The notes under the pieces were generated by a model, which saw nothing but the letters and a program-made list of their open reading frames with translations, ran no database searches and was not told the origin of the DNA. From NCBI GenBank assembly GCA_017520505.1, contig JAFXFN010000006.1, positions 104,091 through 168,090 of the forward strand: DNA of 64,000 bases. Reading direction: 5' to 3'. Positions within the stretch are counted from its first letter, which is position 1. Each line of letters opens with the position of its first letter. The position numbers and the translations under genes were made by a program. The stretch is from Clostridia bacterium. GTDB taxonomy: Bacteria > Bacillota > Clostridia > Oscillospirales > CAG-272. Positions 1 through 64,000 of the stretch are shown here, piece by piece.

Positions 1-675
1 AAGCTCTGAAAGATATTTTAAATCCGAAAAAGCGTAGTCAGATATTACCTTTACACTATCCGGAACAGTATATGACGTTCTGTATGCTCCTGTCGGATAA
101 TAAATAAGCTCTGTTTTGTCATTATTGAACAAAACGCCGTTTATATCACATGAAAAAGACTTGTTGCCTGAATCGACCGTAATAGCTTCCATCGCTTCAC
201 AAGAGCTGAAAGCTTCTCTTCCTATCGATTCTACGTTGCTTGGAAGCGCAACTGATGTCAAGCTGTCACAGTTAGCAAGCGAATACGAGCCCAAAGACGT
301 TACACTCTTTGCAATCTTGATGCTCTTTAAATTTGAAAATCCGTAAAAAGCATAATCACCGATACTTGTTACACCGTTTTCAATTACTATCTTTGTAACT
401 GCATTTCTTGATGCATACCACGGTGTTTTGGACGGCATTGAATAATCGTCCATAGGTCCGGTACCGCTTATCGTAAGAGTAGATTCGTTCGTCCAGGAAA
501 TTTCCCATCGCAGATCCCCGCCGCACACGCCTGAGCCTTCAGCGGCTTTTACCGTCGGCTGCACAACCGTCTCTGTCTTTACCTCAGACGTATCAGATAC
601 AGTCACAGCGTATGTCATAGTCGATAATAATAATGCCATACAGATCAAAATTGAAAAGATCTTTTTAAAATGCAT
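1..675 (-). CDS. Secreted BspA-type leucine-rich-repeat surface protein; partial, C-terminus lies outside the window
   Basis: Absent from the ORF track because it runs off the window edge. ATG at 675-673 (minus) with a GGAGGG RBS (rc of 683-688) 7 nt upstream. Translation begins MHFKKIFSILICMALLLSTMTYA (signal peptide), then GDLRWEISWTNESTLTISGTGPM and repeated SVTSIG..AF..C..L units typical of BspA-like LRRs. Confidence 0.6.
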   Translation of the reverse strand, partial: MHFKKIFSILICMALLLSTMTYAVTVSDTSEVKTETVVQPTVKAAEGSGVCGGDLRWEISWTNESTLTISGTGPMDDYSMPSKTPWYASRNAVTKIVIENGVTSIGDYAFYGFSNLKSIKIAKSVTSLGSYSLANCDSLTSVALPSNVESIGREAFSSCEAMEAITVDSGNKSFSCDINGVLFNNDKTELIYYPTGAYRTSYTVPDSVKVISDYAFSDLKYLSEL

Positions 676-813
676 ATTTATACCCTCCTATTATTACATA
701 TATAACTATATATATAATACCATATTATACAACGTGATGTCAATAAATTTTGTAAATATTCGTTTAATTCTCTATTCATCAAGCTGTATAATTTTTCTTT
801 TACAAAATATTAC

Positions 814-841
814 TTGACAAGCATATTCAATATGATATAAT
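814..841 (+). promoter_or_regulatory. Sigma-A type promoter for mntP (TTGACA-16 nt-TATAAT)
   Basis: TTGACA at 814-819 and TATAAT at 836-841, about 50 nt upstream of the start codon. Confidence 0.5.
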
Positions 842-890
842 AAAAAACGCATTTATTTATATGTGATAATTAAAAGCCTTGGAGATTTTA

Positions 891-1475
891 ATGAACTTAG
901 GAATACAATTCTTTCTTAACAGCGCATTACTCGGCATAGGGCTTGCAATGGACGCCTTTTCCGTTTCACTTGCAAACGGATTGAACGAGGTGAAAATGCG
1001 TCCTCGCAAAATGTGTGCCATAGCAGGTGTTTTTGCGTTTTTTCAGTATTTAATGCCTATGCTCGGCTGGGTTTGTGTGCATACGATAGCTGAACATTTT
1101 AAATCATTCGAAAAGTTTATCCCGTGGATAGCACTCGTTTTGCTTCTGTTTATAGGCGGAAAAATGGTCCTTGAGGGAATGAGGGTAAAAAAAGACGATG
1201 AAGAAGAAGCATCCGTAGGATTTTTTGCATTGTTGGTTCAAGGAATTGCCACGTCTATCGATGCTCTGTCGGTAGGCTTTACAATTTCGGAGTACGGCAT
1301 TTATGAAGCCCTTATATGCAGTGCTGTAATTGCCGCCGTCACATTCGCCATTTGCATCGCAGGTGTTGCCATCGGCAAACGCTTCGGTACGGCAATATCG
1401 GGAAAAGCATCAGTTTTAGGCGGAGCAATACTGATATTTATAGGAATTGAGATCTTTGTAACAGGCATTATATAA
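891..1475 (+). CDS. mntP: Manganese efflux pump, MntP family
   Basis: The polytopic membrane protein carries the GIGLAMDAFSVSLANG and ATSIDALSVG motifs typical of MntP/YebN. I prefer ATG 891 (GGAG at 880-883) over the track start at 879. Confidence 0.8.
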   Translation: MNLGIQFFLNSALLGIGLAMDAFSVSLANGLNEVKMRPRKMCAIAGVFAFFQYLMPMLGWVCVHTIAEHFKSFEKFIPWIALVLLLFIGGKMVLEGMRVKKDDEEEASVGFFALLVQGIATSIDALSVGFTISEYGIYEALICSAVIAAVTFAICIAGVAIGKRFGTAISGKASVLGGAILIFIGIEIFVTGII

Positions 1476-1498
1476 TATTTATTTTCAATTAAATCATA

Positions 1499-1537
1499 AC
1501 AGCTCATTCGAAATTTTCGAATGAGCTGTCTGTTTTT
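1499..1537. terminator. Intrinsic terminator between the convergent mntP and PqqD genes
   Basis: Near-perfect palindrome ACAGCTCATTCGAAA/TTTCGAATGAGCTGT followed by a T-rich run. Confidence 0.6.
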
Positions 1538-1540
1538 ATC

Positions 1541-1801
1541 TTAAATGATTTCAAGTGTACGAAGCTTTTCTAAAAATTCTTCCGTATCCTTCGTTGCTTC
1601 TTCCTCTGTCGTGTCGTATTCTTCCAAAATACGCTTCACTATATCATCTGTCGTTTCGACATCCAGCAAAATATCCCAGATGAAGTTACCAAGCTCGTTA
1701 AGTACAAAAAGTCCCTTTGAATCATAAACCGTCTTTCCTACAGGAACAAGTATTGCCTCACCTGCAAATTCTCTTTTTATAAGCTCTTTTTTTATATTCA
1801 T
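1541..1801 (-). CDS. PqqD-family peptide-binding chaperone (RiPP recognition element), 86 aa
   Basis: MNIKKELIKREFAGEAILVPVG...VLNELGNFIWDILLD..TTDDIVKRILEEYD..EEEATKDTEEFLEKL matches the PqqD pattern. Its ATG overlaps the stop of the upstream radical SAM gene by 1 nt (TAATG). The track's 15-aa N-terminal extension is rejected. Confidence 0.75.
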   Translation of the reverse strand: MNIKKELIKREFAGEAILVPVGKTVYDSKGLFVLNELGNFIWDILLDVETTDDIVKRILEEYDTTEEEATKDTEEFLEKLRTLEII

Positions 1802-2937
1802 TATTCGATAACCTCTTTCTTTGATTTGGAAACATACGCATCCCACATCTGTGATATCGTTTCATCAACCTGCTCACAAACATAGGTAGGAACACGGTCA
1901 AATGCACCTGTTTCGGTATAACAAACTGCAGCGCATGAGAAGCATGCATTCTTTTTGGGGCAAGAAGCACATTTTGAAGGCAAGCGTATTTTTTTAACCT
2001 CCGTGTTTACATACTCCCAAGCTTTTTCAAAGCCAACCTCAAGCGGATAAGCCACGGGCTTCGGCATCATTCCGCAGGGATACATTTTTCCGTCCCAAGT
2101 AAGCCACAATGAAGATTTGCCCGCTCTGCATCCAACACCCTCGCTGATGTCGCCAAGACATTCATCTCTTTCAATATCGGCAAATTCCCTCATACTCTTT
2201 GCACGCATTTCAAATTCTTCGTCAGAAAAACGAAGCAAGTCCCATCTGACCGTATATTCAGCCGCTTCCTTAGGTGTAAGTCTTGCATTTTCTCCGAATT
2301 TTTCGCCGTTTATTCTTATCGGCGGATACATATAGCTGACAGCCTTTGCAACAACGCCTATTTCACTTGCAATGTTGAATATCTTTTCTGTATCCTGCTT
2401 GTTATAAGGAGTGATTGACACATTCAGACTCACGTCAACTCCTGCAGCTTTCAGTGCCTTGATATTCTCAAGCACCTTTTCGTACATCGGCGTACCGCAC
2501 ATATTTTTGTACGTTTCAGCACAACCGCCATACAAGGATATATTAATTCTGAATGGGGGATCTTCAAGCAGCTTTCTGCGTATCTCGCCGTCAATAAGCG
2601 AGCCGTTGCTGTTTATGGAAATATAAAATCCCATCTTTTTCATCGCTGAATATATCTCAAAAAAGTCTTCTCTCAGAAAAGGCTCACCGCCCGTCAAAAG
2701 CGCAAATATCGTGCCCTTTTCACGTGCCTGACGTGCAATATCTATCCATTGTTCTGTTGTGAGTTCCCTTTTTCTTGCTTCAGCGTTCTTTCCGCATTGA
2801 TGCACATAGCACATAGGACAGTCAAAATTGCATCTTGATGTCAATTCAAATGTAGCACCCACAGGCAGTCCCAATTTCCCCGCTTTATTATGCAGGTACG
2901 TGACTATTCTGGGTTCTTCGCTCCTTTTTCTTACCAT
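1801..2937 (-). CDS. Radical SAM enzyme with a C-terminal SPASM auxiliary-cluster domain (peptide maturase type)
   Basis: CNFDCPMC is the CxxxCxxC radical SAM motif. The C-terminus has CRAGKSSLWLTWDGKMYPCG and CASCPKKNACFSCAAVC, a SPASM Cys pattern. The gene is adjacent to and translationally coupled with the PqqD gene. Confidence 0.85.
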   Translation of the reverse strand: MVRKRSEEPRIVTYLHNKAGKLGLPVGATFELTSRCNFDCPMCYVHQCGKNAEARKRELTTEQWIDIARQAREKGTIFALLTGGEPFLREDFFEIYSAMKKMGFYISINSNGSLIDGEIRRKLLEDPPFRINISLYGGCAETYKNMCGTPMYEKVLENIKALKAAGVDVSLNVSITPYNKQDTEKIFNIASEIGVVAKAVSYMYPPIRINGEKFGENARLTPKEAAEYTVRWDLLRFSDEEFEMRAKSMREFADIERDECLGDISEGVGCRAGKSSLWLTWDGKMYPCGMMPKPVAYPLEVGFEKAWEYVNTEVKKIRLPSKCASCPKKNACFSCAAVCYTETGAFDRVPTYVCEQVDETISQMWDAYVSKSKKEVIE

Positions 2938-2946
2938 AATATTTCC

Positions 2947-3813
2947 TCAAATTTTCAGCTTATTAAATTCATTTTCAAGCGTTTCAACGGCTGTTTCATC
3001 GGGTAGACACCCAAGATGAAAAACAGGAACTTGAGCTGATACGGAAGAAACTGTTTTTATACAAGATTCCATATCTGATTTATTCCAGACGTCCGCCGTA
3101 CAACCCTCCCACAGCTTGCGGAAGGCAGTTATACCTTTTAATCTTACCGCTGTATTTTCTTTTGCTTGCGCAAGGCACACTATTGCTTTTATGGGATAGC
3201 TCTCGTTTTTGCAAACTCCCGAGCTTCCTGCAAACGGCACGCCGTATGCCCAAAAAACACCGTTTTTGTTCACAATCGCCGCACGGTCGCCGTTTATAAG
3301 CTCAGCACCTCTGTTTTCGCACCAAAGTCTTGCCTGCGTGGACTTACCTACCCCCGAAGGAGCAGTAAACAAAACAGCTTCATCACCGTATCTTATATAC
3401 GATGCGTGAAGAATAAAGCTCTCGTTTTCTGCCATTATGTGTTCGATTCCAAGACAATTAAGTATCGCACGTGCGCCGATACGCTTGAAATTTCCTTTGA
3501 ATACCGTTTGCACGCAAAGCTCACGCCCGCGTCGGTACATCCTCATATCGGCTGATCTGTATTCATCGGAAAGATCTCCAGAATAGCGTATTTCGCCGTC
3601 AGGTACACTATATACCATTCTGTCAGACGAGGTAAAAATACATTCGCCGACAGGCTCAGAAAGCTCGTCAGCTTCTTCAAATATTACAGTATAATCAGGA
3701 TCTGACGGCGGTACTGCATATTCGTTCAACAACGCACTTTCCGCATTCATTATTTCATCATCACCGATTATTTTAAACGTAATATCCGCTATACGATAAT
3801 AAAGAACTGTCAT
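2947..3813 (-). CDS. HprK-related P-loop protein (HPr kinase C-terminal-like domain), 288 aa
   Basis: LHASYIRYGDEAVLFTAPSGVGKSTQARLWCENRGAELINGDRA resembles the HprK C-terminal Walker-A region (G.SG.GKS. ... ..DD). The N-terminal half is unassigned. Confidence 0.5.
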   Translation of the reverse strand: MTVLYYRIADITFKIIGDDEIMNAESALLNEYAVPPSDPDYTVIFEEADELSEPVGECIFTSSDRMVYSVPDGEIRYSGDLSDEYRSADMRMYRRGRELCVQTVFKGNFKRIGARAILNCLGIEHIMAENESFILHASYIRYGDEAVLFTAPSGVGKSTQARLWCENRGAELINGDRAAIVNKNGVFWAYGVPFAGSSGVCKNESYPIKAIVCLAQAKENTAVRLKGITAFRKLWEGCTADVWNKSDMESCIKTVSSVSAQVPVFHLGCLPDETAVETLENEFNKLKI

Positions 3814-3814
3814 A

Positions 3815-4504
3815 TCATTTCACAATATTAACGGAAACTATCTTACTTTCAGACGGAGAAAAATGTCCTGCATTTGTCTGCTTCAACTCTCCGGCTTTCA
3901 AACCGTCCTTGATAGTTATCCTATACGTTATTCCGCCGTAAAACATATCTTGTGCATAATTTTTGAAGTAAATTACGACGTCTCCGACAATATCATCATC
4001 GGATATATTTTTTATATTTGCAACGCCGTTTACACCCGAAACCTGAATTACCTTTTCCATATTATCCATCGGTGTTTTGAAAAACACCTCGTTTTCCAAA
4101 AGATACGCATCAGGCTTTACATCTCTTGATATTGCACGCTTTTTTTCAAGCAGCAATGCCGACTGCCCTGTAGGTAGATTTGTAACGGTGAATTCGGCAG
4201 TATAATCTTCGTATTTTAAGTATATCTCTGCATATTGCAGATCTTTTTCATTTGTGTTCAATACAACTATTGATAAAACGTCATCAACCTTATCTCCGCT
4301 TCCGTCTTCCATATATACGCCATTGTAGCTTCCGACCAAGGTTATTTTGAGTCCGTCATCCAAGTTGATATAGTGGCTTGTATCGACGGGAGTCTTTGAG
4401 AATATATCCGTGCACTGTGTAAGAACAAGAACACAAGATATAACAGCGGCAACAGCTATTGCCGATATAATAATAATTTTCTTTTTGTTTTGTTTTATTC
4501 GCAT
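3815..4504 (-). CDS. Membrane-anchored protein of unknown function, 229 aa
   Basis: A basic N-terminus precedes a single TM helix (KKKIIIISAIAVAAVISCVLVLT), followed by a domain of about 190 aa outside the membrane. AAGGGA RBS; stop is 1 nt from the start of the next gene. Confidence 0.5.
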   Translation of the reverse strand: MRIKQNKKKIIIISAIAVAAVISCVLVLTQCTDIFSKTPVDTSHYINLDDGLKITLVGSYNGVYMEDGSGDKVDDVLSIVVLNTNEKDLQYAEIYLKYEDYTAEFTVTNLPTGQSALLLEKKRAISRDVKPDAYLLENEVFFKTPMDNMEKVIQVSGVNGVANIKNISDDDIVGDVVIYFKNYAQDMFYGGITYRITIKDGLKAGELKQTNAGHFSPSESKIVSVNIVK

Positions 4505-4520
4505 AATAACGATCCCTTAA

Positions 4521-4554
4521 AAAAGGGTGCGGTGTGATCACCGCACCCTTTTTT
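4521..4554 (-). terminator. Strong intrinsic terminator or attenuator between the peptide gene and the maturase genes
   Basis: GGGTGCGGTG (4525-4534) pairs with CACCGCACCC (4539-4548) around a 4-nt loop, and six T follow on the minus strand. Only about 14 nt separate it from the next RBS, which leaves no room for a promoter. Confidence 0.7.
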
Positions 4555-4559
4555 GCTTA

Positions 4560-4805
4560 TTATGATTTAAATACGTTGTTAAAGTCAGATGGATTGTGAT
4601 AACAAATTCCATCGTATTCAGGAGCGCCATCTTCAGTGGATAAATCACAACCCATTATGGTGTTTGTAAACAAAGTCAATCCGGGAATAAAGTCACAGCC
4701 GCATATTCCTCTGTCTGCATTTGCGTGAACTTCACATGAAGCAATATTTGTGCTGAGTGAAAAATTTTCAAATACAACATCGGGTTTTGTATATACTTTT
4801 TTCAT
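4560..4805 (-). CDS. 81-aa Cys-containing small protein; candidate RiPP precursor peptide
   Basis: MKKVYTKPDVVFENFSLSTNIAS is a leader-like stretch, followed by CEVHANADRGICGCDF...MGCDL...DGICYHNPSDFNNVFKS. It has five Cys, no signal peptide and no TM helix. GGAG SD lies 9 nt upstream of ATG 4805. An alternative in-frame ATG at 4826 overlaps the stop of the upstream gene. Confidence 0.55.
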   Translation of the reverse strand: MKKVYTKPDVVFENFSLSTNIASCEVHANADRGICGCDFIPGLTLFTNTIMGCDLSTEDGAPEYDGICYHNPSDFNNVFKS

Positions 4806-4825
4806 CTGTCTGTTCTCCCTTCCCA

Positions 4826-7800
4826 TTATTTACCGAGCAAGCCGCCAAAGAATCCGTCGAATACTCCTCCGATTGAGAAAGCCGGTGCTTTGGTAACTCT
4901 TACGGTTGTCGAAACTGTTCTGCTTTCAACGTCATTTGCGCTGTAAGCATTTGCGCTTATCTGTGCCATTCCCTTGTCTTCAAGTGCAAGTGTTACTTTC
5001 CAGATACGCTGACCGTTTGCCTTGTTTTCAGTATACTTTGTAAACGTTTGACCGTTAACAACAACGTATTCCGCTTCGGAATTTGTTGTAACAGTTACTG
5101 TGAATTTCTGTCCTGCCTTAACGGAGGGCTTCATTGACTTAACGCTGTGGATCTCAGGTGCCTGTGTAGCATTAAGATAATCAACTGCTGCCTGTGCTGT
5201 CTTTGCGTTCATATAAACTGCATTGACTGTCTGAACCTGTGCGTCTACAGTAGCAGTCTTCGTAAGCTTCAGATTTGTTACGGAAATGATACCGTTTCCG
5301 TCAAGATTCTGAAGAACTACCGTGTTAGCCTTGTTATCTGCGAGTATATCATCAAGAGCATAGTAAAGATCCGTTGCGGTTGTAATATTCAAAGTCTTAT
5401 CCAAACCGTTTGTAACGTTTTTGATCTTGAGCGTGCCTGTACCCTTAGCTAACTTTGCAGCGAGCTGTACAGAAGCATAACCGTTTTTATCAACCGTAAA
5501 TGCAACTGCGTTGCCCTTTGCAAGGTAAACTTCGTTGTTAGGACCGAAATCCTTGTATTCGTTGAGTGTGTATGTGTTCTTTATGCTGTCGGAAGTATTG
5601 TCGATATACACAGCACCGTCAACGTTAGAGCCGTCAGCCGCAAAGCCCTTTACATCGCTGATAAGGATATTTCTGAGCTCCTTGAATGTAGGCATATATT
5701 CGCCGTCTGCGATATATGCATTCTTGATGTCTTCATCATTTGCACCGCCGTTTGCGGGATCGTAAATTCTGATAGCATCAAGATAGAAGTCATACTTACC
5801 TTCTCTTGTTGCATTGGCTTTATTGTTGGGAAGTCTGCTTCCGCCGTACTGACCGTGATCGAATATCCAGTTGTACGAAGCTGTAATTACTACCTTGTAC
5901 TTACCGTAAGTGTCAGTGCTCCACTTGATAACGGGAACCTGGTAAAGTCCGTCTTCTGTATCGGATTCTGCGGGAACCCACTTTTCTGTATAGAGAGGCT
6001 TACCGTCTTCTATTATCTGATTGCCGTCTCTGTCAAGTACGGGAACCTTAGCATACTTATAGCCGTAGTATGTGTCTACAACTGTACTCTTTACAGCATT
6101 TATCTCAGGTGCTGTCGCATCAAGGCTCGCATACGGGAATACCTGAACTGCAATTGTACCTGTCTTGTTTGTTGTATAGCTTATAACGTCGAAGCCTTTA
6201 CCGACAAAAGTAAATGTTGCTGTAGCATATTTACCTGTAGAGGAAGCAATTCTACCGTTTTCATCATACTTATCGGTTCTTTCAACTGTTACCTTCTGTG
6301 CTGAACCGAATGAATATTTTGAAGAATCAACGTATGCGCCGTCATTGCCGTATACGTTTGCGATGGTCTCGCCAACTCTGTCATCTCTCTGAACGTCGTC
6401 CTTTTCGGTTCCGACTGTTGTCCAGCTGTTAGCTATAACCTCGCCTTCTTCCGAATAGTTGTTAACTGTAAATGATACGAAATCATCTTCAAAGTAGATA
6501 AGTGTTGCGGGGATAACCGTAAGGTTACCGTAATATTTACCGTTGGGCATTTCAGAACCGCTGTACTGTGCACCGTATGTAACAGAATCAACATCTGTCA
6601 TCTGCATTTCGTCGAGCTGATAACGGATCTCGTTATCCACACAGCTGAATTTACCGAATGCACCGTTGAGTGTTTTGTCTGAAGCAACAAAGCCGTCGGG
6701 TGTGTCGGATGTAAGGTCGAAGTATGAGGGAGCATCAACTTTGGGAGCATAACCTGTAATTGTTGCGTTTTCAACATCGTCCTTGAAATCGTCATTTGCC
6801 AATACATCAACATCAACGGGAATACCGTAGTCTATAACTACCGTATCATCAACGCAAACCTTGGGAACAAGAGCGAACCAAACCTTTGTTTGTCTGTAGT
6901 TTGCATCTGAATTATCGTATGTATTGCCTGTTGTAAGTAACGTACCGGATTCAACGTAAGTTGTTAAAGGCTTATTGGCAGATTTCTCTATTGTCCAGTC
7001 ACCTGTAGCGGCAGACTTGGAATGTGCAAGAATCTTATATGCAGATGCATCATCGTAAAGCTGATAAGCATCAGGAATCTGACCTTCGCCGTCACCGTCA
7101 ACAATGACATTCTTCTGGTTGAGTCTGAACTGCTTTGTTACATCTCCAAGACCGCCTATCTTAAGTGCCTTGTCGAATGTTGTAACGTTACCGTTTGCAT
7201 CGATAGGCTCACCTCTGCCGTTTACAAGGTAGTAGCTGTATGTTACCTCTGCATCTTCCCAAGGAAGCTGAGGCTTAGGAGCAGTTATGGAACAAGCATT
7301 ACCGATGTAGTTCTTATATTTAAGAACCGCGTATTCGTTTGTGAGGAACTCTTGATCAGCGGGGCTTACTTCACCCTCCATCGAGCCTTCAAGATAAACG
7401 TCGTAGTGAAGCTCATATCTTGACTGAGGAATATCACCGACGAGCCAAGCGAATGTTTCAGAGGGAAGCTCATAATCCACCTTGCCATCGGAGTTAGAGT
7501 CTATCATTACCGATTTATTCTTATTGGTATTATACTTAAACGTGGAAGCATCGATTATACCGTCTTCGCCAAGGATATTAACAGATGCACCCTTTACGGA
7601 GCTGTATGCCTCTGTACCGTCTGGATTGAACGTAACTTTCTCGATGAGTGTGCCGGCTTCGTAGCCTTTTTTAACTGTACCTACCATCTCTTCCGTAACG
7701 TGTACGTTATCAATGATAGTACCTACTTCATCAAGTCTGTATGTGATGTACTCAAACAATTCAACAGCAGGTGCGGGATCAAGTGTTATAGGACCTCTCG

Positions 7801-10800
7801 GACCTGCAACAGTTGATGCCATCTGAAGATCGAACGCTTCACCGAGCTTATCTTCAAACACGGCGCCTGATGCTGCACGTATCTTCATAGCAACTTCATT
7901 AAATACGTCGTTGATCTGACCTGATCTTGCAACATCGTAGAAGTGGCCTGATTGTTCGTCACCGGAAGAAATTCTGCGGAGAACTCCGACCGCCGTATCT
8001 CTCGAAATAGCGTGATCGGCAGCCATACCGAAGCCGATAACGAATACCTCAGCGCCGAGGCCGTTAACCCATTCAACATAGTTATTTGCAGAGTTGCCGT
8101 TGGGATTGATTATCTTATATCTGCTGTCAGTATCACCCTTGATAGCCTCAGCCATCCAGTGCTTACCTGCGCTGTTTGCAAATTCGTTATATCTTGCTGT
8201 ATTCGAAGGTCTTGATGCTGCGGGAATGGCAGAAAGATTACCGTTAAGATAATTATCCCATGTCTGATATCCAACAATGCCAGTCTCAGGGTCATCCTTG
8301 TCTCTTATTTCCGAACCGCCGCCGACATAGTTATACTGCCATGTACAGCCGTCAGACATAAATATCAGATAAGGATTACGCTTTGTACCTGCCTGTGCAT
8401 TAAGCTTCTGCTTACCTGCAAGTGTTTCGTATGCAAGATGCAAGCCCTGGTCATAGTTTGTACCGGAACCGGAGTATGCCATACCGAAGCTATCTGCGAT
8501 TTCATCGATCTTTTCATCTGTAAGATCGCTTGAGTGAATAAATCTGTTTTCGATCGAAGGCATTGCAGCCAAAGATTCTTTAGGTGTAAGGAAGTGTGCT
8601 GTATCTGCCTGGTTATGTGTTGTAGCAAGAGGATGCGATTCCCCATTCATCTTCTTGATGAACATATCGCCGTCGATAAGCGTATATCCGTCAAACGTAA
8701 GTATGGAAACGGAAATATCGGACTTATAACCGTCAATCGTTTCAGCAAACTTTTTGAGCATCGTTTTGATCGATGCAACCATCTCGTTTCTACGCGCTTT
8801 TGAGTTGTTAGGCATAGGATCCGAGTTCGGGTCAGCGGAATAAGCCATTGAACCCGAGTTATCAAGAACAAGCACAACGTCAGCACCGCTGGCATCGGGA
8901 ATACCCGTCAGTGTAAGCTGTACTTCCGTAAGACCGGTTGCAAGATAATCATATTCCTCATTTAATCCCTTTTTAATTTCAACAGAACCGGGGGCGGGAT
9001 ATGTGGGGTAGTCATTTTCGGGACGCTTCTGCTCAACTGTAAGCTTAAAGCTCGAGCTGATAGCAACTCCCTGATATGTTACCTTTACATTACTGTATAC
9101 TTTATCGCTGTCTGTTGCTGTCTTCGTCTTTACATTGTCATCGTTATGAGTAAGCATATCAAGCGTTACGGGAATATTTGTAACGTGCGATACACCGTAA
9201 GCGTCAGTTACCGTCATGACAAGGAAAACGCCTGTGGGAGAATCTGCGCCCGTAGCACCGTAAGATACTGTTCCTGAATTCTTTGTAAGATAAACAGTTG
9301 CATTTGCATATTCACTTGTACGTGCGTAATAATATACTCTGTCCTGAGGTTGCGGCTCTCTGAGCTCGTTTATATTCTGGTTTGAAGGCTTGTAGCCTGC
9401 AGCGTTACCGTCTGCCTGTTCAATACGCAAACCGAAGTTATTGATCATATAGTTGTAGTACATCGTACGCCACTTATGATTCTGCTGTTCAATACCATTG
9501 TCTGTCGTTACCTTGGCACCGGGATTATAGACAGCAATACCTGTTTTTTCATTTCTGTCATTCCAGATAGCCTGCCAGCCGTCAGAAGCACCGACAGTCA
9601 ATGTTGCGCCTTGACCGAGATCATCGGTACCGTTAAAACGAAGATATCTGTCTGCCTGAGCCGTTCTGTTGAAGGCCTCGAAAATCCAACATTTAGCGTT
9701 GGGAAGATTAACATGGCCTGCTGCGTGAGATATCCATATTGACTGCCACGGAGCAGCATCGATTACCAACTGTCTTTCGCCGTCAACGAATATTTCATAC
9801 GCGAAAACTTCCTGTGTTGAAACGTTTCTTCCGTCTTCAGTTTTAAGAAGTCTTACATATCCGGGATTCTGGCTTTCAGCGATATGTATATATCCACCGT
9901 CAATAAATAAATTGTTCTGGTCGGGATCTGCAAGAACAAAGAATGATGAATTCTTGCTCACCTCATCATAATTATTGGCAACAAGTTCCTTTACAGCTTT
10001 AACCACAAGTGTAAAGTTATCGGCAAGCTGAACACCGTTGTAGCTTACCTTGACGTTATTATACGTTCCTGCCGTTGTAAGATCAGCACCCGAAAGCATA
10101 TCCGTTGTAACGGGAACACGGGTAAGCTTGCCGTCAACGTAAAGGTGGATGTATGCGCCTGTAGGTGCAAACTTGCCTGTATTTACAGCAACTGTACCCT
10201 TGTTTGAGTAAAGATAGCCCTTGATCTCAGGGATGTCTTTTGAGCCTACTTTTTCGTACAGCTGTGCCATCGTTTTAGCAGAACCCTTAGCTACCATATT
10301 AAAATTCGTGTACTGTTTGTTGTCCTGAGCTGTAAAAACACCATAACTGATATAACCGGCATTTTTTCCGTCAACAGTTACAACAGTCGGGGGATAAGAT
10401 GATGTATATATCGTTTTCAAACCCGCAAGGTCAATATTGTCATTGGCAATAATCCACTTTGAAGTACGTCCCTCGCTCTTATCCAAAGCAAGTGAGAAGT
10501 ATCCGGAATGATATCCGCCTGAACCACCGTTAGGATGTTGGGCAAGATAGCCTTTGTGTGTATTACCGTTGTTGTCTTTTGAAGTTGTAACAAGGTAATA
10601 TGCATTACTTCCGGCTGATTCAAACTTCCACTCGCCGAATTCAGCAGATGAAAAAGTATTTGTTACGTACTTACCCGGATCAAGTGAGGTTGTTTGTACC
10701 GGTATTTCAAAAACCTTTAATCCGTTGAGTGTTTGCAGATATCGGCCGTCGCCTCTTTGAGCGCCGCCGAGCGCAGAGGCTTCGCCGGGAACGTCCGTAC

Positions 10801-11035
10801 TGACGATCATATACGTTTTGCTCGTACTGATGTCAGCAGCTGTGTAATTTTCTACAAGCTTGTAGACTGTCTTCGTTTCGGCTTTTTGAATCAAGATCAA
10901 TTCAGGCTCGGCAAGACTTTCAATTCCCTCATTGATAACGCTTTCAGCGAGCGTAACAACGGGAGAAAGAAGCATTGACAAACACAAAACGACCGATAGG
11001 ATTCGTCTTAAGCCAAACTTTTTCTTTGATTCCAT
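4826..11035 (-). CDS. Giant secreted surface protein (2069 aa) with a von Willebrand factor A domain and Ig-like repeats
   Basis: Signal peptide MESKKKFGLRRILSVVLCLSMLLSPVVTLA. VWA MIDAS motif DVVLVLDNSGSM, later FMSDG. Repeated beta-rich modules (..NVKVSYNGVQLADNFTLVV.. and ..NVKVTYQGVAISSSFKLTV..). AGGAG RBS. I saw no LPXTG motif. Confidence 0.7.
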   Translation of the reverse strand: MESKKKFGLRRILSVVLCLSMLLSPVVTLAESVINEGIESLAEPELILIQKAETKTVYKLVENYTAADISTSKTYMIVSTDVPGEASALGGAQRGDGRYLQTLNGLKVFEIPVQTTSLDPGKYVTNTFSSAEFGEWKFESAGSNAYYLVTTSKDNNGNTHKGYLAQHPNGGSGGYHSGYFSLALDKSEGRTSKWIIANDNIDLAGLKTIYTSSYPPTVVTVDGKNAGYISYGVFTAQDNKQYTNFNMVAKGSAKTMAQLYEKVGSKDIPEIKGYLYSNKGTVAVNTGKFAPTGAYIHLYVDGKLTRVPVTTDMLSGADLTTAGTYNNVKVSYNGVQLADNFTLVVKAVKELVANNYDEVSKNSSFFVLADPDQNNLFIDGGYIHIAESQNPGYVRLLKTEDGRNVSTQEVFAYEIFVDGERQLVIDAAPWQSIWISHAAGHVNLPNAKCWIFEAFNRTAQADRYLRFNGTDDLGQGATLTVGASDGWQAIWNDRNEKTGIAVYNPGAKVTTDNGIEQQNHKWRTMYYNYMINNFGLRIEQADGNAAGYKPSNQNINELREPQPQDRVYYYARTSEYANATVYLTKNSGTVSYGATGADSPTGVFLVMTVTDAYGVSHVTNIPVTLDMLTHNDDNVKTKTATDSDKVYSNVKVTYQGVAISSSFKLTVEQKRPENDYPTYPAPGSVEIKKGLNEEYDYLATGLTEVQLTLTGIPDASGADVVLVLDNSGSMAYSADPNSDPMPNNSKARRNEMVASIKTMLKKFAETIDGYKSDISVSILTFDGYTLIDGDMFIKKMNGESHPLATTHNQADTAHFLTPKESLAAMPSIENRFIHSSDLTDEKIDEIADSFGMAYSGSGTNYDQGLHLAYETLAGKQKLNAQAGTKRNPYLIFMSDGCTWQYNYVGGGSEIRDKDDPETGIVGYQTWDNYLNGNLSAIPAASRPSNTARYNEFANSAGKHWMAEAIKGDTDSRYKIINPNGNSANNYVEWVNGLGAEVFVIGFGMAADHAISRDTAVGVLRRISSGDEQSGHFYDVARSGQINDVFNEVAMKIRAASGAVFEDKLGEAFDLQMASTVAGPRGPITLDPAPAVELFEYITYRLDEVGTIIDNVHVTEEMVGTVKKGYEAGTLIEKVTFNPDGTEAYSSVKGASVNILGEDGIIDASTFKYNTNKNKSVMIDSNSDGKVDYELPSETFAWLVGDIPQSRYELHYDVYLEGSMEGEVSPADQEFLTNEYAVLKYKNYIGNACSITAPKPQLPWEDAEVTYSYYLVNGRGEPIDANGNVTTFDKALKIGGLGDVTKQFRLNQKNVIVDGDGEGQIPDAYQLYDDASAYKILAHSKSAATGDWTIEKSANKPLTTYVESGTLLTTGNTYDNSDANYRQTKVWFALVPKVCVDDTVVIDYGIPVDVDVLANDDFKDDVENATITGYAPKVDAPSYFDLTSDTPDGFVASDKTLNGAFGKFSCVDNEIRYQLDEMQMTDVDSVTYGAQYSGSEMPNGKYYGNLTVIPATLIYFEDDFVSFTVNNYSEEGEVIANSWTTVGTEKDDVQRDDRVGETIANVYGNDGAYVDSSKYSFGSAQKVTVERTDKYDENGRIASSTGKYATATFTFVGKGFDVISYTTNKTGTIAVQVFPYASLDATAPEINAVKSTVVDTYYGYKYAKVPVLDRDGNQIIEDGKPLYTEKWVPAESDTEDGLYQVPVIKWSTDTYGKYKVVITASYNWIFDHGQYGGSRLPNNKANATREGKYDFYLDAIRIYDPANGGANDEDIKNAYIADGEYMPTFKELRNILISDVKGFAADGSNVDGAVYIDNTSDSIKNTYTLNEYKDFGPNNEVYLAKGNAVAFTVDKNGYASVQLAAKLAKGTGTLKIKNVTNGLDKTLNITTATDLYYALDDILADNKANTVVLQNLDGNGIISVTNLKLTKTATVDAQVQTVNAVYMNAKTAQAAVDYLNATQAPEIHSVKSMKPSVKAGQKFTVTVTTNSEAEYVVVNGQTFTKYTENKANGQRIWKVTLALEDKGMAQISANAYSANDVESRTVSTTVRVTKAPAFSIGGVFDGFFGGLLGK

Positions 11036-11312
11036 TGATTTTCTCCTTTAGTGATAAGAATTTTTGCCTATAAATATATTATATAAATAATATATAGACT
11101 ACGGGTACAGTTTACCATACAAATCTTGTATATGTACTACATATTTTTTAAACAATTTGTGTCTAATACATACAAATTGCTTCGATTCATCATAACAAAT
11201 GAACACATCCATAGTTTTTTACATTATCTGCGCTTAAAAGTTACAATTTGCGGTAATTGACAAACACCAACGGTTGTGATACAATTACCAAAAATAATTT
11301 AATCAGGGTAAA

Positions 11313-12542
11313 ATGATGATAGTAAAGCAATATATCAAGGATTTTGAAAAGCTCGGCTTCGGCATTTTTGTACACTTTGGTGTGTACAGTGCCGTCGGTA
11401 AGGGTGAATGGTCTAAAGCCGTTCTTCACATTTCAAACGAAGAATACGCAGAATATGCAAAAAATTTCATTCCTGCGGAAGACTGGGCAAAAAAGCTGGT
11501 TGCGCACGCAAAAACAGCAGGCGCAAGATACATAACGATAACCACACGACACCACGACGGATTTTCTCTTTACGACACGTGCGGACTTAACGATTACGAC
11601 ACGGTGCATTACTGCGGCCGTGATCTTATCCGTGAATTCGTTGATGCCTGCAACGAGGGCGGTATAGTTCCCTTTTTCTATCACACTCTTATGGACTGGT
11701 ATATGCCGTCATACGAAGCGGATTTCAACGAATATCTCGCTTATTTAAGAAAGAGTGTTGAGCTTCTTTGCAGAAACTACGGCAAGATAGGCGGTATCTG
11801 GTTCGACGGTATGTGGCACAAGCCGAACAGCGATTGGCAGGAGGACGAGCTTTACGGAACGATAAGAAAATATCAGCCCGAGGCAATGATCATCAACAAC
11901 ACGGGACTTTCCGCAAGGGGTGCGCTCGGTCACATTGAGCTTGACAGCGTAACGTTTGAGCGCGGAAGACCTCAGAAGATAAACACGGAAGAATCTCCGA
12001 AATACATTGCAAGCGAGATGTGCCAGGTAATGAACAGCCATTGGGGATATGCCGAAAACGACCTTTCATACATTTCCCCCGCAGATGTAATTAAAGATCT
12101 GACAGTTTGCAAAAAATGCGGAAGCAACTTTTTGCTGAACGTCGGACCGCTTCCGAACGGATACCTTCGCACCATTGACAGCGCAATTCTTGAAATAGTC
12201 GGAAAATGGGTAAGCGTAAACCGTGAAATAATGGATGCTGTTCCCTGCGACGTAAAAATCGAAAACAAGGATGATGATTTTATCCTGCAAACTGATGAAG
12301 CATACTATATTCTCTGCAACAATCTTCCTATGGTGGCAGATCCAAACGTAGCCCTGGCAAACGGAAGCGGAAATTACGAATTACGCTTCAAAACAGACAA
12401 GCGCATAAAGAGCATACATTGGCTCGACAACGGCGAAGAATTGAAGTTCACGCAAGACGGAAGTGACACCCTCGTATACACAACACCGTTTTCATACGGC
12501 AACCACCTCGTTGTGCGTGCGGCTAAAGCAATATTCGAATAA
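11313..12542 (+). CDS. Alpha-L-fucosidase (GH29 family)
   Basis: FGIFVHFGVYSAVGKGEW, TTRHHDGFSLYDT and GGIWFDGMW are characteristic GH29 blocks. No signal peptide. Confidence 0.75.
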   Translation: MMIVKQYIKDFEKLGFGIFVHFGVYSAVGKGEWSKAVLHISNEEYAEYAKNFIPAEDWAKKLVAHAKTAGARYITITTRHHDGFSLYDTCGLNDYDTVHYCGRDLIREFVDACNEGGIVPFFYHTLMDWYMPSYEADFNEYLAYLRKSVELLCRNYGKIGGIWFDGMWHKPNSDWQEDELYGTIRKYQPEAMIINNTGLSARGALGHIELDSVTFERGRPQKINTEESPKYIASEMCQVMNSHWGYAENDLSYISPADVIKDLTVCKKCGSNFLLNVGPLPNGYLRTIDSAILEIVGKWVSVNREIMDAVPCDVKIENKDDDFILQTDEAYYILCNNLPMVADPNVALANGSGNYELRFKTDKRIKSIHWLDNGEELKFTQDGSDTLVYTTPFSYGNHLVVRAAKAIFE

Positions 12543-12544
12543 AC

Positions 12545-12580
12545 AAAAAAATCTGTGCGAAAACTACGCACAGATTTTTT
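12545..12580. terminator. Bidirectional intrinsic terminator
   Basis: ATCTGTGCG/CGCACAGAT stem flanked by an A-run and a T-run, between convergent genes. Confidence 0.7.
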
Positions 12581-12583
12581 AAA

Positions 12584-12961
12584 TCATTTGATTCTTGACA
12601 AATACTGACAGTAAACGTACACGTTTTGAATTTTTTTAGCTTCAACTCCGTCATCCGCTTGTATTATCGGCTGTGTTTCCGAGGGGGTTATGTACAGCTT
12701 GAAAACGATGGCATCCTGTCCGGGGCGCATATTTCTGATTCTCTTATACTCAACCTCACGTTTTGTAACCCCTAAATAATCGTAAATGACCGTTTCGATA
12801 TCAAGGTTGCTGAAGCACTGCAAAACGTCCGTTTCATCGTGAAGTTCAAGGATATGCTTCGCTTCTTCAAAGGTAAGATTGTGGCATTGGAATTCGCCTT
12901 CGTTAAGAACGCTCATCATACTGCTGTTGTCAAGCAACAATAAAGGTAAAGATTTATCCAT
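12584..12961 (-). CDS. Small cytoplasmic protein, possibly DUF1874 (YddF/STIV B116-like)
   Basis: 125 aa. The pattern LLLLDNSSMMSV..GEF....LTFEEAKHIL...DVLQCFSNLDIETVIYDYLGV....R.....PGQDAIVFKL resembles DUF1874 proteins. Recognised by eye only. Confidence 0.35.
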   Translation of the reverse strand: MDKSLPLLLLDNSSMMSVLNEGEFQCHNLTFEEAKHILELHDETDVLQCFSNLDIETVIYDYLGVTKREVEYKRIRNMRPGQDAIVFKLYITPSETQPIIQADDGVEAKKIQNVYVYCQYLSRIK

Positions 12962-13180
12962 GGTAAAACCTCCGTTTTGTATTTTTATTGATTACATTAT
13001 ACACGCAAAAATGCAAGTTGTCAATACCCTCCTTGCATTTTTGCAAAATTATTTTTCATATTGTATTTTGCACGGCAGAATTTTATTCCTTTTAATATCT
13101 TTATAGTGCATATATTTTCTTGACATTAATATAAAATTATGATATAATCCGCTTACACAATTATACAGGAGGCACTTTTG

Positions 13181-15436
13181 ATGAAGGCTTTAAAATTTTT
13201 GACAGTTTTGCTCGCACTCACGCTCGCAGCGTCAACCGCAGTTTCAGCCGTTCCCGGTAAAATAGGCGGCTCTACGAACGTTGTAACTAAAGAAATAAAA
13301 CTGCCAAACGGAACAAATACAGGAGTCACCCTGACGGAAATGACAATTCCGAAGTACACTTTTTATAATCCGTCAACAAAAAATGATAAAAAGGCATGCT
13401 TTACCGAATTTGATCTTGCTAATACAAATCTTTCGGTAGAAGTAATAAACTGCGGCGACTATATGGTAAGCGCCAAAACGGTTAAATCAGCCGTGGAAAG
13501 CTACAAGCAAAACGGCAAGACGATACTTGCCGCAATAAACGGCGACTTGTGGATGACAAATGTACACAGCGGTTCGGAAATGGCAAAAGCCGTTTTAAAA
13601 GTACCGAGAGGTATTATGATATCCAAAGGCGAGATATGGGCAACACAGCAGTTCGGCATGGAAAACGCCTGCGCCACGAATGACGAGCGAGGCAATACAA
13701 CACCGCCCAAAGCCGCTTTCGGCGTCACGTCTGCCAATCAGCCCGTGGTCGGCAGTCCCTCAATTGCAATTTCACTTAAAAATGAAACAACGGGTATTTC
13801 CACGGGCGTAAACGGTCTGAACAGACTCCCTGCCCCCGATTCAACCGTCGTTTACAATCACAGATGCTACAGCACAAACTATGCGCTTAACGATGCTTTC
13901 GAAATCGAAATAGAATCGTCAGACACGGCATTTACGTTCGACGGAACAGTAAAAGGAACTATCAAGAAAATATATGAAAGCGGAAGCACCTCACGCCCCA
14001 CGATAGGAAAGAATACTATCGTAATAACCGTAAGAGGCAACAGAATACCCGCAATGAGAGAAAACTTCAAGGTCGGTCACACCGTTTCATTCAAATGCTC
14101 CGTTTCCGACTCAACAGGCAACGCATCTCTCTGGAAGAACGTAAAAGAAGCCATCGGCGGTCACATCATGACACACAAAGACGGTCAGGTGTACACCTCC
14201 CTCGGCGGAAACACAGAATATCCGGGTGCATTTATCGGTTACAAAGATGACGGAAAGGTAATGTTCTGCACATTTACTGCAGCAAAAGACGGAACAAGAC
14301 TCGGCATCAACTACGCATCAGGCATACAGTTCCTCAGAACCGCAGGATATAACAGCGTATTCTTCCTTGACGGCGGCGGTTCAGCAACGATGGTAACGCT
14401 TGAAAACGGCTCATACAGCGTAAGAAGCAAATCATCAGACGGCTCACCCCGTGCGGTAATAAATGCAATTGCGGTAGTATGGAATCAGAACAAGGTATGC
14501 GCCGCACAAGGCGATATGAGCCATATCAAAGCTCCCCTTGATCTTTCCGATATTCCCGGTTACCACATCCCCGCTGACCTTATGCCTCACATCGTATCGG
14601 GATACACGAACTGTTCAGGTAAATACATTGAAGCAGATAACGCATACCACATGAGTGTAACATCAACGTCAAACGATCCGTATGCAACATTGAGCTTTGA
14701 TGCCCTCAGCAGTGTGAGCGCAGATACATACAAATATATGGTCGTAAAGGCGAAAACCAATCTCGGCAAATCAAGCACTCTGAAGCTTTACTATTCCACG
14801 TCAGCATCATCGGGTCCGAGCGAGGATTTCACACGCAACGTATCGATAAATGCAAGCAAGGACTTTAATTATTACATCGTAGATCTTTCAAAAGAAAGCG
14901 GCTGGAGAGGTACTATAAACAATATCCGTCTTGACGTTTTCGATTCTATCACAACGAATGCGGCAGACGGCACGGTATTCTCATTCGGCAGTATAACACT
15001 TTGCAAGACGGCAGACGAAGCAAGAAAGGTATCCGAGGGAATTCTCCCCGAAGGCTCAATACCGAGCTATAAGCAGTTCCTTAACCCCGGAAGCACGATA
15101 AACACAACTGCTCCCACTACGGAACCGCCTGTCGAAGATACAGAGTCTGTAACAGAAGCGGAAACGGTTATCGTCACAGATGCTGAAACTATTGTAACAA
15201 ACGAGCTTTCGGAAGTAATCACCGAATTGCCCACCGAAGATACAGAAGCAGCAACCGAAAGCGAAGATGCAGACGGCAGTGATTCCGTAACAGATGGAGT
15301 AAACACAACAGCATCTGAAACCGATGCTGAAGAAGATAAAGGTTCATCATCCGGTGTTATTATAGGTGTCGCTTGTGCTGCAGCCGTGGCTGTTGCAGTC
15401 GCCGTAATATTCATCATTAAAAAACGTAAATCTTAA
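13181..15436 (+). CDS. Membrane-anchored secreted phosphodiester glycosidase family protein (NAGPA/DUF2233-like)
   Basis: Signal peptide MKALKFLTVLLALTLAASTAVSA. AAINGDLW and FFLDGGGSATMV blocks typical of the phosphodiester glycosidase family. A T/E/D-rich linker is followed by a C-terminal TM anchor VIIGVACAAAVAVAVAVIFIIKKRKS. AGGAGG RBS; ATG 13181 preferred over TTG 13178. Confidence 0.6.
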   Translation: MKALKFLTVLLALTLAASTAVSAVPGKIGGSTNVVTKEIKLPNGTNTGVTLTEMTIPKYTFYNPSTKNDKKACFTEFDLANTNLSVEVINCGDYMVSAKTVKSAVESYKQNGKTILAAINGDLWMTNVHSGSEMAKAVLKVPRGIMISKGEIWATQQFGMENACATNDERGNTTPPKAAFGVTSANQPVVGSPSIAISLKNETTGISTGVNGLNRLPAPDSTVVYNHRCYSTNYALNDAFEIEIESSDTAFTFDGTVKGTIKKIYESGSTSRPTIGKNTIVITVRGNRIPAMRENFKVGHTVSFKCSVSDSTGNASLWKNVKEAIGGHIMTHKDGQVYTSLGGNTEYPGAFIGYKDDGKVMFCTFTAAKDGTRLGINYASGIQFLRTAGYNSVFFLDGGGSATMVTLENGSYSVRSKSSDGSPRAVINAIAVVWNQNKVCAAQGDMSHIKAPLDLSDIPGYHIPADLMPHIVSGYTNCSGKYIEADNAYHMSVTSTSNDPYATLSFDALSSVSADTYKYMVVKAKTNLGKSSTLKLYYSTSASSGPSEDFTRNVSINASKDFNYYIVDLSKESGWRGTINNIRLDVFDSITTNAADGTVFSFGSITLCKTADEARKVSEGILPEGSIPSYKQFLNPGSTINTTAPTTEPPVEDTESVTEAETVIVTDAETIVTNELSEVITELPTEDTEAATESEDADGSDSVTDGVNTTASETDAEEDKGSSSGVIIGVACAAAVAVAVAVIFIIKKRKS

Positions 15437-15444
15437 CAAAAAAT

Positions 15445-15480
15445 GCCCCTGACAGATCAAAATCTGCCAGGGGCTTCGTT
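15445..15480. terminator. Bidirectional intrinsic terminator
   Basis: GCCCCTGACAGAT/ATCTGCCAGGGGC hairpin preceded by an A-run, with a T-rich stretch following. Confidence 0.6.
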
Positions 15481-15523
15481 TACTGTTTTCGCTGCAGGCT
15501 TGCTTGCAGTTTTTTTATTTCTT

Positions 15524-15841
15524 TTATTCCTCAACCTCTTTTAAAAGAAGCTTCTTTTCAAAGCCTCCTCGCTTTAAAAACTTTTCTTTTCTTACCCTTT
15601 CAAGCTCATCAAGCGTATATCCTCGTGCTGCAGCCGCCGCATACAGAACCTCGAGAAGGTCTGCAAGTTCCTCAATGCTTCCGTCTTTATAGTATTCCTC
15701 AAGCTCTTCACCGAGCTTTTTATCCACCATTTCAAGATAAGCTTCGTTATCCATAACCACGATACAGCACTTTTTGCCCTGCGCTGATATTATTTCGGGA
15801 ATTTTATCTCTGACGAGCTTATCGTATTTTTTTATGCTCAT
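15524..15841 (-). CDS. MazG-like / PRA-PH-like nucleoside triphosphate pyrophosphohydrolase
   Basis: 105 aa. KLVRDKIPEII ... EELEEY....SIEELADLLEVLYA ... KRGGFEKKLLL matches the small all-alpha NTP pyrophosphohydrolase family. Confidence 0.55.
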   Translation of the reverse strand: MSIKKYDKLVRDKIPEIISAQGKKCCIVVMDNEAYLEMVDKKLGEELEEYYKDGSIEELADLLEVLYAAAAARGYTLDELERVRKEKFLKRGGFEKKLLLKEVEE

Positions 15842-15904
15842 ATTTTTTCCTTCCGCATTATCAAAATGGTTACCGTCAAGCGATAACCATTTTGTAATTT
15901 TTAA

Positions 15905-17950
15905 TTAATCGATAGGTCTGTATGCAAATCTGAACTGCATATTGCTGTATGACAAAGGCTCATACGAGGGCTGTGTAGACTGAAGTCTTTTTACTGAGCC
16001 TGCGTCATATCTGTATGTATTTGCGCCGTACGTACCTGCGGAAATAAACGTGTGGCAAGGATAGTTCTTATAGTTTGCAGGAACAGCAAGGTTATTACTG
16101 TAACCAACAAATATTATATCGCCGGGGCGTACATCAGCAAGATTCGTATGCTTTTGGAAGCCGAGGCTTATCAAAAGGTTTTCCAAAGGACCGTAAAGCG
16201 TGAAGCCCTTTGTCGCTGGCTGTCTGTCTCTTGCAAAGCCTGCATCGTAAAGTGTCCAGCCCACGAATCTGTCGCAAGATACGATCTTTTCACTCTTATC
16301 AAGTGCAGGGTTAACGCTCGCGTCACCGTATCTGTATCCGTTATCTCTTACATAGTCGGCGTTTATCTTTGCGTGGTGGAGGATTCTTGCCGCCGCCATA
16401 GTGGGACAAGGATTGTACACAACGTTTCCGCCCTGACGTACCACCTGGCCATAATGCGCCTTAACGTTTGCTCTTGCTTCTTCAATGGATTCATACTGAC
16501 CGTAGACTGTTGTTCCGTAAGGACAGGTTACAGCATATTCGGGAAGCTTCAATCTGTAATCATCAACAATAAACTGCTGTGCAGGTGAAAGATTGCTTGT
16601 GTAAAGGTGAACATTCGTGTTCTCAGCATCGGAAGCACCGTAAACGTCAACAACAAAGTTATCACCGAGTGCTGACATAAGCGTTATCTTGCCGAGGCGC
16701 ATATAGGCATACCAGCGCTGTGCTGTTGTGCCGTTGGAATCGTACACCTGAATGTTTGCACCATCAGCCATTTCCGCCGCAAATACGTCAAGAACCTTGC
16801 CTGTCTGCACGTTTTTAATGATATACGTACCGTCTGTCTGCATCAGGAACTGCCAATACTGTCCATACGGCTTTATGCATACGTTATTTGAAGAATCGAC
16901 ACTGATATATCCGTTGTTGAATTTGAGCGTTGTATAGAACATAGGCTGACTCAGAGGACCGACATTATCAAAATATGCATTCGTATCCAGATCAACCTCA
17001 CCAATATCGTTTAAGTAGAATATCTGTGAATCCGAGTAGCTTACACCGTATATGTTTACCGTTGCGTCATTTTCCGTTGACGAGGAAGAAACCTCAAGAA
17101 CTCTGTCATATCCGCATTTTGAACGGATTATATAACCGCCGTCGTACTCAATAAGATACCACCGCTGATTTTCCGCACCCGTATTTTTGTACGTACCGAC
17201 AAGGTTACCAAGATGCGTAGAAGCATACGAGAGATCCATAACTGTGCCCGTACCAACATTTTCAATCACATACGAGCCATCATCCTGAATTATGAAGTGC
17301 CATATCTGATTTGCCGACGTCGTTTTATCAAAAGCAACAACCGTATCTTTCGCAAGACTCACGCCAAGTGAGTTATCGGTATAAGAAAGATCTATCGTTG
17401 CATAAAAGCTTTCGCCGAGATTTTTTGTGGGTTTGTCCGCAATATCAAGCTCAGGGGTGTCGGTCATTATTGCATTTGAAAAGCCCGAAATATCATCCTC
17501 TGTGAACGAGCCGTCCTTGTTGAAATCGAGAACAGATTCATAATAAAAGGTATTATTCGCTATGAGGTGCTTTTTTGCACGCACAAGGTCTTTACCGGTT
17601 ACGTACGTATCGCCGTCAACGTCACCGTCTACAAGCAATGTATACGCAGTACCGTCTGCCATTACAAGCTTGTATCCCGTTCCGACTCTTGAATAATCAC
17701 CGACGGTATAACCGTGGAATCTGCTGACGTGTCCGCTTCCCGGAAAGCTTGACATAAGCTCCTTTACGGTAGTACCAAGCGGAATATTCTTAATATATTC
17801 GCCATCAATATATGCATCGCCAGAAGACGTCGCAACCGTTTGCGGAAAAAGCGAGGACATAAATTCCGTTTTCGCAAAGGCGCACGGCAATAAAACGGCA
17901 AGAAGCACGCAAATCACCGTAATTTTTAACAAAAGTTTTTTCACAAGCAT
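15905..17950 (-). CDS. Secreted dockerin / 2x ricin-type lectin / papain-fold (NlpC/P60-like) hydrolase, paralog 1 (681 aa)
   Basis: Signal peptide MLVKKLLLKITVICVLLAVLLPCAFA (GGAG RBS; track N-terminal extension rejected). Two EF-hand-like dockerin loops, DVDGDTYVTGKD and DFNKDGSFTEDD. QxW-type trefoil motifs (NQIWHF, NQRWYL, SQIFYL; GQYWQF, AQRWYA, AQQFIV). C-terminal SCDRFVGW (Cys) and PCHTFIS (His) resemble an NlpC/P60 or Amidase_5 catalytic pair. Confidence 0.65.
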   Translation of the reverse strand: MLVKKLLLKITVICVLLAVLLPCAFAKTEFMSSLFPQTVATSSGDAYIDGEYIKNIPLGTTVKELMSSFPGSGHVSRFHGYTVGDYSRVGTGYKLVMADGTAYTLLVDGDVDGDTYVTGKDLVRAKKHLIANNTFYYESVLDFNKDGSFTEDDISGFSNAIMTDTPELDIADKPTKNLGESFYATIDLSYTDNSLGVSLAKDTVVAFDKTTSANQIWHFIIQDDGSYVIENVGTGTVMDLSYASTHLGNLVGTYKNTGAENQRWYLIEYDGGYIIRSKCGYDRVLEVSSSSTENDATVNIYGVSYSDSQIFYLNDIGEVDLDTNAYFDNVGPLSQPMFYTTLKFNNGYISVDSSNNVCIKPYGQYWQFLMQTDGTYIIKNVQTGKVLDVFAAEMADGANIQVYDSNGTTAQRWYAYMRLGKITLMSALGDNFVVDVYGASDAENTNVHLYTSNLSPAQQFIVDDYRLKLPEYAVTCPYGTTVYGQYESIEEARANVKAHYGQVVRQGGNVVYNPCPTMAAARILHHAKINADYVRDNGYRYGDASVNPALDKSEKIVSCDRFVGWTLYDAGFARDRQPATKGFTLYGPLENLLISLGFQKHTNLADVRPGDIIFVGYSNNLAVPANYKNYPCHTFISAGTYGANTYRYDAGSVKRLQSTQPSYEPLSYSNMQFRFAYRPID

Positions 17951-18193
17951 ATCTCCTTTCAAATGCTCATAAATACAAAAGACTGATACACCTATTTTCC
18001 CAAGCTGAAAAGTGCTCGTCGCAAAAAACAGATGAACCAACAATTTTATATTACAGTATTATTGTATAAAGAAATAGTAATAAATGATAATTTTCCGTAA
18101 ATTCACAAAAGCTGTGCATAGATATAAAACATCATTATTGATAAGCTTGATACCCTGAATTTTCTTTATCTATAATCACAAGTCTGCTTTTAT

Positions 18194-18229
18194 AAAAAAT
18201 CAGGACATCTTTTGATAAAGATGTCCTGA
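18194..18229 (-). terminator. Intrinsic terminator of paralog 2
   Basis: CAGGACATCTTT/AAAGATGTCCTG stem with a 4-nt loop, and a T-run on the minus strand. Confidence 0.65.
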
Positions 18230-18237
18230 CATATTGA

Positions 18238-20352
18238 TCAGTCTATAGGTCTGTAAGCGTAATAGAATGTAGGCTGGTCGGCTGTACCGATTCTTTCAAG
18301 GAACGGAGCCTTACCGTTAAGATACGATGTAGGATACGGCGTAGGAGTATTATTGGGATTTGCATAACGGATTCTGTAAACCGAACCGTGGTCATATCTC
18401 AAATACAGGTTTCCGCCCATATTATAGCTTGCGCAAATAAATGCGTGACCGGGAATTCCGGGCTTTGTATAGTCGTACGTTGTAAATACCAAATCTCCGG
18501 GTCTGAGATCAGCAGGGTTTGTTATCTTTTTATATCCGAGAGTAGGTACCCACACATGCTGTTCGTAAACAACGGGACCGTGCTCTATCTTGTTACCTCT
18601 TGCGTCTGTAACGCCCGATCTCCAGAGTGCCCAGTCAACAAGTCTGTCACAGCTGCTGCATCTTTCATCTCTTACTGTAGGCTTTGTTATATCAAGAGAC
18701 TGCCAGTTATATCCGGGGTTCCAGTCTGCGTGACCGTATACAAATCCGTGTGCCGCCGCAAAGTCGGATATCAGCTTTGCATTATGAACTATCTTAGCCG
18801 CCATAACTGTAGGACACGTGTTGTATACCAATTCACCCTTGAGATTGTAGATAACCTGTCCGAGGTAGCAAACCGCATTTGCCTTTGCTTCCTCCAAAGT
18901 ATTATATCTGCCGTATACAATAGTGTTGTACGGACAAGATACACGATATTCAGGCAATGTCTTTGCATAATCTACAAATGCAAAGTACTGAGCCGCCGAG
19001 CCGTTATATGTATAAAGATGAATATTTTGGCCTTCAGCGTCCACACCACCTTGAACATCCACAACAAAGTTCTCATCAAGTGCGGAACGAAGTACCGCTT
19101 TACCGTTCTTCATATAGATGTACCAACGCTGTGCTTTGGTATCATTGCTGTCGAATACCTGAATATTTGTGGTGTCTTCCATAGCGGCGCCGGTAATATC
19201 AAGAACCTTACCGTTAGTACTGTTTGTTATCTTATATGTTCCGTCTGACTGCAAAGCGAACTGCCAATACTGTCTAGTTGATTTCATACAAACATTAACA
19301 CCGTCAATAGCCAAAAATCTTGAACCGAATGCAAGATTTGAATAGAATGTAGACTGAGTGAGCGGCCCAACCTGATCGAAATAAACATTGCTTGAAGTAT
19401 CAATATCATCGAGCTTATCAATATAGAATATCTGTGCTGATGAATAATTCAAGCCGTACAGATGAACATTAGTGTCGTTTTCTGTAGAGCCGGAGAAAAC
19501 GTCGAGAACTCTGTCATAGCCGAGCTTCGAACGGATTATATAACCGCCGTCTTCCTGCTCTACAAGATACCATCTCTGGTTATCAGCTTCGTGCGCCTTA
19601 TAAAGCGAAACGTTCGCACCCATATCAGACGAAGCATAAGATACTTCCATAGCTGTACCCATACCTACGCTTCTGATAACGTACGAGCCGTCGTCGTGAC
19701 GTGTGAAATGCCATATCTGGTTTGCAGATGTGGTCTTGTCGGATGCAACGATATTGCTTCCGATATTAGCCGTAACGGCATTGTCTGTATATGAAAGATT
19801 TATTGTTGCATAAAAATCGTCGCCTAGGTCTGTATTTTCGCAGTCAATGGCATCGAGCACAGGCTCATCATCCATTATAAGACCTGAAAATCCCGAAAGG
19901 TCAGCTTCGGTAAATGAACCGTCCTTATTGAAGTCAAGCACGGATTCATAATAGAACTTATTGCCTGCGATGAGGTGCTTTTTAGCACGTACAAGGTCCT
20001 TACCCGTTGCATAAGTGTCACCGTCAAGGTCACCGTCAACAAGTATCGTATACTGTGCTCCGCTCTTCACGAAAAGCTTGAATCCCGTTCCGACACGTGA
20101 GCTTTCAGCTATTTTGTAACCGTAGAATTTAGTTATGTACTCACTGTTCGGAATTTGCTTCATCAATTCCTTGGCAGTTGTTCCGATAGGTACGTTTTTG
20201 ATGTATTCGCCATCTATCGCTGCATCTTCTATTGACACCGCCGCATTTTTGGGAAAGAATGATGTAATAATTTCCGTTCCCGCAAACACACAGGGCAACA
20301 AAATGGCAAGCAATACACCTAAAATTGCCATTCGCATCAAATGTTTTTTCAT
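18238..20352 (-). CDS. Secreted dockerin / 2x ricin-type lectin / papain-fold hydrolase, paralog 2 (704 aa)
   Basis: Same architecture as paralog 1: signal peptide MKKHLMRMAILGVLLAILLPCVFA after an AGGAG RBS, DLDGDTYATGKD and DFNKDGSFTEADL loops, NQIWHF/NQRWYL and RQYWQF/AQRWYI motifs, SSCDRLVDWALW and GIPGHAFICAS. Confidence 0.65.
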   Translation of the reverse strand: MKKHLMRMAILGVLLAILLPCVFAGTEIITSFFPKNAAVSIEDAAIDGEYIKNVPIGTTAKELMKQIPNSEYITKFYGYKIAESSRVGTGFKLFVKSGAQYTILVDGDLDGDTYATGKDLVRAKKHLIAGNKFYYESVLDFNKDGSFTEADLSGFSGLIMDDEPVLDAIDCENTDLGDDFYATINLSYTDNAVTANIGSNIVASDKTTSANQIWHFTRHDDGSYVIRSVGMGTAMEVSYASSDMGANVSLYKAHEADNQRWYLVEQEDGGYIIRSKLGYDRVLDVFSGSTENDTNVHLYGLNYSSAQIFYIDKLDDIDTSSNVYFDQVGPLTQSTFYSNLAFGSRFLAIDGVNVCMKSTRQYWQFALQSDGTYKITNSTNGKVLDITGAAMEDTTNIQVFDSNDTKAQRWYIYMKNGKAVLRSALDENFVVDVQGGVDAEGQNIHLYTYNGSAAQYFAFVDYAKTLPEYRVSCPYNTIVYGRYNTLEEAKANAVCYLGQVIYNLKGELVYNTCPTVMAAKIVHNAKLISDFAAAHGFVYGHADWNPGYNWQSLDITKPTVRDERCSSCDRLVDWALWRSGVTDARGNKIEHGPVVYEQHVWVPTLGYKKITNPADLRPGDLVFTTYDYTKPGIPGHAFICASYNMGGNLYLRYDHGSVYRIRYANPNNTPTPYPTSYLNGKAPFLERIGTADQPTFYYAYRPID

Positions 20353-20548
20353 AGTGTTCACTCCTTTTTTAAAAAACACGAACATAAAAGCTTGCAAACT
20401 CAAAAAGCACATCGATAATTAACGGTGCAAGCTGACACTATAATTCTACAGCATTTTATCAAAAAACGCAACTCAAAAATGATAATTTTTTGTTAATTAT
20501 GCAAAAAACACGCTTGTTTTCAAAACAAATACTATTAAAATTACATAA

Positions 20549-20582
20549 GAAAAAATACACCGCAGCAATTTTGCTGCGGTGT
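20549..20582 (-). terminator. Intrinsic terminator of paralog 3
   Basis: ACACCGCAGCAA/TTGCTGCGGTGT stem followed by a T-run on the minus strand. Confidence 0.6.
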
Positions 20583-20594
20583 AAATATTTGATT

Positions 20595-22691
20595 TTAGTC
20601 AATAGGTCTGTAAGCGTAATAGAATGTAGGCTGGTCAGCTGTACCGATCCTTTCAAGGAACGGTGCCTCTTTTCCCTTATAGAACGTCGTTATGTGATTC
20701 GTGTCATACTGTATTCTGTAAACCGAGCCGTGGTCATATCTCAAATATGTGTTTCCGCCCATATTCTCGCTTGCGCATATAAATGCGTGGCCGGGAATTC
20801 CCGGTTTCGTATAGTCATACGTTGTAAATACAAGGTCTCCGGGCTTAAGTGCGGCAGGGTTGGTTATCTTCTGATAACCGAGTGTCGGTATCCAATTGTG
20901 CTGCTCATAAACAACGGGGCCGTGTGATATTTTATTTCCTCTCGTGTTTGTAATACCGGATCTCCAAAGCGCCCAGTCAACAAGTCTGTCACAGCTACTG
21001 AGTCTTTCGGTAGATGCTACAGGTCTGTTTATATCAAGATGCTGCCAGTTATATCCGGGATTATAGCTAGCGTCGCCGTATATAAATCTGTTTGCGGCTG
21101 CAAAGTCGGAAATAAGCTTTGCATTGTAAAGTATCTTTGCCGCCATAAGAGTCGGACAAGGATTATATACAAGGTTTTGTCCCTGATATACGACCTGACC
21201 GAGATACGTAACAGTTGCCGCCTTTGCCGCTTCAAGCGTTTCATATCTGCCGTATACTACGTTATTATAAGGATTTGTTACGGTATATGAAGGAAGCTTG
21301 AGTGCGTAGTCTTCAAATACGAACTGCTGTGCCGGGGTGCCGTTATAGGTATACAAGTGAATATTTACGTCTTCAATATCAGCACCGCTGTACACATCGA
21401 CAGCAAAGCTCTTATCAAGTGCGGAACGGAGTATCGCTTTTCCGTTCTTCATATATACGTACCAATGCTGAGCCTTTGTACCGTTGTAATCATACGTTTG
21501 AATGTTAGTGCTGTTAGCCGCTTTTCCACCTGTCACGTCAAGCGCTTTGCCGTTGAGAGCACTCGTTATTCTGTACGTGCCGTCGCCGTTGGGGTTAAAT
21601 TCCCAATACTGTCTTATAGCCTTCAATGCTACGTTGCCGTTCGACTCTATTGCCATCTGACGGCTTCCAAATGTGAGATTTGCATAGAATTTTGACTGTG
21701 TCAAAGGTCCTGCTTTATCAAAATAATCTTCAGCGTTTGCATCGAAATCATCTATTTTATTGATATAGAACAGCTGTGCATCGGAGTAATTCAAGCCGTA
21801 CATATGAACGTTGGCATCATTTTCAGTTGAGCCTGAAAAGATATCAATAACTCTGTCATCTGCGCACTTTGAGCGAATGAAGTATCCGTCCTCGTGTTCA
21901 ACGAGATACCATCTCTGGTTGTCTGCTTCGTGCGCCTTATAAAGCGAAACATTTGCGCCCTGCTCATCAGATGCGTACGAAACCTCCATAGCTGTACCCA
22001 TACCTACACTTCTGATAACATACGTGCCGTCATCGCGGCGTGTGAAGTGCCATATCTGGTTTGCAGAGGTTGTCTTATCAGATGCAACGACATTGTTTCC
22101 GATATTTGCCGTAATTGCGTTATCGGTGTAAGAAAGGTCTATCGTTGCGTAGAAATCGTCACCGAGATCTGCATTTTTCTTGTCATAAATATTAAACTCG
22201 GGCTCATCCGTCATAATAAGCTCTGAAAATCCCGAAAGATCTGCTTCATTGAATGAGCCGTCACGGTTGAAGTCAAGAACAGATTCGTAATAGAATTTGT
22301 TTCCTGCCTTGAGATGCTTTTTAGCACGTACAAGGTCTTTGCCCGTTACGTACGTATCACCGTCGAGGTCACCCTCAACAAGCAACGTGTATTCAGTTCC
22401 GTTTGCCATTACAAGCTTATAGCCCGTTCCGACTCTCGAACCTGCCGCTATATCATATCCGTGGAATTTAGTGATATGATCGCTTCCCGAAATTTCTTTC
22501 AAAAGCTCCTCAGCAGTTGTTCCGACAGGTATATTTTTTATGTACTGACCGTCAATTACCGCATCGGATATCGACAGCGCCGCATTTTTTGCAAAAAACG
22601 AAGACACTATCTCCGTCCCCGCAAAAACACAGGGCAGTAAAACAGCAAGCAATACACAAAATACCACTGCTTTAAATAAGTTTTTCTTCAT
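20595..22691 (-). CDS. Secreted dockerin / 2x ricin-type lectin / papain-fold hydrolase, paralog 3 (698 aa)
   Basis: Signal peptide MKKNLFKAVVFCVLLAVLLPCVFA (ATG 22691, GGAG 9 nt upstream). DLDGDTYVTGKD and DFNRDGSFNEADL loops. QxW motifs. SSCDRLVDWALW and GIPGHAFICAS. The 3' region is collinear with paralog 2 at nucleotide level. Confidence 0.65.
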   Translation of the reverse strand: MKKNLFKAVVFCVLLAVLLPCVFAGTEIVSSFFAKNAALSISDAVIDGQYIKNIPVGTTAEELLKEISGSDHITKFHGYDIAAGSRVGTGYKLVMANGTEYTLLVEGDLDGDTYVTGKDLVRAKKHLKAGNKFYYESVLDFNRDGSFNEADLSGFSELIMTDEPEFNIYDKKNADLGDDFYATIDLSYTDNAITANIGNNVVASDKTTSANQIWHFTRRDDGTYVIRSVGMGTAMEVSYASDEQGANVSLYKAHEADNQRWYLVEHEDGYFIRSKCADDRVIDIFSGSTENDANVHMYGLNYSDAQLFYINKIDDFDANAEDYFDKAGPLTQSKFYANLTFGSRQMAIESNGNVALKAIRQYWEFNPNGDGTYRITSALNGKALDVTGGKAANSTNIQTYDYNGTKAQHWYVYMKNGKAILRSALDKSFAVDVYSGADIEDVNIHLYTYNGTPAQQFVFEDYALKLPSYTVTNPYNNVVYGRYETLEAAKAATVTYLGQVVYQGQNLVYNPCPTLMAAKILYNAKLISDFAAANRFIYGDASYNPGYNWQHLDINRPVASTERLSSCDRLVDWALWRSGITNTRGNKISHGPVVYEQHNWIPTLGYQKITNPAALKPGDLVFTTYDYTKPGIPGHAFICASENMGGNTYLRYDHGSVYRIQYDTNHITTFYKGKEAPFLERIGTADQPTFYYAYRPID

Positions 22692-22913
22692 AAGCACACT
22701 CCTTCACATTGATAAAAAAAGAAAACCCGTATCGCCGTAAACATATCATATATAATGCATCAAAGGTATCAATGGCACAGCGCACAAGTATATATTTTAA
22801 TTTTACTGTATCATTATCAATAAAGTAATATAGAAATAATAATTTTTTGTTAATATCAACTAATAAAGTGCTGTTTCTCACTTAATAGTTTTTGTGCATA
22901 TTTAATAATACTG

Positions 22914-22949
22914 TAAAAAAACAGTGCAGTTTATATAGGACTGCACTGT
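22914..22949 (-). terminator. Intrinsic terminator of ftsH
   Basis: ACAGTGCAGT/ACTGCACTGT stem followed by a T-run on the minus strand. Confidence 0.65.
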
Positions 22950-22974
22950 TTATATTCGTAATTATTTTGAATGA

Positions 22975-24948
22975 TTATCGTTTTTGATTTTCTTCTTCAC
23001 GCTTCAGACGGTTTTCCTCGTCCTTTTTGCGTGCCAATTCTTCCGCTTCACGGCGCATACGATCCTCCTCCTCGTCACGGCGGCGCTTTTCGGCAACCAT
23101 TTCGTCGAGCTCTTCAAATGTGGGCTCGCCCTCCATAACAGCACGGAACTGATCTGCATCCATAACCTCATTCTTTATAAGGTATTCGGAGATGAAATGA
23201 AGCTTTTCGATATTTGCGTTCAGTATTTCCATACACTTATTATACGCTTCATCGACTATACGGCGGATCTCGGAATCAATATCAGCGGCGGTCTTATCGG
23301 AATACGTTTTTGTATTTGAGAAATCACGTCCCAGAAATACCTCGTCGTTACCGTGAGCCGATCCGTAAACAACAGAACCCAAAAGATCGCTCATACCGTA
23401 CTTTGTAACCATTTCCGTCGCTGTTTGCGTAGCACGCTGTATATCGTTTGATGCACCTGTTGAAAGGTCATTGAAGATTATCATTTCCGCAACACGGCCG
23501 CCGAGGAGTGTAACGATCTCCTGCTGCATTTCGCCTCTCGTTACAACCATTCTGTCTTCCTGCGGAACAGAGAGCGTATAACCGCCCGTCATAGCCGTAG
23601 GAATTATGGATATCTGCGTTACAGGGTCTATTTTATCCATAAAGTAACGGGAGATAGCGTGACCTGCCTCGTGATATGCGGCAACCTTTATGTCGCTTTC
23701 CTTACGCTTTTTATTGCGCTTCGGCGTACCGACGATAAGCTTCATTACCGCTTCTTCGATATCGGGCATACATATAAGCGATTTGCCCTTTCTTGCGGCA
23801 AGAAGTGCCGCTTCATTAAGAAGATTTGCAAGATCAGCACCTGTAAAGCCTACAGTGGTCTTCGCAATCTGAGAAAGGTCAACCTCATCAGACAAGGGCT
23901 TGCTTCTTGCGTGCACCTTGAGAATTTCTTCTCTGCCCTTTATATCGGGATAGTGAACCGTTATCTGTCTGTCAAATCTGCCGGGACGGAGCAATGCGGG
24001 GTCGAGTATGTCGGGGCGGTTTGTTGCCGCCATAACGATAACACCCTCGTGTGTGCCGAAGCCGTCCATTTCAACGAGCAACTGGTTGAGCGTCTGCTCT
24101 CTTTCGTCGTGACCGCCGCCGAGACCTGCGCCTCTGTGACGTCCGACAGCATCAATTTCATCAATAAAAATTATGCTTGCAGGATGCTTTCTTGCCGTTT
24201 CAAAGAGATCTCTTACACGGGAAGCACCGACACCGACGTACATTTCAACGAAGTCAGATCCGGAAATTGAGTAAAAAGGAACTCCCGCTTCGCCTGCAAC
24301 AGCCTTTGCAAGAAGCGTTTTACCTGTTCCGGGAGGGCCTACGAGCAGAACACCTCTCGGTATTCTTGCGCCGAGCTTTGTGTATTTAGCAGGATCCTTA
24401 AGATATTCAACGACCTCACGAAGCTCTTCCTTTTCTTCGTCAGCACCCGCAACGTCTGTGAAATATACTCTTTTCTTTTCATCGTCGCCGAACTTCACCT
24501 TCGCCTTGCTGAATGAGTTCATCTTGCCGCCCTTACCTGTCATCTGGTTGGTAAAGTATATCCAAAGGCTTACCATAATAACTATAAGAATAAGATACGG
24601 CACGAAAGATACCCACCAGGGCCACGCTGTAGGCGGCTCATATTCGTATTTTACGATAGTACCTGCGGCACGCTGTTGTTCGATGGTTTCAGAAAGATCC
24701 GTATAGAATATCGATATGTCACGCAATGAATACGTGTACATTTTACCATCCTGCGTCTGGATAGTAAGCAGGTTTGTTTCGTCTATTTTGAAAGCCTTGA
24801 CGCTTTCGTTTTTGAACATGGCAACAACTTCGCTGTAATCCTCGATCTTCTGTCCGCCGCCGATATTTCCGAGGACGGATGAAACAACAACAAACAGTCC
24901 CACGATCAATATCGCATAGAAAATAAATACCTTGCTATTAAATTTCAT
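22975..24948 (-). CDS. ftsH: ATP-dependent zinc metalloprotease FtsH
   Basis: Two N-terminal TM helices, AAA+ Walker A GPPGTGKT, Walker B IIFIDEID, zinc site HEAGHA, and a charged C-terminal tail. Confidence 0.95.
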
Positions 24949-24962
24949 ATTTTCTCCAAAAA

Positions 24963-25511
24963 TTATTTTTTGTAAACTTCGGGCTTCAAAATACCGATAT
25001 ACGGCAAAGTCCTGTATTTTTCATCATAGTCAAGTCCGTATCCCACAACAAATTCATCGGGGATCATAACACCCGTATAATCAGGCACAAAATCCGTCAA
25101 ACGGCGGTCGGGCTTATCAAGAAGCGTGCAGGTGCGTACACTCTTTGCGCCCTTGAATTTAAGATACTCGCAAAGATATGTAAGGGTTCTTCCGCTGTCT
25201 ATTATATCCTCGATAATAAGCACATCACAGTCCTTGAGCTTACCGTGATCCACATCAAGCAAAATCCTGACAGTACCGGATGACTCGGTACCGTGATATG
25301 AAGAAACTCTCATAAAATCTATCTCTGCGGGTACTGTGATCTTTTTGAGAAGATCTCCGAAGAACATTACCGAGCCTTTAAGAATACAAAGGAGCAAAAG
25401 ATTTTTGTCCTTGTAGTCCTCATCTATCTGTCTTGCTGTCTTTTCGATTATATCATCGATCTCTTCTTCTGAAACAAGTATGCTTTCAATATCTTCACTA
25501 AAACGTTTCAT
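24963..25511 (-). CDS. hpt: Hypoxanthine phosphoribosyltransferase
   Basis: PRPP-binding motif [14 protein letters not shown], about 180 aa, in the conserved position between tilS and ftsH. Confidence 0.9.
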
Positions 25512-26851
25512 TACAAATCACTTTTGTACAAAATAACAACTTTGTTTTCACTTTCCCGTCCGTCATATCCGTCACAGGGCGGAAATGCGGGCATACATAC
25601 GAGCGTGTCACCGTCACACACAACGGGATAATTTTTCCGCATCTGTGTCGGTATCTTCTTCGATGCAAGCATCTTTTTCGGGGTGTGCGTCATACCGCCG
25701 TATTTGTACTTATCTCCTTCTCTTCTGTTTCTTATAAAAAGATTTCCATTAAGTTTACCACGATTGATTACTGTAGGTTTTAATGTTTTGTAAATATTTT
25801 CCTTTTTGTACCCGTCGTCATAAAAAAGATACAAAGTAAAGCCAAGGTCGGGGAATTTATTTTCCCCCTCGCACAGCTCATATCTGTATTCACCCGTATT
25901 TATCCGGTGTGAAAATCTGACGCTTTTGCCGTTATGGTACAGCACCGTGTCGGCTGAGACGTCCATGCTCTGCCCATTTGAGCCGTTTTGGATAAATTCC
26001 GTTATAAGCTCCGTCATTTTATATGACGGCGAAACACCCGAAAGCCTTTGAATGACCTTCGCGCGGAGTGCTTCGTGCAGATTTAAAAACACTTCCCTTT
26101 CAATCTCATTTCGGTCGGGAAGACTGCCTACAAGCTCATCTGCCTTATCTGATATATAATCATCTGTACTTGACAGTATATCACTGCAATTTGATATATT
26201 TTCGACGAAATTTGAATTAATATGTGAAAGATGCGGTAATATTTCGTGTCTTATATAATTTCTTGTGTAATCGTTACTGTCATTTGACGTATCGTTCACA
26301 TAGCTTAAATTATTTTTCTCAAGATAAGCCAAAATATCCGCTTTATCCGCCTTTATGATCGGTCGGACTATGAGAAATTCTCCCTCTCGTCTGCAAGCGG
26401 GAATTCCGACAACACCTTTAATTCCCGAGCCTCTGCAAAGGTTGAACAAAACCGCCTCAACATTGTCACGTGCATTGTGCGCCGTTGCGATTATTCTGAT
26501 ATTTTTTTCTCTTGCCGTATCAAAAAACGCACGGTAACGGTATTTTCTTGCACATTCCTCAAGTCCCGTTTTGTCCTTTTCGGCAAGCGACGGAATATCA
26601 AGGTGAACAGCCTCCATCTCAACACCAAGTTTTTCGCATACAGATGCGCAAAACCGTTCGTCTCTGTCTGCTTCACCGCCTCTTATGCCGTGATTAACAT
26701 GTACGGCGCAAAGATTTTCAGCGCCTATACACTCAACAAGCGTATACAAAAGCGCCATTGAATCAGAACCGCCCGAAAAGCCGACGAGCACACGCTCATT
26801 TGACACACCGCAAAGCGCAAGCTGTTTTTTTGCAAGTGCTGTCAGACTCAC
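25511..26851 (-). CDS. tilS: tRNA(Ile)-lysidine synthase
   Basis: N-terminal PP-loop SGGSDS, about 450 aa, conserved tilS-hpt-ftsH order. Confidence 0.85.
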   Translation of the reverse strand: MSLTALAKKQLALCGVSNERVLVGFSGGSDSMALLYTLVECIGAENLCAVHVNHGIRGGEADRDERFCASVCEKLGVEMEAVHLDIPSLAEKDKTGLEECARKYRYRAFFDTAREKNIRIIATAHNARDNVEAVLFNLCRGSGIKGVVGIPACRREGEFLIVRPIIKADKADILAYLEKNNLSYVNDTSNDSNDYTRNYIRHEILPHLSHINSNFVENISNCSDILSSTDDYISDKADELVGSLPDRNEIEREVFLNLHEALRAKVIQRLSGVSPSYKMTELITEFIQNGSNGQSMDVSADTVLYHNGKSVRFSHRINTGEYRYELCEGENKFPDLGFTLYLFYDDGYKKENIYKTLKPTVINRGKLNGNLFIRNRREGDKYKYGGMTHTPKKMLASKKIPTQMRKNYPVVCDGDTLVCMPAFPPCDGYDGRESENKVVILYKSDL

Positions 26852-28185
26852 GGTTCGTCTCCATATCTGTCCTCAATGCTTGAGAACTTCGTATATTCAC
26901 CGTTCCAGATCATATCGACCTTACCCTGCGAGCCGTGACGGTTCTTGGCAATAACCACCTGCGCAAGATTCGTTTTATCTGCATCTTCTTTGTAATATTC
27001 AGGTCTGTAAAGAAACATAACTATATCGGCGTCCTGCTCGATAGCACCCGAGTCACGAAGGTCGGACAGCATAGGTGTTTTGTCGTTTCTCGATTCCGTG
27101 GCACGGGAAAGCTGTGCGCAGCAGATAACGGGCACGGCAAGCTCCTTTGCCATTATTTTAAGACCACGTGAAATATCGCCTATTTCAAGCACACGGTTGT
27201 CTGTGTGCTTATCACTCTGCATAAGCTGCAAATAGTCGATAACGACAAGCCCGAGATTTTTCATTCTGCGAAGCTTTGCCTTCATTCCCGTAACGGTGAT
27301 ATTGTTGGTATCATCTATATAAATATTCGTCTGCGACAGCTTCGATGCCGCTTTTGATATTTTCGTCCAGTCCTCCTCCGTGAGTGTTCCCGAACGCAAG
27401 CTGTAGCTGTTTACAAGCGCTTCGCTTGAAAGCATTCTCGACACGAGCTGTTCGTCGGGCATTTCGAGGGAGAAGATACAAACGGTTTTGTTTGTTTTTA
27501 TTGCAACGTTCGTTGCTATGTTCAAGGCAAAGCTCGTCTTACCCATACCCGGACGTGCGCCGACAAGCACCAAGTCACCCTTACCGAGACCGACAAGGAC
27601 ATTATCAAGTCCCTCAAACTGTGTCGGTGTTCCGAGCGCCTCTGCTCTGTTTGTCTGAAGCTGATTCAATCTGTCGTACGTACGCACGAGCGCATCTTTG
27701 ATATGTGTAAAGCCCTTGCTTTCGTTGACGTCTGATATTTCAAATATCTTCTGCTCCGCCATATCAAGTATGCTTTCAACCTTTTCGGATTCGGTGTAAG
27801 CCGCTTCGGCGATTTCATCCGTCGCCGCAATAAGTCGGCGCAAAAGGCTTTTGTTTTTGACTATCTGCGCATAGTCCTTGGCGTTTGATGCCGACGGCAC
27901 TATCTGAACGAGATTGCGGATGTACTGCGTTCCGTCACTCTCTGTATAAACGCCTCGCTTGACGAGCATATCAAGCAGGGTTATAACGTCAATGGGCTTA
28001 TCCTGCTGAAGAAATATCTCCTGCATTGCATTGAATATTTCTTTATGATCCGACATATAGAAGTCGTCGCCCTTTATAACGGTGACGATCTCCTTGAACA
28101 CCTCGGGATCAATAAGCACCGAGCCCAGGACCGCCTGCTCCGCCTCAACGGAAAACGGCAATCTCCTCGTTAACTGTTCTGCCAT
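26848..28185 (-). CDS. dnaB: Replicative DNA helicase (DnaB family)
   Basis: AEQAVLGSVLIDPE N-terminal motif, Walker A GARPGMGKTSF, DYLQLM, and the conserved rplI-dnaB order. Confidence 0.95.
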   Translation of the reverse strand: MAEQLTRRLPFSVEAEQAVLGSVLIDPEVFKEIVTVIKGDDFYMSDHKEIFNAMQEIFLQQDKPIDVITLLDMLVKRGVYTESDGTQYIRNLVQIVPSASNAKDYAQIVKNKSLLRRLIAATDEIAEAAYTESEKVESILDMAEQKIFEISDVNESKGFTHIKDALVRTYDRLNQLQTNRAEALGTPTQFEGLDNVLVGLGKGDLVLVGARPGMGKTSFALNIATNVAIKTNKTVCIFSLEMPDEQLVSRMLSSEALVNSYSLRSGTLTEEDWTKISKAASKLSQTNIYIDDTNNITVTGMKAKLRRMKNLGLVVIDYLQLMQSDKHTDNRVLEIGDISRGLKIMAKELAVPVICCAQLSRATESRNDKTPMLSDLRDSGAIEQDADIVMFLYRPEYYKEDADKTNLAQVVIAKNRHGSQGKVDMIWNGEYTKFSSIEDRYGDEP

Positions 28186-28196
28186 TTTTATTTACC

Positions 28197-28646
28197 TTAT
28201 TTTTGTTCTGTTACGACTACAGTAAGCTTACCGGAAATTTCAGTATAAAGCTTACATTCAACGTGATACGTTCCGAACGCCTTGATGGATTCGGAAAGCT
28301 GCATCTTACGCTTGTCAACGGAAATGCCGTACTGCTTTTCAAGTGCTTCGGAAATATCCTTCGTTGTTACAGAGCCGTAAAATCTGCCGTCAGCGCCTGC
28401 CTTTGCGAAAATTTTGACAGTTGTCTGTGAAAGCTTTTCGGCACATTCACGAGCCGCCGCCTTTTCAACCTCTATTTTGTGAAGTCTTGCAGCTTCCTTG
28501 TTTTTAAGGTCGTTCATAACCTGTGCGCCTGCCTCTGCGGCGAGCTTTCTGGGGAACAAAAAATTTCTTGCGTATCCGTCGGATACGTTTATAACTTCGC
28601 CTTCTTTTCCCTGGCCGGGTACATTTTTAAGCAAAATAACCTTCAT
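28197..28646 (-). CDS. rplI: 50S ribosomal protein L9
   Basis: [36 protein letters not shown] is the canonical L9 N-terminus. Confidence 0.95.
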
Positions 28647-28679
28647 TTTAGTTTTCCTTTCTGTTGGATGATCTATAGA

Positions 28680-30728
28680 TTATACATTTTTGTTTTCTGT
28701 TTCTTTATTTTCGGCAAGATATTCATCAAGCACCGCTTTAAGACGTGTAACGGCATTTTCAAGATTTTCGTCGTTAAGCTGTGCGCCTGCGCTGTCAAAG
28801 TGACCGCCGCCGCCAAACTTTTCCATCATTTTGGAAACGTTTATCTTGCCTGTGCTTCGTGCGGAAATATTGACCGCACCGTTTATTTTACAAAGCGCAA
28901 ACGATGCATTGATGCCCGTAATGTCAAGAAGACTGTCCGCAACCTTTGCCGCCGTTATCTTGTCGTCAAATACGGATTCGCCTTTTTTGACGGCTATTGC
29001 AAACATTCCCTTGTAAAGCTTCGTATCACGTCTGAATTTCAGCTCTGCGCTGAATTCCTCCTGATTTATCTCGAAGAATTTAGCCACGTCGCCCTGGTCT
29101 GCACCCTGACGTCTCAAATACTGCGCCGCACCGTATGTTCTTACGCTGCACGAGCGTGAAAACTGCTTTGTGTCAAGCGTGATGCCTGCAAGCATAAGAT
29201 TTGCTTCGGGCTTCTGCATAATTCCCTGAGGTAAAAGCTCCTCAAGGATTTCCGCAACCATTTCGCTTGCCGAGGAAGCGGCAGGAGAAATATACATAAG
29301 CTTTGCTTCGTATTTGTTTTCGGGTGCTTTTCTGTGGTGGTCGATAAACACCAGATTTTCCGTGCAGTCGGGAAGTGCGGGGGCTTCAAGAAGCGACGGA
29401 TTGTTTACGTCAGTAACAATAACGAGCGTTGAGGGTGACACAAGATCCTGCGCTTCTGTTTTGTTGACAAAAATATTGTTATATTCGGGAAGCTTTCTTA
29501 TCTCCTCAAGACACACACGCAGGTTTTTATCGTTCATTGCGCTGTCGTCAGCACTCTTGGGAAGATTGACAACGATATTCACCCTTGCACCGAGGTGCAT
29601 TGCTATTTTAGCAATGCCGACACAAGCACCGAAGCCGTCATAGTCTATTGCACGGTGTGCCATTACAATGACATTTTCGGCATCCTTTATCATTTTTTCA
29701 AGCATCAGGGCATACATTCTTGCACGCACACGTGATGCGTTGACAGCGGATTTTGTGTTACCGCCGAAGTAAAGCACCTTTTCGTCAGTCTTTACAACGA
29801 CCTGGTCACCGCCTCGCTGAAGTGCCGTTTCAAGGGCAGACGATGCCGCCTGAGCCTTTTCCTCCATCGTTCCCGCAATATCGGAAACACCGCCCGATGC
29901 CGTGACGGTTATATCACTTTCGGGGATCTTTATGCTTCTTATTTTATCAAGTATTTTAAATCCGTCCTTGACAAGTGCAGAATAGCTCTTACCGTCAAGC
30001 ACAGCGATATATTTATCACTTTCATATTCACGTATGAACGCACCGTATTCAGCTGCCCATTCATACATTATCTCCTGCGCACGTGCCGATACCATTCTCG
30101 TTACGTCGTGAAGCGAAACGACGGATGCATCAAGGTTATCAAGAATGATGTACGCAATAACGGTACGCTGATCCTCGTAATCGGCACGCATCGCATTAAG
30201 CTCATCCGAGGAGTCAAACGTAACAACAAACTTCGTCTGACCGTCAGCAAGCGTTTTAAAGCAATGAACATTGTAATTTGAGCCGTCAATGAGCACGTAT
30301 ATTCCGTCTCTGCCCGCAGAATATATATCCGCAAGCTTTAAAGGCTCTGCAATTTCACTCAGTTTTTTTCCCGCAACATCCGTTGCAGGGCAGAATCTTG
30401 AAACGAATGCACGGTTTGCCCAATCTATTCTCGATTCATCATTGATGACCGCAACAGCCTCGTGATACTTTGATATAAACGTGCGGAAAACGTCACCGCT
30501 TACATCCTCGCCGTCTTCTGACAGCTTCGAATTGCAAAAGCGTTTGATGAATGCCCCGCCGATAAGCGTCAATGCGACATACACGGCGGTGGAAATAACC
30601 GTTATATACCAGCCCGATATGCCGTTTATATGAACGAGAGCCGTAAATCCGAATATAAACAAAACGGTGCAGACAGCAATATAAATATACGGCAGATAGC
30701 CGAATTTTGTCTTTTTGTCCGTGTTCAT
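28680..30728 (-). CDS. gdpP: DHH/DHHA1 phosphoesterase with TM/PAS/degenerate GGDEF regions (cyclic-di-AMP phosphodiesterase GdpP/YybT type)
   Basis: Two N-terminal TM helices, a DHH-family catalytic region, a C-terminal GGGGH motif (FGGGGHFDSAGAQ), and conserved gdpP-rplI-dnaB synteny. Confidence 0.8.
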   Translation of the reverse strand: MNTDKKTKFGYLPYIYIAVCTVLFIFGFTALVHINGISGWYITVISTAVYVALTLIGGAFIKRFCNSKLSEDGEDVSGDVFRTFISKYHEAVAVINDESRIDWANRAFVSRFCPATDVAGKKLSEIAEPLKLADIYSAGRDGIYVLIDGSNYNVHCFKTLADGQTKFVVTFDSSDELNAMRADYEDQRTVIAYIILDNLDASVVSLHDVTRMVSARAQEIMYEWAAEYGAFIREYESDKYIAVLDGKSYSALVKDGFKILDKIRSIKIPESDITVTASGGVSDIAGTMEEKAQAASSALETALQRGGDQVVVKTDEKVLYFGGNTKSAVNASRVRARMYALMLEKMIKDAENVIVMAHRAIDYDGFGACVGIAKIAMHLGARVNIVVNLPKSADDSAMNDKNLRVCLEEIRKLPEYNNIFVNKTEAQDLVSPSTLVIVTDVNNPSLLEAPALPDCTENLVFIDHHRKAPENKYEAKLMYISPAASSASEMVAEILEELLPQGIMQKPEANLMLAGITLDTKQFSRSCSVRTYGAAQYLRRQGADQGDVAKFFEINQEEFSAELKFRRDTKLYKGMFAIAVKKGESVFDDKITAAKVADSLLDITGINASFALCKINGAVNISARSTGKINVSKMMEKFGGGGHFDSAGAQLNDENLENAVTRLKAVLDEYLAENKETENKNV

Positions 30729-30825
30729 CTCATTACCTCTGTCTTTATAAGCTATATTTTTATTATTATATTATATAAAAATTCGCTTGTGTATAACCTT
30801 TATGAAAAGTTTATGTAAATTATTA

Positions 30826-32232
30826 TCACTCAAAAAAAGATGCGTTTATGTACTCATCTGTAAATTCATCATCATCGGAAAGCTCAATATACTCGATTTT
30901 CCTTGCAAAAGTGCATATTTTGTCAAACACAGACTCATCCTGCGCACAAAGGCATGCACCGAAAAGAGAGCAATTTCCAAGCGTCTTACATTCCAAATCA
31001 GGCAAAAGCCCTATACTCACAGCAGCTTCCTTATCGAGATATTCACCGAATGTACCTGCAATATACACAGCATCGATATCGCTTTTTACAATACCCATAC
31101 GCTTGCACAAAACCGAAATACCTGCTCCTATTGCCGCCTTTGCGCCTTGAAGTGAGCGTATATCCTTACGTGTTATATACACGTCATCGGTTATAAACAC
31201 CTTTTCTTTTTCAAGAAGCCCCGACACTGAAAGCTTCCCCGTCTTCAGGAAATGAGAAATTATGCTGACGATACCCGAACCGCATATACCTGTCGCTTTT
31301 GTGTCACCTATAACAGATACGCTTAATTTTCCGTTTTCCTCTTTTACCGCTGATACAGCACCTTTTTGCGCCCTCATTCCGCACTCGAGCCCCGCACCTT
31401 CAAAGCACGGACCCGCCGCCATAGCGCAAGAAAGCATTCTGCCGTTATGTATAAGCACCGTTTCTCCGTTAGTTCCGATGTCGATATAAAGCGCTGTTTT
31501 TTCCGTTATTTTTCCCGTATACAGAGCATAAAAAAGCCCCGATACAACGTCGCCTCCGACAAAGCCGCCGATGCACGGCATATAAGTTATACCGTCTTTT
31601 TCGTATCCGAAAAGGTCCGGGCTTTCGTAAGGATAATATCCAAGCGATGCAGGACTTTTTTTATCATAAATAAGCTGCATTACCGTATTTGCGGAGATTA
31701 TTTTTTTTGATTTTTCAAAATCCGGTACAAGGTCGCAAAGCCTTTTTTTAACACACGCAGACATTTCATCAAGATGATCTTCAGATGATGAGACTCTTGA
31801 AATAACGTCGGCGCCGTACACGCTTTGCGGATTTTTAAAGGTATAAAAACGTGTGATGCCGTCACAGTTTTTTGCCGCAGTTATGTATGTTGTGCCGAGG
31901 TCAACGCACACGACACCGTCGGGGATGGCAAGGTCGGAATTCTGTACGGTGCAATCATCATCCGTCTTTCCGTAAACTGTTACGTCACCGCATATTTTCG
32001 CCTTACAAGCAAGTCTGTATCCGTCATTTATAAGCTTACCGAGAACGTTTTTTTCCTCGTCGTCAGGCACTGATACCTCACCTTCGCATAAAACACGGCA
32101 CTTACCGCATTTGCCGTTACCGCCGCAAGGCGCATCGTGTGAAACACCGAGCTTCAAAAGCGCATCGGCGATACTTTCGCCGTCTTTCACATCACAGAAC
32201 GACGTGCTTTCGCTTACATAAGTTAATTTCAT
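30826..32232 (-). CDS. 2Fe-2S ferredoxin-fused ASKHA (DUF4445, RACo-like) protein
   Basis: The N-terminal plant-type ferredoxin motif CGGNGKCGKCRV is followed by an actin-like ATPase fold (VDLGTTY, DIGTNGE). I prefer ATG 32232 (MKLTYV...), which overlaps the upstream stop as ATGA. The track's 41-aa extension is rejected. Confidence 0.6.
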   Translation of the reverse strand: MKLTYVSESTSFCDVKDGESIADALLKLGVSHDAPCGGNGKCGKCRVLCEGEVSVPDDEEKNVLGKLINDGYRLACKAKICGDVTVYGKTDDDCTVQNSDLAIPDGVVCVDLGTTYITAAKNCDGITRFYTFKNPQSVYGADVISRVSSSEDHLDEMSACVKKRLCDLVPDFEKSKKIISANTVMQLIYDKKSPASLGYYPYESPDLFGYEKDGITYMPCIGGFVGGDVVSGLFYALYTGKITEKTALYIDIGTNGETVLIHNGRMLSCAMAAGPCFEGAGLECGMRAQKGAVSAVKEENGKLSVSVIGDTKATGICGSGIVSIISHFLKTGKLSVSGLLEKEKVFITDDVYITRKDIRSLQGAKAAIGAGISVLCKRMGIVKSDIDAVYIAGTFGEYLDKEAAVSIGLLPDLECKTLGNCSLFGACLCAQDESVFDKICTFARKIEYIELSDDDEFTDEYINASFFE

Positions 32233-32810
32233 CAAGCACCGCCGAATATCAGGTACAATCCGCCGCCGACAACACCCGACAGAATTATTATCGATATGGG
32301 AGATGACAGCTTTTTGACCTTTTTCATAAGAATATATGCCGCAATGCTGACACATACAGCTATTATATCTGTGTTTTTAATGTTGATTTCAAACAGCTCA
32401 GCACCGAAAAATGCGGTGGTTATTATAGACAGCGCCGCAGATGCGATAAGACCGACGGATGCAGGGCGCAGTCCTGTCAAAACACCGCCCATAACGTCTG
32501 ATTTTCTGTATTTTTTATAGATAATTGCAAGTATTGTAACGATGATGCAGGCAGGCGCAACAAAGCCGAGCGTTGCACATATAGCGCCAAGCACTCCATA
32601 CAAACGCATACCGACAAAGGTTGCGGCATTTATACCGATAGGGCCCGGTGTCATTTGTGAGATCGTAACGACGTCCGTAAACTGTGCGACCGTAAGCCAC
32701 GTATTTTCGCTCGTCACCTTTTCGCAGATAATCGGAAGTGCGGCATATCCGCCGCCGAAGCTGAGAATACCCACCTGAAAGAACGTCCAGAAAAGATTTA
32801 AAAGCATCAT
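32232..32810 (-). CDS. Chromate transporter (ChrA) family protein, short form, second of a pair
   Basis: FQVGILSFGGGYAALPII and SQMTPGPIGINAATF are typical of the CHR family. ATGA overlap with the upstream paralog. Confidence 0.75.
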   Translation of the reverse strand: MMLLNLFWTFFQVGILSFGGGYAALPIICEKVTSENTWLTVAQFTDVVTISQMTPGPIGINAATFVGMRLYGVLGAICATLGFVAPACIIVTILAIIYKKYRKSDVMGGVLTGLRPASVGLIASAALSIITTAFFGAELFEINIKNTDIIAVCVSIAAYILMKKVKKLSSPISIIILSGVVGGGLYLIFGGA

Positions 32811-33373
32811 TTTCCGCACCTCTTCTTTCTTGAACTGATAATCAGTCCGAGTATGCACGCAACAGCCAGAACGAATATGATATTCACATCAAAAAAGGCT
32901 ACTGCGGTAAATGCACAGGCGGCGAGTATAAGAGAAATAACGTCCTTATTCTTGACAAATTTACCGACCATTGTGACGACGACATCAAGCATCACCGCCG
33001 CAACACCTGCCGACATACCGAGCAGCACCGCCTTTACAACGGGATTTTCGGCAAACGCCGTGTACGCTAAAGAGATAACTCCGAGGATAAGAAGCGGCGG
33101 CAGTATCGTGCCTAAAAGTGCGGCTATCTGGCCTAAAAATCCAGCCATTTTATATCCGACGAAAAGCGATGCGTTTACTGCCATGGCACCTGGGCAAGAC
33201 TGTGCCATTGACACGAAATCAAGCATTTCCTCCTCGGATATCCAATTCAGCTTTTCGACGAATTTTTTCTTCATAAGCGGTACGATAACGTACCCTCCGC
33301 CTATTGTAAATGCGCTTAATTTAAACGTTTCCAAAAAAAGCGGAAACAGTATTTTATATTTATTTTTCATCAT
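32807..33373 (-). CDS. Chromate transporter (ChrA) family protein, short form, first of a pair
   Basis: FKLSAFTIGGGYVIVPLM and AQSCPGAMAVNAS are typical of the CHR family. Confidence 0.75.
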   Translation of the reverse strand: MMKNKYKILFPLFLETFKLSAFTIGGGYVIVPLMKKKFVEKLNWISEEEMLDFVSMAQSCPGAMAVNASLFVGYKMAGFLGQIAALLGTILPPLLILGVISLAYTAFAENPVVKAVLLGMSAGVAAVMLDVVVTMVGKFVKNKDVISLILAACAFTAVAFFDVNIIFVLAVACILGLIISSRKKRCGK

Positions 33374-33416
33374 AAAAATCCCAAAGCGCCGCCCCCCTTT
33401 TCAGGGCAAGCGGCGC
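33374..33416 (-). terminator. Probable intrinsic terminator of gpmI
   Basis: GCGCCGC/GCGGCGC stem with a T-rich tail on the minus strand. Confidence 0.45.
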
Positions 33417-33431
33417 ATATATTCGACAAAA

Positions 33432-35009
33432 TTATTTCTTGACCATTATCGGCTTTTCCCACTGTGCGGGAACTTCAAGACCGAAAAGTGTTGCAACTGT
33501 GGGTGCAACATTTGCAAGTCCGAACTCACCCTCTGCGATCTCGTAACCGTCAGCGCCTGTAGCGGCAATGAACGGAACGGGGTTAAGGGAGTGCGCTGTT
33601 CTTACCTGAAGGACACCCTTCTTGTTCTTTTCAAACATTTCGTCTGCATTTCCGTGGTCAGCGGTAACGAGCATTGTAACACCGTTTTCCTCACAAACCT
33701 TCAAAAGTCTTGTAAGGCAAAGGTCAAGTGCGCCCATAGAAACGATAACGGCATCCATATTTCCCGTGTGGCCTACCATATCGCCGTTGGGGAAGTTGCA
33801 ACGGATGAAGTCATACTTACCACTCTTGATAGCGGCAATAACGTCATCTGTAACCTCTGCACACTTCATCCAGGGGCGTTCGTCAAAGGAAACCTTATCG
33901 GAGGGAATTTCCGTGAATGTTTCAAGCTCCTCGCTGAACTTTTCGCTCTTGTTTCCGTTCCAGAAGTACGTTACGTGACCGTATTTCTGTGTTTCGGAAA
34001 CTGCATACTGGCTGATTCCGTTTGCAACAAGAAGCTCGGAAAGCGTGTTCTTTATTTCGGGAGGGCTTACAAGATATCTCTTGGGTATCTTGAGGTCGCC
34101 GTCATATTCAAGCATACCTGCAAAGTTGACATTGGGGCGTACACCTCTGTCAAAGTAGGGGAATTCTTCGTCGTCAAACGCCATTGACATTTCGATAGCA
34201 CGGTCACCTCTGAAGTTGAAAAGGATAACACCGTCGCCGTCCTTCATCTTGCCGACAGCCTCGCCGTTTCTTTCGATAACGAATGCAGGGAGATCCTGGT
34301 CGATCATACCGCTGTTTTCATTTCTGAACGTGTTGATAGCGTCTGTTGCGCTTGCAAAACCTCTTGCATTGCCGTGAACGTGTGTTTCCCAGCCGTTTTT
34401 AACCATATCCCAGTCAGCACGGTATCTGTCCATCGTCACCTTCATACGGCCGCCGCCCGATGCAATTTCAGCATGGAAATCACCGTCGTTGAGCTTCGCC
34501 ATAGCTTCCTCAAGCATATCGACGTAAGTCAGGGCGGATGTTGCGGGAACGTCACGTCCGTCAAGCAGAGCGTGCACCTTTACACTCTTTACTCCGTCAG
34601 CCTTTGCACGTGTTATCATAGCGATAAGGTGGGAAATGTTTGAGTGAACGTTACCGTCGGAAAGAAGACCGATAAAGTGAAGGCTTCCGCTGTCCTTACA
34701 TCCTGCAAGAACCTCAGCCCATGCACTGCTTCCGAATATCTTACCGCTTTCGATAGATTCGTTTACAAGCTTTGCACCCTGAGAATATATCTGACCGCAG
34801 CCGAGAGCGTTGTGTCCTACCTCGCTGTTACCCATATCGTCATCGGAGGGAAGACCTACAGCCTCACCGTGAGCCTTAAGACGTGCTGTGAGCTTTTCTG
34901 CAAGAAGCTTATCAAGCGTGGGAGTGTTTGCAAGTGTTACGGCATCGCCGACACCTGTCTTTGAAAATCCTACGCCGTCCATAATTACAAGCAAAATTTT
35001 CTTATCCAT
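33432..35009 (-). CDS. gpmI: 2,3-bisphosphoglycerate-independent phosphoglycerate mutase
   Basis: 525 aa. Starts LLVIMDGVGFS, then SEVGHNALG, and TADHGN near the C-terminus, all typical of the alkaline-phosphatase-superfamily iPGM. Confidence 0.8.
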   Translation of the reverse strand: MDKKILLVIMDGVGFSKTGVGDAVTLANTPTLDKLLAEKLTARLKAHGEAVGLPSDDDMGNSEVGHNALGCGQIYSQGAKLVNESIESGKIFGSSAWAEVLAGCKDSGSLHFIGLLSDGNVHSNISHLIAMITRAKADGVKSVKVHALLDGRDVPATSALTYVDMLEEAMAKLNDGDFHAEIASGGGRMKVTMDRYRADWDMVKNGWETHVHGNARGFASATDAINTFRNENSGMIDQDLPAFVIERNGEAVGKMKDGDGVILFNFRGDRAIEMSMAFDDEEFPYFDRGVRPNVNFAGMLEYDGDLKIPKRYLVSPPEIKNTLSELLVANGISQYAVSETQKYGHVTYFWNGNKSEKFSEELETFTEIPSDKVSFDERPWMKCAEVTDDVIAAIKSGKYDFIRCNFPNGDMVGHTGNMDAVIVSMGALDLCLTRLLKVCEENGVTMLVTADHGNADEMFEKNKKGVLQVRTAHSLNPVPFIAATGADGYEIAEGEFGLANVAPTVATLFGLEVPAQWEKPIMVKK

Positions 35010-35032
35010 TTTTCCAAATTCACTTTCTATCG

Positions 35033-35674
35033 TTAAAATATTTTATTTACTGCTTTAAGTACCTTTTCGGCAACCTCTTCACAAGTGCCTTCGGCATTGA
35101 CAACGGCAATATTTTCCGTATCTGCTATCTTCTCGAAAACCTCGGAAAATCTCTTTCTTATCTTTCTTATCGTTTCCTCTGTTTCGAATATATCCTTTGT
35201 AAGTCTTGTCGAGCTTATTCTTTCAGCGCATATCTTCGGATCAAGATCAAGGAACAAGCAAAGATCGGGTTTAAGGATCGCAGGACAGTTAAGATTACAT
35301 TCAAGAAGCCAATCGATGTCCGAATCAAGTCCCTGATATGCAAATGACGAATAATAATATCTGTCGGAGATAACGTCTATCCCTCTTTCAAGGAACTGCT
35401 TTATTCCGTTTATGGGGTTCATATTGTGGTTTATTCTGTCAGCAAGGAACAAAGCGGCAAGCTCCTCTGTGCATCTCGGCGTAGCACCGCTTAAAGCTTC
35501 TCTTATAAGTCCGCCTGTTACCGTGCTTGTAGGTTCACACGTTACGTAAACACGTCTGCCCTTGTCTTCGAGAGCCTTTGCAAGGAGTCTTAAATGCGTG
35601 GTCTTACCCGCACCGTCGAGGCCTTCAAGTACGATAAACTTACCTCTGCCCTCGGTTGTATTTTTTTCGTGCAT
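35033..35674 (-). CDS. tmk: Thymidylate kinase
   Basis: GKFIVLEGLDGAGKTT P-loop and a DRY-type motif (SDRYYYSS). ATG 35674 follows a GTGAGGT RBS. Confidence 0.85.
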   Translation of the reverse strand: MHEKNTTEGRGKFIVLEGLDGAGKTTHLRLLAKALEDKGRRVYVTCEPTSTVTGGLIREALSGATPRCTEELAALFLADRINHNMNPINGIKQFLERGIDVISDRYYYSSFAYQGLDSDIDWLLECNLNCPAILKPDLCLFLDLDPKICAERISSTRLTKDIFETEETIRKIRKRFSEVFEKIADTENIAVVNAEGTCEEVAEKVLKAVNKIF

Positions 35675-35830
35675 AATACAGCACCTCACTTCAAACTTTT
35701 TTTATAAATTACATTACACTAAAAAATCACTTTACATTATAACATTATAAAAATACAAAGAAAACTGTTAGATGTAAATTTAATTTAAATAACAATACAC
35801 ACATCGTTTCGTTTTATTTGCAAAAAAGTG

Positions 35831-35859
35831 TTGATTTTTTTCATATATTGATGTATAAT
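35831..35859 (+). promoter_or_regulatory. Sigma-A type promoter (TTGATT-17 nt-TATAAT) for the 845-aa orphan gene
   Basis: TTGATT at 35831-35836 and TATAAT at 35854-35859. Confidence 0.5.
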
Positions 35860-35908
35860 ATTTTGTCTGAAAATATATATTTAATTTTAAGCTTGAAAGG
35901 GGTTATTT

Positions 35909-38446
35909 ATGAAATTTGAGCATATAATCTCAACCGTTAAGCAAAGCGGCTACGACGGGGTACCGGGTTACGGTATATTGAGCAAAAGCCGAAACCTCCC
36001 GCACAGCGATTTTAAGGAATACACCTGCTCGCCCGGACGTATAAAGCGTGATGTTTACTCTTACGAATACAGAAACAAAACAGCGGTATTCACCAAAAGA
36101 ACACCGAAAAACGATGTCTATTTATCCGACGGGGTTCATACCGACAACAGTATAACTCATACCGTTCTGTGTAAAAAAGAGTCTGAGGCACTTCCTTGCG
36201 AATACATTGCCTCTCCCTCATTTATAAGCAACGTCACACAGGACAGCGTCACATTCGACAGCGGAACTGATTATCTTGACGAAACGGAATTCTTCCCGTC
36301 GGGGGCGGTATCTGTCAACAGAGTTATGAACTTCCTCGGCACGCAAGGACGTGTTGAAGCATATAAAAAACTGCTTTATGCGGTTTTAAAGGCTGACGAC
36401 AAGGAAAAGCCCATCGTTATCTGTGACACGGACGAAAATATCCCTCTTTGGATAGGGGCTGTATCTTATTCTCTGCCCCGTCACATTGCCGTAAAGCTCA
36501 GCTTCACAACATCTGTTCTGCCTTACAGCGGCGCACCGTTTTACAGACTGTGCGGAATCTGCGCTGACGACATAAACGAAAGCGTTGCAGATTACATAAG
36601 GGAAAATTCATTTTGTCTGTTTGATATGATACACCTCGATCTTCCCGATTATCCCGTGACAGATCCGATATTCGGCTTTTTCGCCGATGCTATGACACAT
36701 TCTTATGCAGACATTGCCGCATTCCACGATTTTGTCGCAAGCTCGTTTTATACAATATCGGAAGCGCAGCTTACAAATGCGTATGCGGCATACAACGTTG
36801 TACGAAAAGGCATTGCAAACGTGTCTTACCGTGAGTTTGCAACAGCGGCGCACGCCGTCAGCAACTTCGGATTTGACTCTGCGTTTATACAGATCGCCGA
36901 ATCCTGCCTTTCCTCGGGAAGTGCGGTATGCGAATATGACGAGGCATATATTGCCGCAATTCTTCTCTTTATATGCGGACGTGATGAAATTCTTTCATAT
37001 AAGCTGAAATCGTCGCTCCGTGAATTCATCTGCCGTGTTTCACTCGCTGTCATCTGCACAAAGGAAAACGGCGGTGAAAAATTGAATGCATACTACGAAA
37101 AGGCAAGTGTCTGCGCTGAAAGCGTCGGTATATGTCTTTCGGAAAAGCTTCTGTCGGACAAATACAGAAAGCACATCATAAACACACTTTCTGCAAGCAC
37201 CCCCGACTATAAGGCACAGCTCGTTTCAAAAATGTATAAAGAATATCTCAAAGCCAAGGGATTTGGCTGTGATGATATAACATCAGGCTCGGAATCCGGT
37301 TCTTTCGCAGCAGAATATATAAAGGCATCCTCACAACACTGCGAGAGCTGCTCTGTATTTATGCTGAACGAAACCGCATACGATCCGCTTGTGCTTTGTG
37401 CGGTGTATCTTGTGATAGAGGAAGCGCTCGGAGAAAACGAAAAGCAGGTATCGCTTGCTAAGAACACACTTATCGCACTTGCTTCAAAGTCAGACCGCAC
37501 AGCGGAAATATGCGACTTCCTTGTAAAAGCAGACCACGATGAGCTTACCTATGAAATATTCAAAACGAAGCTTGCATCATTCAGAGATCATACAGAGGCT
37601 GTTACGGCATTTGACGAGCACGACAAAAAATATTTCTCCTCCTCCGAGGAATACGAATCACGTTATCTTGTTTCCGCACTTGAAATTTTGACAGAAACAG
37701 CACGTGAAAACTTCCCCGACGATCTTGAAAAAACAGATGAATACATCCTGCGTGTTGCCTGCAAGCACCGTGTTTGCATAAAATACAGTGATGAAATATG
37801 CAAGGAGCTTGCAGATTCCATCCCCGTTGAGCCTGACAAGAAGGAATCCGAGCTTTTACAGCTCATTTCCGTTTACGTTCAAAGCGTGTGCTGTAAGCCG
37901 CTTGACGGCAGATTGCTCTGTCTGTGCTTTGCAAAACAGCTCGACGGAATTGAAGATAAGCGTGATTTTGACAAGGCTGTGCCGACTCTTGACAAATATA
38001 CATCATCACGCAAGGTTCCCTTGAATTCGCTTGACAAAAAGGAATATGACGATTATATGGATTGGATAATACCGAATCTTGCATCGTTCCTTCCCGAATA
38101 CGAGGATCTTTGTGCCGTTTACTCTTACTTTGAGTTCAATACCGATACAGAGGAGCTTTACATAAAAGAGCTTATCAAGTCCTACATCAAGGAAAGCAAG
38201 AGTGACGGAGATTACAGAAGACTTTGCGGATTTTTACGCTTCGTTATTACCGAATGTACGGAAACAGGCAAGCGCTCCGCTGGTGCGCAGGTCACAAAGC
38301 TGAACGCAAAGAATATGGATTCGCTGAAAGCATGCGGTGAGGACGTGTTCGGAGACGATAACACGATGTATCTCAAATTCAGAGACATACTTGACACAGA
38401 ACCCGAAAAGGGCTCAATATTCAAAAAATTATTCGGCAGAAAATAA
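35909..38446 (+). CDS. Large cytoplasmic protein of unknown function (845 aa)
   Basis: Long ORF with an AAAGGGG RBS. I found no signal peptide, TM helix, Walker A or other recognisable catalytic motif. It is mostly helical-looking and Cys-rich in places. Confidence 0.6.
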   Translation: MKFEHIISTVKQSGYDGVPGYGILSKSRNLPHSDFKEYTCSPGRIKRDVYSYEYRNKTAVFTKRTPKNDVYLSDGVHTDNSITHTVLCKKESEALPCEYIASPSFISNVTQDSVTFDSGTDYLDETEFFPSGAVSVNRVMNFLGTQGRVEAYKKLLYAVLKADDKEKPIVICDTDENIPLWIGAVSYSLPRHIAVKLSFTTSVLPYSGAPFYRLCGICADDINESVADYIRENSFCLFDMIHLDLPDYPVTDPIFGFFADAMTHSYADIAAFHDFVASSFYTISEAQLTNAYAAYNVVRKGIANVSYREFATAAHAVSNFGFDSAFIQIAESCLSSGSAVCEYDEAYIAAILLFICGRDEILSYKLKSSLREFICRVSLAVICTKENGGEKLNAYYEKASVCAESVGICLSEKLLSDKYRKHIINTLSASTPDYKAQLVSKMYKEYLKAKGFGCDDITSGSESGSFAAEYIKASSQHCESCSVFMLNETAYDPLVLCAVYLVIEEALGENEKQVSLAKNTLIALASKSDRTAEICDFLVKADHDELTYEIFKTKLASFRDHTEAVTAFDEHDKKYFSSSEEYESRYLVSALEILTETARENFPDDLEKTDEYILRVACKHRVCIKYSDEICKELADSIPVEPDKKESELLQLISVYVQSVCCKPLDGRLLCLCFAKQLDGIEDKRDFDKAVPTLDKYTSSRKVPLNSLDKKEYDDYMDWIIPNLASFLPEYEDLCAVYSYFEFNTDTEELYIKELIKSYIKESKSDGDYRRLCGFLRFVITECTETGKRSAGAQVTKLNAKNMDSLKACGEDVFGDDNTMYLKFRDILDTEPEKGSIFKKLFGRK

Positions 38447-38473
38447 GCCGATCACATACGAAAGGATACTGTT

Positions 38474-39790
38474 ATGGGTTTAAAGGTTGTAAAATTCGGC
38501 GGTTCATCATTGGCAAGCGCCGAGCAGTTCCGCAAGGTTGCGGATATAATAAAGAGTGATGAAAACAGACGTTACGTTGTGGCATCTGCCCCCGGTAAGC
38601 GTTTCAAGGGCGACTTCAAAATAACTGATATGTTCTATCTTATCTACGACAGAGTTGCCGCAGGTGATAACATCGACACGCTTTTTGAAGAAATTACAGG
38701 CAGATACCAGGAGATCGCTGACGGTCTCGGCATTGAAATTTCAATGGAGGCTGAATTCAGCCGTATCAAAAACGCTCTTTACGGTATGGCAGGAAGAGAC
38801 TATGCCGCATCAAGAGGTGAATACCTCAATTCAATGCTTCTGGCAAAATATATGGGCTACGATTTCATCGATGCCGCTGAGGTTATCTTCTTCAAGCAGG
38901 ACGGAACATTTGATGCAGAAAGAACAAACACGGTTTTGGCTGAAAGACTGAAAAGACATCCGTATGCTGTCGTTCCCGGCTTTTACGGTTCAATGCCCAA
39001 CGGAACTATCAAGACGTTCTCACGCGGCGGCTCGGATATAACGGGCTCTATTCTTGCACGTGCGGCAAACGCAGAGCTTTACGAAAACTGGACAGACGTT
39101 TCGGGCTTCCTTATGGCTGACCCCAGAGTGGTTGACGATCCCAAGGTTATCGAAACAATAACCTACAGAGAGCTTCGTGAGCTTTCATATATGGGTGCAA
39201 CAGTTCTTCACGAGGATGCGATATTCCCCGTACAGATAGCGGGTATTCCGATAAACATCAAGAACACTAACATTCCCGAGGATCCCGGTACTATGATCGT
39301 ATCTACAAGCGACAAGTACGACACAAAGACGATAATCACGGGTATTGCAGGTAAAAAAGGCTTCTCCGCAATTCACATCGAAAAGGATATGATGAACGGC
39401 GAGGTAGGCTTTACAAGAAAGATACTTTCCGAGCTTGAGGAAAGAAACATATCCTTTGAGCATCTGCCGTCGGGTATCGACACAATGACGATAATGCTCA
39501 AAACAGAGGATATTGCAAAAATAAGAGAGGATCTTATAGTAGATATAAGACACTCCGTGCATCCCGACAGCATCTACATTCAGGACGGTATTGCGCTTAT
39601 CGCCGTTGTCGGCCGTGCTATGGTCAAGGCAAAGGGTACTGCCGCAAAGCTGTTTTCCGCTATTGCAAAGGCTGACATCAACGTAAAGATGATAGACCAG
39701 GGCTCCGACGAGCTTAATATCATTCTCGGTATCGAGGAAGCAGACTTTGAAAAGGCTATGTCAGCGATCTATCACGAATTTGTAGGCTGA
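38474..39790 (+). CDS. Aspartate kinase
   Basis: VVKFGGSSLAS N-terminal kinase motif, about 440 aa, with C-terminal ACT-like repeats (IALIAVVG...INVKMIDQGSDELNI). Confidence 0.8.
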   Translation: MGLKVVKFGGSSLASAEQFRKVADIIKSDENRRYVVASAPGKRFKGDFKITDMFYLIYDRVAAGDNIDTLFEEITGRYQEIADGLGIEISMEAEFSRIKNALYGMAGRDYAASRGEYLNSMLLAKYMGYDFIDAAEVIFFKQDGTFDAERTNTVLAERLKRHPYAVVPGFYGSMPNGTIKTFSRGGSDITGSILARAANAELYENWTDVSGFLMADPRVVDDPKVIETITYRELRELSYMGATVLHEDAIFPVQIAGIPINIKNTNIPEDPGTMIVSTSDKYDTKTIITGIAGKKGFSAIHIEKDMMNGEVGFTRKILSELEERNISFEHLPSGIDTMTIMLKTEDIAKIREDLIVDIRHSVHPDSIYIQDGIALIAVVGRAMVKAKGTAAKLFSAIAKADINVKMIDQGSDELNIILGIEEADFEKAMSAIYHEFVG

Positions 39791-39806
39791 ACCGAAGGAC
39801 AGGACA

Positions 39807-40625
39807 ATGTATAAAATTTTCGATATTCACACGCATATTTATCCCGATGCAATTTCGGAAAGGGCTGTGACGGCTCTCGGTAATTTCTACGATTTTGTAC
39901 CGCAGGGCAAGGGCTGTTATTCCGATATGACAGCGCACGACAAAAATTATAACATTTCGGGATTTCTCGTTTTTTCCGTGGCAACGAATGCGCACCAGGT
40001 GCGCCGTGTGAATGAGTTTCTCTCCGCAACCTGTAACAAGGCAATAAGCGAGGGCTTCAAAACGGTTGCCTTTGGCGGTCTTCATCAGGACTGCGAGGAT
40101 ATGAAGGGGGAAATAGACTATGCGCTGTCGCTCGGTCTTAAAGGTATCAAAATACACCCCGATATACAGGGCATCGACGTTGACGATAAAAGGCTTTATC
40201 CGCTTTATGAGGAGGCAGAGGGTAAGTTCCCGATATACTTCCACATAGGCGACAACCGCCCGCAGTATCAGTTTTCAAAGCCGAAAAAGCTCCGTAAGAT
40301 ACTTGATGAATTTCCCCGTCTTCAGGTCGTTGCCGCACATCTCGGCGGTTATATGACCTCTGAGGAGGGCGTTGAATATTTAAGCGGTCACGAAAACGTG
40401 TGGTATGATACCTCGTCAGCACTTTGGGCAATGTCGCCCGAAAAGGCGGAATATCTTATCGGCAAATTCGGAGCTGAAAAGGTGATGTTCGGCACGGACT
40501 ATCCCGTTATGTGTCCGCACGACGAGCTTGAGCTTTTCTTCAAAATAAAGCTCACCGAAAAGCAAAGAGAAGATATTTTATATAACAACGCAATTAATTT
40601 TCTTAATTTAAAAGCAGACGGTTGA
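39807..40625 (+). CDS. Amidohydrolase-2 family metal-dependent TIM-barrel hydrolase
   Basis: Starts IFDIHTHIYPD (HxH metal site), then AHLGG and FGTDYP, as in PF04909-type amidohydrolases. Confidence 0.6.
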   Translation: MYKIFDIHTHIYPDAISERAVTALGNFYDFVPQGKGCYSDMTAHDKNYNISGFLVFSVATNAHQVRRVNEFLSATCNKAISEGFKTVAFGGLHQDCEDMKGEIDYALSLGLKGIKIHPDIQGIDVDDKRLYPLYEEAEGKFPIYFHIGDNRPQYQFSKPKKLRKILDEFPRLQVVAAHLGGYMTSEEGVEYLSGHENVWYDTSSALWAMSPEKAEYLIGKFGAEKVMFGTDYPVMCPHDELELFFKIKLTEKQREDILYNNAINFLNLKADG

Positions 40626-40640
40626 CCCGTCTGCTTTTTT
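40614..40640 (+). terminator. Intrinsic terminator overlapping the amidohydrolase stop codon
   Basis: GCAGACGG/CCGTCTGC stem followed by TTTTTT. Confidence 0.7.
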
Positions 40641-40649
40641 CGTTATAAT
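40622..40649 (+). promoter_or_regulatory. Candidate promoter (TTGACC-16 nt-TATAAT) that would drive structured element A
   Basis: TTGACC at 40622-40627 (inside the terminator hairpin) and TATAAT at 40644-40649. No ORF follows. Confidence 0.4.
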
Positions 40650-40672
40650 TCATAATTTTCCTTATAAAAAAT

Positions 40673-40755
40673 ATTTCCGCAGGAAATATCTGTGCCCATC
40701 TCCAATCAGTTGACTTCGTCAACTGCGGGGGGCGGGGCGCAGCAACTGTAAGAGA
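40673..40755 (+). ncRNA. Structured intergenic element, copy A (candidate sRNA; a bidirectional terminator follows at 40766-40803)
   Basis: Hairpin ATTTCC-GCA-GGAAAT. Outer stem CTGTGCCC/GGGCGCAG encloses an 8-bp hairpin with a 3-nt loop (CAGTTGAC-TTC-GTCAACTG), then a GGGGGG run, then TGTAAGAGA. The architecture matches copy B at 44832-44919, but the paired bases differ. Confidence 0.45.
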
Positions 40756-40765
40756 AAGTTTACAT

Positions 40766-40803
40766 AAAAAATAGAGTTGACATACTATCAACTCTATTTT
40801 TAT
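40766..40803. terminator. Bidirectional intrinsic terminator (phosphohexomutase gene and candidate sRNA A)
   Basis: ATAGAGTTGA/TCAACTCTAT stem flanked by an A-run and a T-run. Confidence 0.65.
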
Positions 40804-40842
40804 TTTCAATTAACCGCACACACCACAAATCAAAGAATGGTA

Positions 40843-42573
40843 TTATTTTATACTGTCTATTATTGCAAGGCCTGCTTCTTTAAATTTTGCAACCTTTGCG
40901 TCTGCGCCCTCTGCCGTTTTCTCACTTACAAGGTAGTAGAGCTTTATTTTAGGCTCTGTGCCCGACGGACGGATAACAACAACGTCGTCGCCACATTTGA
41001 AATAAACGGTGTTTGTCGTGCCTGTATCGAGCATCGTCTTCTCGCCCGTTTTCAGATTGTATTCACACGGAATATTGTAGTCGATGACTGTGTCAACGGC
41101 AACGCCTGCCAATTCCTTCGGCGGTTCTTCACGAAGCTTTTTCATTATGCGCTTCATACGGTCGATACCGTCAAGGCCTTTCATAGTTATATTATCAACG
41201 CCGTCACGGTAGAAGCCGTATTTGTTGTATATTTCCTGCATTGCATCGTAAAGCGTCATTCCGCGCTTCTTGTAATACGCCGCAACCTCACAAATGAGCA
41301 TAGTGCCGACAACAGCATCCTTATCACGTGCGTAAGTGCCTCTTAAATATCCGTAGCTTTCCTCAAATCCGAGCAAGAATTCCGCCTCACCTGGCTTTTC
41401 CTCACGCTTTATGACCTCGCCGATGTACTTGAAGCCCGTGAAAACATTGTAAAGCTTGACACCGTTGACAGCGGCAATTTTTGACACAAGCTCCGTTGAA
41501 ACAAAGCTCTTGACAGCATACGCACCGTTCGGCATCTTGCCTGTGTTTTTAAGCGCCGTAATAATGTATTCAAGAAGAATAGCACCGACCTGATTTCCCG
41601 TCATAGTAACGAAATCGTCACCGACTCTTACAGCGATACCGACACGGTCAGCATCAGGGTCCGTTGCAATAATAAGGTCAGAGCCTATTTCCTTTGCAAG
41701 CTTTATGCCGGGGTTGAAAACGTCCTTGAATTCCGGATTCGGAAAAGGAGTGGTCGGGAAGTTTCCGTCAGGCTCGCTCTGCTCTTTTACCATATAGAGA
41801 TTTTTAAATCCGAGCATATCGATAACTCTCGGAACGAGCTTATAGCCTGCGCCGTGCAAGGGAGTGTAAACGATCTTGATGTCGTCCGCCATTTCCTTTA
41901 TCATTTCTGTGTCTATCGCCTGCGCGTACACATTTTCAAGATATGCCGCATCGACTTCTTCGCCGATGATCTTGATAAGACCGCTTTTGATTCCGTCTTC
42001 AAACGGAATGGATGAAACACCGTCAAAAATATCGGTAACTGCAATTATGTCGGATACCTTCTGGGCGTGCTCCGGCGGAAGCTGTGCGCCGTCCTCCCAA
42101 TATGCCTTGTATCCGTTATATTCCTTGGGGTTATGCGATGCCGTGATGTTGATACCCGCAATGCAGTTCAAATGACGGATAGCAAACGAAAGCACGGGTG
42201 TGGGGCGGAGAGATTCAAAAATAAACACCTTGATGCCGTTTGCCGCAAGCACCTCTGCGGCACATTTTGAAAACAGCTCGGAGTTATTTCTTGAGTCGCA
42301 AGCAATTGCAACTCCTCTTTCCATAGCCGCCTTGCCTTCTTCTTTTATAAGTGTGGCAATAGCCTGTGTTGCCTGTGTTACCGTGTATACATTCATCGCA
42401 TTCGTGCCGGCGTTCATCGTTCCTCTGAGTCCTGCCGTACCAAACTGAAGTGACTGATAGAAACGAAGCTTTATTTCCTCGTCATTATCCTTTATTGCAA
42501 TAAGCTCCGCTTTTGTGGCTTCATCCGTTTTGTCGGAGGTAAGCCAACGGTTATAATTTTCCATATATCCCAT
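40843..42573 (-). CDS. Phosphoglucomutase/phosphomannomutase family (alpha-D-phosphohexomutase)
   Basis: Active-site loop TASHNPKEYNGYK, Mg loop DPDADR, 576 aa. Confidence 0.85.
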   Translation of the reverse strand: MGYMENYNRWLTSDKTDEATKAELIAIKDNDEEIKLRFYQSLQFGTAGLRGTMNAGTNAMNVYTVTQATQAIATLIKEEGKAAMERGVAIACDSRNNSELFSKCAAEVLAANGIKVFIFESLRPTPVLSFAIRHLNCIAGINITASHNPKEYNGYKAYWEDGAQLPPEHAQKVSDIIAVTDIFDGVSSIPFEDGIKSGLIKIIGEEVDAAYLENVYAQAIDTEMIKEMADDIKIVYTPLHGAGYKLVPRVIDMLGFKNLYMVKEQSEPDGNFPTTPFPNPEFKDVFNPGIKLAKEIGSDLIIATDPDADRVGIAVRVGDDFVTMTGNQVGAILLEYIITALKNTGKMPNGAYAVKSFVSTELVSKIAAVNGVKLYNVFTGFKYIGEVIKREEKPGEAEFLLGFEESYGYLRGTYARDKDAVVGTMLICEVAAYYKKRGMTLYDAMQEIYNKYGFYRDGVDNITMKGLDGIDRMKRIMKKLREEPPKELAGVAVDTVIDYNIPCEYNLKTGEKTMLDTGTTNTVYFKCGDDVVVIRPSGTEPKIKLYYLVSEKTAEGADAKVAKFKEAGLAIIDSIK

Positions 42574-42585
42574 TTCAAAGCCCTC

Positions 42586-42840
42586 TCATTCTTTATTCAA
42601 CGCTTGTTTCAAAGCCTTTGCAAGCTGATCGGGACAAGATGTGTTTTTAAATCCGCACTTCGTTCCCTCAAGAAGACCTATGACGTCCTGCGCATTCATA
42701 CCGACAACGAGCTTCGATATTCCTTTAAGGTTGCCGTCGCATCCGCCGTAAAACTTTACGGACACGATAGTGTCGCCGTCAAGCTCTGTTTCTATCATTG
42801 AAGAACACGTGCCTCTTGTCTTGTACTTATAATTACTCAT
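42586..42840 (-). CDS. TSCPD-domain small protein (TIGR03905-like)
   Basis: 84 aa, with GGCDGNLKG and TSCPDQLA motifs. Confidence 0.7.
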   Translation of the reverse strand: MSNYKYKTRGTCSSMIETELDGDTIVSVKFYGGCDGNLKGISKLVVGMNAQDVIGLLEGTKCGFKNTSCPDQLAKALKQALNKE

Positions 42841-42921
42841 CCGATACCTCGCAAAATACTTTTCTTTCTACATTATAAGTCAAAAAACAAAATTTGTCAA
42901 CCGTTTTATAAAGGAGGTTAG

Positions 42922-43821
42922 TTATCTCGGTATTTTTATGGTAAGCTCAATGGAATCATCCGTTTCAACTCTTGATTGCTCAATGGGAATTCCTGCTTCC
43001 TTTACGGTGCTTACTGCCCTGTCAAGCGAATTTAAAAATATTCTTATATCCCTTATTATCATTTTTCTCACGGGCTTGTGTACGGGAACACTTGGGAAAA
43101 GTATCTTTTTTATATATTCCTCGCTTTCACGTACGTTAAGAGAATGTTCTATAATATATCCCAACGTTTTAAGCCTTAAAACGGGATCGTGTATTTTTAT
43201 AAGACTTCGTGCGTGGCGTTCGGACAGATCGTTTTTTATTATCAGCTCTCGTTCAGGCTCGCTCAGACGCAAAAGCCTTATTTTATTTGCCACGTACGAT
43301 TGGCTGACGGAAAGAAGGGCTGCGATCTCCTCTTGTTTAAGCGAATATTTTTCGGCAAGAGATAAAATTGCAGAGGCTTCCTCGAATATATTAAGTCCCT
43401 CACGCTGTAGATTTTCCACAAGCGCAAGCTTTGCCGAGGCTTCCTTGTCAACGTCGAGTATCACACACGGCACGTATTCCATATTGAGAAGCTTTGCCGC
43501 ACGAAGACGTCTTTCCCCTGCAATCACCTCGTAAAGACCGCCGAACGGTGTGTCCTCATCGGAAACACGTCGGATGGAAATAGGCTGAATTATGCCGTGC
43601 CTTTTTATGCTGTCGGCAAGACTCATTATAGAGGAATCGGAAAAAACTGTCCTCGGCTGTGACGGATTCGGGCATATTCTGTCGGGATTTATCAGATGTA
43701 CCCTGCACGCATCCTCTGCGTTTTTAAGCTGTTTTTTTCGCTTGTTGAGCTTGTCCCATTCGTTTTTAAGTTTTTCTTTTTCGTCGTTCTTTTTAAAATC
43801 AAACCTCTGCAAAAGCTTCAT
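42922..43821 (-). CDS. ParB/Spo0J/Noc-family DNA-binding protein (orphan; no ParA gene alongside)
   Basis: ParB box ICPNPSQPR, GERRLRAAKL and an HTH region. ATG 43821 (MKLLQRFDFKK) is 6 nt from GGAGG and is preferred over 43827. Confidence 0.75.
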   Translation of the reverse strand: MKLLQRFDFKKNDEKEKLKNEWDKLNKRKKQLKNAEDACRVHLINPDRICPNPSQPRTVFSDSSIMSLADSIKRHGIIQPISIRRVSDEDTPFGGLYEVIAGERRLRAAKLLNMEYVPCVILDVDKEASAKLALVENLQREGLNIFEEASAILSLAEKYSLKQEEIAALLSVSQSYVANKIRLLRLSEPERELIIKNDLSERHARSLIKIHDPVLRLKTLGYIIEHSLNVRESEEYIKKILFPSVPVHKPVRKMIIRDIRIFLNSLDRAVSTVKEAGIPIEQSRVETDDSIELTIKIPR

Positions 43822-43971
43822 ACGCATCCTCCTTTGGCAATCCTATATTACCACAGGGTGTATGCGAAAAAACGCATATTATGAGTGGGTAGATAAAAAA
43901 GTTTATACATTCTTTATAAAAACCGAATTAATTACGCTTTATTTGCATTTATTATAATAATCGAGGTGAAT

Positions 43972-44766
43972 ATGATGAAAAATAAAAAAGAGCGTATTAT
44001 AAACATAATAACGGTCATTTTTGCCGTGTTTATACTTTTAAACTATTCGGTTTATCTTTTTTGCACCGTGTCAAACGGAGGAAAAACTTGGAACGCACTC
44101 GTCGCTGTCGGTATTATTATGATTACTCTGATTCCGCTTGTTCTGCTTTTTCTTTTCGAAAAAGAGATTCCGAGAAAATATAAAAAACTGATAAAGGTGC
44201 TGAAAACCGTTTACATAATCGGTATGGGGGTGTACGTTTTAAGCTATTCCGTTTTTGCCGTATGGGTAACGTCGGGTGTAAGTTACAGCACAGAGAAGGA
44301 CTACAACTGCGTTATCGTTTTCGGCGGCGGTGTTAAAGACGGTAAGCTTTCACGCTACGGTGAAAACCGACTGAATGCAATAATACCGTATCTTGAAGAA
44401 CACGAAAACACAGCGGTTATCGTTTCGGGCGGTGTCGGCGAGCACGAGACCTTCTCCGAGGCTGACGTTATGGCGGAATATTTTATGCAACACGGCATAT
44501 CGGGCGAACGTATCATACTTGAAGATCAAGCCAAAAACACGTGGGAGAATATCGAATATTCATTTGATATTATAGGCAAAAAAAATACCGCCCTCGGCAT
44601 TTCGAGCGACTACCACGTAAAGCGTATAGAGCTTATGGCGAAAGAACAGAACGTAGACCTTGATATGATAGCATCAAAAAGCGAGCTTGAGCTTAATACA
44701 ATATCGTCCTACGTCCGTGAATATATGGCATATTTTAAATATTTTTTGGGACTTAATGATATATGA
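43972..44766 (+). CDS. DUF218 (YdcF/SanA/ElyC-like) membrane-associated protein
   Basis: Three N-terminal TM helices, then CVIVFGGGV....., IVSGG and SSDYHVKR, typical of DUF218. The start may be ATG 43975 (better SD spacing). Confidence 0.6.
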   Translation: MMKNKKERIINIITVIFAVFILLNYSVYLFCTVSNGGKTWNALVAVGIIMITLIPLVLLFLFEKEIPRKYKKLIKVLKTVYIIGMGVYVLSYSVFAVWVTSGVSYSTEKDYNCVIVFGGGVKDGKLSRYGENRLNAIIPYLEEHENTAVIVSGGVGEHETFSEADVMAEYFMQHGISGERIILEDQAKNTWENIEYSFDIIGKKNTALGISSDYHVKRIELMAKEQNVDLDMIASKSELELNTISSYVREYMAYFKYFLGLNDI

Positions 44767-44831
44767 ATACAGCCACAACTCAATCCATCACCCTTTATAA
44801 CCTTGTTTCGCTTGTGAAAGCTAACAAATAG

Positions 44832-44919
44832 ATTTCCAAAGGAAATCTGCGCCCTACGCCCGTGGACGGCAGGCTATGCCTGCCGAGGGGGGACGGGCAG
44901 GGCGCCGTTATTGTAAAGA
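44832..44919 (+). ncRNA. Structured intergenic element, copy B (candidate 3'-UTR or sRNA element)
   Basis: Hairpin ATTTCC-AAA-GGAAAT. Outer stems GCGCCCT/AGGGCGC and GCCCGT/ACGGGC enclose an 8-bp hairpin with a 3-nt loop (CGGCAGGC-TAT-GCCTGCCG), then GGGGGG, then TGTAAAGA. Same layout as copy A. Confidence 0.45.
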
Positions 44920-44950
44920 TTCAGGTAAAACAAGATACTACTGCACAAAT

Positions 44951-44993
44951 AAAAAACGAACGCCCGAAGCTTCCTCCGTATGAAGCTTCGGGC
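44951..44993 (-). terminator. Intrinsic terminator of infB (a T-run is also present on the plus strand)
   Basis: GCCCGAAGCTTC/GAAGCTTCGGGC 12-bp stem followed by TTTTTT on the minus strand. Confidence 0.7.
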
Positions 44994-45018
44994 AATTTTT
45001 AACCGTAATTAAAGGCTT

Positions 45019-47721
45019 TTATCTTTTTACTTCTTCCATTATATACGCTTCGAGTATATCACCTTCGCGTATATCGTTGAACTTTTCAAGTCCGACACCG
45101 CATTCGTATCCTGTTGCGACCTCACGCACGTCATCCTTGAAACGGCGAAGTGATGATATCTTATCCTCAAATATGATGACGCCGTCACGTACGACACGGA
45201 TGAGCGATGCACGTGTGATCTTACCGTCCTGAACGTAAGAACCTGCGATAGTACCGACGTTGGGAACGTGGATGGTCTGACGTACTTCAGCGTGACCAAG
45301 AACAACTTCCTTGTATGTGGGAGCAAGCATACCCTTCATAGCAGCCGTTATCTCCTCGATACATTCATAGATGATTCTGTATGTTCTGATATCAACGCCC
45401 TCACGCTCAGCGGAATCCATTGCCGCCTTATCGGGACGAACGTTAAAGCCGATGATGATGGCATTTGATGCCGCCGCAAGCATAACGTCACCCTCTCTGA
45501 TACCGCCAGCGGCAGAGTGGATAACATTGACCTTGACTTCGTCATTAGTAAGCTTGAGAAGTGAAGCGGAAACTGCCTCAGCAGAGCCTGCAACGTCAGC
45601 CTTAATGATAACGTTGAGGTGTTTAACATCATCGCTGATATTTGCAAACATTTCTTCAAGCGAGCCACGGGATTTAGCCTTGAATTCCTGTTCCTTTTCC
45701 TTTTCCCTACGCTGTTCGGCAAGCTCACGTGCCATTCTTTCGTCTTCAACTGCGTTGAATTCATCACCTGCTGTGGGAACAGCGGAAAGACCAGTGATCT
45801 CAACGGGAACTGACGGGCCTGCAACCTTTACGTTCTTGCCGAGTGAGTCTGTCATAGCACGGACACGGCCGACACAAGTACCTGCAATAACAACGTCACC
45901 GCTGTGAAGCGTACCGTTCTGAACGAGGACTGTTGCAACGGGACCTCTGCCCTTGTCAAGTCTTGACTCGATGATAACGCCCTTTGCGTGGCGGTCGGGA
46001 TTTGCTTTAAGCTCCTTCATTTCGGCAACCAAAAGCACCATTTCAAGCAGGTTGTCAATGCCGTAGCCTGTAAGTGCGGAAACGGGCACAACTATCGTGT
46101 CACCGCCCCATTCCTCGGGCATAAGGTCGTACTTTGTAAGCTCCTGCTTAACAGCATCGGGATTAGCGTGCTGTTTATCCATTTTGTTAATTGCAACGAT
46201 GACTGAAATATCAGCCGCCTTTGCGTGGTTTATAGCCTCTATCGTCTGGGGCATTATACCGTCATCAGCCGCAACGACGAGAATTGCAATATCCGTTGAT
46301 TTAGCACCTCTTGCACGCATAGCTGTAAACGCTTCGTGTCCGGGTGTATCAAGGAACGTTATATCTTTACCGTTTATAGATACTCTGTAAGCACCGATAT
46401 GCTGTGTGATACCGCCTGCTTCTCCGCTTGTAACGTGTGTATTTCTTATCTTGTCAAGAAGCGACGTTTTACCGTGGTCAACGTGACCCATTACGCATAC
46501 AACGGGAGGTCTTTCAACGAGATCCTCTTCTTTATCCTCTGTATCTGTAAACAGCTTTTCTTCAATAGTTACAACGACTTCCTTCGTAACCACAGCACCC
46601 ATTTCCTCTGCAACGAGGTATGCTGTGTCAAAGTCGATAACGTCATTGACCGTTACCATAGCACCCATGCCGATAAGCTTTTTGATAACGTCAGCAGACG
46701 TTGCCTTGAGTCTTTGAGCGAGGTCAGAAACGACTATTTCATCGGGAACAGTAATGTGAAGCGGCTGTTTCTTAGCCTTTTCAAACTGCTCACGGCGGAG
46801 CTTTTCCATAGCAAACTTTTCTTTATCACGGTTCTTTGCGCTTCTGTCGCCCTGATTCTTCTTTTTCAGCTTCTGCTTCTGATTGTGAGCGTCGCCGTAG
46901 CTTCCCTTTGAATCGGAAACGAAGTTTTCAAGTCTTTCGTCGTACTTGTCAAGATCGACCGTTACAGTTCTTGTATCAATTACTCTTGTGCCCGTTTTTA
47001 CGTTTGAATTTGATGCGTGTGTATTTTCACCTGTGCCCGATGTGCGGATAACACCTGCTCTTGTATCCTGCGCAGGCGCCTGCGGCTTTTTCTTTTCTGC
47101 AGGCTTATTGTTCTGCTGAGGCTGTGAGGGTCTGTTCTGGAACTTGTCAAGCTGTGACATACGGGGCTGCTTAGGCTGTTGGGGAGCATTGTTCTTTGCA
47201 GGAGCCTGCTGATTTTTGTTCTGCTTATCGAAGGGCTTTTCTTCCTTTTTAGCCTGAGTCTTTTCGGGCTTTGCAGGTGCACTTTCGGGCTTCTTCTCCT
47301 GAGGCTTTGCCTTTTCTTCCTTTTTCTCTTCAACCTTTTCGGACTTCTTTTCTGCCTTTACAGGCTCGCTCTTAACAGGCTTTTCTTCCTTTGCTGCTGC
47401 GGGCTTTTCTTCTTTCTTAGGCTCTGCCTTGGGTTCTTCCTTAGGTGCTTCTGCCTTCTTTTCAGCTTTTGCGGGAGCCTTCTTTTTGGGACGGTCAGCC
47501 TCTGCCACATCCGCTTCTCCTGCAAGATATGCGGAAAGATTTGTTATCTGATTCTGCTTTGTCAAAAGCTCCATTATAACAGAAAACTCTTCCGGTTCAA
47601 GCACCGTCATATGAGTTCTGCCGTCAAAGCCGTTATCCTTCAAAAGATTGATAATGTCAGTGCTTTTCATATTGAGATCTTTTGCAAGTGCGCTGATTCT
47701 GTATTTTTGATTTGCTATCAT
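45019..47721 (-). CDS. infB: Translation initiation factor IF-2
   Basis: Lys/Glu/Pro/Ala-rich N-terminal region, GTPase motifs [13 protein letters not shown] and NKMD, 900 aa, downstream of nusA-ylxR-ylxQ. Confidence 0.95.
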
Positions 47722-47789
47722 ACAATAACCTTTAAAGCTTGCGTTACGGACCGCATGCTTTTCCTTTCATTACGGTTAAAATGTTATTC

Positions 47790-48128
47790 TTAATTAAAAT
47801 ATTTCAAAATTGCATCTGCCAGGTTCATATCGGTTATACCGACAACTGACACAGCAGTTCCCTTGCCGACGATATTTCCAAGCTCCTCACAGGTTATGGG
47901 AGCCTTAACAAGCGGAACCTCGTAGTAATTACAGCTGTTTTCTATCCTGCTTTTTGTGTTTTTCGATGCATCAGAGGCGCAAACCGCAACAAGCGGTGTT
48001 TTTCTTCCGCCCGAGCGTATACCGTCAACCGTCAGCGCCGAGCCTACTGTGATCCTGCCCGACTTTTTGGCAAATCCGATATAAGCGGTCAGCTTTTTTG
48101 CCGCCTCTGTACTGTTGTCTTTTTTCAT
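47790..48128 (-). CDS. ylxQ: L7Ae-family RNA-binding protein (YlxQ-like)
   Basis: 112 aa, GFAKKSGRITVGS motif, in the conserved position between ylxR and infB. Confidence 0.7.
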   Translation of the reverse strand: MKKDNSTEAAKKLTAYIGFAKKSGRITVGSALTVDGIRSGGRKTPLVAVCASDASKNTKSRIENSCNYYEVPLVKAPITCEELGNIVGKGTAVSVVGITDMNLADAILKYFN

Positions 48129-48415
48129 TGTGCTTCCCCTTTTGAATCACTTTCAAGAAGCTGTGCTTCAAGTGCTGTATATATGTCGTCCGAAATCTCA
48201 CATTCAAGCGCTCTTTCTATTCTTTTGCCCTTTCGTGCTTTTTTCAGGCACGAAATATTTTGACATATATATGCGCCTCTTCCCGACTTTTTACCTTTAA
48301 GGTCAAGTGAAATTTCACCATCGGGAGCACGCACGACTCTTATAAGCTCGCTTTTATTTCGGCTTTCCATACAGCCCATACATTTTCTCTGGGGTATCTT
48401 CTTCGGTGCTTTCAT
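48125..48415 (-). CDS. ylxR: YlxR/DUF448 RNA-binding protein
   Basis: RKCMGCMESRNKSELIRVV and GRGAYIC are typical of YlxR. It overlaps ylxQ by 4 nt. Confidence 0.8.
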   Translation of the reverse strand: MKAPKKIPQRKCMGCMESRNKSELIRVVRAPDGEISLDLKGKKSGRGAYICQNISCLKKARKGKRIERALECEISDDIYTALEAQLLESDSKGEAQ

Positions 48416-48416
48416 A

Positions 48417-49493
48417 TTATTCGGGTTTTATATCTATCTTGAAGCCTGTAAGACGTGCCGCAAGTCTTGCGTTCTGTCCTTCCTTACCGATAGCAAGCGA
48501 GAGCTGATCGGGAGCAACAGTCACTCTCGCTGTTTTTTCGTCATCAATATAGATGCTCTTTACAACTGCGGGAGAAAGTGCTGCGGAGATATACTCCTCG
48601 GGTGTTTCGCTGTATTTGATAACGTCGATCTTTTCGCCCTTAAGCTCGTCAACAATGCCTGCAATTCTTGCGCCTCTGTTACCGATACAAGCGCCGATGG
48701 GATCAACGCTTTCATTGCGTGAGTAAACTGCCATCTTTGTTCTTGAACCTGCTTCACGGCTTATGTTCTTGATGATAACAGTACCGTCTGCAATTTCGGG
48801 AACTTCAAGCTCAAACAAGCGCTTAACAAGTCCGGGGTGAACACGGGAGATAGTAACAACTCTGCCGCGTGATGGCTTCTTTTCCTCAGCACCCTCTTCG
48901 GGCTTGGGATCGTGATTTACCTCTGTTACAAACACCTTGACAAGATCGCCCGCCTTGAATGTTTCGCCGGGGATCTGTTCAGCCTTTGTGAGTGCGACCT
49001 CACTTGTACCTGTATTAACGATAACAGCACCGGAAGCAAGCTCTGTTGCAACAACTGTTGCAGTCATAATTTCTTCCTTCTTGTTTTCGTATTCCTTTAT
49101 AAGCATTCCTCTTTCAGCTTCTCTGATACCCTGAATGATGACCTGCTTTGCTATCTGCGCACTCGTTCTGCTGAATTCCTTTGTCTTTATCTCAAGCTCA
49201 ATTACTGTACCGAGCTTATGTCTTTTACTGATCTTTTTTGCATCCTCAAGAGAAATTTCGCTCTGCTCGTCAATAACCTCATCAACAACTGTGAGAACTC
49301 TGAAAAGTCTGCATTCTTTCGTTTCGGGATCAAGCACGACCTTTACGTTTGTGCTGTTTGAATACGCCTTCTTGTATGCGCTCACAAGAGCCGCCGACAA
49401 GCGTTCAAGCATATAATCCTTGGGTATTCCTCTTTCCTTCTGAAGATCGTCAAGCGCATCGAACAGCGCCGCATTTTCCTTTGCCTTCGCCAT
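48417..49493 (-). CDS. nusA: Transcription termination/antitermination factor NusA
   Basis: N-terminal domain, then S1 and two KH modules (ACIGNRGARI, AIGKEGQNARLAARLTG), in conserved operon context. Confidence 0.95.
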   Translation of the reverse strand: MAKAKENAALFDALDDLQKERGIPKDYMLERLSAALVSAYKKAYSNSTNVKVVLDPETKECRLFRVLTVVDEVIDEQSEISLEDAKKISKRHKLGTVIELEIKTKEFSRTSAQIAKQVIIQGIREAERGMLIKEYENKKEEIMTATVVATELASGAVIVNTGTSEVALTKAEQIPGETFKAGDLVKVFVTEVNHDPKPEEGAEEKKPSRGRVVTISRVHPGLVKRLFELEVPEIADGTVIIKNISREAGSRTKMAVYSRNESVDPIGACIGNRGARIAGIVDELKGEKIDVIKYSETPEEYISAALSPAVVKSIYIDDEKTARVTVAPDQLSLAIGKEGQNARLAARLTGFKIDIKPE

Positions 49494-49530
49494 TTTTTTC
49501 CGTTATCCTCCTTGATATTTTTTCAGTAAA

Positions 49531-50001
49531 TTATATATTGGTAAAATCGAAATAAATATTTGCCTTTGCAATCTCAACGGCGGGTATCTCCATTTTCTTT
49601 CCCGCACAGTCGATAACAGCGTTTTCATCATAGCTTACAAGCTCACCGACGAACGTTTTCTGTCCGTCAAGAGGCTTATACAGCTTTATCTGCACCGTCT
49701 GACCTATCGCAGCGTTGAAGTGCCAATTATATTTCAGCTCCCTTTCAATGCCGGGAGATGACACCTCAAGAGTATATGCATCTTCAATGGGATCTGCTTC
49801 TTCGATAAGAACATCGACTGCCCTATGGAATTTTTCACAGTCCTCAATGCCGATACCGCCCTCTTTATCGATAGTAAAGCGCAGTATCATTTTGCCGCCC
49901 TCTTTAACGTACTCAATGTCCCAGATGATATATCCAAGCTCCTCGGCAAGAGGGGAAGCAAATTCGGTCACGGTCTGAATAATACTTTTTTTACTCTTCA
50001 T
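49531..50001 (-). CDS. rimP: Ribosome maturation factor RimP
   Basis: 156 aa, LEVSSPGIEREL motif, immediately upstream of nusA. Confidence 0.9.
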   Translation of the reverse strand: MKSKKSIIQTVTEFASPLAEELGYIIWDIEYVKEGGKMILRFTIDKEGGIGIEDCEKFHRAVDVLIEEADPIEDAYTLEVSSPGIERELKYNWHFNAAIGQTVQIKLYKPLDGQKTFVGELVSYDENAVIDCAGKKMEIPAVEIAKANIYFDFTNI

Positions 50002-50035
50002 ATTACCTCACTAAGCTGAATTGCTTTTATAAAAA

Positions 50036-50066
50036 GTTCAGAGGTGCTGTTTTTTCAGCACCTCCG
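50036..50066 (-). promoter_or_regulatory. Terminator-like hairpin in the rimP-nusA-infB leader (candidate attenuator)
   Basis: GAGGTGCTG/CAGCACCTC stem followed on the minus strand by a T-rich stretch. It lies between the predicted promoter (50087-50115) and the rimP ATG (50001). Confidence 0.45.
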
Positions 50067-50086
50067 TTCTTCATTTTACTTCGGTT

Positions 50087-50115
50087 ATTATACCACATTA
50101 TTTTCCGTTTGTCAA
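50087..50115 (-). promoter_or_regulatory. Sigma-A type promoter of the rimP operon (TTGACA-17 nt-TATAAT on the minus strand)
   Basis: The rc of 50110-50115 is TTGACA and the rc of 50087-50092 is TATAAT. Confidence 0.55.
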
Positions 50116-50271
50116 TAGATAAATAAATATTTCTCAAATATGTATTAATTAGCGCCAAAACAAACTATCCAACGATTACTTGAATTACAAACAATGAATT
50201 GATAATTGCTTTTACACATATATGTGCTATAATACAGTTACACCGGTGAAATAAATTTTGGAGGTGCTTTT

Positions 50272-51432
50272 ATGCAACTTGAATTAGGACAAAGAATACG
50301 TAAGCTTCGCCAACGTGACGGACGCACACAAGAGGCACTCGCCGAAGCTATAGGCGTGACATCTCAAGCAGTTTCAAGATGGGAATCAAACGGCGGATAT
50401 CCCGACATAGAGATGATACCCTCTATTGCAAATTATTTCGGTATTACTATTGATGAGCTGTTTGGATATAACAATGATCGTGATAAAAAAATCACCGCAA
50501 TTATACAAAAAATCGAAAAATATGATATCAAGCACAGCAACGACGGAGCTTGGGTGGAGGAATGCATCGCAATATTGCGAAACGGTCTTGCAGAATTTCC
50601 AAACAACGAACAATTGCTTATTACACTTACCGATACACTTTGGGAGGCGGGATGGCGAAGGCATCACGGTTGGCTTTATTACGATGATGAAGGATTTATC
50701 CAATATCACTATGACACTCATAAGAAAAATGAGTATTGGGCTGAATGTATCAAAGTATGCGAGTATCTCGTTGAAAGCACAAAAGACAATTCGGTCTTTA
50801 CACAAGCAATAGCAATACTTGTTCCCCTGCATAGAAATTACGGCGAATTTGACAAAGCTATCGCTTATGCTAAGCGGATGCCTAAATTACAGCAATCACA
50901 GGAATTTTTACTGACAGAAGCCACCGACGGTAAGCTCAGCTCGGAATATATCGGCGAGTTTCTTTTGGAATGTGCAAGACAATTTTCCGAACAGCTCGTT
51001 TATGCACTTATTGCGGACATCAGAAATTTCGATACCGATATGCCCATTGAAAAAATCAAGGGTGCTATAGCCGTTTTCGATTTGATATGCGACGACGGAA
51101 ACATGGGAATACATCACGATTTTATAAGCAAACTTTATTTGTATCTTTCAAGATTACAATGGGAAAGAAAATATCACGACGACGCATTCGCATCTCTTTA
51201 CAAAGCACTTGATCACGCAAGGGCGTTTGAAAATTTGTTTGATGAAAAAGAACACCGATTAACAGCTCCGCTTGTTTCGCATGTGAAGTATGACATAAAA
51301 GAGAAACGCGAAATCGTTAAATCTTTGCCCGAAGATTGGCCGTTTTGGTGTAATCCCGATTTTACAAACATAAAGTCAGAAATACAAGACGATCCTCGTT
51401 GGGGTGAATGGTTGGCAAAAATAAACGAATAA
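50272..51432 (+). CDS. XRE-family HTH transcriptional regulator with a long helical-repeat (TPR-like) C-terminal domain
   Basis: N-terminal LGQRIRKLRQRDGRTQEALAEAIGVTSQAVSRWESN is an HTH_3 domain. It is followed by about 310 aa of helical repeat-like sequence. GGAGGTG RBS. Confidence 0.75.
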   Translation: MQLELGQRIRKLRQRDGRTQEALAEAIGVTSQAVSRWESNGGYPDIEMIPSIANYFGITIDELFGYNNDRDKKITAIIQKIEKYDIKHSNDGAWVEECIAILRNGLAEFPNNEQLLITLTDTLWEAGWRRHHGWLYYDDEGFIQYHYDTHKKNEYWAECIKVCEYLVESTKDNSVFTQAIAILVPLHRNYGEFDKAIAYAKRMPKLQQSQEFLLTEATDGKLSSEYIGEFLLECARQFSEQLVYALIADIRNFDTDMPIEKIKGAIAVFDLICDDGNMGIHHDFISKLYLYLSRLQWERKYHDDAFASLYKALDHARAFENLFDEKEHRLTAPLVSHVKYDIKEKREIVKSLPEDWPFWCNPDFTNIKSEIQDDPRWGEWLAKINE

Positions 51433-51544
51433 AATTTTAAATATAGGTCAAATTTGCGAAAATCATCTAAACGACCCAATTTTTAAGCGATTGTATTCAA
51501 ATCACCTTTTTTATCCCGCAAATAAAATATTTTCGTATATTGTA

Positions 51545-51573
51545 TTGCATTTTGCGATACAATATGGTATACT
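51545..51573 (+). promoter_or_regulatory. Promoter (TTGCAT-17 nt-TATACT) with ATACAATAT operator repeats for the DinJ/ParE operon
   Basis: ATACAATAT occurs at 51557-51565 and 51591-51599, with its inverted copy ATATTGTAT at 51537-51545. GGTATAC occurs at 51566-51572 and 51588-51594. Confidence 0.5.
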
Positions 51574-51597
51574 TGTAACGGAAAGGTGGTATACAAT

Positions 51598-51894
51598 ATG
51601 TCAACAAAAACCGCAAATGTAACAGCACGTATTCAACCGGAAATTAAGCAGCAAGCTGAAAAAGTGTTGGAACAGCTTGGAATCCCTGTATCTGTTTTGA
51701 TAGATTCACTCTACCGACAAATCATCATGACAAACAGTATTCCGTACTCGTTTTCCGTTCCATCGCTGCAAACACGTGACACAATGACCGCTGTACAATT
51801 CGATGAAATCATGTCAAATGGACTTTCCGAAGCCAAAAACGGACTCGGCATGAGCATCGATGAAGCTTTTGATAAAATCAATCAAAGCATATGA
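51598..51894 (+). CDS. Type II antitoxin, RelB/DinJ family
   Basis: MSTKTANVTARIQPEIKQQAEKVLEQLGIPVSVLIDSLYRQI is a ribbon-helix-helix of DinJ type. Its stop overlaps the toxin start (ATGA). Confidence 0.8.
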   Translation: MSTKTANVTARIQPEIKQQAEKVLEQLGIPVSVLIDSLYRQIIMTNSIPYSFSVPSLQTRDTMTAVQFDEIMSNGLSEAKNGLGMSIDEAFDKINQSI

Positions 51895-52226
51895 GTGCAA
51901 AATACAGCGTAAAACTGACCGACACCGCAATTGAACAATTACGTGAGGTTTTTGCATACATATCAAAAATCCTTCGTGAACCGGAAATTGCACGGAATTG
52001 GTCAAACAAAATCCAAAAAGATATTTCATCCTTAGAGCATATGCCTTTTCGTTATTCCTTGATAGATGAAGAACCGTGGAAAACGGAAGGAATCCGTAAA
52101 ATGTCATCACGAAATTTCATAATTTATTACTGGATAAATGATTCTACGTCTACAGTATGGGTAACTGCTGTAGTATACAGCAGAAGAGACCAAATTGCAA
52201 TACTTCGCAATATGCCAAAGGAATAA
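51891..52226 (+). CDS. Type II toxin, ParE/RelE superfamily
   Basis: 111 aa with a typical ParE-like layout (A..L.E...YI........A......I......L...P......) and C-terminal VVYSRRD. Translationally coupled to the antitoxin gene. Confidence 0.75.
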   Translation: MSAKYSVKLTDTAIEQLREVFAYISKILREPEIARNWSNKIQKDISSLEHMPFRYSLIDEEPWKTEGIRKMSSRNFIIYYWINDSTSTVWVTAVVYSRRDQIAILRNMPKE

Positions 52227-52232
52227 CCATTT

Positions 52233-52266
52233 AAAACACCACGTTTTTCCGTGGTGTTTTCTTGTT
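52233..52266 (+). terminator. Intrinsic terminator after the toxin gene
   Basis: ACACCACG/CGTGGTGT stem followed by a T-run. Confidence 0.65.
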
Positions 52267-52352
52267 TGAGCTCCATTTTTGTACGGCTTCCTATTGATTT
52301 TTTTGTATTTATATGTATAATATAGTATATAAATTTAAAGGGAATGATATTT

Positions 52353-52817
52353 ATGATTAAGGTTATGTTTGTTTGCTACGGAAACATTTGCCGTTCACCT
52401 ACGGCTGAATTTGTTTTCCGTGATATAGTAAAGAAAAACGGTATGGAAAAGGACTTTGTTATAGCATCGTCCGCCACATCGTCCGAGGAGCTTGGAAATC
52501 CCGTATATTCTCCCTCCAAGGAAGAAATGAAGCGTCACGGTATAGACTGTTCAGGCAAACATGCCGTAAAGCTAAAATCATCGGACTATGACAATTATGA
52601 TCTTTTCGTTGGTATGGACAGTATGAATATACGAAATATGACATCAATTTTAAACGGAGATCCCGACGGTAAGATCAAAAAGCTTATGGATTACACTTCA
52701 AAGGGCGGTGACGTCAGCGACCCGTGGTACACAAGGCGATTTGACATAGCTTATGAGGATATTTTAAACGGCTGTACGGCTTTATTTGAGCATCTTACGA
52801 AAAACGGAGGAAAATAA
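52353..52817 (+). CDS. Low-molecular-weight protein tyrosine phosphatase
   Basis: The VMFVCYGNICRSP motif is the CX5R(S) P-loop, with a DP (SDPWY) general-acid motif. ATG 52353 is preferred because of SD spacing. Confidence 0.85.
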   Translation: MIKVMFVCYGNICRSPTAEFVFRDIVKKNGMEKDFVIASSATSSEELGNPVYSPSKEEMKRHGIDCSGKHAVKLKSSDYDNYDLFVGMDSMNIRNMTSILNGDPDGKIKKLMDYTSKGGDVSDPWYTRRFDIAYEDILNGCTALFEHLTKNGGK

Positions 52818-52819
52818 TT

Positions 52820-53371
52820 ATGAAGCTTATGATAGTGTCCGATATACACGGTTCAGCTTTTTACTGCAAAAAGCTTATCGAAGCGTATAAAAAGGAGGGC
52901 TGTGACAGAATGTTACTTTTGGGCGACATTCTTTATCACGGTCCGAGAAACGATCTGCCGAAGGAATACGCTCCAAAGGAAGTTATTGAAATGCTTAACG
53001 GAATAAAGGAAGAAATATTCTGCGTGCGTGGAAACTGCGACACGGAGGTTGACCAGATGGTGCTTTCTTTCCCCGTTCTTGCCGATTACGCAGTAATTCC
53101 GATGAAAAAAGGACTTATCTACGCAACGCACGGACACGTATACAATAACGGCAAGCTTCCGCCCATTATGAAAAATGACATCCTGCTTCACGGTCACACA
53201 CACGTTCCGGTGTGCGAAAAATTCGATACGCATACGTATATGAATCCCGGTTCTGTGTCTATTCCGAAAGAAAACTCCGCAAACAGCTATATGACCTTTG
53301 ACGGTGAAACATTTTTGTGGAAAACTCTTGACGGGGACGTATATCTTGAATATACACCGGACAATATCTGA
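52820..53371 (+). CDS. YfcE/MJ0936-family metallophosphoesterase
   Basis: MKLMIVSDIHGS, GDILYHG, GNCD and HGHTH metallophosphoesterase motifs. Confidence 0.8.
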   Translation: MKLMIVSDIHGSAFYCKKLIEAYKKEGCDRMLLLGDILYHGPRNDLPKEYAPKEVIEMLNGIKEEIFCVRGNCDTEVDQMVLSFPVLADYAVIPMKKGLIYATHGHVYNNGKLPPIMKNDILLHGHTHVPVCEKFDTHTYMNPGSVSIPKENSANSYMTFDGETFLWKTLDGDVYLEYTPDNI

Positions 53372-53432
53372 GCGTATTAAATAATAGATTTTCGGCAATA
53401 ATCTTCTTAAAATAAAAGTTAAGGAGATTATT

Positions 53433-54650
53433 ATGCCACGTTTTACAATACCGAGAGATATTTATTTCGGCCGTGATTCTTTAAAGGAGCTTGAAAATCT
53501 TAGCGGCTGCCGTGCAATGATATGCACGGGCGGCTCGTCAATGAAGAAATTCGGCTTTCTTGACAAAGCGGCGGAATACTTGAAAAATGCGGGGTTTGAG
53601 GTCGAAATATTCGACGGCATTGAGCCCGATCCCTCTGTAACCACCGTAATGAAGGGTGCTGAGGCAATGATGCGCTTCAAACCCGATTGGATAATTGCAA
53701 TAGGCGGCGGCTCGCCAATCGATGCGGCTAAAGCAATGTGGATAAAATACGAATATCCCGACATATCATTTGACGATATGAAAAAGGTGTTCGGTTTGCC
53801 GAAGCTTCGCATGAAGTCAAAATTCTGTGCTGTGTCGTCAACATCGGGATCCGCCACAGAGGTCACGGCTTTTTCAATAATCACAGATTATGATAAAGGC
53901 ATCAAATACCCTATTGCAGATTACGAAATAACGCCCGACGTTGCAATAGTAGACCCCGAAATTGCCGAAACGATGCCGAAGAAGCTGACAGCTCACACGG
54001 GAATGGATGCGCTCACTCACGCCATTGAAGCATACGTGTCAACTGCCGCAAATCCTTTTACCGATCCTTTGGCGCTTTCTGCCATTGCTATGATAGGAAA
54101 AGACCTTAAAGGCTCGTTTGACGGTGACAGCTTAAAGCGTGAATCCGTACACTATGCACAGTGTCTTGCGGGAATGGCTTTCACAAACGGACTGCTCGGC
54201 ATAGTTCATTCAATGGCTCATAAAACAGGGGCGGCATTTGCCGACTGCGGCTCGCACATAATACACGGCTGTGCGAATGCAATGTATTTACCGAGAGTCA
54301 TTGAGTTCAATTCCAAGGACGAAAGAGCAAAAGCAAGATACTGTATCATCGCTGACACTCTCGGCATATCAGCAGATTCACCGAATGAAAAAATTAAAAA
54401 GCTCACAGAATACCTTGAAGATATGAACAAAGCCCTCGGTATTCCCACCTGCATTAAAAACTGCGGTGCAAACGGGGACATATCAAGCAAAAGCTTTATG
54501 CCGGAGGACATATTTTTAAAGCGTGTTCCCGAAATTGCAAATGAAGCACTTCTTGATGCTTGCACACTTTCAAATCCGAGAAAGATCTCGCAAAGTGAGA
54601 TGGAAAAGCTTCTTGCCTGCTGTTATTACGGCACGCACGTAGATTTTTAA
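53433..54650 (+). CDS. Iron-containing (group III) alcohol dehydrogenase
   Basis: GGGSPIDAAKA nucleotide-binding motif and His-rich metal site (HSMAHKTG), 405 aa. Confidence 0.85.
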   Translation: MPRFTIPRDIYFGRDSLKELENLSGCRAMICTGGSSMKKFGFLDKAAEYLKNAGFEVEIFDGIEPDPSVTTVMKGAEAMMRFKPDWIIAIGGGSPIDAAKAMWIKYEYPDISFDDMKKVFGLPKLRMKSKFCAVSSTSGSATEVTAFSIITDYDKGIKYPIADYEITPDVAIVDPEIAETMPKKLTAHTGMDALTHAIEAYVSTAANPFTDPLALSAIAMIGKDLKGSFDGDSLKRESVHYAQCLAGMAFTNGLLGIVHSMAHKTGAAFADCGSHIIHGCANAMYLPRVIEFNSKDERAKARYCIIADTLGISADSPNEKIKKLTEYLEDMNKALGIPTCIKNCGANGDISSKSFMPEDIFLKRVPEIANEALLDACTLSNPRKISQSEMEKLLACCYYGTHVDF

Positions 54651-54849
54651 TATTTTTACCGCACTTCATTTAGTTTGCTTTTATAAGTTAACGCTCACAA
54701 AGACGCACAAAGAGGCGGTATAAAGCATATTAAAAAATTATAGCCTCATCCGCCTCTTTTAAAATCGCCGTGCGATTTTGAATAGCTCTGCTATTCTGTG
54801 CGTCGGGTGGGCACTTCATATTTTCAGTATTTTCAAGCGGAGAAATAAA

Positions 54850-55419
54850 ATGAACAAAAAGCAAACCGAACGATCGTTATCCGAAGCGGAATTTTTAAAA
54901 AGCTATTCCCAAGACGAATACCCCAAGCCGTCGCTCACGGCAGATATTGCAGTATTCAAAGACGGCAAAAATAACAAAAAAGAAATACTTTTGATAAAAC
55001 GCAAAAACCATCCTTTCAAAGGCTCGTACGCTCTTCCGGGCGGATTTGCAAATCCCGACGAAACAATAAAAGAAACAGCACAGCGTGAGCTTTATGAGGA
55101 AACCAAAGTAGAAAACATCAGCATCAGGCCGATAGATATGTTCACAAAGCCCGGACGCGATCCCCGAGGCTGGGTGGTTACATACGCATTTCTTGCAGAC
55201 ATCGGCAAAACGCCGATACAGGCGGTTGCAGGCGACGATGCCGCAGAGGCAATATGGTTCGAAATATCACGCAAAAATGATATTATCACACTTGAATACG
55301 ATAATATAAAAATAGAATTTGAAAACAAAAACGGAAGCACGGTATATAAAACCGACACAACGTTGGCGTTTGACCACGGCGAAATTCTGTCGGCGGCGTG
55401 TGACCTTTTAAAAATATAA
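54850..55419 (+). CDS. NUDIX hydrolase
   Basis: Nudix box GGFANPDETIKETAQRELYEETKV. ATG 54850 follows GGAG. The track's 24-aa extension is rejected. Confidence 0.8.
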   Translation: MNKKQTERSLSEAEFLKSYSQDEYPKPSLTADIAVFKDGKNNKKEILLIKRKNHPFKGSYALPGGFANPDETIKETAQRELYEETKVENISIRPIDMFTKPGRDPRGWVVTYAFLADIGKTPIQAVAGDDAAEAIWFEISRKNDIITLEYDNIKIEFENKNGSTVYKTDTTLAFDHGEILSAACDLLKI

Positions 55420-55444
55420 CATCAGAACATCAAAGAGGAATACG

Positions 55445-56305
55445 ATGTATAAAATACTAACCAAAAAATCACTTACTCCAACCGTTATACAGATGGAGAT
55501 AGAAGCACCGCTTGTCGCAAACAAGGCAAGACCGGGACAGTTCATCATTCTGCGTGTAGATGAAGACGGCGAAAGAATACCGCTTACAGTTGCGGGAACC
55601 GACCAAAAACGAGGTGCGGTCAAAATAATATTTCAGATAGTCGGCGCGACCACGAAAAAGCTTGATATTAAAAACGAGGGCGAATACATTGAGGACTTTG
55701 CAGGACCTCTTGGTGTCCCCACCCACACCGACGGCATTAAGAAGGTATGTATTGTCGGCGGCGGTGTCGGCTGTGCCATTGCCCTTCCTGTTGCCGAGGA
55801 ATTCAAAAGGCTCGGAGCCGAAGTCACAGGCATTATCGGCTTCAGACATCGTGATCTTCTTATACTTGAAGAAGAATTTTCATCCTGCTGTGACACGCTC
55901 ACCGTTATGACAGACGACGGCTCGTACGGTCGCGGCGGAAACGTAACAGTTCCTCTCAAGGAGATGCTCGAAAATGGCGAAAAATTCGATATGATAATCA
56001 CTATAGGTCCGCTTATAATGATGAAATTCGTCGTTGAAACAGCACGCCCCTACAACACCCCTGTAACAGTATCTATGAATCCCATTATGATAGACGGAAC
56101 GGGAATGTGCGGCGGCTGCCGTCTTACACTCAACCGTGACGGCAAGCGCATAACGAGCTTTGCCTGCGTTGACGGTCCCGACTTCAACGGATATGAGGTC
56201 GATTTTGACGAAGCGATGTCAAGAGGCCGTATGTACGCTGATTTTGAGCGTCACGCTTACGAAGACACGTGTAATCTTTTCAAGAAATCCGAGGGGGAAT
56301 TTTAA
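55445..56305 (+). CDS. nfnA: Ferredoxin-NADP reductase-like FAD/NAD(P)-binding subunit (NfnA / sulfide dehydrogenase small-subunit type)
   Basis: ARPGQFIILRV FAD-binding motif, GGGVGCA NAD-binding motif and a C-terminal Cys cluster (CGGCRL...C). It is paired with a GltD-like subunit. Confidence 0.65.
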   Translation: MYKILTKKSLTPTVIQMEIEAPLVANKARPGQFIILRVDEDGERIPLTVAGTDQKRGAVKIIFQIVGATTKKLDIKNEGEYIEDFAGPLGVPTHTDGIKKVCIVGGGVGCAIALPVAEEFKRLGAEVTGIIGFRHRDLLILEEEFSSCCDTLTVMTDDGSYGRGGNVTVPLKEMLENGEKFDMIITIGPLIMMKFVVETARPYNTPVTVSMNPIMIDGTGMCGGCRLTLNRDGKRITSFACVDGPDFNGYEVDFDEAMSRGRMYADFERHAYEDTCNLFKKSEGEF

Positions 56306-57715
56306 GTGGCTATTAAACCTGAAAAAAATCCGATGCCGACGCAGTCACCCGAAGAAAGGGCGCACAACTTTGACGAGGTGGCACTCGGATACACATACAA
56401 AATGGCAAAAGCGGAGGCTTCCCGCTGTCTTAACTGCAAAAACAAGCCCTGTGTCAACGGATGCCCGGTAAACATCGACATTCCCGGTTTTATCGATTAT
56501 ATAAAAAATGATGACATTGAGGGTGCTTACAAGCACATTTCAAAGTCATCGTCACTCCCTGCCGTGTGCGGAAGAGTTTGTCCGCAGGAATCCCAGTGTG
56601 AAAAGCACTGCACGCTCGGTATAAAATTTGAGCCTGTCGGAATAGGCAGACTTGAAAGATTCGTTGCAGATTATCATAACGAAAACAGCACCGACACTCC
56701 CGAAAGACCGACGTCAAACGGCAAGCGTGTTGCCGTTATCGGCTCAGGCCCATCGGGACTTACGTGTGCAGGCGACCTTGCCAAAAAGGGCTACGACGTA
56801 ACGGTATACGAGGCGCTTCACACAGCAGGCGGTGTGCTTGTTTACGGTATTCCCGAATTCAGACTGCCGAAGTCTATAGTAAAAAAAGAAATAGACACTC
56901 TCAAATCTCTCGGTGTCAAGATAGAAACAAACGTAATAATCGGAAAGACTCTTACCGTTGACGAGCTTTTTGATATGGGCTTTGAGGCTGTATTCATCGG
57001 CTCGGGCGCAGGACTTCCGAACTTTATGAATATCCCCGGCGAATCTCTCAAGGGTGTATATTCCGCAAACGAATTTCTGACAAGAAGCAACCTTATGAAG
57101 TCTTACCGCACAAACCCCGACACCCCTATTATGAAGGGCGGCCGTGTTGCCGTTGTCGGCGGCGGAAACGTTGCTATGGATGCGGCAAGAACGTCACTTC
57201 GTCTTGGTGCGGAAAAGGTCTATATCATATACAGAAGAAGTATGGATGAGCTTCCCGCAAGACGTGAGGAGGTAGAGCACGCAGAGGAGGAAGGAATAGA
57301 ATTCCGTCTTCTTTGCAATCCCGTTGAAATTTTGGGATACAAAAACGAAAACGATCCCAAAGATCCCAAAAACGGCTTTGTGAAAGCCATTAAATGTATA
57401 AAAATGGAACTTGGCGAGCCTGACGAAAAAGGCAGGCGCAGACCTGTTCCCGTGGAAAATTCAGAATTTTCTCTCGACATTGACACGGTTATAATGTCGA
57501 TCGGAACATCTCCGAATCCCCTTATAAAAAACACAACAAAAGGACTTGAGGTGAACAGCCGAGGCGGTATAGTCGTCAATGAAGACGGTCTTACGTCAAA
57601 AAATGCCGTATATGCAGGCGGTGATGCCGTAACGGGTGCGGCAACGGTTATTTCCGCAATGGGCGCAGGCAAAAAAGCGGCGCACGCCATTGACGAGCAC
57701 CTCAGAAACAAATAA
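56306..57715 (+). CDS. nfnB: GltD-like NADPH-dependent oxidoreductase large subunit (NfnB / glutamate synthase small-chain homolog)
   Basis: Two 4Fe-4S Cys motifs (CLNCKNKPC, CGRVCPQESQCEKHC) and the dinucleotide motifs VAVIGSGPSGL and VVGGGNVAMD. GTG start follows a GAGGGGG RBS. Confidence 0.7.
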   Translation: MAIKPEKNPMPTQSPEERAHNFDEVALGYTYKMAKAEASRCLNCKNKPCVNGCPVNIDIPGFIDYIKNDDIEGAYKHISKSSSLPAVCGRVCPQESQCEKHCTLGIKFEPVGIGRLERFVADYHNENSTDTPERPTSNGKRVAVIGSGPSGLTCAGDLAKKGYDVTVYEALHTAGGVLVYGIPEFRLPKSIVKKEIDTLKSLGVKIETNVIIGKTLTVDELFDMGFEAVFIGSGAGLPNFMNIPGESLKGVYSANEFLTRSNLMKSYRTNPDTPIMKGGRVAVVGGGNVAMDAARTSLRLGAEKVYIIYRRSMDELPARREEVEHAEEEGIEFRLLCNPVEILGYKNENDPKDPKNGFVKAIKCIKMELGEPDEKGRRRPVPVENSEFSLDIDTVIMSIGTSPNPLIKNTTKGLEVNSRGGIVVNEDGLTSKNAVYAGGDAVTGAATVISAMGAGKKAAHAIDEHLRNK

Positions 57716-57716
57716 T

Positions 57717-58538
57717 ATGAAGCTTTATATTTGTCCTAATCTTTCGAAGGAAAGATATATTAAAACCTCTCATCTTTGTATAGAGGCACTTTCAAAAAAC
57801 GGCTTTGAATGTTATTTTTCAAAAGAAGATTCAGTAACTCTTTTCGGAAATGACAAACACACACTTTCGCCGTCTGATGCCGATATTATCGTTTCAGTCG
57901 GAGGTGACGGCGCTGTGCTGAATGCCGCAAAAACGGCAATAGAATATAACAAGCCGCTGCTCGGCATAAACGGAGGACGGCTTGGTTATCTCTGCGCTTA
58001 CGAGCTGGATTCATCAAAAGACATAACACCCGAATCGGTAGAAACGCTTGTAAGATCGCAAAGAAGCACCGTTTGCTTTGATAACGGCAGGATATGCAAA
58101 ACAGCGTTGAATGATATAGTTATAGCGAAAGGAAATTACGGCTCCGTCATAAAAATTGATGTTTTATGCGACGAAAAACCTCTTATGTCCTTCCGTGGCG
58201 ACGGCATCATCATATCAACGCCCACAGGCTCAACATCATACAACTTTTCCGCAGGTGGTCCCGTGCTTTTGCCCGAAAGCAGTTGCTTTGCCGTAACACC
58301 GATATGCCCGCATCTTTCCGATGCAAGAACGATCGTCGTACCCGACACGTGTAAGCTTGGCGTAAGTGTTTCCGATAACACAAGCAATCCTGCCTACATA
58401 TACTGCGACGGTATTTCTTACGGCGAGGTAAATTCAAAAATAACGGTGAACAAAGGTGAAAAAAGTCTTATACTTCTTGTAAATGACCTTTGCAGCTTTG
58501 TAAATAATGAAAAACTGCACAACACATCGTTATTATAA
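57717..58538 (+). CDS. nadK: NAD kinase
   Basis: GGDGAVL and NGGRLGYL motifs. ATG 57717 lies directly after the upstream stop. The track's 27-aa extension is rejected. Confidence 0.85.
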   Translation: MKLYICPNLSKERYIKTSHLCIEALSKNGFECYFSKEDSVTLFGNDKHTLSPSDADIIVSVGGDGAVLNAAKTAIEYNKPLLGINGGRLGYLCAYELDSSKDITPESVETLVRSQRSTVCFDNGRICKTALNDIVIAKGNYGSVIKIDVLCDEKPLMSFRGDGIIISTPTGSTSYNFSAGGPVLLPESSCFAVTPICPHLSDARTIVVPDTCKLGVSVSDNTSNPAYIYCDGISYGEVNSKITVNKGEKSLILLVNDLCSFVNNEKLHNTSLL

Positions 58539-58551
58539 TTTAATACAAATC

Positions 58552-58585
58552 AAAAGAACTGCGGTAATAATACCGCAGTTCTTTT
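58552..58585. terminator. Bidirectional intrinsic terminator (nadK and rplS)
   Basis: AAAAGAACTGCGGTA/TACCGCAGTTCTTTT perfect stem with a 4-nt loop. Confidence 0.8.
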
Positions 58586-58587
58586 GA

Positions 58588-58932
58588 TTATCTTACCTGT
58601 TCCTTAGTTTTGGCTGCCTTACCTACTCTATCACGGAGATAGTAAAGCTTAGCACGTCTTACTTTACCGATTCTTACAGTTTCAACCTTTTCAACTGTGG
58701 GAGAATGCAGGTTAAACGTCTTTTCAACGCCTACACCGTATGCGATTCTTCTTACGGTAAATGTTTCGGAAATACCGCTGTTACGCTTTGCGATAACTGT
58801 GCCTTCGAAGATCTGAGTTCTTGTTCTGGAACCTTCAACGATCTTGTTATGAACACGAACGGTGTCACCGATCTCAACCTTGGGAGCATCAGCCTTGAGC
58901 TGATCTGCGACAAATGCCTTCAACAAATCCAT
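58588..58932 (-). CDS. rplS: 50S ribosomal protein L19
   Basis: The protein reads MDLLKAF....QLK...P...[20 protein letters not shown] and ends in the KAKIKE-type tail. ATG 58932 follows GGAGG. The track extension is rejected. Confidence 0.95.
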
Positions 58933-59030
58933 TTTTATGGACCTCCAAAATAAATAATCTCCGCGCATTCACGGCGTTACACGCCGGCGGACTGCCCTGA
59001 CGGCTTGTGAGTAAGGACAACCCACAAACA
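58933..59030 (-). promoter_or_regulatory. Structured 5' leader of rplS (candidate L19 autoregulatory leader)
   Basis: The leader is about 97 nt, running from the predicted promoter to the SD. It contains a nested stem UCCGC-CGGCG-UGUAA-CGCCG-UGAAU-GCGGA plus an upstream UUGUG/CACAA stem. Confidence 0.4.
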
Positions 59031-59035
59031 AAGTA

Positions 59036-59064
59036 ATTTTACCATAAAATATGAGATTTGTCAA
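59036..59064 (-). promoter_or_regulatory. Sigma-A type promoter of rplS (TTGACA-17 nt-TAAAAT on the minus strand)
   Basis: The rc of 59059-59064 is TTGACA and the rc of 59036-59041 is TAAAAT. Confidence 0.55.
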
Positions 59065-59112
59065 GCATTTTTTATCTTTTTATGCGTATCTGCTCATTAA
59101 TTTACAAACGGT

Positions 59113-59628
59113 TCATTCAACCTCAGGCACAAGAAATCCACGAATCTTTAATTCTTTTTCTATTTTATCAAGCGTTTCGTTGCTGTCCGCCTTGACGGTA
59201 TGGTAATGATAACCGTCTGTGATATTCATAAGCTCTGTTGAACGGCCGCTGTTTATGCCGTCCATAAACTGCTCAATTCCCCTTTTGGAGAAAATATTGA
59301 GCTTTGCCTGTACCTTTCCGTACACCTTGTGCCACACAAACACATCGTCAACCGTACCGCCCATATCAACGATCAGTGAAAGCTCCTCTTTTGTTCTGTC
59401 GCTCATGTGACGAACCTTGAACGCACGCTCCGCCTTTGGTGTTTCATTCAAAATATAACCGCTGTGTGTTGACAGTATCTCATAGCCAGCCGCCTTCAGT
59501 ATCGCAATATCGTGAACTATTATCTGGCGGGAAACGTCAAGCGCCTCTGCAAGCTCACTGCCGGATACGGGTCCTTTTTCAGATACAAGGCGTGAAATTA
59601 TTTCTTTTCTTCTTAATTCTGCTTTCAT
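59113..59628 (-). CDS. niaR: NAD-biosynthesis transcriptional repressor NiaR (YrxA) with HTH and 3H domains
   Basis: N-terminal HTH (SGSELAEALDVSRQIIVHDIAILKAAGYEI), a C-terminal 3H-type domain, and location as the last gene of the nadABC operon. Confidence 0.8.
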   Translation of the reverse strand: MKAELRRKEIISRLVSEKGPVSGSELAEALDVSRQIIVHDIAILKAAGYEILSTHSGYILNETPKAERAFKVRHMSDRTKEELSLIVDMGGTVDDVFVWHKVYGKVQAKLNIFSKRGIEQFMDGINSGRSTELMNITDGYHYHTVKADSNETLDKIEKELKIRGFLVPEVE

Positions 59629-59637
59629 TCTGCCCCC

Positions 59638-60489
59638 TTATATCGAGTGGAGATTTTTAAGCGACAAATCAAGTATGGGGGATGAATGTGTCAGCGCACC
59701 GCTTGAAATATAGTCAACACCGATATCCGTAAGACGCTTGATATTTTCCTTTGTAACATTGCCGCTGCATTCCGTTTCTGCTCTGCCCTTTGCAAGCTTC
59801 ACGGCTTCTTTCATATCATCAGGGCTCATATTGTCAAGCATTATGATGTCAGCACCCGCTTCAAGTGCTTCCTTGAACATTTCAAGGTTCTCAACCTCAA
59901 TTTCGATTTTTCTTACAAACGGAGCATATTCCTTTGCCATTTGCACCGCCTTTGTAATGCTTCCTGCCGCGCCTATGTGGTTATCCTTCAGCAAAATACC
60001 GTCGCTGAGATTATATCTGTGGTTGTGACCTCCGCCGACCTTTACAGAATATTTTTCAAAAACACGCATATTCGGTGTCGTTTTTCTTGTGTCAAGCAGC
60101 TTTGTTTCCGTACCCTCCAAAAGCTTGGCAACACCTCTGGTGTACGTTGCAACACCCGACATACGCTGTAAATAGTTAAGGGCAACTCTTTCACCCGACA
60201 AAAGAACACGGATATCGCCTCTGATAACACCTATTTTATCCTTGTTTTTGACTTCGTCGCCGTCCTTGAAATAGAACTCAAATTCAGTATTTTTGTCAAG
60301 AAGCTCAAAAACTCTCTTGAAAACAGCAAGACCTGCAAGGACGCCGTCCTGCTTGCAGATAAGCTCAACCTCGCCCTTCTGATATTCACGCATTACGGAA
60401 TTTGTTGTGATGTCCTCGCTTGTTATATCTTCCCTCAAAGCACTTAAAATAAGCTCATCGGCATTCATCATCATTGTTATCTCATTCAT
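59638..60489 (-). CDS. nadC: Nicotinate-nucleotide pyrophosphorylase (carboxylating)
   Basis: DTRKTTP, LKDNHI and MLDNM motifs, 283 aa, in nad operon context. Confidence 0.9.
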   Translation of the reverse strand: MNEITMMMNADELILSALREDITSEDITTNSVMREYQKGEVELICKQDGVLAGLAVFKRVFELLDKNTEFEFYFKDGDEVKNKDKIGVIRGDIRVLLSGERVALNYLQRMSGVATYTRGVAKLLEGTETKLLDTRKTTPNMRVFEKYSVKVGGGHNHRYNLSDGILLKDNHIGAAGSITKAVQMAKEYAPFVRKIEIEVENLEMFKEALEAGADIIMLDNMSPDDMKEAVKLAKGRAETECSGNVTKENIKRLTDIGVDYISSGALTHSSPILDLSLKNLHSI

Positions 60490-61759
60490 GTTTCTTCTTC
60501 TCTCTTTCTATAGCATCAAGTACCGTTTTTCTGTATTCTTCCTCACAGCCGTCGTAAACCGAAAAGTCAATTTTTTTGTTTGTATGCACCGCTTCGGTGT
60601 ATGTTTTCGTTATTCTGTTTGCGGCACGCTTTGCAAACACAAGACTTTCCAAAAGCGAATTGCTTGCAAGCCTGTTCTTACCGTGCACACCGTTACACGC
60701 TGTCTCTCCCGATGCGTACAGCCTGTCCATTGACGTTTTGCTGTATTTATCAACATATATACCGCCCATAAAGTAGTGTTGTGCGGGCACAACGGGAATC
60801 GGCTCTTTTGTTGCATCATACCCTTCCTCAAGGCACTTTGCACAAATGTTCGGAAAATGGCTTTCTATCTCCTCTTTCGGAATAGGTGCAAGCGACAGCC
60901 ACACGTGTTTAGCATCCGTTTTAGCCATTTCTTCGAATATTGCATTTGCCACAACATCCCTCGGCAAAAGCTCATTTACAAATCTTTCGCCTTTGTCGTT
61001 AAGAAGTATTGCCCCCTCGCCTCTTACAGATTCGGAAATGAGAAAATCACGTCCATTTTTCTTTTTCTTTGTATAAAGCGTCGTTGGGTGTATCTGTATA
61101 TAATCGATGTTTTTCAACTTCACACCGTGCTTTATCGCAATCGCCAAGGCATCGCCCGTCAAGTGCGGAAAGTTTGTCGAATGCTTGTAAAGACCGCCGA
61201 TGCCGCCTGTTGCAAGCATTGTATAATCGGCATAAACAGCCTTGTATTTCCCTTTTTCGTCACGGTAGACAATACCTGCACATTCACCGTCATTTTCGAT
61301 TATATCGACCATTGTAGAATGTTCTTTAAGCGTTACGTTGTCAAGCTTTTTAACGGCTTTCAGAAGATTTTTCGTTATCTCCTTACCTGTTTCGTCCTTG
61401 TGGAAAAGTATTCTGTTTTTGGTGTGTGCGCCCTCTTTTGTATAGGCAAGTTCGCCGTTTTCTTTTTCAAAATCAACACCGTATGATATAAGGTCATTTA
61501 TGACCTTACGAGAGGAGCGTATCATAATGTCAACAGATTCTTTTCTGTTTTCGTAGTGGCCTGCACGCATCGTGTCCTCAAAAAATGAATCGTAATCATC
61601 TTTATCTCTCAAAACGCAGATACCGCCTTGAGCCAGAAACGAATCGCTGTTTTCCGCCTCATCCTTCGTTATCATAAGTATTTTTTTATCTCTCGGAAGA
61701 TTCAGGGCAAAGTATAGACCACTAACCCCGCATCCGACAATTACAATATCGGTTTTCAT
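60482..61759 (-). CDS. nadB: L-aspartate oxidase
   Basis: The FAD motif DIVIVGCGVSGL, a flavoprotein fold and nad operon context support the call. ATG 61759 follows GGAG. The track start at 61786 would overlap nadA. Confidence 0.85.
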   Translation of the reverse strand: MKTDIVIVGCGVSGLYFALNLPRDKKILMITKDEAENSDSFLAQGGICVLRDKDDYDSFFEDTMRAGHYENRKESVDIMIRSSRKVINDLISYGVDFEKENGELAYTKEGAHTKNRILFHKDETGKEITKNLLKAVKKLDNVTLKEHSTMVDIIENDGECAGIVYRDEKGKYKAVYADYTMLATGGIGGLYKHSTNFPHLTGDALAIAIKHGVKLKNIDYIQIHPTTLYTKKKKNGRDFLISESVRGEGAILLNDKGERFVNELLPRDVVANAIFEEMAKTDAKHVWLSLAPIPKEEIESHFPNICAKCLEEGYDATKEPIPVVPAQHYFMGGIYVDKYSKTSMDRLYASGETACNGVHGKNRLASNSLLESLVFAKRAANRITKTYTEAVHTNKKIDFSVYDGCEEEYRKTVLDAIEREKKKHE

Positions 61760-61769
61760 ATTTTCTCCG

Positions 61770-62681
61770 TTATTTTGCGCTTTCAAGCATTCGCTTCAAT
61801 GGTAAAAGTGCTTTTTCCCTTTTTGTTTTACTAACTTTTATTTCATTTTCGCCCGTTTTTAAAACGTGCAGTAATTTTTCAGGAGTGTTCAGCTTCATAT
61901 CCATGCATTTGAACTGTTCACCTGCAAAGTAAAATTTCTTGTCGGGATTGTTTTTCTTCAAAGGATATCCGACACCGTCTTCGGTGCAGATGATAAACTC
62001 TCCGTACTCGCTTTCGCTTGCATATTTCAGTATATCGGCGGTGCTTCCTATGTAATCGGAAAGCTCAAGTATTTCTCTTTCACACTCGGGATGAGTAAGC
62101 ACCTTTGCCATCGGGTGCTCTTCAATCGTTTTTTTCAAATCATCGACCGTCAGTGCAGCGTGTATCGGGCAGTAGCCGTCATTTAAAATTATATTTTTTT
62201 CGGGAACTTGTTCTGCAACATAGCCGCCGAGATTTTTGTCGGGAATGAAAAAGATGTTTTTGTTGGGAAGATTTTTCACTATCTTAACTGCATTTGAGGA
62301 AGTTACGCAAATGTCGCTGTGGCATTTCAGATCAGCCGTTGAATTAATGTAGCACACAACAGCCAAATCGTCGTATTCCTTTCGCAGCTTTTTTATCTTC
62401 TCCACCGATGCCATATGCGCCATTGCGCAGTCAGCACTAATATCGGGAACAAGAACCGTCTTTTCGGGGTTTATGATCTTAACGCTCTCTGCCATAAATC
62501 CGACACCGCAAAAAACGATAAGGTCTTCGGGGATATTCTCGGCAAGCCTTGCAAGGTAAAATGAATCACCTACGTAATCGGCAACCGACTGTATTTCATC
62601 AGGCGCATAGTAGTGCGCAAGAATTACTGCGTTTTTTTCTTTTTTAAGATTTATTATCTCGTTTAAAATATCACTTGTCAT
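61770..62681 (-). CDS. nadA: Quinolinate synthase
   Basis: ILAHYY, the Cys ligand context (CAMAHM, YINS) and HPEC motifs, 303 aa. Confidence 0.9.
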   Translation of the reverse strand: MTSDILNEIINLKKEKNAVILAHYYAPDEIQSVADYVGDSFYLARLAENIPEDLIVFCGVGFMAESVKIINPEKTVLVPDISADCAMAHMASVEKIKKLRKEYDDLAVVCYINSTADLKCHSDICVTSSNAVKIVKNLPNKNIFFIPDKNLGGYVAEQVPEKNIILNDGYCPIHAALTVDDLKKTIEEHPMAKVLTHPECEREILELSDYIGSTADILKYASESEYGEFIICTEDGVGYPLKKNNPDKKFYFAGEQFKCMDMKLNTPEKLLHVLKTGENEIKVSKTKREKALLPLKRMLESAK

Positions 62682-62722
62682 AATTTTCTTTCCATTCGGA
62701 TAAAATGATTTAAATTGTCGCT

Positions 62723-62772
62723 ATTGTACCACAAAATTTGACATCTGTCAAGTCATCTGTAAAATTATCTGT
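62723..62772 (-). promoter_or_regulatory. nadA promoter (TTGACA-17 nt-TACAAT) with overlapping palindrome TTGACATCTGTCAA; candidate NiaR operator
   Basis: The rc of 62746-62751 is TTGACA and the rc of 62723-62728 is TACAAT. A perfect 14-bp palindrome lies at 62738-62751, and ATCTGT recurs at 62743, 62755 and 62767 (12-nt spacing). Confidence 0.5.
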
Positions 62773-62837
62773 AAACTTATGTGTAAAGTCAGAATTTTAA
62801 AAAAATTGTAAAAAGCAAAAAAATTTCAAAAAACATC

Positions 62838-62866
62838 TTGCAAAAATCATTAATATGTGATATTAT
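62838..62866 (+). promoter_or_regulatory. Promoter of tRNA-Leu (TTGCAA-17 nt-TATTAT)
   Basis: TTGCAA at 62838-62843 and TATTAT at 62861-62866, about 12 nt upstream of the tRNA 5' end. Confidence 0.5.
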
Positions 62867-62877
62867 AACAGAGGTAC

Positions 62878-62964
62878 GCCGGTGTGATGGAATTGGCAGA
62901 CGTGCTGGACTCAAAATCCAGTGGTAGCGATACCGTGCGGGTTCGACCCCCGCCACCGGCACCA
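62878..62964 (+). tRNA. tRNA-Leu (anticodon CAA) with encoded CCA
   Basis: Manual cloverleaf: acceptor stem GCCGGTG/CACCGGC, D-loop AATTGGCAGA, anticodon stem-loop CTGGA-CTCAAAA-TCCAG, long variable arm GGTA-GCGA-TACC, T arm GCGGG-TTCGACC-CCCGC, A73 and CCA. Confidence 0.95.
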
Positions 62965-62970
62965 GAAAAA

Positions 62971-63003
62971 ACGACAAGTTTCGAAAGAAACTTGTCGTTT
63001 TTT
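62971..63003 (+). terminator. Intrinsic terminator after tRNA-Leu
   Basis: ACGACAAGTTTC/GAAACTTGTCGT stem with a 4-nt loop, followed by TTTTTT. Confidence 0.8.
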
Positions 63004-63004
63004 C

Positions 63005-63175
63005 AACGAAGCGTTCCCTTCGGGAACATGATGTCGCTGTGCTAATGATGTCACTTCGTTAATGATGTGTTGCTTCGCAACATTAAGGAACGCTTCGCAT
63101 CATAAATGAGCGAAGCGAATTTACATCATATTGCGCACAGCGCAATACATCATATCGCACAAGCGATACATCATT
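63005..63175. repeat. Array of ATGATGT / ACATCAT heptamers interleaved with short GC hairpins
   Basis: ATGATGT occurs at 63028, 63045 and 63062 (17-nt spacing). (A/G)CATCAT occurs at 63097, 63123, 63147 and 63168. Hairpins include GTTCCC-TTC-GGGAAC, GTTGC-TTC-GCAAC, ATTGCGC-ACA-GCGCAAT and ATCGC-ACAA-GCGAT. An 11-bp long-range complement joins 63007-63017 and 63087-63097. Confidence 0.6.
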
Positions 63176-63202
63176 GAAAAGCACAACAAATTTTGATATA
63201 AT
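63174..63202 (+). promoter_or_regulatory. Promoter (TTGAAA-17 nt-TATAAT) of the methyltransferase gene
   Basis: TTGAAA at 63174-63179 and TATAAT at 63197-63202. Confidence 0.5.
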
Positions 63203-63224
63203 ACTAATGAAATAAGGTGCATTT

Positions 63225-63806
63225 ATGTTCATAAAACAAATTACTCTTATTCTGATGCTTATCTTCTACATTAGCTATTTTGCTAAAATGATAAGTCAAA
63301 GAAGAAAAGGTATCAGCACAGATCAGCTTGGAAAAGGCAAAACGGGTTTTATAAAGTTCGTGGAGCTATCACTCAAAGCCGCAACATATATACTTCCCTT
63401 CGTGCAAATTGCAAGTATTTTTCTGTATTCAAAAACGGAACACTTTATTTTACAAATCATCGGCATTATTATAACCGCAATCGGCGTTATCATTTTTATT
63501 CTCTCCGTATTGCAAATGAAAGATAATTGGCGTGCAGGTGTACAAAGTGAAGAAAAGACAAGCCTTGTGACCTCGGGTATTTACTCCATAAGCCGTAATC
63601 CCGCTTTTTTGGGGTTTGACCTTATGTATATCGGAATTTTATTTTCATTTTTTAACCCGTATCTTTGTGTTGCCACAGGTATCGCGGTGACACTTTTTCA
63701 TCTGCAAATAGTAAATGTTGAGGAAGATTTTTTGAAAGACACATTCGGCGAAGAATATTTTAGCTACACACGCAGGGTTTGCAGATACATAGGAAGAAAA
63801 TTTTAA
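63225..63806 (+). CDS. Membrane methyltransferase of the isoprenylcysteine carboxyl methyltransferase (ICMT/PEMT) family
   Basis: Multi-TM protein with LVTSGIYSISRNPAFLGFDLMYIG, the conserved ICMT-family block (..G.Y...RNP.Y.G). Confidence 0.7.
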   Translation: MFIKQITLILMLIFYISYFAKMISQRRKGISTDQLGKGKTGFIKFVELSLKAATYILPFVQIASIFLYSKTEHFILQIIGIIITAIGVIIFILSVLQMKDNWRAGVQSEEKTSLVTSGIYSISRNPAFLGFDLMYIGILFSFFNPYLCVATGIAVTLFHLQIVNVEEDFLKDTFGEEYFSYTRRVCRYIGRKF

Positions 63807-63818
63807 ATTGATATAAAC

Positions 63819-63847
63819 AAAAGCTCCTCGTCTGAGGAGCTTTTGTT
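63819..63847. terminator. Bidirectional intrinsic terminator
   Basis: AAAAGCTCCTC/GAGGAGCTTTT stem with a 4-nt loop between convergent genes. Confidence 0.75.
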
Positions 63848-64000
63848 TTATTCTTTCCATATAAAATTGAAATTTATCGACTCACCGCCATCGACGAGGA
63901 TATTTTGTCCTGTGCAGAATTTATTTGTAACAGTGAGAAAATATGCCCATTCGGCAATTTCCTCCGTACTTGCCCACCGTTTAAGCGGTGTTTCGTTCAT
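63848..64000 (-). CDS. Short-chain dehydrogenase/reductase (SDR) family protein; partial, only the C-terminal 50 aa are in the window
   Basis: The minus-strand translation ...NETPLKRWASTEEIAEWAYFLTVTNKFCTGQNILVDGGESINFNFIWKE* has the typical SDR C-terminus (..P..R....EEIA....FL......TGQ.I.VDGG). Confidence 0.6.
   Translation of the reverse strand: MNETPLKRWASTEEIAEWAYFLTVTNKFCTGQNILVDGGESINFNFIWKE

Follow-up and report, generated by a model that had tools for sequence, protein, structure and literature searches.

We analyzed a gut Clostridia locus on the minus strand of a 64,000-nucleotide stretch of DNA (hereafter, the window), in which a gene for an 81-aa cysteine protein is found together with genes for a single-pass membrane protein and three likely modifying enzymes, directly behind a giant surface-protein gene. 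The features of the locus are as follows.

4826-11035, minus strand: giant secreted surface protein (2069 aa) with an N-terminal signal peptide and a VWA domain.
4806-4825, minus strand: 20-nt spacer between the stop codon of the giant gene and the ATG of the peptide gene, carrying only a Shine-Dalgarno sequence (GGGAAGGGAGAA).
4560-4805, minus strand: 81-aa precursor-like mini-protein with five Cys.
4518-4555, no strand assigned: GC-rich hairpin flanked by an A-run and a T-run, an intrinsic-terminator or attenuator-like element directly after the peptide gene.
3815-4504, minus strand: single-pass membrane protein (229 aa).
2947-3813, minus strand: ScmC-family P-loop protein (288 aa), a probable phosphotransferase with a PEPCK/HPr-kinase-like fold.
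1801-2937, minus strand: radical SAM enzyme with a SPASM-type C-terminal domain (378 aa).
1541-1801, minus strand: stand-alone PqqD-family protein (86 aa), a probable RiPP recognition element.
1499-1529, no strand assigned: palindromic hairpin between the convergent PqqD and MntP genes (MntP at 879-1475, plus strand), probably marking the end of the operon.

All five genes from the peptide to PqqD exist where the sequence-only reading had placed them, and its observation is confirmed, with one correction to the spacing. That reading had described gaps of 0-10 nt or overlapping codons throughout. We found that rSAM and PqqD overlap by 1 nt (TAATG), that the P-loop/rSAM gap is 9 nt, and that the gap between the membrane protein and the P-loop protein is 1 nt, but that the peptide/membrane-protein gap is 55 nt and holds the strong hairpin (dG −21.4 kcal/mol, 10 nt after the stop codon). 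A comparable hairpin plus T-run follows the peptide stop in 36 of 45 peptide genes, mostly within 7-27 nt. For the small ORF, an in-frame ATG at 4826 would give 88 aa, but the Shine-Dalgarno sequence and the homologues favor 81 aa. As the sequence-only reading had stated, no peptidase or exporter gene is in the cassette, and none is conserved beside it in the related loci.

Each protein was next compared with profile and structure databases. The PqqD protein matches PF05402 (E 2.7e-16), and its best NCBIfam hits are lasso-type PqqD chaperones, ScmD, and GeoRSP PqqD, all below cut-off. The radical SAM enzyme matches PF04055 (E 2.5e-26) and contains an invariant CxxxCxxC at C36/C40/C43, as well as eight invariant C-terminal cysteines (C260, C270, C288, C323, C326, C332, C335, and C354) in a SPASM-type pattern, although the Pfam SPASM score itself (18.9 bits, E 0.0019) is below the cut-off of 21.5. 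The enzyme falls below every NCBIfam equivalog cut-off, and its nearest solved structures are SkfB (1.4e-10) and PqqE (1.3e-9).

The P-loop protein belongs to Pfam family PF27840 (“ScmC”), an assignment precomputed for this exact protein, and 18 of 21 family members hit NCBIfam ScmC (TIGR04249; best E 2e-11). Its AF2 model (pLDDT 94) was matched by Foldseek to PEPCK at 1e-7 and to HprK/P at 2e-6. In a profile search against the PDB, the invariant H136, G156-K-S-T, and D176-R177 align with the catalytic H, GKS, and DDR motifs of HprK/P. The membrane protein has a Lys-rich N-terminus, a TM helix at about residues 6-35, and two tandem beta-sandwich domains predicted to lie outside the cell (AF2 pLDDT 91), for which Foldseek finds only generic tandem Ig/FnIII-like folds. 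None of its 68 homologues has a Pfam domain, and the protein travels with the enzyme set rather than with orphan giant+peptide pairs.

The small ORF has no Pfam or NCBIfam hit. Nevertheless, it is a genuine gene: whether it is conserved had been named beforehand as a point on which the reading could fail, and we found 33 homologues and purifying selection (dN/dS 0.07-0.34). It founds a large, stand-alone, unannotated family of at least 1376 clusters at 50% identity. Conservation is tripartite, with mean top-residue frequencies of 0.71 in the leader, 0.40 in the middle, and 0.68 in the tail. The protein consists of a near-invariant leader-like N-terminus (residues 1-23; MKKxYxKP..F.L), a variable middle with fixed C24, C35, C53, and F46, and a conserved tail C68-Y69-H70-x-P72...F79-x-S81-COOH, in which the C-Y-H motif lies 14 residues from the end. 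Of the 150 best representatives, 124 have four Cys, all 150 have CY, and 140 (about 93%) end in Ser.

To determine whether the arrangement is conserved, which the sequence-only reading had proposed as its own test, we examined related loci from both sides. Homologues of the 81-aa ORF co-occur with the rSAM/PqqD/HprK-like trio, encoded directly downstream, in about 38 of 49 independent genome loci found from the peptide side, and they also do so in 4 of 5 loci sampled from the enzyme side. The order giant-peptide-membrane protein-ScmC-rSAM-PqqD is conserved at 30-90% protein identity, and the arrangement is far beyond chance. There are exceptions. Two loci (L017 and L022; L numbers denote individual related loci) have the giant, peptide, membrane-protein, and ScmC genes but no rSAM or PqqD next to them, whereas one locus (L057) has the membrane-protein, ScmC, rSAM, and PqqD genes with no giant or peptide gene nearby.

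The main point missed by the sequence-only reading is the giant gene. Its product, called “VWA domain-containing protein” by NCBI, carries a VWA domain with a DxSxS MIDAS motif at about residues 719-1055 (31 bits on a segment, against a cut-off of 23.8), a weak GBS104-like tip-pilin Ig hit (E 0.0035), a conserved region at about residues 1400-1930, and a short hydrophobic Gly-rich C-terminal tail. Homologues, which are signal-peptide VWA surface proteins of 1600-3300 aa, sit next to the peptide gene in 48 of 50 clustered loci. The spacer between the two genes is 12-20 nt in 36 of 39 loci and always holds a GGAGG-like motif. The linkage survives rearrangement in L042, L047, and L049, while L048 has the same order but its contig ends before the position of the giant gene. 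In addition, giant+peptide pairs without enzymes, which keep the leader, the Cys pattern, and the tail, occur in the same MAGs as full cassettes (L028 with L001, L034 with L005, L018 with L017, and L026 with L002). This pairing of a small peptide gene with a giant cell-surface adhesin gene has not been described before.

The interpretation of the sequence-only reading, a candidate uncharacterized RiPP system, is partly supported: its central inference holds, but the enzyme trio is not unnamed, the functional unit is larger, and, given the coupling to the giant gene and the lack of a protease or exporter, a free RiPP natural product is not the most likely outcome. The trio, with its PqqE-like rSAM/SPASM enzyme, corresponds to the SynChlorMet (SCM) type, a cassette of ScmC, ScmD (PqqD), and ScmE/ScmF (rSAM/SPASM) defined in silico by TIGR04248-04251. 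However, all NCBIfam scores at this locus are far below the equivalog cut-offs (ScmC, 13.5 against 125; ScmD, 28 against 100; ScmE/F, about 76 against 400), there is one rSAM rather than two, and the hosts are gut Clostridia. No precursor was ever identified for SCM, whereas this locus has a clear precursor candidate, a membrane ectoprotein, and a linked giant adhesin.

Two further systems are related in part. In phosphorylated lasso peptides of the paeninodin/pseudomycoidin type, an HPr-kinase homologue sits with a PqqD-family RRE and phosphorylates the C-terminal Ser of precursors that share little but that Ser (PMC8498205). Here, there is no lasso cyclase, B2 protease, or ABC exporter, an rSAM/SPASM enzyme is present instead, the precursor is twice as long, and phosphorylation is not shown. 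Sactipeptide and ranthipeptide systems (SkfB, PapB, StsB, and SCIFF maturases) share an rSAM/SPASM-type maturase, RRE-based leader recognition, and Cys-containing cores. In comparison with these, our scores are below the equivalog cut-offs (PapB, 67 against 340; StsB, 76 against 625), the core is about 58 aa with a fixed C-terminal tail, a kinase-like enzyme is present, there is no peptidase or exporter, and the peptide gene is obligatorily linked to a giant surface protein.

Our best explanation, which we hold with moderate confidence, is a RiPP-type protein-maturation module tied to a giant surface adhesin. In this view, the giant VWA protein and the 81-aa protein are made from one tightly coupled message that mostly ends at the hairpin after the peptide gene. 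The PqqD protein would bind the leader-like segment (MKKxYxKPxΦxFExFxL) and present the peptide to the radical SAM/SPASM enzyme, which would cross-link its body, most likely through thioether bonds from the four fixed cysteines, with the invariant C-Y-H site as the prime target. The ScmC-family enzyme would then phosphorylate the peptide, most plausibly at the near-invariant C-terminal serine, as HPr-kinase homologues do in lasso-peptide clusters. While gene content, folds, motifs, conservation, and linkage are demonstrated by our analysis, the substrate identity, the cross-link chemistry, the phosphorylation site, export, and the partnership with the giant protein are inferences. No modification has been observed, and physical interaction between the peptide and the giant protein rests on gene linkage only. 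No protease or exporter is conserved, the peptide has no signal peptide, and how it would reach the surface is unexplained. Moreover, four peptides end in ..NSL rather than Ser, and a second ScmC+PqqD cluster in L057 has candidate peptides that do not end in Ser, so that ScmC proteins are not uniformly C-terminal-Ser kinases. Also against this explanation, L017 and L022 have no rSAM or PqqD next to the other genes, the full enzyme set in L057 has no giant or peptide gene nearby, the best NCBIfam hit of the rSAM is the non-peptide enzyme AhbD, although it is far below cut-off, and the Pfam SPASM score is below the gathering threshold.

A less likely possibility is that the enzymology is the same but the product is a free diffusible RiPP, either an antimicrobial or a signal, cleaved and exported by housekeeping or distant genes, with the adhesin gene merely co-transcribed, for example, as a shared regulon for colonization. 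Consistent with this are the classic precursor layout of conserved leader, variable core, and fixed Cys, the terminator after the precursor gene, as in many bacteriocin operons, the presence of several precursors per enzyme set (L012 has three tandem copies), and the similarity of the rSAM to the sactipeptide maturase SkfB. Some rSAM RiPP loci, such as SCIFF, also lack transporters. However, the fixed spacer across lineages with only 30-40% identity and the survival of the linkage through rearrangement are hard to explain by co-regulation alone. Furthermore, every orphan precursor copy brings its own giant gene, the core of about 58 residues with its strictly conserved 14-residue tail looks more like a folded mini-protein, and no protease, exporter, or immunity gene is conserved.

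It is more doubtful that the small protein is an unmodified partner of the giant protein, such as a cytoplasmic chaperone, an assembly factor, or a metal- or disulfide-bonded subunit, with the enzymes acting on something else, for example, the tail of the giant protein or another peptide encoded elsewhere. The giant+peptide pairs without adjacent enzymes, the enzyme set without an adjacent pair, the two loci lacking the rSAM, and the terminator between the peptide and enzyme genes would fit this reading. Against it, most peptide loci carry the enzymes directly downstream, and the N-terminus, the most conserved part of the peptide, resembles the leaders of small ORFs beside another ScmC+PqqD pair (MKNIYENPEMEIVMF.. 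against MKKVYTKPDVVFENF..). In addition, the Cys spacing (x10, x17, x14) is not that of a zinc ribbon, and the giant proteins have no conserved Cys and vary in their C-terminal tails. Finally, the rSAM could be a cofactor or heme-type enzyme (AhbD/NirJ-like) or a sulfatase-maturase-like enzyme with an incidental small ORF; membership in a heme or sulfatase maturase family had been named in advance as a finding that would overturn the reading. The best NCBIfam hits, the non-peptide enzyme AhbD (119 bits) and NirJ2 (101 bits), and the presence of anSME among the PDB hits (8.5e-8) would fit this possibility. It is very unlikely, however, since these scores are far below the family cut-offs of 500, SkfB and PqqE outrank anSME among the PDB hits, no heme, siroheme, or sulfatase genes are nearby, and a stand-alone PqqD and a conserved leader-bearing ORF accompany the rSAM in dozens of genomes.

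A conceptual analogue for the favored reading is the quinohemoprotein amine dehydrogenase gamma subunit, QhpC, a Cys-bearing polypeptide of roughly 80-110 aa with a leader, which is cross-linked by the rSAM/SPASM enzyme QhpD and then serves as a subunit of a larger extracytoplasmic protein rather than as a free natural product. No QhpA/B dehydrogenase subunits, QhpE peptidase, or QhpF exporter are present here, there is no sequence relationship between the peptides, and the partner, inferred from linkage only, is a VWA adhesin-like giant protein. In our proposal, the modified mini-protein would act at the cell surface together with its cognate giant adhesin, with the membrane-anchored two-domain ectoprotein taking part in that step, and one enzyme set could serve several giant+peptide pairs in a genome.

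The ORF list and the sequence show five co-directional genes on the minus strand, preceded immediately upstream, on the same strand, by a very long ORF that the sequence-only reading did not mention:
4826-11035, minus strand, giant VWA domain-containing protein, 2069 aa
4560-4805, minus strand, small Cys-containing ORF (hereafter the peptide), 81 aa
3815-4504, minus strand, membrane protein (TM), 229 aa
2947-3813, minus strand, P-loop protein, 288 aa
1801-2937, minus strand, radical SAM (rSAM) protein, 378 aa
1541-1801, minus strand, PqqD protein, 86 aa

The observation made in the sequence-only reading, namely five such genes in this order, therefore holds. The four downstream genes are tightly packed, with a 1-nt overlap and gaps of 9 nt and 1 nt, whereas the peptide gene is separated from the membrane-protein gene by 55 nt. 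This gap holds a strong GC hairpin flanked by A- and T-runs at 4518-4555. The stop codon of the giant gene lies 20 nt before the peptide ATG, and the spacer contains only a Shine-Dalgarno sequence. At the other end, a perfect 14-bp-stem palindromic hairpin at 1499-1529, probably a bidirectional terminator, lies between the convergent PqqD and MntP (879-1475) genes.

We next carried out the Pfam domain searches that had been put forward as the first check on the cassette. The PqqD protein matches PF05402 with an E value of 2.7e-16, covering all 67 model positions, and thus provides a stand-alone RiPP recognition element (RRE) fold. The rSAM protein matches PF04055 with an E value of 2.5e-26, and the CxxxCxxC cysteines C36/C40/C43 are invariant across 18 homologues down to 36% identity. 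For the C-terminal SPASM domain, the Pfam score of 18.9 bits falls below the cut-off of 21.5, yet eight cysteines (C260, C270, C288, C323, C326, C332, C335, and C354) are invariant in the same homologues and the Gx4C and Cx2Cx5C spacing is present, so that the two lines of evidence do not agree on a SPASM assignment. The rSAM protein reaches no NCBIfam equivalog cut-off, its best hits being AhbD, followed by NirJ2, MoaA, PqqE, GeoRSP, WgkB, StsB, ScmE/F, the mycofactocin maturase, and PapB. The nearest solved structures are the sactipeptide maturase SkfB and PqqE.

The P-loop protein carries the precomputed Pfam family PF27840 (ScmC), whereas a direct hmmscan against a Pfam-A library without that family returned only a spurious AAA_33 hit; annotation of this family thus depends on the Pfam release used. 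Its AlphaFold model is confident (pLDDT 94) and matches PEP carboxykinases (1e-7) and HPr kinase/phosphorylases (2e-6; TM 0.5-0.64 on the target). In addition, a family profile aligns invariant H136, G156-K-S-T, and D176-R177 with the H, GKS, and DDR motifs of L. casei HprK/P. Of 21 relatives, 18 hit NCBIfam ScmC (TIGR04249; best E value 2e-11) and 18 hit HprK-related kinase A, although the window protein itself scores only 13.5 bits against the TIGR04249 cut-off of 125, and the Pfam and NCBIfam results together leave its place as the ScmC component of a SynChlorMet (SCM) cassette undecided. The match to Hpr_kinase_C (PF07475) that was to be looked for was not found, as the window protein gives no Pfam Hpr_kinase hit at E <= 0.1, and only 4 of 21 relatives graze TIGR00679 (best E value 4.8e-4). 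The description "HprK-like" in the sequence-only reading is therefore right at the level of fold and motif, and the Pfam record places the protein more precisely with ScmC.

The 229-aa protein has a Lys-rich N-terminus, one TM helix, and two predicted beta-sandwich domains (pLDDT 91). A Foldseek search of its ectodomain against PDB gave only generic tandem beta-sandwich matches and hence no indication of function. Its 68 homologues have no Pfam domain and have variable acidic/Pro/Thr-rich linkers after the TM helix, which fits an N-in, ectodomain-out topology.

Lack of conservation of the small ORF had been named in advance as grounds for rejecting the proposal, but our results show that it is a real and widespread gene. 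A word-indexed search found 33 homologues of 76-106 aa, and an exhaustive profile search found at least 1376 clusters (50% identity) at E <= 1e-3 and 467 at E <= 1e-10, those listed being 73-111 aa long. The dN/dS among close relatives is 0.07-0.34. Conservation is tripartite: residues 1-23 form a near-invariant, leader-like N-terminus (M1, Y5, P8, F12, E13, F15, I21, A22); the middle is variable and has indels, but C24, C35, F46, and C53 are fixed; and the tail C68-Y69-H70-x-P72...F79-x-S81 is conserved. The mean top-residue frequency is 0.71 for the leader and 0.40 for the middle, as expected for a precursor with a conserved leader and a more variable core. Among the 150 best representatives, 124 have exactly four Cys, all 150 have CY, which in 124 lies exactly 14 residues from the end, and 140 end in Ser, as do 40 of 44 peptides from the loci described below. 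The fifth Cys of the window peptide (C33) is not conserved. Neither Pfam nor NCBIfam has a model for the family, and NCBI names the neighboring genes only "radical SAM protein" and "VWA domain-containing protein". A phage origin was not supported, since the peptide profile finds nothing in viral contigs.

To examine whether the small ORF and the enzyme genes recur together, as had been proposed beforehand, we scanned one genome per species. The scan returned 49 loci (numbered with the prefix L), all from uncultured, mostly gut or rumen Firmicutes (Oscillospiraceae, Faecousia, Lachnospiraceae, Ruminococcus, Blautia, and one Selenomonadaceae). All loci in this study come from MAGs or metagenomes. 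Using tblastn and ORF clustering, we found that about 38 loci carry ScmC-like and rSAM genes directly downstream of the peptide gene, usually together with the TM protein (34 loci) and PqqD, in the window's order; PqqD was missed by tblastn in some loci, possibly because of divergence. No gene family beyond the six is conserved, so there is no protease or transporter. A homologue of the giant protein (1600-3300 aa, usually with a signal peptide) is adjacent wherever the contig allows. This includes the rearranged loci L042, L047, and L049, where the order is PqqD - LuxR-type regulator - TM - NUMOD4 protein - peptide - ScmC - rSAM - giant, the regulator and the NUMOD4 protein being the only extra genes; L048 shows the same order but ends before the giant gene's position.

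Eight loci (L014, L018, L025, L026, L028, L029, L034, and L036) have the peptide gene with no enzyme genes nearby, as judged within 10-kb flanks, and in all but the contig-truncated L014 a giant gene sits upstream. Four of these "orphans" (L018, L026, L028, and L034) come from the same MAGs as full cassettes (L017, L002, L001, and L005, respectively), which implies one enzyme set for several pairs. The orphan peptides that were retrieved keep the leader, the Cys pattern, the CY motif, and the terminal Ser. In the Selenomonadaceae (Negativicutes) bin, three tandem peptide genes lie behind one giant gene (L012:10001-11592); all three products end in ..NSL rather than ..NS, and two lack the CY motif. 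Two loci, L017:6056-9564 and L022:986-5072, have giant-peptide-TM-ScmC followed directly by unrelated genes (a beta-lactamase-family protein; an alpha-amylase with CBM26) with no adjacent rSAM or PqqD, so the ScmC/TM pair can occur without the radical SAM enzyme nearby.

Sampling from the enzyme side with four ScmC-like homologues found the full six-gene set in three cases (L050/51, L052, and L056), while the fourth, L057, has TM-ScmC-rSAM-PqqD with no giant or peptide gene nearby. Contigs carrying the window's own rSAM (L053-L055) also show the full set. The giant-to-peptide spacer is 12-20 nt in 36 of 39 loci and always holds a GGAGG-like motif, and a GC hairpin with a T-run follows the peptide stop codon in 36 of 45 cases, mostly within 7-27 nt, its position but not its sequence being conserved. 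Therefore, the conserved expression unit is [giant]-SD-[peptide]-terminator, and an enzyme set (TM, ScmC, rSAM, PqqD) lies behind it in one copy per genome.

The giant protein has a signal peptide, a VWA domain with a DxSxS motif (DNSGS; 31 bits, above the cut-off, on a segment), and a weak GBS104-like tip-pilin Ig hit (E value 0.0035). It shares with its homologues a region of roughly 500 aa (about 1400-1930) that is rich in invariant aromatic and Gly residues and has no conserved Cys, and a sequence search against PDB gave no hits. No LPXTG is visible in the C-terminal tails of the window protein or the locus homologues, so the features examined do not settle whether it belongs with Gram-positive VWA tip adhesins of the GBS104/RrgA type. 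Instead, the C-termini differ: a dockerin-like repeat in L029, an SLH-like domain in L044, and a short amphipathic ..LFGWLF/..FFGGLLGK tail in most loci, including the window (4829-4890), which suggests various ways of staying on the cell surface. Elsewhere in the window, at 15905-22697 (minus strand) and 11313-12542 (plus strand), there are three paralogous proteins of about 700 aa with ricin-type lectin repeats, two of which also have dockerin I modules, and an alpha-L-fucosidase next to the giant gene. The host looks like a glycan-foraging, cellulosome-style gut Clostridium. These genes are syntenic only in close relatives.

What these data support directly is that a leader-bearing mini-protein family co-evolves with a PqqD RRE, an rSAM/SPASM-type enzyme, and a catalytically intact PEPCK/HprK-like P-loop enzyme. 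The chemistry is inferred from this. By established RiPP logic, PqqD-fold RREs bind leaders and deliver cores to rSAM/SPASM maturases such as PqqE, MftC, SkfB, and PapB, and we therefore infer leader capture by PqqD and radical cross-linking of the core, with the four fixed Cys as the likely donors and the invariant C-Y-H as a probable hot spot. Enzyme-dependent modification of the peptide, including Cys-S to C-alpha, C-beta, or C-gamma thioether bonds, was not measured here. The interpretation of the cassette as an uncharacterised RiPP system is supported only in part.

For the ScmC-like enzyme, there is an experimentally grounded precedent: HPr-kinase homologues in lasso clusters phosphorylate the side-chain OH of the C-terminal Ser of linear precursors that share little beyond that Ser (PMC8498205). 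The near-invariant terminal Ser and the fixed-length tail fit this model, and the combination of an HPr-kinase homologue with a precursor ending in Ser is present at this locus, although phosphorylation was not assayed. There are counter-examples, as four peptides end in ..NSL. Furthermore, a second, different ScmC+PqqD cluster (L057:16400-20852; metagenome contig ERZ28436076 NODE_156), on the same contig as the orphan TM-ScmC-rSAM-PqqD set, has two small ORFs ending in ..NAT and ..GLM. These small ORFs do share the leader style (MKNIYENPEMEIVMF..; MKNIYENPEMEIVMFAAEDVI.. and MKLKYGIAKMEIVPFAAEDVI.. in the two ORFs), which supports the idea that this leader type is read by the PqqD/ScmC pair. 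This second cluster also has a transglutaminase-core protein, a short (243-aa) ScmC protein 27% identical to the window's, a PqqD, an S26-like signal peptidase, and an ABC transporter, but no rSAM, and looks like another uncharacterised RiPP-like class built on the ScmC/PqqD pair.

Three observations point to a physical or functional partnership between each peptide and its giant protein at the cell surface, namely, the near-obligate, translationally coupled linkage of their genes, the way each extra peptide copy brings its own giant gene, and the extracytoplasmic ectoprotein encoded with the enzymes. Multimer modelling of such a partnership was not part of this analysis. The closest analogy is the rSAM-cross-linked gamma subunit of quinohemoprotein amine dehydrogenase. 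Export is the weak point of this view, because the peptide has no signal peptide and no dedicated transporter. We considered several routes and modes of association. The ..IAGC motif resembles a lipobox, but the N-terminus is charged and lacks a hydrophobic h-region, and extra residues often separate G from C, so that a lipoprotein or Sec signal was rejected. Tat hitch-hiking with the giant protein was rejected because the RR in the window signal peptide is not conserved in homologues. The absence of conserved Cys in the conserved region of the giant proteins speaks against an intermolecular disulfide. Read-through or frameshift fusion of the peptide to the giant protein was also rejected, since the frames differ, a second stop follows, and a Shine-Dalgarno sequence lies in the spacer.

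A more far-reaching version of this view is that the 81-aa protein is not a free natural product but a radical-SAM cross-linked, C-terminally phosphorylated mini-subunit, made in fixed proportion to a giant VWA adhesin and needed for its function at the cell surface. It could act as a phosphoserine/carboxylate ligand for the VWA metal site, or as an anchor or cap handled by the membrane ectoprotein, and one enzyme set would service several adhesin+mini-subunit pairs per genome. We regard this version as possible but doubtful; if true, it would be a RiPP-type maturation pathway dedicated to surface adhesins of gut Clostridia, with an unknown export route. Among the alternatives, a free secreted RiPP with incidental co-transcription is unlikely but survives best, and an unmodified partner protein, with the enzymes acting elsewhere, is less likely still. 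A cofactor-type rSAM is very unlikely: membership of a non-peptide family had been named as a condition that would overturn the proposal, but AhbD scores 119 against a cut-off of 500 and NirJ2 101 against 500, and no heme genes are nearby.

When compared with characterised and predicted systems, the enzyme trio matches the in silico SynChlorMet cassette type and the ScmC Pfam family, but it fails every NCBIfam equivalog cut-off (ScmD 28 against 100, ScmE 76 against 400, ScmF 75 against 400) and has one rSAM gene rather than two. It is not a lasso system, because neither a lasso cyclase (Asn-synthetase-like) nor a B2 transglutaminase-like protease occurs in the cassette or among the conserved neighbors. 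It is not a member of any characterised sactipeptide or ranthipeptide maturase family, as PapB scores 67 against 340 and StsB 76 against 625, and SkfB matches only at an E value of 1.4e-10 over the rSAM core. Nor is it an AhbD, NirJ, PqqE, or mycofactocin system. RODEO and antiSMASH were not applied to the locus. Full-text literature searches on HPr kinases with radical SAM and PqqD, SynChlorMet/GeoRSP, PF27840 and ScmC, rSAM RiPPs with von Willebrand adhesins, rSAM/SPASM enzymes with kinases in the gut microbiome, paeninodin, and ranthipeptides, which did not extend to Haft & Basu 2011, found no description of this system, and the RRE-Finder paper does not mention kinases. RRE-guided rSAM/SPASM peptide maturation with a ScmC-type kinase is thus the already known element, whereas the large unannotated precursor family and the near-obligate coupling to giant VWA adhesins are new. 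If the mini-protein proves to be an adhesin subunit, the system would be close to categorically new.

Altogether, this work defines a large peptide family that carries no annotation and is found mainly in gut Clostridia, and it supplies a concrete, testable candidate substrate for ScmC-type (HPr-kinase-like) + PqqD + rSAM/SPASM cassettes, for which the accessible literature described no substrate or product. Even on the conservative reading, a new rSAM RiPP class, it is a sizeable new genome-mining target in the gut microbiome. The near-obligate, 12-20-nt coupling of the peptide gene to giant VWA surface proteins suggests that RiPP-style chemistry may be used to build or regulate adhesins in abundant gut anaerobes, which would raise a new question about how leader-bearing, signal-less mini-proteins leave the cell and would link two fields, peptide natural products and host/matrix adhesion.

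Follow-up and report, generated by a model that had tools for sequence, protein, structure and literature searches.

RflaF_05439 of Ruminococcus flavefaciens FD-1 consists of NlpC/P60_1 and NlpC/P60_2 modules together with an X-dockerin (PDB 4EZY according to the paper, PMC3573020). Its dockerin binds the wall-anchored cohesin ScaE, and no protease activity was detectable (PMC3573020). Other dockerin-bearing proteins that are not CAZymes include serpins and a protease of C. thermocellum and, in R. bromii, X-module proteins beside autolysin domains (PMC3573020, PMC5814915).

Here we analyzed a 64,000-nt stretch of DNA (the window) from an uncultured gut Clostridia bacterium, in which three adjoining minus-strand genes, A, B and C, join a dockerin to two ricin-type lectins and a papain-like domain. 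We lean slightly towards the view that they encode Sec-exported, dockerin-tethered modular cell-wall hydrolases that would cleave the peptidoglycan stem peptide.

Genetic organization of the array

The three open reading frames have the lengths given in the original prediction (Table 1), and all three proteins end in AYRPID as it stated. For gene A, the spacing to the ribosome-binding site and a 679-aa NCBI homologue suggest that the GTG is more likely the true start. Overall protein identity is 54% between A and B, 55% between A and C and 73% between B and C. The common architecture was likewise confirmed and comprises a signal peptide, a domain of about 80 aa, a dockerin, two ricin-type beta-trefoils, a SPOR-like module and a C-terminal domain.

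Each copy was thought to have its own terminator. A stable hairpin is indeed found after all three stop codons, but a U-tract is present only after B and C. No U-tract lies beyond the stem of the gene A hairpin, which may therefore be a weak terminator or permit read-through into an unrelated ORF. A conserved 22-bp box was found upstream of each gene. No immunity, secretion-system or mobile-element genes are present at the locus. Among the neighboring genes are one for a GH29 alpha-L-fucosidase and one for a convergent phosphodiester glycosidase of the NAGPA family, whose adjacency to the array is kept in related genomes and which is a possible functional partner.

Table 1. Positions of the array features and neighboring elements in the window.
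Feature	Position	Strand	Description
Gene A	15905-17950	-	681 aa from ATG 17950; 679 aa from GTG 17944
Gene B	18238-20352	-	704 aa
Gene C	20595-22691	-	698 aa
Signal peptides	A 17873-17950; B 20281-20352; C 22620-22691	-	
Domain of ~80 aa	A 17630-17872; B 20038-20280; C 22377-22619	-	between signal peptide and dockerin
Dockerin	A 17462-17629; B 19870-20037; C 22209-22376	-	
Ricin trefoil 1	A 16997-17410; B 19405-19818; C 21747-22157	-	
Ricin trefoil 2	A 16562-16942; B 18973-19350; C 21312-21692	-	
SPOR-like module	A 16406-16555; B 18814-18966; C 21156-21305	-	~50 aa
NlpC/P60-like domain, type I	B 18241-18813; C 20598-21155	-	
NlpC/P60-like domain, type II	A 15908-16405	-	
Catalytic codons, gene A	Cys559 16274-16276; His633 16052-16054; Asp649 16004-16006	-	
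Catalytic codons, gene B	Cys568 18649-18651; His636 18445-18447; Asp654 18391-18393	-	
Catalytic codons, gene C	Cys567 20991-20993; His635 20787-20789; Asp653 20733-20735	-	
Intrinsic terminator, gene C	20556-20583	-	12-bp stem then UUUUUU; dG -21.8 kcal/mol, z -8.1
Intrinsic terminator, gene B	18199-18230	-	14-bp stem then UUUUUU; dG -20.3 kcal/mol, z -6.9
Stable hairpin, gene A	15863-15893	-	directly 3' of stop; dG -18.7 kcal/mol, z -5.8
Upstream box, gene C	22834-22855	-	TATTAACAAAAAATTATTATTT; 143-164 nt upstream of start
Upstream box, gene B	20477-20498	-	AATTAACAAAAAATTATCATTT; 125-146 nt upstream of start
Upstream box, gene A	18082-18103	-	AATTTACGGAAAATTATCATTT; 132-153 nt upstream of start
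NAGPA-family neighbor	13178-15436	+	convergent; secreted, 752 aa, C-terminal transmembrane anchor
Unrelated ORF 3' of gene A	15524-15841		105 aa; precedes next canonical terminator

The N-terminal targeting cassette

Two 12-residue calcium loops, DxDxDx6D and DxNxDGx5D, are spaced 32 residues apart in all three proteins and score as a dockerin, in agreement with the prediction. Dockerin_1 of Pfam gives 25.5, 18.4 and 28.1 bits for A, B and C, with B alone below the cut-off of 22.9 bits, and a profile built on the N-terminal part matched solved dockerins at E 1e-6 to 1e-4. A cohesin gene was not detected in the window; modules of the dockerin type are not confined to cellulosomes. The two predicted beta-trefoils with QxW motifs were recovered as well, since RicinB_lectin_2 of Pfam spans both trefoils of each protein (E 1e-34 to 1e-36) and every trefoil carries QxW, QxW and QxF. 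Between the lectins and the catalytic domain we further found the SPOR-like module, which is absent from the original description. Repeats of the N-terminal sub-domain in family members P0119, P0134 and P0074 are SPOR by Pfam.

The C-terminal domain and its family

The C-terminal domain, with a size of about 170-190 aa, was proposed to belong to NLPC_P60 (PF00877) or Amidase_5. Neither gave a sequence match; no Pfam, NCBIfam or PHROG model matches this domain in the window proteins, and no Pfam peptidase model of any kind is reached by them. The domain is therefore a superfamily-level relative from an unannotated family, whose members are annotated in public only as 'hypothetical protein' or 'RICIN domain-containing protein'. 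In a sequence-profile search of the PDB, every match had E > 0.04. In a weak HMM alignment to CwlO the family Cys falls on the cysteine of DCSSFV and the family His on the histidine of GHVGIY, and hhalign against a canonical NLPC_P60 segment aligned Cys with Cys.

The predicted papain fold was recovered by modeling. An AlphaFold2 model of the C-terminal 220 aa of A, built from a 50-sequence alignment, has a pLDDT of 95.8 and a pTM of 0.91. In this model Cys98 starts helix 98-108, His172 is the first residue of strand 172-180 and Asp188 comes directly after strand 183-187, so that Cys is placed at a helix N-terminus and His on a beta-strand. The best Foldseek match in the PDB is NlpC2 of T. vaginalis (E 6.8e-4), followed by CwlO, MepS, Ly7917, PlyPy and Lys2972, with probabilities of 0.99-1.0 and TM-scores of 0.50-0.58 normalised to small targets; the E-values obtained from the model are modest. 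BFVD gave seven matches with E<1e-3; those with a name are NlpC/P60, CHAP or endolysin proteins of phages.

The expected motifs SCDR[FL]V.W and H[AT]FI are present, but the residue before His is Cys in A, not Gly. Of the 134 family representatives, 131 retain Cys, 130 His and 132 Asp, together with the flanking motifs S-C-D-R, G-D and R-Y-D-x-G-S. We read the domain as a divergent branch of the NlpC/P60/CHAP papain-like superfamily that has so far gone unannotated and carries a Cys-His-Asp triad.

Pfam calls NLPC_P60 or CHAP domains that overlap the matched region in the distant members P0128, P0142, P0151 and P0118. The partner domains in 57 long family members include Phage_lysozyme2 (9), PG_binding_1 (8), Glucosaminidase (5) and ELLD (4), besides Amidase_2/3, LysM, SPOR, M15_4, SH3_3, PG_binding_3 and SH3b. 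Stand-alone relatives possess lipoprotein-like leaders such as LLLTAC. Based upon the Foldseek matches, the kept triad, the NLPC_P60/CHAP overlap and the wall-hydrolase partner domains, we infer a papain-like enzyme for which peptidoglycan is most likely the substrate.

Conservation and evolution of the array

The array is kept in at least four related MAG species (L003, L004, L005 and L007), where the synteny dnaB-tilS-hpt-ftsH / array / NAGPA is also conserved. The catalytic domain of A shares 39-41% identity with those of B and C, and its subtype (type II) groups with the stand-alone lipoprotein-like homologues; its N-terminal cassette is a paralogue of the B and C cassettes. For this reason the array is not a plain tandem triplication followed by divergence, as had been assumed. 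Since two catalytic subtypes, type I in B and C and type II in A, are carried on one targeting cassette, two bond or chemotype specificities are expected from the array.

Omega between orthologues lies at 0.01-0.27 in almost all domain comparisons, and at 0.07-0.18 in most comparisons of the catalytic domain. Every domain is under purifying selection, with the dockerin most constrained. The suggested selection on target specificity is thus not seen in domain-wise dN/dS, where the dS of paralogues is saturated.

Proposed function and alternatives

In the proposed mechanism, the proteins would be exported by Sec and the signal peptide cleaved between VFA and G or between AFA and K. The calcium-binding dockerin would then attach the protein to a surface protein that bears a cohesin, the two lectins would bind a wall or surface glycan, and the SPOR-like module may make contact with the glycan strand. 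An amide bond of the stem peptide would be cut by the C-terminal domain, acting as an endopeptidase or MurNAc-L-Ala amidase.

It is somewhat more likely that the target is the producer's own wall, for remodelling, turnover or cell separation, than that it is foreign cells; this is favored by the lipoprotein-like stand-alone members, which would face the producer's wall, the chromosomal syntenic locus beside ftsH, the purifying selection and the lack of an immunity gene. That the proteins are antagonistic or nutrient-harvesting lysins whose lectins read the wall glycans of other gut bacteria, possibly sharing a scaffold with other enzymes of the dockerin-ricin type, appears doubtful to us. In related genomes, dockerin and ricin modules do carry other hydrolytic heads, namely NAGPA phosphodiester glycosidase (L001, L013 and L014) and a DUF4886 SGNH-like domain (L029 and L035). 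Members of the family are also part of multi-lysin proteins that carry lysozyme domains of the phage type, one member has a fused SUKH (SMI1/KNR4) domain, SUKH being a family of immunity proteins of toxin systems, the array consists of diverged paralogues with two catalytic subtypes, and the best structural match, T. vaginalis NlpC2, degrades bacterial peptidoglycan. However, the secretion-system and mobile-element context is also missing at the locus, diversifying selection is not seen at the domain level, and the dockerin would keep the enzyme on the producer.

It is equally unlikely that the substrate of this cysteine hydrolase or transferase is something other than peptidoglycan, such as a glycopeptide, glycoprotein or gamma-glutamyl polymer, with the protein serving as an accessory part of a cellulosome- or amylosome-like complex. 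The NlpC/P60 superfamily includes enzymes with substrates other than peptidoglycan, and the usual ligands of ricin-type lectins are Gal, GalNAc or xylan-type glycans. The two glycosidase neighbors and the CBM9-like modules or GH106 rhamnosidase domain of some family members point the same way, and this option was left open for RflaF_05439 (PMC3573020). On the other hand, the dominant partners in the 57 members are peptidoglycan-specific, and every one of the closest structural matches is a peptidoglycan hydrolase. Pseudo-enzymes occur among NlpC/P60 repeats and Cys and His are lost in 2 to 4 of the 134 family members, but non-catalytic adhesins with an inactive C-terminal binding module are very improbable given the triad and flanking motifs kept in A, B, C and nearly all representatives and the low omega of the catalytic domain.

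Comparison with known systems

RflaF_05439, secreted by a fibre-degrading gut member of the Clostridia, resembles the array proteins in that a dockerin is joined to papain-like modules of the NlpC/P60 superfamily and the peptidase nature, invisible to sequence models, emerged only from structure. It differs in having its X-dockerin at the C-terminus, behind two tandem catalytic modules, against an N-terminal dockerin and one catalytic domain here, in a Cys/His/Gln instead of a Cys/His/Asp triad, and in lacking both ricin lectins and the SPOR-like module. It represents a different branch, since it is absent from the PDB profile matches and from the best 50 Foldseek matches listed.

The canonical DL-endopeptidases, CwlO, LytE and LytF of B. 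subtilis and MepS/Spr of E. coli, belong to the same fold class; their family PF00877 corresponds to MEROPS family C40. Common to both are Cys at a helix N-terminus, His on a beta-strand preceded by a GD(I/L)VF motif, a third polar residue where the following strand ends, and secreted or lipoprotein forms with wall-targeting modules. The array domain, which lacks a PF00877 match, is larger: it has an additional long helix at its N-terminus, a loop with YGxAxxNP and a C-terminal strand with AYRP, and it is targeted by dockerin, ricin lectins and a SPOR-like module rather than by LysM, SH3b or coiled coil. The best Foldseek matches, T. vaginalis NlpC1 and NlpC2 (PDB 6bim and 6biq) and the phage CHAP/NlpC endolysins Ly7917, PlyPy and Lys2972, are also modular lysins with a papain-like catalytic domain and wall-binding modules. 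Sequence identity to them is only 12-16%, and they use SH3b or phage-lysin cell-wall-binding domains, none having a dockerin or ricin lectin.

The dockerin-bearing non-CAZymes show that cohesins and dockerins can also serve to display proteins with no part in polysaccharide degradation (PMC3573020, PMC5814915); in none of those described is a dockerin found together with two beta-trefoil lectins and an NlpC/P60-like domain. The claim that the fusion has no characterised class needs correction in that RflaF_05439 is a precedent for a dockerin with NlpC/P60-like modules (PMC3573020). A review that catalogues the wall-binding modules of NlpC/P60 hydrolases does not list lectins of the ricin type (PMC6403190). 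The array is an unusual assembly of known parts and not a new kind of enzyme.

Gene organization of the array

Three consecutive ORFs occupy the minus strand from 15905 to 22697 and are named A, B and C by rising position. With starts chosen to give a signal peptide, their lengths equal those of the original prediction. In genes B and C the ATG lies 7-8 nt after a GGAG; in gene A the GGAG lies only 2 nt before the ATG versus 8 nt before an in-frame GTG at 17944. Since the closest NCBI homologue of A is moreover 679 aa long, gene A probably starts at 17944. The proteins align end to end, with identities of 54% (A/B), 55% (A/C) and 73% (B/C), and all terminate in AYRPID as predicted. NCBI records MBR6644453 and MBR6644454 are the B and C proteins and MBR6644452 is a close 679-aa relative of A; all three carry the annotation 'MAG: RICIN domain-containing protein [Clostridia bacterium]'. 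The long ORFs (108-286 aa) on the plus strand inside the three genes were rejected as genes and regarded as antisense shadows of the coding strand.

A stable hairpin follows each stop codon (dG -18.7, -20.3 and -21.8 kcal/mol for A, B and C; z -5.8 to -8.1), and a U-tract is present only on the hairpins after B and C. The terminators predicted for each copy thus hold for B and C, and the hairpin of A may be a weak terminator. Downstream of A come first an unrelated ORF of 105 aa, then a canonical terminator; this ORF may be co-transcribed with A because the hairpin between them has no U-tract. No match to the 105-aa protein was found in the Pfam search; by eye it resembles a small helical MazG-like or pyrophosphohydrolase-like protein. 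Each copy also possesses its own upstream region of 240-290 bp, as had been stated. These regions are diverged among the three genes except for one A/T-rich box of 22 bp with the consensus AATTAACAAAAAATTATCATTT, situated 125-165 nt upstream of every start codon. No further copy is present in the window (chance expectation 0), and exact copies are found in L003 and L005, two loci of related genomes. The box is a candidate promoter or regulator site shared by the genes and kept while the other intergenic DNA diverged.

The array is surrounded by ordinary chromosomal genes, with ftsH, hpt, tilS, dnaB and gdpP on one side and genes for a NAGPA-family protein, a GH29 fucosidase and a 2069-aa ORF on the other. 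The 2069-aa ORF gave only a sub-threshold VWA match (residues ~720-784), and no cohesin was detected in it; a cohesin gene was not found within the window either. Elsewhere in the window, an 845-aa ORF has a match to GAP1-M (GTPase-associated protein 1, middle domain).

Positions of the array genes and associated features in the window and in loci of related genomes (L numbers)
Feature	Sequence	Position	Strand	Remark
Gene A	window	15905-17950	-	681 aa; start chosen to give signal peptide
Gene B	window	18238-20352	-	704 aa; start chosen to give signal peptide
Gene C	window	20595-22691	-	698 aa; start chosen to give signal peptide
22-bp box	window	18082-18103	-	upstream of A
22-bp box	window	20477-20498	-	upstream of B
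22-bp box	window	22834-22855	-	upstream of C
105-aa ORF	window	15524-15841	-	directly downstream of A
Canonical terminator	window	15445-15474		downstream of 105-aa ORF
Plus-strand ORFs inside A/B/C	window	16052-16588, 18388-19248, 19462-19794, 20490-20927, 21357-21695, 21894-22226, 22314-22640	+	rejected as genes
NAGPA-family phosphodiester glycosidase gene	window	13178-15436	+	membrane-anchored product; convergent to array
2069-aa ORF	window	4826-11035	-
845-aa ORF	window	35909-38446	+
Array in order A-C-B	L003	171-6833		at contig start
Counterpart of gene C	L003	2369-4501
CitMHS-type transporter gene	L007	8908-10038		between array copies
NAGPA-ricin-dockerin gene	L001	8077-10512
NAGPA-ricin-dockerin gene	L014	8865-11309
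Cassette with DUF4886 head	L029	11146-13362
Cassette with DUF4886 head	L035	4414-6663
Giant protein gene	L027	3150-8990
Giant protein gene	L032	3168-8993
Giant protein gene	L047	3105-8993

Dockerin and lectin domains of the targeting cassette

The N-terminal part of each protein forms a cassette of leader, a domain of about 80 aa, dockerin and two ricin trefoils. The ~80 residues between signal peptide and dockerin had no match in Pfam, PHROG or PDB sequences. Dockerin_1 (PF00404) is recognized at residues ~107-155 in A (25.5 bits) and C (28.1 bits), above the gathering score of 22.9, and in B at 18.4 bits, under this cut-off. A profile of the N-terminal 140 residues built from 16 orthologues matches the solved dockerins 2yik, 5lxv, 6kg9, 2mte and 1daq at positions 76-138 (E 1e-6 to 1e-4), which include those of C. 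thermocellum enzymes and, as 5lxv, of R. flavefaciens; Amy12 of R. bromii is matched at E 0.013. The paired 12-residue Ca loops of A are DVDGDTYVTGKD and DFNKDGSFTEDD, with equivalents in B and C. Their starts are 32 residues apart, and both fit the dockerin pattern of D/N at positions 1, 3, 5 and 12. The dockerin reading is hence borne out by Pfam for A and C, by the orthologue profile and by the loops.

The two beta-trefoil lectin-like domains were likewise identified correctly. Both PF14200 (E about 6e-34 to 7e-36) and PF00652 (E 5e-15 to 3e-18) match the region above gathering score, and every trefoil of A, B and C carries the series QxW, QxW, QxF. Carbohydrate binding by these ricin-type trefoils is putative.

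The C-terminal domain as a divergent NlpC/P60-like branch

The C-terminal ~220-240 residues of A, B and C gave no significant match in Pfam, NCBIfam, PHROG or PDB sequences. The original prediction had named NlpC/P60 and Amidase_5 for this domain. At E<=1, NLPC_P60 (PF00877) matches none of the three proteins, and neither Amidase_5 (PF05382) nor CHAP (PF05257) is listed for them. Pfam NLPC_P60 or CHAP hits do overlap the region found by our C-terminal profile in distant members of the family (P0128, P0142, P0151 and P0118).

The domain of A was modelled by AlphaFold2 from a 50-sequence alignment (pLDDT 95.8, pTM 0.91), which replaced a first run from seven sequences (pLDDT 76). The model consists of a small beta-beta-alpha-beta-beta unit (model residues 11-51) and an alpha+beta part, in which the invariant Cys98 sits at the N-terminus of helix 98-108, His172 is the first residue of strand 172-180 and Asp188 comes after strand 183-187; these positions are consistent with the expected Cys-His geometry. 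Foldseek against the PDB returned NlpC/P60 and CHAP peptidoglycan hydrolases as top matches (E 6.8e-4 to 1e-2, probability 0.99-1.0), with NlpC2 of T. vaginalis as the best (E 6.8e-4), followed by CwlO, MepS, Ly7917, PlyPy, Lys2972 and BCE_2878. TM-scores, normalised to the small targets, are 0.50-0.58. BFVD gave seven matches at E<1e-3; those with a name are NlpC/P60, CHAP or endolysin proteins of phages, and 'Cellulosome protein' is the annotation of the best (E 1.3e-5). Foldseek matches of the seven-sequence model were weak (E >= 0.045) and all to NlpC/P60 or CHAP proteins.

The sequence evidence is weak and points the same way, to an NlpC/P60-type domain. Nine of the 14 sub-threshold matches in a PDB profile search are NlpC/P60 proteins aligned on GDxVF...H. 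In the weak alignment to CwlO the family Cys and His fall on DCSSFV and GHVGIY, whose cysteine and histidine we take to be the catalytic residues of CwlO. Alignment by hhalign to the canonical NLPC_P60 segment places Cys over Cys (E 1.2e-3, probability 19%). Among 134 representatives, the putative triad is retained almost throughout (Cys in 131, His in 130 and Asp in 132), which upholds the conserved Cys and His of the prediction; its papain-like fold is supported by the model and the Foldseek matches. From the fold model, the Foldseek matches, the weak alignments and the kept Cys, His and Asp, the domain is best described as a divergent and unannotated branch of NlpC/P60/CHAP, outside PF00877 by Pfam's own criterion. 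The papain-like superfamily concerned corresponds to Pfam clan Peptidase_CA.

Many profile matches cover only positions ~50-224 of the C-terminal profile, so the first ~50 residues constitute a separable module, predicted as beta-beta-alpha-beta-beta. The SPOR domain is about 70 aa long with a beta-alpha-beta-beta-alpha-beta fold. No direct match of A, B or C to the SPOR model PF05036 was found. Tandem repeats of the ~50-aa unit in the family members P0119, P0134 and P0074 are called SPOR by Pfam (E 1e-10, 5e-9 and 8e-5), at profile positions 8-44 only; in P0074 they sit between Amidase_3 and Glucosaminidase domains. By this transitive evidence only, we name the module SPOR-like, and it is possibly a half-domain. 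The original list of domains missed this module. On structure as a whole, the prediction was largely right.

Family size and partner domains

A word-seeded search with one sequence detected four related clusters, two composed of signal peptide, dockerin and domain and two of lipoprotein-like leader and domain. Extreme rarity of the domain, as these four suggested, proved wrong: when 1.84 billion representatives were searched exhaustively with a profile, 505 clusters scored E<=1e-3 and 80 reached E<=1e-30. Partner domains were counted over 57 long members. Ricin lectins are the most frequent (13), followed by Phage_lysozyme2 (9), PG_binding_1 (8), a separate NLPC_P60 domain (8), dockerin (7), Glucosaminidase (5), ELLD (4), CHAP (4), Amidase_2 (3) and Amidase_3 (2). 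PG_binding_3, LysM, SPOR, Peptidase_M15_4, SH3_3, CBM9-like and SMI1/KNR4 domains were also found. Mainly from this company, we infer that the substrate would be peptidoglycan, with hydrolysis of a stem-peptide or amide bond.

Giant proteins of 1,600-2,900 aa from Ruminococcus, Faecousia and Oscillospiraceae MAGs repeat the block of ricin, SPOR-like and catalytic domains two to three times; in P0005, P0006 and P0007 the SPOR-like and catalytic copies are set apart by ricin-lectin repeats. In the metagenomic protein P0156 (414 aa) the catalytic domain is fused to SMI1/KNR4 (SUKH-1) at residues 289-407. Proteins of SUKH-1 are immunity proteins of polymorphic toxin systems.

The cassette is also joined to other enzymes. 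The convergent NAGPA gene, in its membrane-anchored form, recurs in L003, L004, L005, L007 and L008, and in L001, L013 and L014 a gene for a NAGPA-ricin-dockerin protein adjoins a dockerin-plus-domain gene. The two enzymes may be functionally paired, for example in the removal of phosphodiester-linked wall polymers. In L029 and L035 a DUF4886 head, SGNH-like by motif (ILFIGNSFT), replaces the NlpC/P60-like domain; a stand-alone member of type II (defined below) lies ~2.5 kb away. The NAGPA and DUF4886 fusions show that the dockerin-ricin cassette is common to several hydrolytic heads in this clade.

Evolution and selection

The array is found in the same place in L004, L005 and L007, in the order ftsH, array, small ORF and NAGPA gene, with a transporter gene inserted between the copies in L007. 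The order A-C-B in L003 may reflect rearrangement or MAG misassembly across repeats. More distant genomes have a single copy of ~700-730 aa elsewhere.

Separate neighbour-joining trees, built without bootstrap for the N-terminal cassette and for the catalytic domain, disagree. All three cassettes of the array are paralogues inside the array clade. The catalytic domain of A groups with those of single-copy L021 and L022 and of stand-alone lipoprotein-like genes, and its identity is 62-68% to the stand-alone proteins versus 39-41% to B and C. For B and C, the catalytic domains cluster with L009-L012 and dockerin-only forms. Two old catalytic subtypes, type I (B and C) and type II (A), thus appear to be carried on one targeting cassette. 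Despite the lack of bootstrap values, the difference in identity is large, and this arrangement implies module exchange rather than simple divergence after triplication. The tandem triplication originally proposed holds for three genes of the same architecture, and does not account for a catalytic domain of another subtype in A.

Comparison of dN/dS among paralogues, as had been suggested, is uninformative because dS is saturated (0.8 to above 4), and orthologues were compared instead. Omega is 0.01-0.27 in nearly every domain comparison, exceeded only for signal peptides and for the ricin-2 segment of C, which is nearly identical in L003. Constraint is strongest on the dockerin, whose paralogues share 80-88% identity; since its dS is also saturated, this similarity is attributed to constraint and not to gene conversion. 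These domain-level comparisons gave no signal of diversifying selection; the original prediction had suggested selection on target specificity.

L003 was considered as the window's own locus and rejected, as DNA identity is ~86%; the 100% stretch over the C-terminal domain of gene C is a mosaic region. Between C and its L003 counterpart, dS is above 1.2 in the signal peptide, N-terminal domain and dockerin, then drops to 0-0.13 for everything from ricin-1 up to the stop codon. The mosaic indicates recent recombination between lineages or copies. On evolution the original interpretation was incomplete, and on selection, as on novelty, it was overstated.

Proposed function

A, B and C are putative modular cysteine hydrolases, probably wall-active, whose catalytic domain belongs to a branch of NlpC/P60 that has no annotation and whose targeting modules are unusual. 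In the proposed mechanism the proteins would be exported, the dockerin would tether them to a cohesin-bearing surface protein, the lectins would bind a wall glycan and the SPOR-like module would contact the glycan strand, and Cys-His-Asp would then cut a stem-peptide or MurNAc-L-Ala amide bond. Types I and II presumably differ in bond or chemotype. That the proteins are peptidoglycan hydrolases acting in this way we hold to be slightly on the probable side. No new catalytic principle is revealed.

For a peptidoglycan hydrolase, the target could be the producer's own wall or that of other bacteria. We lean to the former: the stand-alone homologues are lipoprotein-like in look, the locus, which is chromosomal, keeps its synteny and evolves under purifying selection, an immunity gene is absent from it, and the producer surface is indicated by both the tether and the SPOR-like module. 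Lysis of other bacteria we regard as unlikely, and a substrate other than peptidoglycan as unlikely to the same degree. A broader and rather improbable reading is that the dockerin-ricin cassette marks, in this clade of gut Clostridia, an enzyme set on a cohesin scaffold, a cellulosome-like complex specialised in dismantling bacterial walls. Its members would be the NlpC/P60-like peptidases of both subtypes, the NAGPA-type phosphodiester glycosidase and the DUF4886 SGNH-like esterase; phosphodiester-linked wall polymers and acyl groups would be stripped before the stem peptides are cut, in predation, necromass harvesting or coordinated wall turnover. A non-catalytic adhesin is hardly credible.

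If the hydrolase reading is true, a sizeable family without curated model, of ~500 clusters at 50% identity and almost all from uncultured gut Clostridia, becomes a candidate new peptidase family. Cohesin-dockerin display would then extend from polysaccharide degradation to wall biology, and the subtypes and other heads on one cassette would offer testable candidate wall-active enzymes from not-yet-culturable organisms.

Comparison with known systems

Literature searches on the combination of ricin with NlpC/P60 and on bacterial phosphodiester glycosidases found nothing useful. In a survey of cell-wall hydrolase architectures, LysM, SH3, PG-binding, SLH, SPOR, CWB and ChW modules occur with NlpC/P60, and ricin and dockerin are both missing as partners (PMC6403190); ricin-type lectins and dockerins would, if our reading is true, be added to the modules that place such hydrolases. 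X modules of R. bromii adjoin annotated autolysin domains (PMC5814915). The closest case described is RflaF_05439 of R. flavefaciens, which contains two NlpC/P60-like modules recognized only via the crystal structure; its X-dockerin binds the wall-anchored ScaE, and no activity was detected (PMC3573020). It was absent from our PDB profile search and from the best 50 Foldseek matches of A's domain. Dockerin-borne papain-like modules are, given this precedent, not new; unlike A, B and C, RflaF_05439 is without lectins.

Follow-up and report, generated by a model that had tools for sequence, protein, structure and literature searches.

Two structured intergenic loci of a Clostridia bacterium as probable copies of an undescribed interspersed palindromic repeat

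Described REPIN-RAYT systems are mainly proteobacterial, and the tetranucleotide GTAG by the REP hairpins is needed by the RAYTs. The multicopy small RNA families LhrC, csRNA and RsaE/RoxS of Firmicutes have two to seven members, and every member is served by a regulated promoter and a terminator of its own. REP/REPIN sequences (Bertels and Rainey, 2011; PMC3116915, PMC3337134) are short, non-coding, intergenic, multi-copy and vertically confined to a lineage. Bacterial MITEs (for example Correia elements, RUP and the Coxiella MITEs of PMC5896051) are 50-220 bp long, lack an ORF and are dispersed between genes. The element described here shares these properties with both.

In the window, the whole 64-kb stretch of DNA that was analysed, two loci of one layout (copy A and copy B) were found near the genes for an amidohydrolase, a phosphohexomutase, a DUF218 protein and IF-2. 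An earlier note had put copy A forward as a candidate novel small RNA, with copy B as a second locus of like layout; the pieces that it described are all present in the sequence and the elements are real. With moderate confidence we regard the two loci as members of one interspersed palindromic repeat family that has not been described before; the repeat is intergenic and belongs to a narrow clade of uncultured ruminant-gut Clostridia. Both A and B have a P1 hairpin (ATTTCC-N3-GGAAAT), an outer stem P2 that is rich in GC, a tip hairpin P3 that is hypervariable within the family, and a run of unpaired G (G6). The family architecture also has an inner stem P2b between P2 and P3, intact in copy B and only residual in copy A, the core of which is made up of P1, P2, residual inner pairing, P3 and G6. 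The features of copy A and its surroundings, assigned from the sequence unless a further basis is given, are:

40671..40742, + strand: copy A core, short 'type 2' form without terminal inverted repeats (sequence, fold and covariance model)
40671..40689, + strand: P1, ATATTTCC-GCA-GGAAATAT (stem invariant family-wide, loop variable)
40690..40697, + strand: P2 5' arm, CTGTGCCC
40707..40725, + strand: P3, CAGTTGAC-TTC-GTCAACTG
40727..40732, + strand: G6 run
40735..40742, + strand: P2 3' arm, GGGCGCAG (sequence and fold)
40747..40755, + strand: 'tail', TGTAAGAGA
40622..40649, + strand: promoter-like TTGACC-16-TATAAT (score 11/12)
40767..40801, no strand assigned: bidirectional terminator-like hairpin of the convergent phosphohexomutase gene (context, outside the repeat)

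Those of copy B, and of a further site in the window, are:

44830..44905, + strand: copy B core, long 'type 1' form (sequence, fold and covariance model)
44830-44848, + strand: P1
44849-44855 / 44899-44905, + strand: P2
44858-44863 / 44893-44898, + strand: P2b, the extra helix GCCCGT / ACGGGC
44867-44885, + strand: P3, CGGCAGGC-TAT-GCCTGCCG
44887-44892, + strand: G6 run
44797..44831, + strand: left terminal inverted repeat, degenerate (nhmmer E = 3.8e-4)
44911..44941, + strand: right terminal inverted repeat, TTGTAAAGATTCAGGTAAAACAAGATACTAC (nhmmer E = 2.8e-5)
33386..33435, - strand: possible relative lacking P1, or an ordinary terminator, GCGCCGC-TTGCCCTGAAAAGGGGGG-CGGCGC with a T-rich tail after it (third G6 run in the window)

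The P1 hairpin is present as had been noted before, with a stem that measures 8 bp in copy A in place of the 6 bp given. The inner hairpins of the two copies do differ in sequence, CAGTTGAC belonging to A and CGGCAGGC to B, an assignment that the earlier wording can be read as swapping. Their identical stem and loop lengths hold for A versus B but not family-wide, for P3 ranges from absent to about 58 nt. In copy A, P2 pairs CTGTGCCC with GGGCGCAG and includes one U.G pair; the T at 40693 in its 5' arm is a C in related strains.

The fold of the element is conserved and under selection, and shows compensatory changes. Folding of copy A (-38 kcal/mol) gave z = -4.95 relative to shuffled sequences and that of copy B z = -4.87; copy folds in the family range from -30 to -70 kcal/mol. 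When the window was searched with covariance model R1 and the filters off, only copies A (53.7 bits, E = 3e-10) and B (90.6 bits, E = 1e-18) scored. The + strand of the window holds just two G6 runs, one per element, and exact matches to the P1 pattern numbered two against 0.31 expected by chance, an expectation that allows up to one mismatch. The minus-strand site at 33386-33435 reached 17.1 bits with R1 (E = 0.057) and its membership of the family is doubtful. In 40 aligned copies 98.1% of the cells were paired and double changes were observed in 12 of the 22 pairs (71 cells). None of 500 shuffles did as well, and the covariation score was 0.224 against at most 0.027 in slid controls, which bears out the selected RNA (or DNA) structure that had been suspected from two copies. 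Covariation alone is no sign of an RNA gene, because palindromic DNA repeats give the same signature.

Stem substitutions throughout the family are nearly all from one Watson-Crick pair to another. P3 showed 54 double changes and no one-sided (G.U) changes, and distinct complementary arm pairs numbered about 20 for P2b (all complementary) and 24 for the base of P3. The P1 stem sequence, in contrast, does not co-vary: ATTTCC/GGAAAT builds P1 in 39 of the 40 copies and is also present in four of the five copies, with divergent P2, that were missed by the P1-anchored pattern. The G run is G5-G7 in 37 of 38 copies. This unusually clear split between fixed sequence (P1, G6) and pairing only (P2, P2b, P3) provides a good handle on the recognising protein. 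A G-quadruplex seems improbable: within the 3' half, C tracts take up the G tracts in P2 and P2b, and four free G3 tracts do not exist.

Pattern scan and covariance model together yielded about 45 copies, which come from one metagenome and from seven MAGs of related Eubacteriales/Acutalibacteraceae. Among 185,579 species genomes the pattern matched at 42 loci, 29 of which (30 copies) came from the seven MAGs, with six to seven pattern hits in each of four of them; the metagenome scan added eight copies from a single assembly. Five further copies were detected by the covariance model within the 8-kb loci already retrieved. A search of this kind had been proposed in the earlier note, and it did recover more copies, although as a dispersed repeat and not as a small RNA gene. 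Copy density is about one per 40 kb in the 8-kb loci, and two in the 64-kb window. A bare core measures 50-120 bp, and an element with terminal inverted repeats about 150-220 bp. In BLAST of window positions 38000-48000 against all loci the element was the sole match outside the orthologous locus L014. The scan of viral contigs gave just two chance matches of P1 only (19.9 bits), and BLAST of plasmid and phage collections returned zero matches to the element. At the gathering score of Rfam 15 a tRNA at 62878-62961 was the sole match in the whole window. A permissive Rfam 15 scan of 40550-45100 gave chance-level matches only (E >= 0.64) and none on the + strand of either core, so that the earlier statement that no known Rfam family is involved stands. 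That note had also allowed for a known repeat family; a repeat family it is, yet one not described before.

The family is multi-copy, carries terminal inverted repeats in a subset of copies, flips at orthologous sites and includes truncated and decaying members. In a profile search of all loci and the window the terminal inverted repeats, about 30 nt long, adjoined cores only. They stand beside roughly a dozen of the about 45 copies, several of them one-ended, and none was seen at copy A. Short-form copies, copy A included, have no inverted ends; in the long forms, copy B included, the inverted units lie in one hairpin, and in the fold of 44795-44943 the repeats of copy B at 44797-44831 and 44911-44941 pair. 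The family consensus of the left repeat is GTAGTACCTTGTTTCAyTTAAAAsTTTACAAATAG. The tail of copy A, TGTAAGAGA, is like the start of the long-form right repeat (TGTAAAGATTCAG) and may be a remnant of it. Between L042 and L057 the element is inverted within orthologous flanks that are about 95% identical, and a second orthologous site with a flipped element is given by L015:5742(-) and L037:7475(+). Truncated copies occur at L025, L039 and L051. Copy A has three alleles in near-identical strains that encode an identical amidohydrolase; helix P2b is lost in the window allele, together with the TGG that follows G6 in the strains that keep P2b. Copy A is decaying in the window strain. Copy B was identical in every one of six near-identical strains. 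The P3 type of copy A recurs in the unrelated copies L028, L034:298 and L054. L011 was considered as an orthologue of copy B with a compensatory pair and was set aside as a paralogous copy, since its flanking genes are not orthologous.

With respect to target-site duplication, flanking direct repeats were not consistently above shuffles, and those observed are suggestive only: TGATAT/TGATAA at L042 and L057, and ATAAAAA at copy A (matched in 145 of 200 shuffles). A clean empty site of copy A was not recovered among the related strains and loci compared. None was found for copy B, where synteny with L014 ends right after the DUF218 stop. Neither a transposase nor another recurrent protein was found near the copies, the neighbours being housekeeping genes. 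All-against-all BLAST of 454 ORFs from the loci returned orthologous groups only, and when 117 neighbouring ORFs were scanned with Pfam, the 25 commonest of the 105 families found were housekeeping families, with no recurrent transposase, reverse transcriptase or TnpB among them. An autonomous element or parent IS with the same inverted repeats was not present in about 330 kb of loci or in the window. A retron msr-msd was rejected, as there is no reverse transcriptase gene downstream in the window and the element is multi-copy.

The most likely reading is a dispersed palindromic repeat: a small DNA element that is mobile or selfish, rather than a gene dedicated to a regulatory RNA. The discrete gene of promoter, body and terminator proposed in the earlier note would be a trans-acting RNA of about 150 nt on the + strand, running from 40622-40649 to 40767-40801 with copy B as a paralogue, and we judge it improbable. 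It draws on the sigma-70-like site (11/12) 21 nt upstream of copy A and the terminator-like hairpin 25 nt downstream, on the co-varying helices, and on the conserved unpaired G-rich motif, which is Shine-Dalgarno-like. Coding potential is absent too: a 68-aa ORF (40603-40809, - strand) overlaps copy A, but the length changes in the family, P3 spanning 0-58 nt, are not multiples of three. A repeat that lands by a promoter can also be exapted to a small RNA, as is suggested for Coxiella MITEs (PMC5896051). However, the element has no promoter or terminator of its own, and the proposed body is one of the dispersed copies. Terminator-like hairpins surround copy A at 40610-40638 and 40767-40801, and both of its 'own' signals are terminators of the flanking genes: the -35 hexamer of the 40622-40649 site sits within the terminator hairpin of the upstream gene, and the bidirectional hairpin at 40767-40801 is shared with the convergent phosphohexomutase gene. 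The promoter-like site is local context outside the repeat. Its hexamers are degraded to TTAACC and TTTAAT in L014 (the closest other species, region 90% identical), and the scan for such sites is noisy in the AT-rich stretch near copy A (23 sites against 8.7 expected). Among 32 copies a promoter-like site was detected upstream of three and was missing in 29, as it was at copy B. A same-strand terminator-like hairpin lies within about 150 nt of seven of the 32; the four combinations of side and strand gave 7, 6, 7 and 7 of 32, which means that there is no orientation bias. An insertion preference just past terminators, an impression from the flanks, was dropped after this symmetric scan. The tens of copies per genome far exceed known small RNA multigene families, and the window allele of copy A is without helix P2b. 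Even less credible is an RNA from the minus strand. It would carry an unpaired CCCCCC, as do the Firmicutes small RNAs that pair with Shine-Dalgarno sequences, and would terminate at the P1 hairpin together with a U-rich tract or at the adjoining bidirectional terminator. The two strands fold about equally well (mean difference 0.4 kcal/mol; copy B z = -6.2 on the minus strand), P1 of copy B followed by CTATTTGT scored terminator-like on that strand, and the commonest internal mismatch of the + strand, A.C (seven cases), is G.U on the minus strand. Yet promoter-like sites accompany just five of the 32 copies, G.U pairs are commoner on the + strand (37 against 7, many of the 37 being one conserved position), and copy number and orientation flips count against a minus-strand RNA as they do against one from the + strand.

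A domesticated cis-acting element, kept for a host service in place whatever its origin, is possible but rather unlikely. At the RNA level it could form a very stable structure in a 3'- or 5'-UTR and so hold off exonucleases or tune the read-through from one convergent gene into the other; at the DNA level a dimeric protein could bind the invariant palindrome of P1. The E. coli REP/BIME elements offer a parallel to both forms. Different species keep copies at one and the same intergenic site although the flanking DNA has diverged (copy A in L014 and L059; L008/L021/L028; L007/L015/L037), and the core remains identical or almost identical even next to flanks that match at about 75% or cannot be aligned; recent spread or gene conversion would account equally well for high core identity between species. 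The ends of genes harbour most copies, and L020, L037:3738 and L045 lie in 5' leaders just ahead of the Shine-Dalgarno sequence and start codon. The folds are very stable, and the P1 stem sequence without co-variation suggests sequence-specific recognition. Against a host service stand the weakly skewed orientation relative to the upstream gene (about 15 same versus seven to eight opposite, after removal of orthologous duplicates and spurious ORFs and in part a recount), the absence of orientation bias with respect to terminators or to replication strand as judged by GC skew (17 versus 19), the flips at orthologous sites and the decay of copy A in the window strain. According to the preferred reading the element would be a non-autonomous REP/REPIN- or MITE-like DNA element that spreads, or once spread, in these genomes aided by a factor encoded elsewhere. 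In line with it are the scarcity of promoter-like sites and terminators, the degraded promoter of copy A in L014, the terminal inverted repeats, the orientation flips, the truncated copies, the three alleles of copy A, the contig breaks and the Watson-Crick nature of the stem changes. We infer its mobility, and the single-stranded intermediate likewise. The helper would recognise the element as a single-stranded fold-back, and our guess is a transposase of the HUH/Y1 class (RAYT/IS200 type). It would read the invariant parts, the P1 hairpin ATTTCC-N3-GGAAAT and the unpaired G6, and P2, P2b and P3 would need pairing only. In this proposal these helices co-vary freely, and P3 grows, shrinks or is swapped between copies, because pairing alone is required. 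Any RNA from the element, by read-through or from the fortuitous promoter of copy A, would be a by-product; its fold would be very stable and, as a side effect, could shield 3' ends. Against this reading count the negative results, within the material covered, for a neighbouring transposase, an autonomous element, a convincing target-site duplication, phage, plasmid or viral copies and a clean empty site. In addition, several copies are retained at one intergenic site across species, which a host function also fits, and the strict conservation of P1 and of the asymmetric G6 reflects selection on something, which could be an RNA function. It is conceivable, though unlikely, that an undescribed REPIN-like system exists in Clostridia, with the element as its non-autonomous half and a single-copy trans-acting enzyme, or that the element is a host-recruited signal. 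The enzyme, a HUH/Y1 transposase or other hairpin-binding recombinase, would read the invariant hairpin and bulged G6 and copy or flip the element, leaving the hypervariable tip free to evolve or to take in nested small palindromes. In the alternative variant G6 and P1 would be an RNA or DNA signal recruited by the host at tens of gene ends.

In annotation the two loci should carry the label of an interspersed repeat instead of being entered as a pair of novel small RNA genes. The family is useful for the study of the spread and flipping of palindromic repeats in gut Clostridia, in which such systems are poorly charted. Contigs break within the element, and this interruption of short-read assemblies has practical relevance to MAG quality.

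Compared with integron attC sites, the element likewise conserves structure over sequence, has a variable apical part and would function as a single-stranded fold-back. An attC site was nevertheless rejected, as the ends (AGATTTCC... and ...GGGCGC) lack R''/R' boxes (RYYYAAC...GTTRRRY), the copies stand singly among housekeeping genes and not in cassette arrays, and no integrase is nearby. With LhrC, csRNA and RsaE/RoxS the family has in common that it is paralogous and intergenic, with hairpins and an unpaired homopolymer-like motif; it differs in its tens of copies, mostly without promoter or terminator, and in its orientation flips. The likeness to MITEs extends to the terminal inverted repeats of a subset of copies and to a stable RNA fold if transcribed, which can be exapted into small RNAs or UTR elements. 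In contrast to MITEs, target-site duplication was not detected, no parent IS with matching ends was found in the loci or the window, many copies are without inverted repeats, and a strand-asymmetric G6 is conserved. As in REPINs, the long form is an inverted doublet of ends of about 30 nt that make one long hairpin, and the spacer between them, although variable in sequence and length, never lacks a hairpin. Many long-form copies have the outer ends GTAG...CTAC, and in the related MAGs separate repeats of GTAG plus a hairpin abut the element ends. Unlike in REPINs, the interior (P1, P2, G6) and not the ends is most conserved and also occurs alone, as in copy A, and the ends are not palindromes themselves. 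The repeat family itself is new, whereas the kind to which it belongs is known.

The earlier note proposed copy A, located between the convergent amidohydrolase and phosphohexomutase genes, as a candidate novel small RNA gene with a promoter, a two-hairpin body and a terminator, and noted that copy B shares this layout. All the pieces of the layout were present in the window sequence. Copy B also occupies a convergent gap, between a DUF218 gene and infB. The features read from the sequence are as follows.

Features of the two copies in the window (P1, invariant hairpin; P2, outer stem; P2b, inner stem; P3, tip hairpin; G6, unpaired G run)
40671-40689, + strand: copy A P1, ATATTTCC-GCA-GGAAATAT
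40690-40697 and 40735-40742, + strand: copy A P2, CTGTGCCC pairing with GGGCGCAG
40707-40725, + strand: copy A P3, CAGTTGAC-TTC-GTCAACTG
40727-40732, + strand: copy A G6 run
44830-44848, + strand: copy B P1, AGATTTCC-AAA-GGAAATCT
44849-44855 and 44899-44905, + strand: copy B P2, GCGCCCT/AGGGCGC
44858-44863 and 44893-44898, + strand: copy B extra helix P2b, GCCCGT/ACGGGC
44867-44885, + strand: copy B P3, CGGCAGGC-TAT-GCCTGCCG
44887-44892, + strand: copy B G6 run
44797-44831 and 44911-44941: copy B terminal inverted repeats, pairing into an outer stem

Both copies folded far better than shuffled sequence (z = -4.95 for copy A and -4.87 for copy B). The P1 pattern had two exact matches in the window versus 0.31 expected by chance with up to one mismatch allowed, and the only + strand G6 runs of the whole window were those of copies A and B. 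A window scan with R1, a covariance model of the element trained on 11 copies and run with filters off, gave exactly two strong matches. Neither copy matched Rfam 15 at gathering or permissive thresholds. A GC hairpin between the iPGM and chromate-transporter genes (33386-33435, - strand; GCGCCGC-TTGCCCTGAAAAGGGGGG-CGGCGC), which has a T-rich tail and whose loop region contains a G6 run, matched R1 weakly (17.1 bits, E = 0.057) and may be either a relative that lacks P1 or a plain terminator.

The pattern ATTTCCNNNGGAAATN{0,2}CTGYGCCC was scanned against one genome from each of 185,579 species. This yielded 42 loci, 13 of which were chance matches in unrelated phyla. The remaining 29 loci (30 copies) belong to seven related MAGs, whose labels are Eubacteriales or Acutalibacteraceae bacterium and whose sources are yak, sheep, cattle and faecal samples; four of these MAGs had 6-7 matches each. 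In all genuine matches the pattern was followed by P2, P2b, P3, the G-run and the closing arms, and R1 scored these copies at 30-94 bits. Five additional copies were detected by R1 within the same 8-kb loci, about one per 40 kb, and a metagenome scan added eight, every one from a single assembly. No copies were found in viral contigs, phages or plasmids. Apart from the orthologous locus L014 (MAG SGB_6645), the other loci resembled window 38000-48000 in the element only. The window region is 90% identical to L014, which places the window's genome in the copy-bearing clade. The element is a dispersed family, not a two-copy locus. It is very probably undescribed to date, since it is absent from Rfam and from phage and plasmid collections and is confined to uncultured MAGs. 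Elsewhere in the window, three tandem paralogous genes of about 700 aa (15905-22697, - strand) encode ricin-B lectin domains, one with a dockerin domain as well, which suggests a cellulosome-bearing Ruminococcus-like organism. A 2069-aa ORF (4826-11035, - strand) had zero Pfam matches, and the sole match of an 845-aa protein adjoining aspartate kinase (35909-38446, + strand) was a GAP1-M domain (GTPase-associated protein 1).

Within the family, ATTTCC/GGAAAT makes up the P1 stem in 39 of 40 copies, while the P1 loop is free to vary. This invariance is not due to ascertainment alone, because five copies escaped the P1-anchored pattern through a differing P2, and four of them retain the stem. 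The G-run is G6 in 27/38 copies and G5-G7 in 37/38. P2 (15 arm variants), P2b (about 20 arm pairs, complementary in every case) and the base of P3 (24 variants) are conserved in pairing only. In the R1 alignment of 40 copies 98.1% of cells were paired, and double changes occurred at 12 of 22 pairs (71 cells); none of 500 shuffles matched these values, and the covariation score was 0.224 versus at most 0.027 with the partners slid. The length of P3 varies up to about 58 nt, and the hairpin may be missing altogether. The G-run lies within the terminal loop in the short forms (L012, L036, L042, L047 and L057), and the longest P3 hairpins, for example in L005, carry nested palindromes. One P3 type combines with differing P1/P2 types (that of copy A also occurs in L028, L034:298 and L054), which indicates exchange between copies. 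A small palindrome, GTAGTTCG-loop-CGAACTAC, was seen at the P3 tips of several copies and inside other hairpins (L005:1777-1892, L007:3842-3937, L017:4588-4684, L019:2462-2559; L004 upstream of 344) and looks like a tiny module nesting into hairpin loops.

As a pattern, the promoter assigned to copy A (40622-40649) is genuine (11/12 positions), but several results argue against its belonging to the element. This AT-rich stretch is noisy: 23 promoter-like sites were found versus 8.7 expected. The -35 hexamer lies within the amidohydrolase terminator hairpin, and the L014 counterparts of the two hexamers are TTAACC and TTTAAT. Among 32 non-redundant copies, the 80 nt upstream contained a promoter-like site on the + strand in three; five had one for the minus strand, and copy B had neither. 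The hairpin at 40767-40801, taken earlier for the terminator of copy A, is the bidirectional terminator of the convergent gene. Terminator-like hairpins followed on the same strand in 7/32 copies, and were no commoner there than in the other side and strand combinations, which gave 7, 6 and 7. Orientation relative to the upstream gene was 19 same versus 8 opposite in a crude count, and about 15 versus 7-8 after orthologous duplicates and spurious ORFs had been removed by inspection; relative to local GC skew it was 17 versus 19. These counts imply that the family lacks transcription signals of its own and is not strongly constrained in orientation.

Several observations concern changes at the DNA level. 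In the orthologous loci L042:6470-6760 and L057:1950-2250, with flanks about 95% identical, the same short-form element lies in opposite orientations as a ~85-nt segment bounded by TGATAT and TGATAA, the outcome of either inversion in place or independent insertions at one site. Three loci differ downstream of one shared gene: L037 carries a + strand copy with a long P3; in L007 a copy occupies the corresponding site behind the same upstream terminator hairpin; and the L015 copy is on the - strand, lacks P1 and has inverted repeats. Truncated copies end after P2 (L025, L039) or lack P3 and the G-run (L051). Copy A itself has three alleles in strains with an identical amidohydrolase protein. 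The majority allele, CTGCGCCC...ATCGCC...GGGGGG-TGG-CGGGGCGC, keeps P2b (CGCCA/TGGCG) intact; that of L061 and L063 has one extra G in place of GTG, i.e. TG is missing; that of the window no longer forms P2b, owing to the combined effect of two substitutions (C>T at 40693, G>T at 40701) and the loss of 3 nt after 40730. The window allele is common to L065-L067 as far as these contigs extend. They are three independent short-read Logan contigs that all terminate inside copy A's G-run, so the repeat breaks assemblies. P3 showed 54 double (Watson-Crick to Watson-Crick) changes versus no one-sided G.U changes. This is the pattern expected from template switching or module replacement in a DNA palindrome and is less typical of gradual RNA covariation. 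The fold energies of the two strands were about equal (mean difference 0.4 kcal/mol).

A subset of copies, copy B included, has terminal inverted repeats of about 30 nt (consensus 5' GTAGTACCTTGTTTCAyTTAAAAsTTTACAAATAG, 3' TGTAAA..TGAAACAAGGTACTAC), whose ends pair as an outer stem and which are sited exclusively beside cores. Copy A lacks them; its 'conserved tail' TGTAAGAGA is similar to the opening bases of the right-hand repeat. Many long-form copies have outer ends GTAG...CTAC. Two more GTAG-initial REP-like families, GTAGGGG-N3-GGCGYCCTCGAC-N3-CCC and GTAGGGCGGGGGCTTGCTCCCGCCGTA, occur in related MAGs (L004, L014:105(-), L017, L019 with three copies, L025, L026, L034, L038; L004:4281/4355, L041:1377, L045:174), where GTAG-plus-hairpin repeats often adjoin the element's inverted-repeat ends; neither family was found in the 64-kb window. 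The GTAG...CTAC ends and the adjoining repeats hint at a possible RAYT-like enzyme. No recurrent neighbouring protein was found around the copies, nor, in the loci and the window, a parent element sharing the same ends, nor a convincing target-site duplication or a clean empty site for copy A or copy B.

The best-supported reading, which we consider somewhat probable, is that of an interspersed palindromic repeat of the REP/REPIN/MITE kind. Such an element would be non-autonomous, relying on a trans-acting factor that would recognize the fold-back via two features, the bulged G6 and the P1 hairpin with its invariant sequence. The remaining helices would need only to pair. Several copies are retained at the same site across species despite diverging flanks (copy A in L014/L059; L008/L021/L028; L007/L015/L037), which leaves room for a host function; that the element is a domesticated cis-acting RNA or DNA element is a possible, rather doubtful, alternative. 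The + strand small RNA proposed for copy A is unlikely, and would require a fortuitous promoter to be exapted. A C-rich small RNA from the minus strand is the least credible, indeed very improbable. For the interspersed repeat, the sharp division between sequence-fixed and pairing-only parts, combined with the flips in orientation, is mildly unusual and offers a way to find the partner protein. Structured intergenic repeats as a general kind are already well known. Covariation in the absence of an RNA gene has a direct precedent in REPINs, whose spacers are unique in sequence but always retain a hairpin (PMC3337134).
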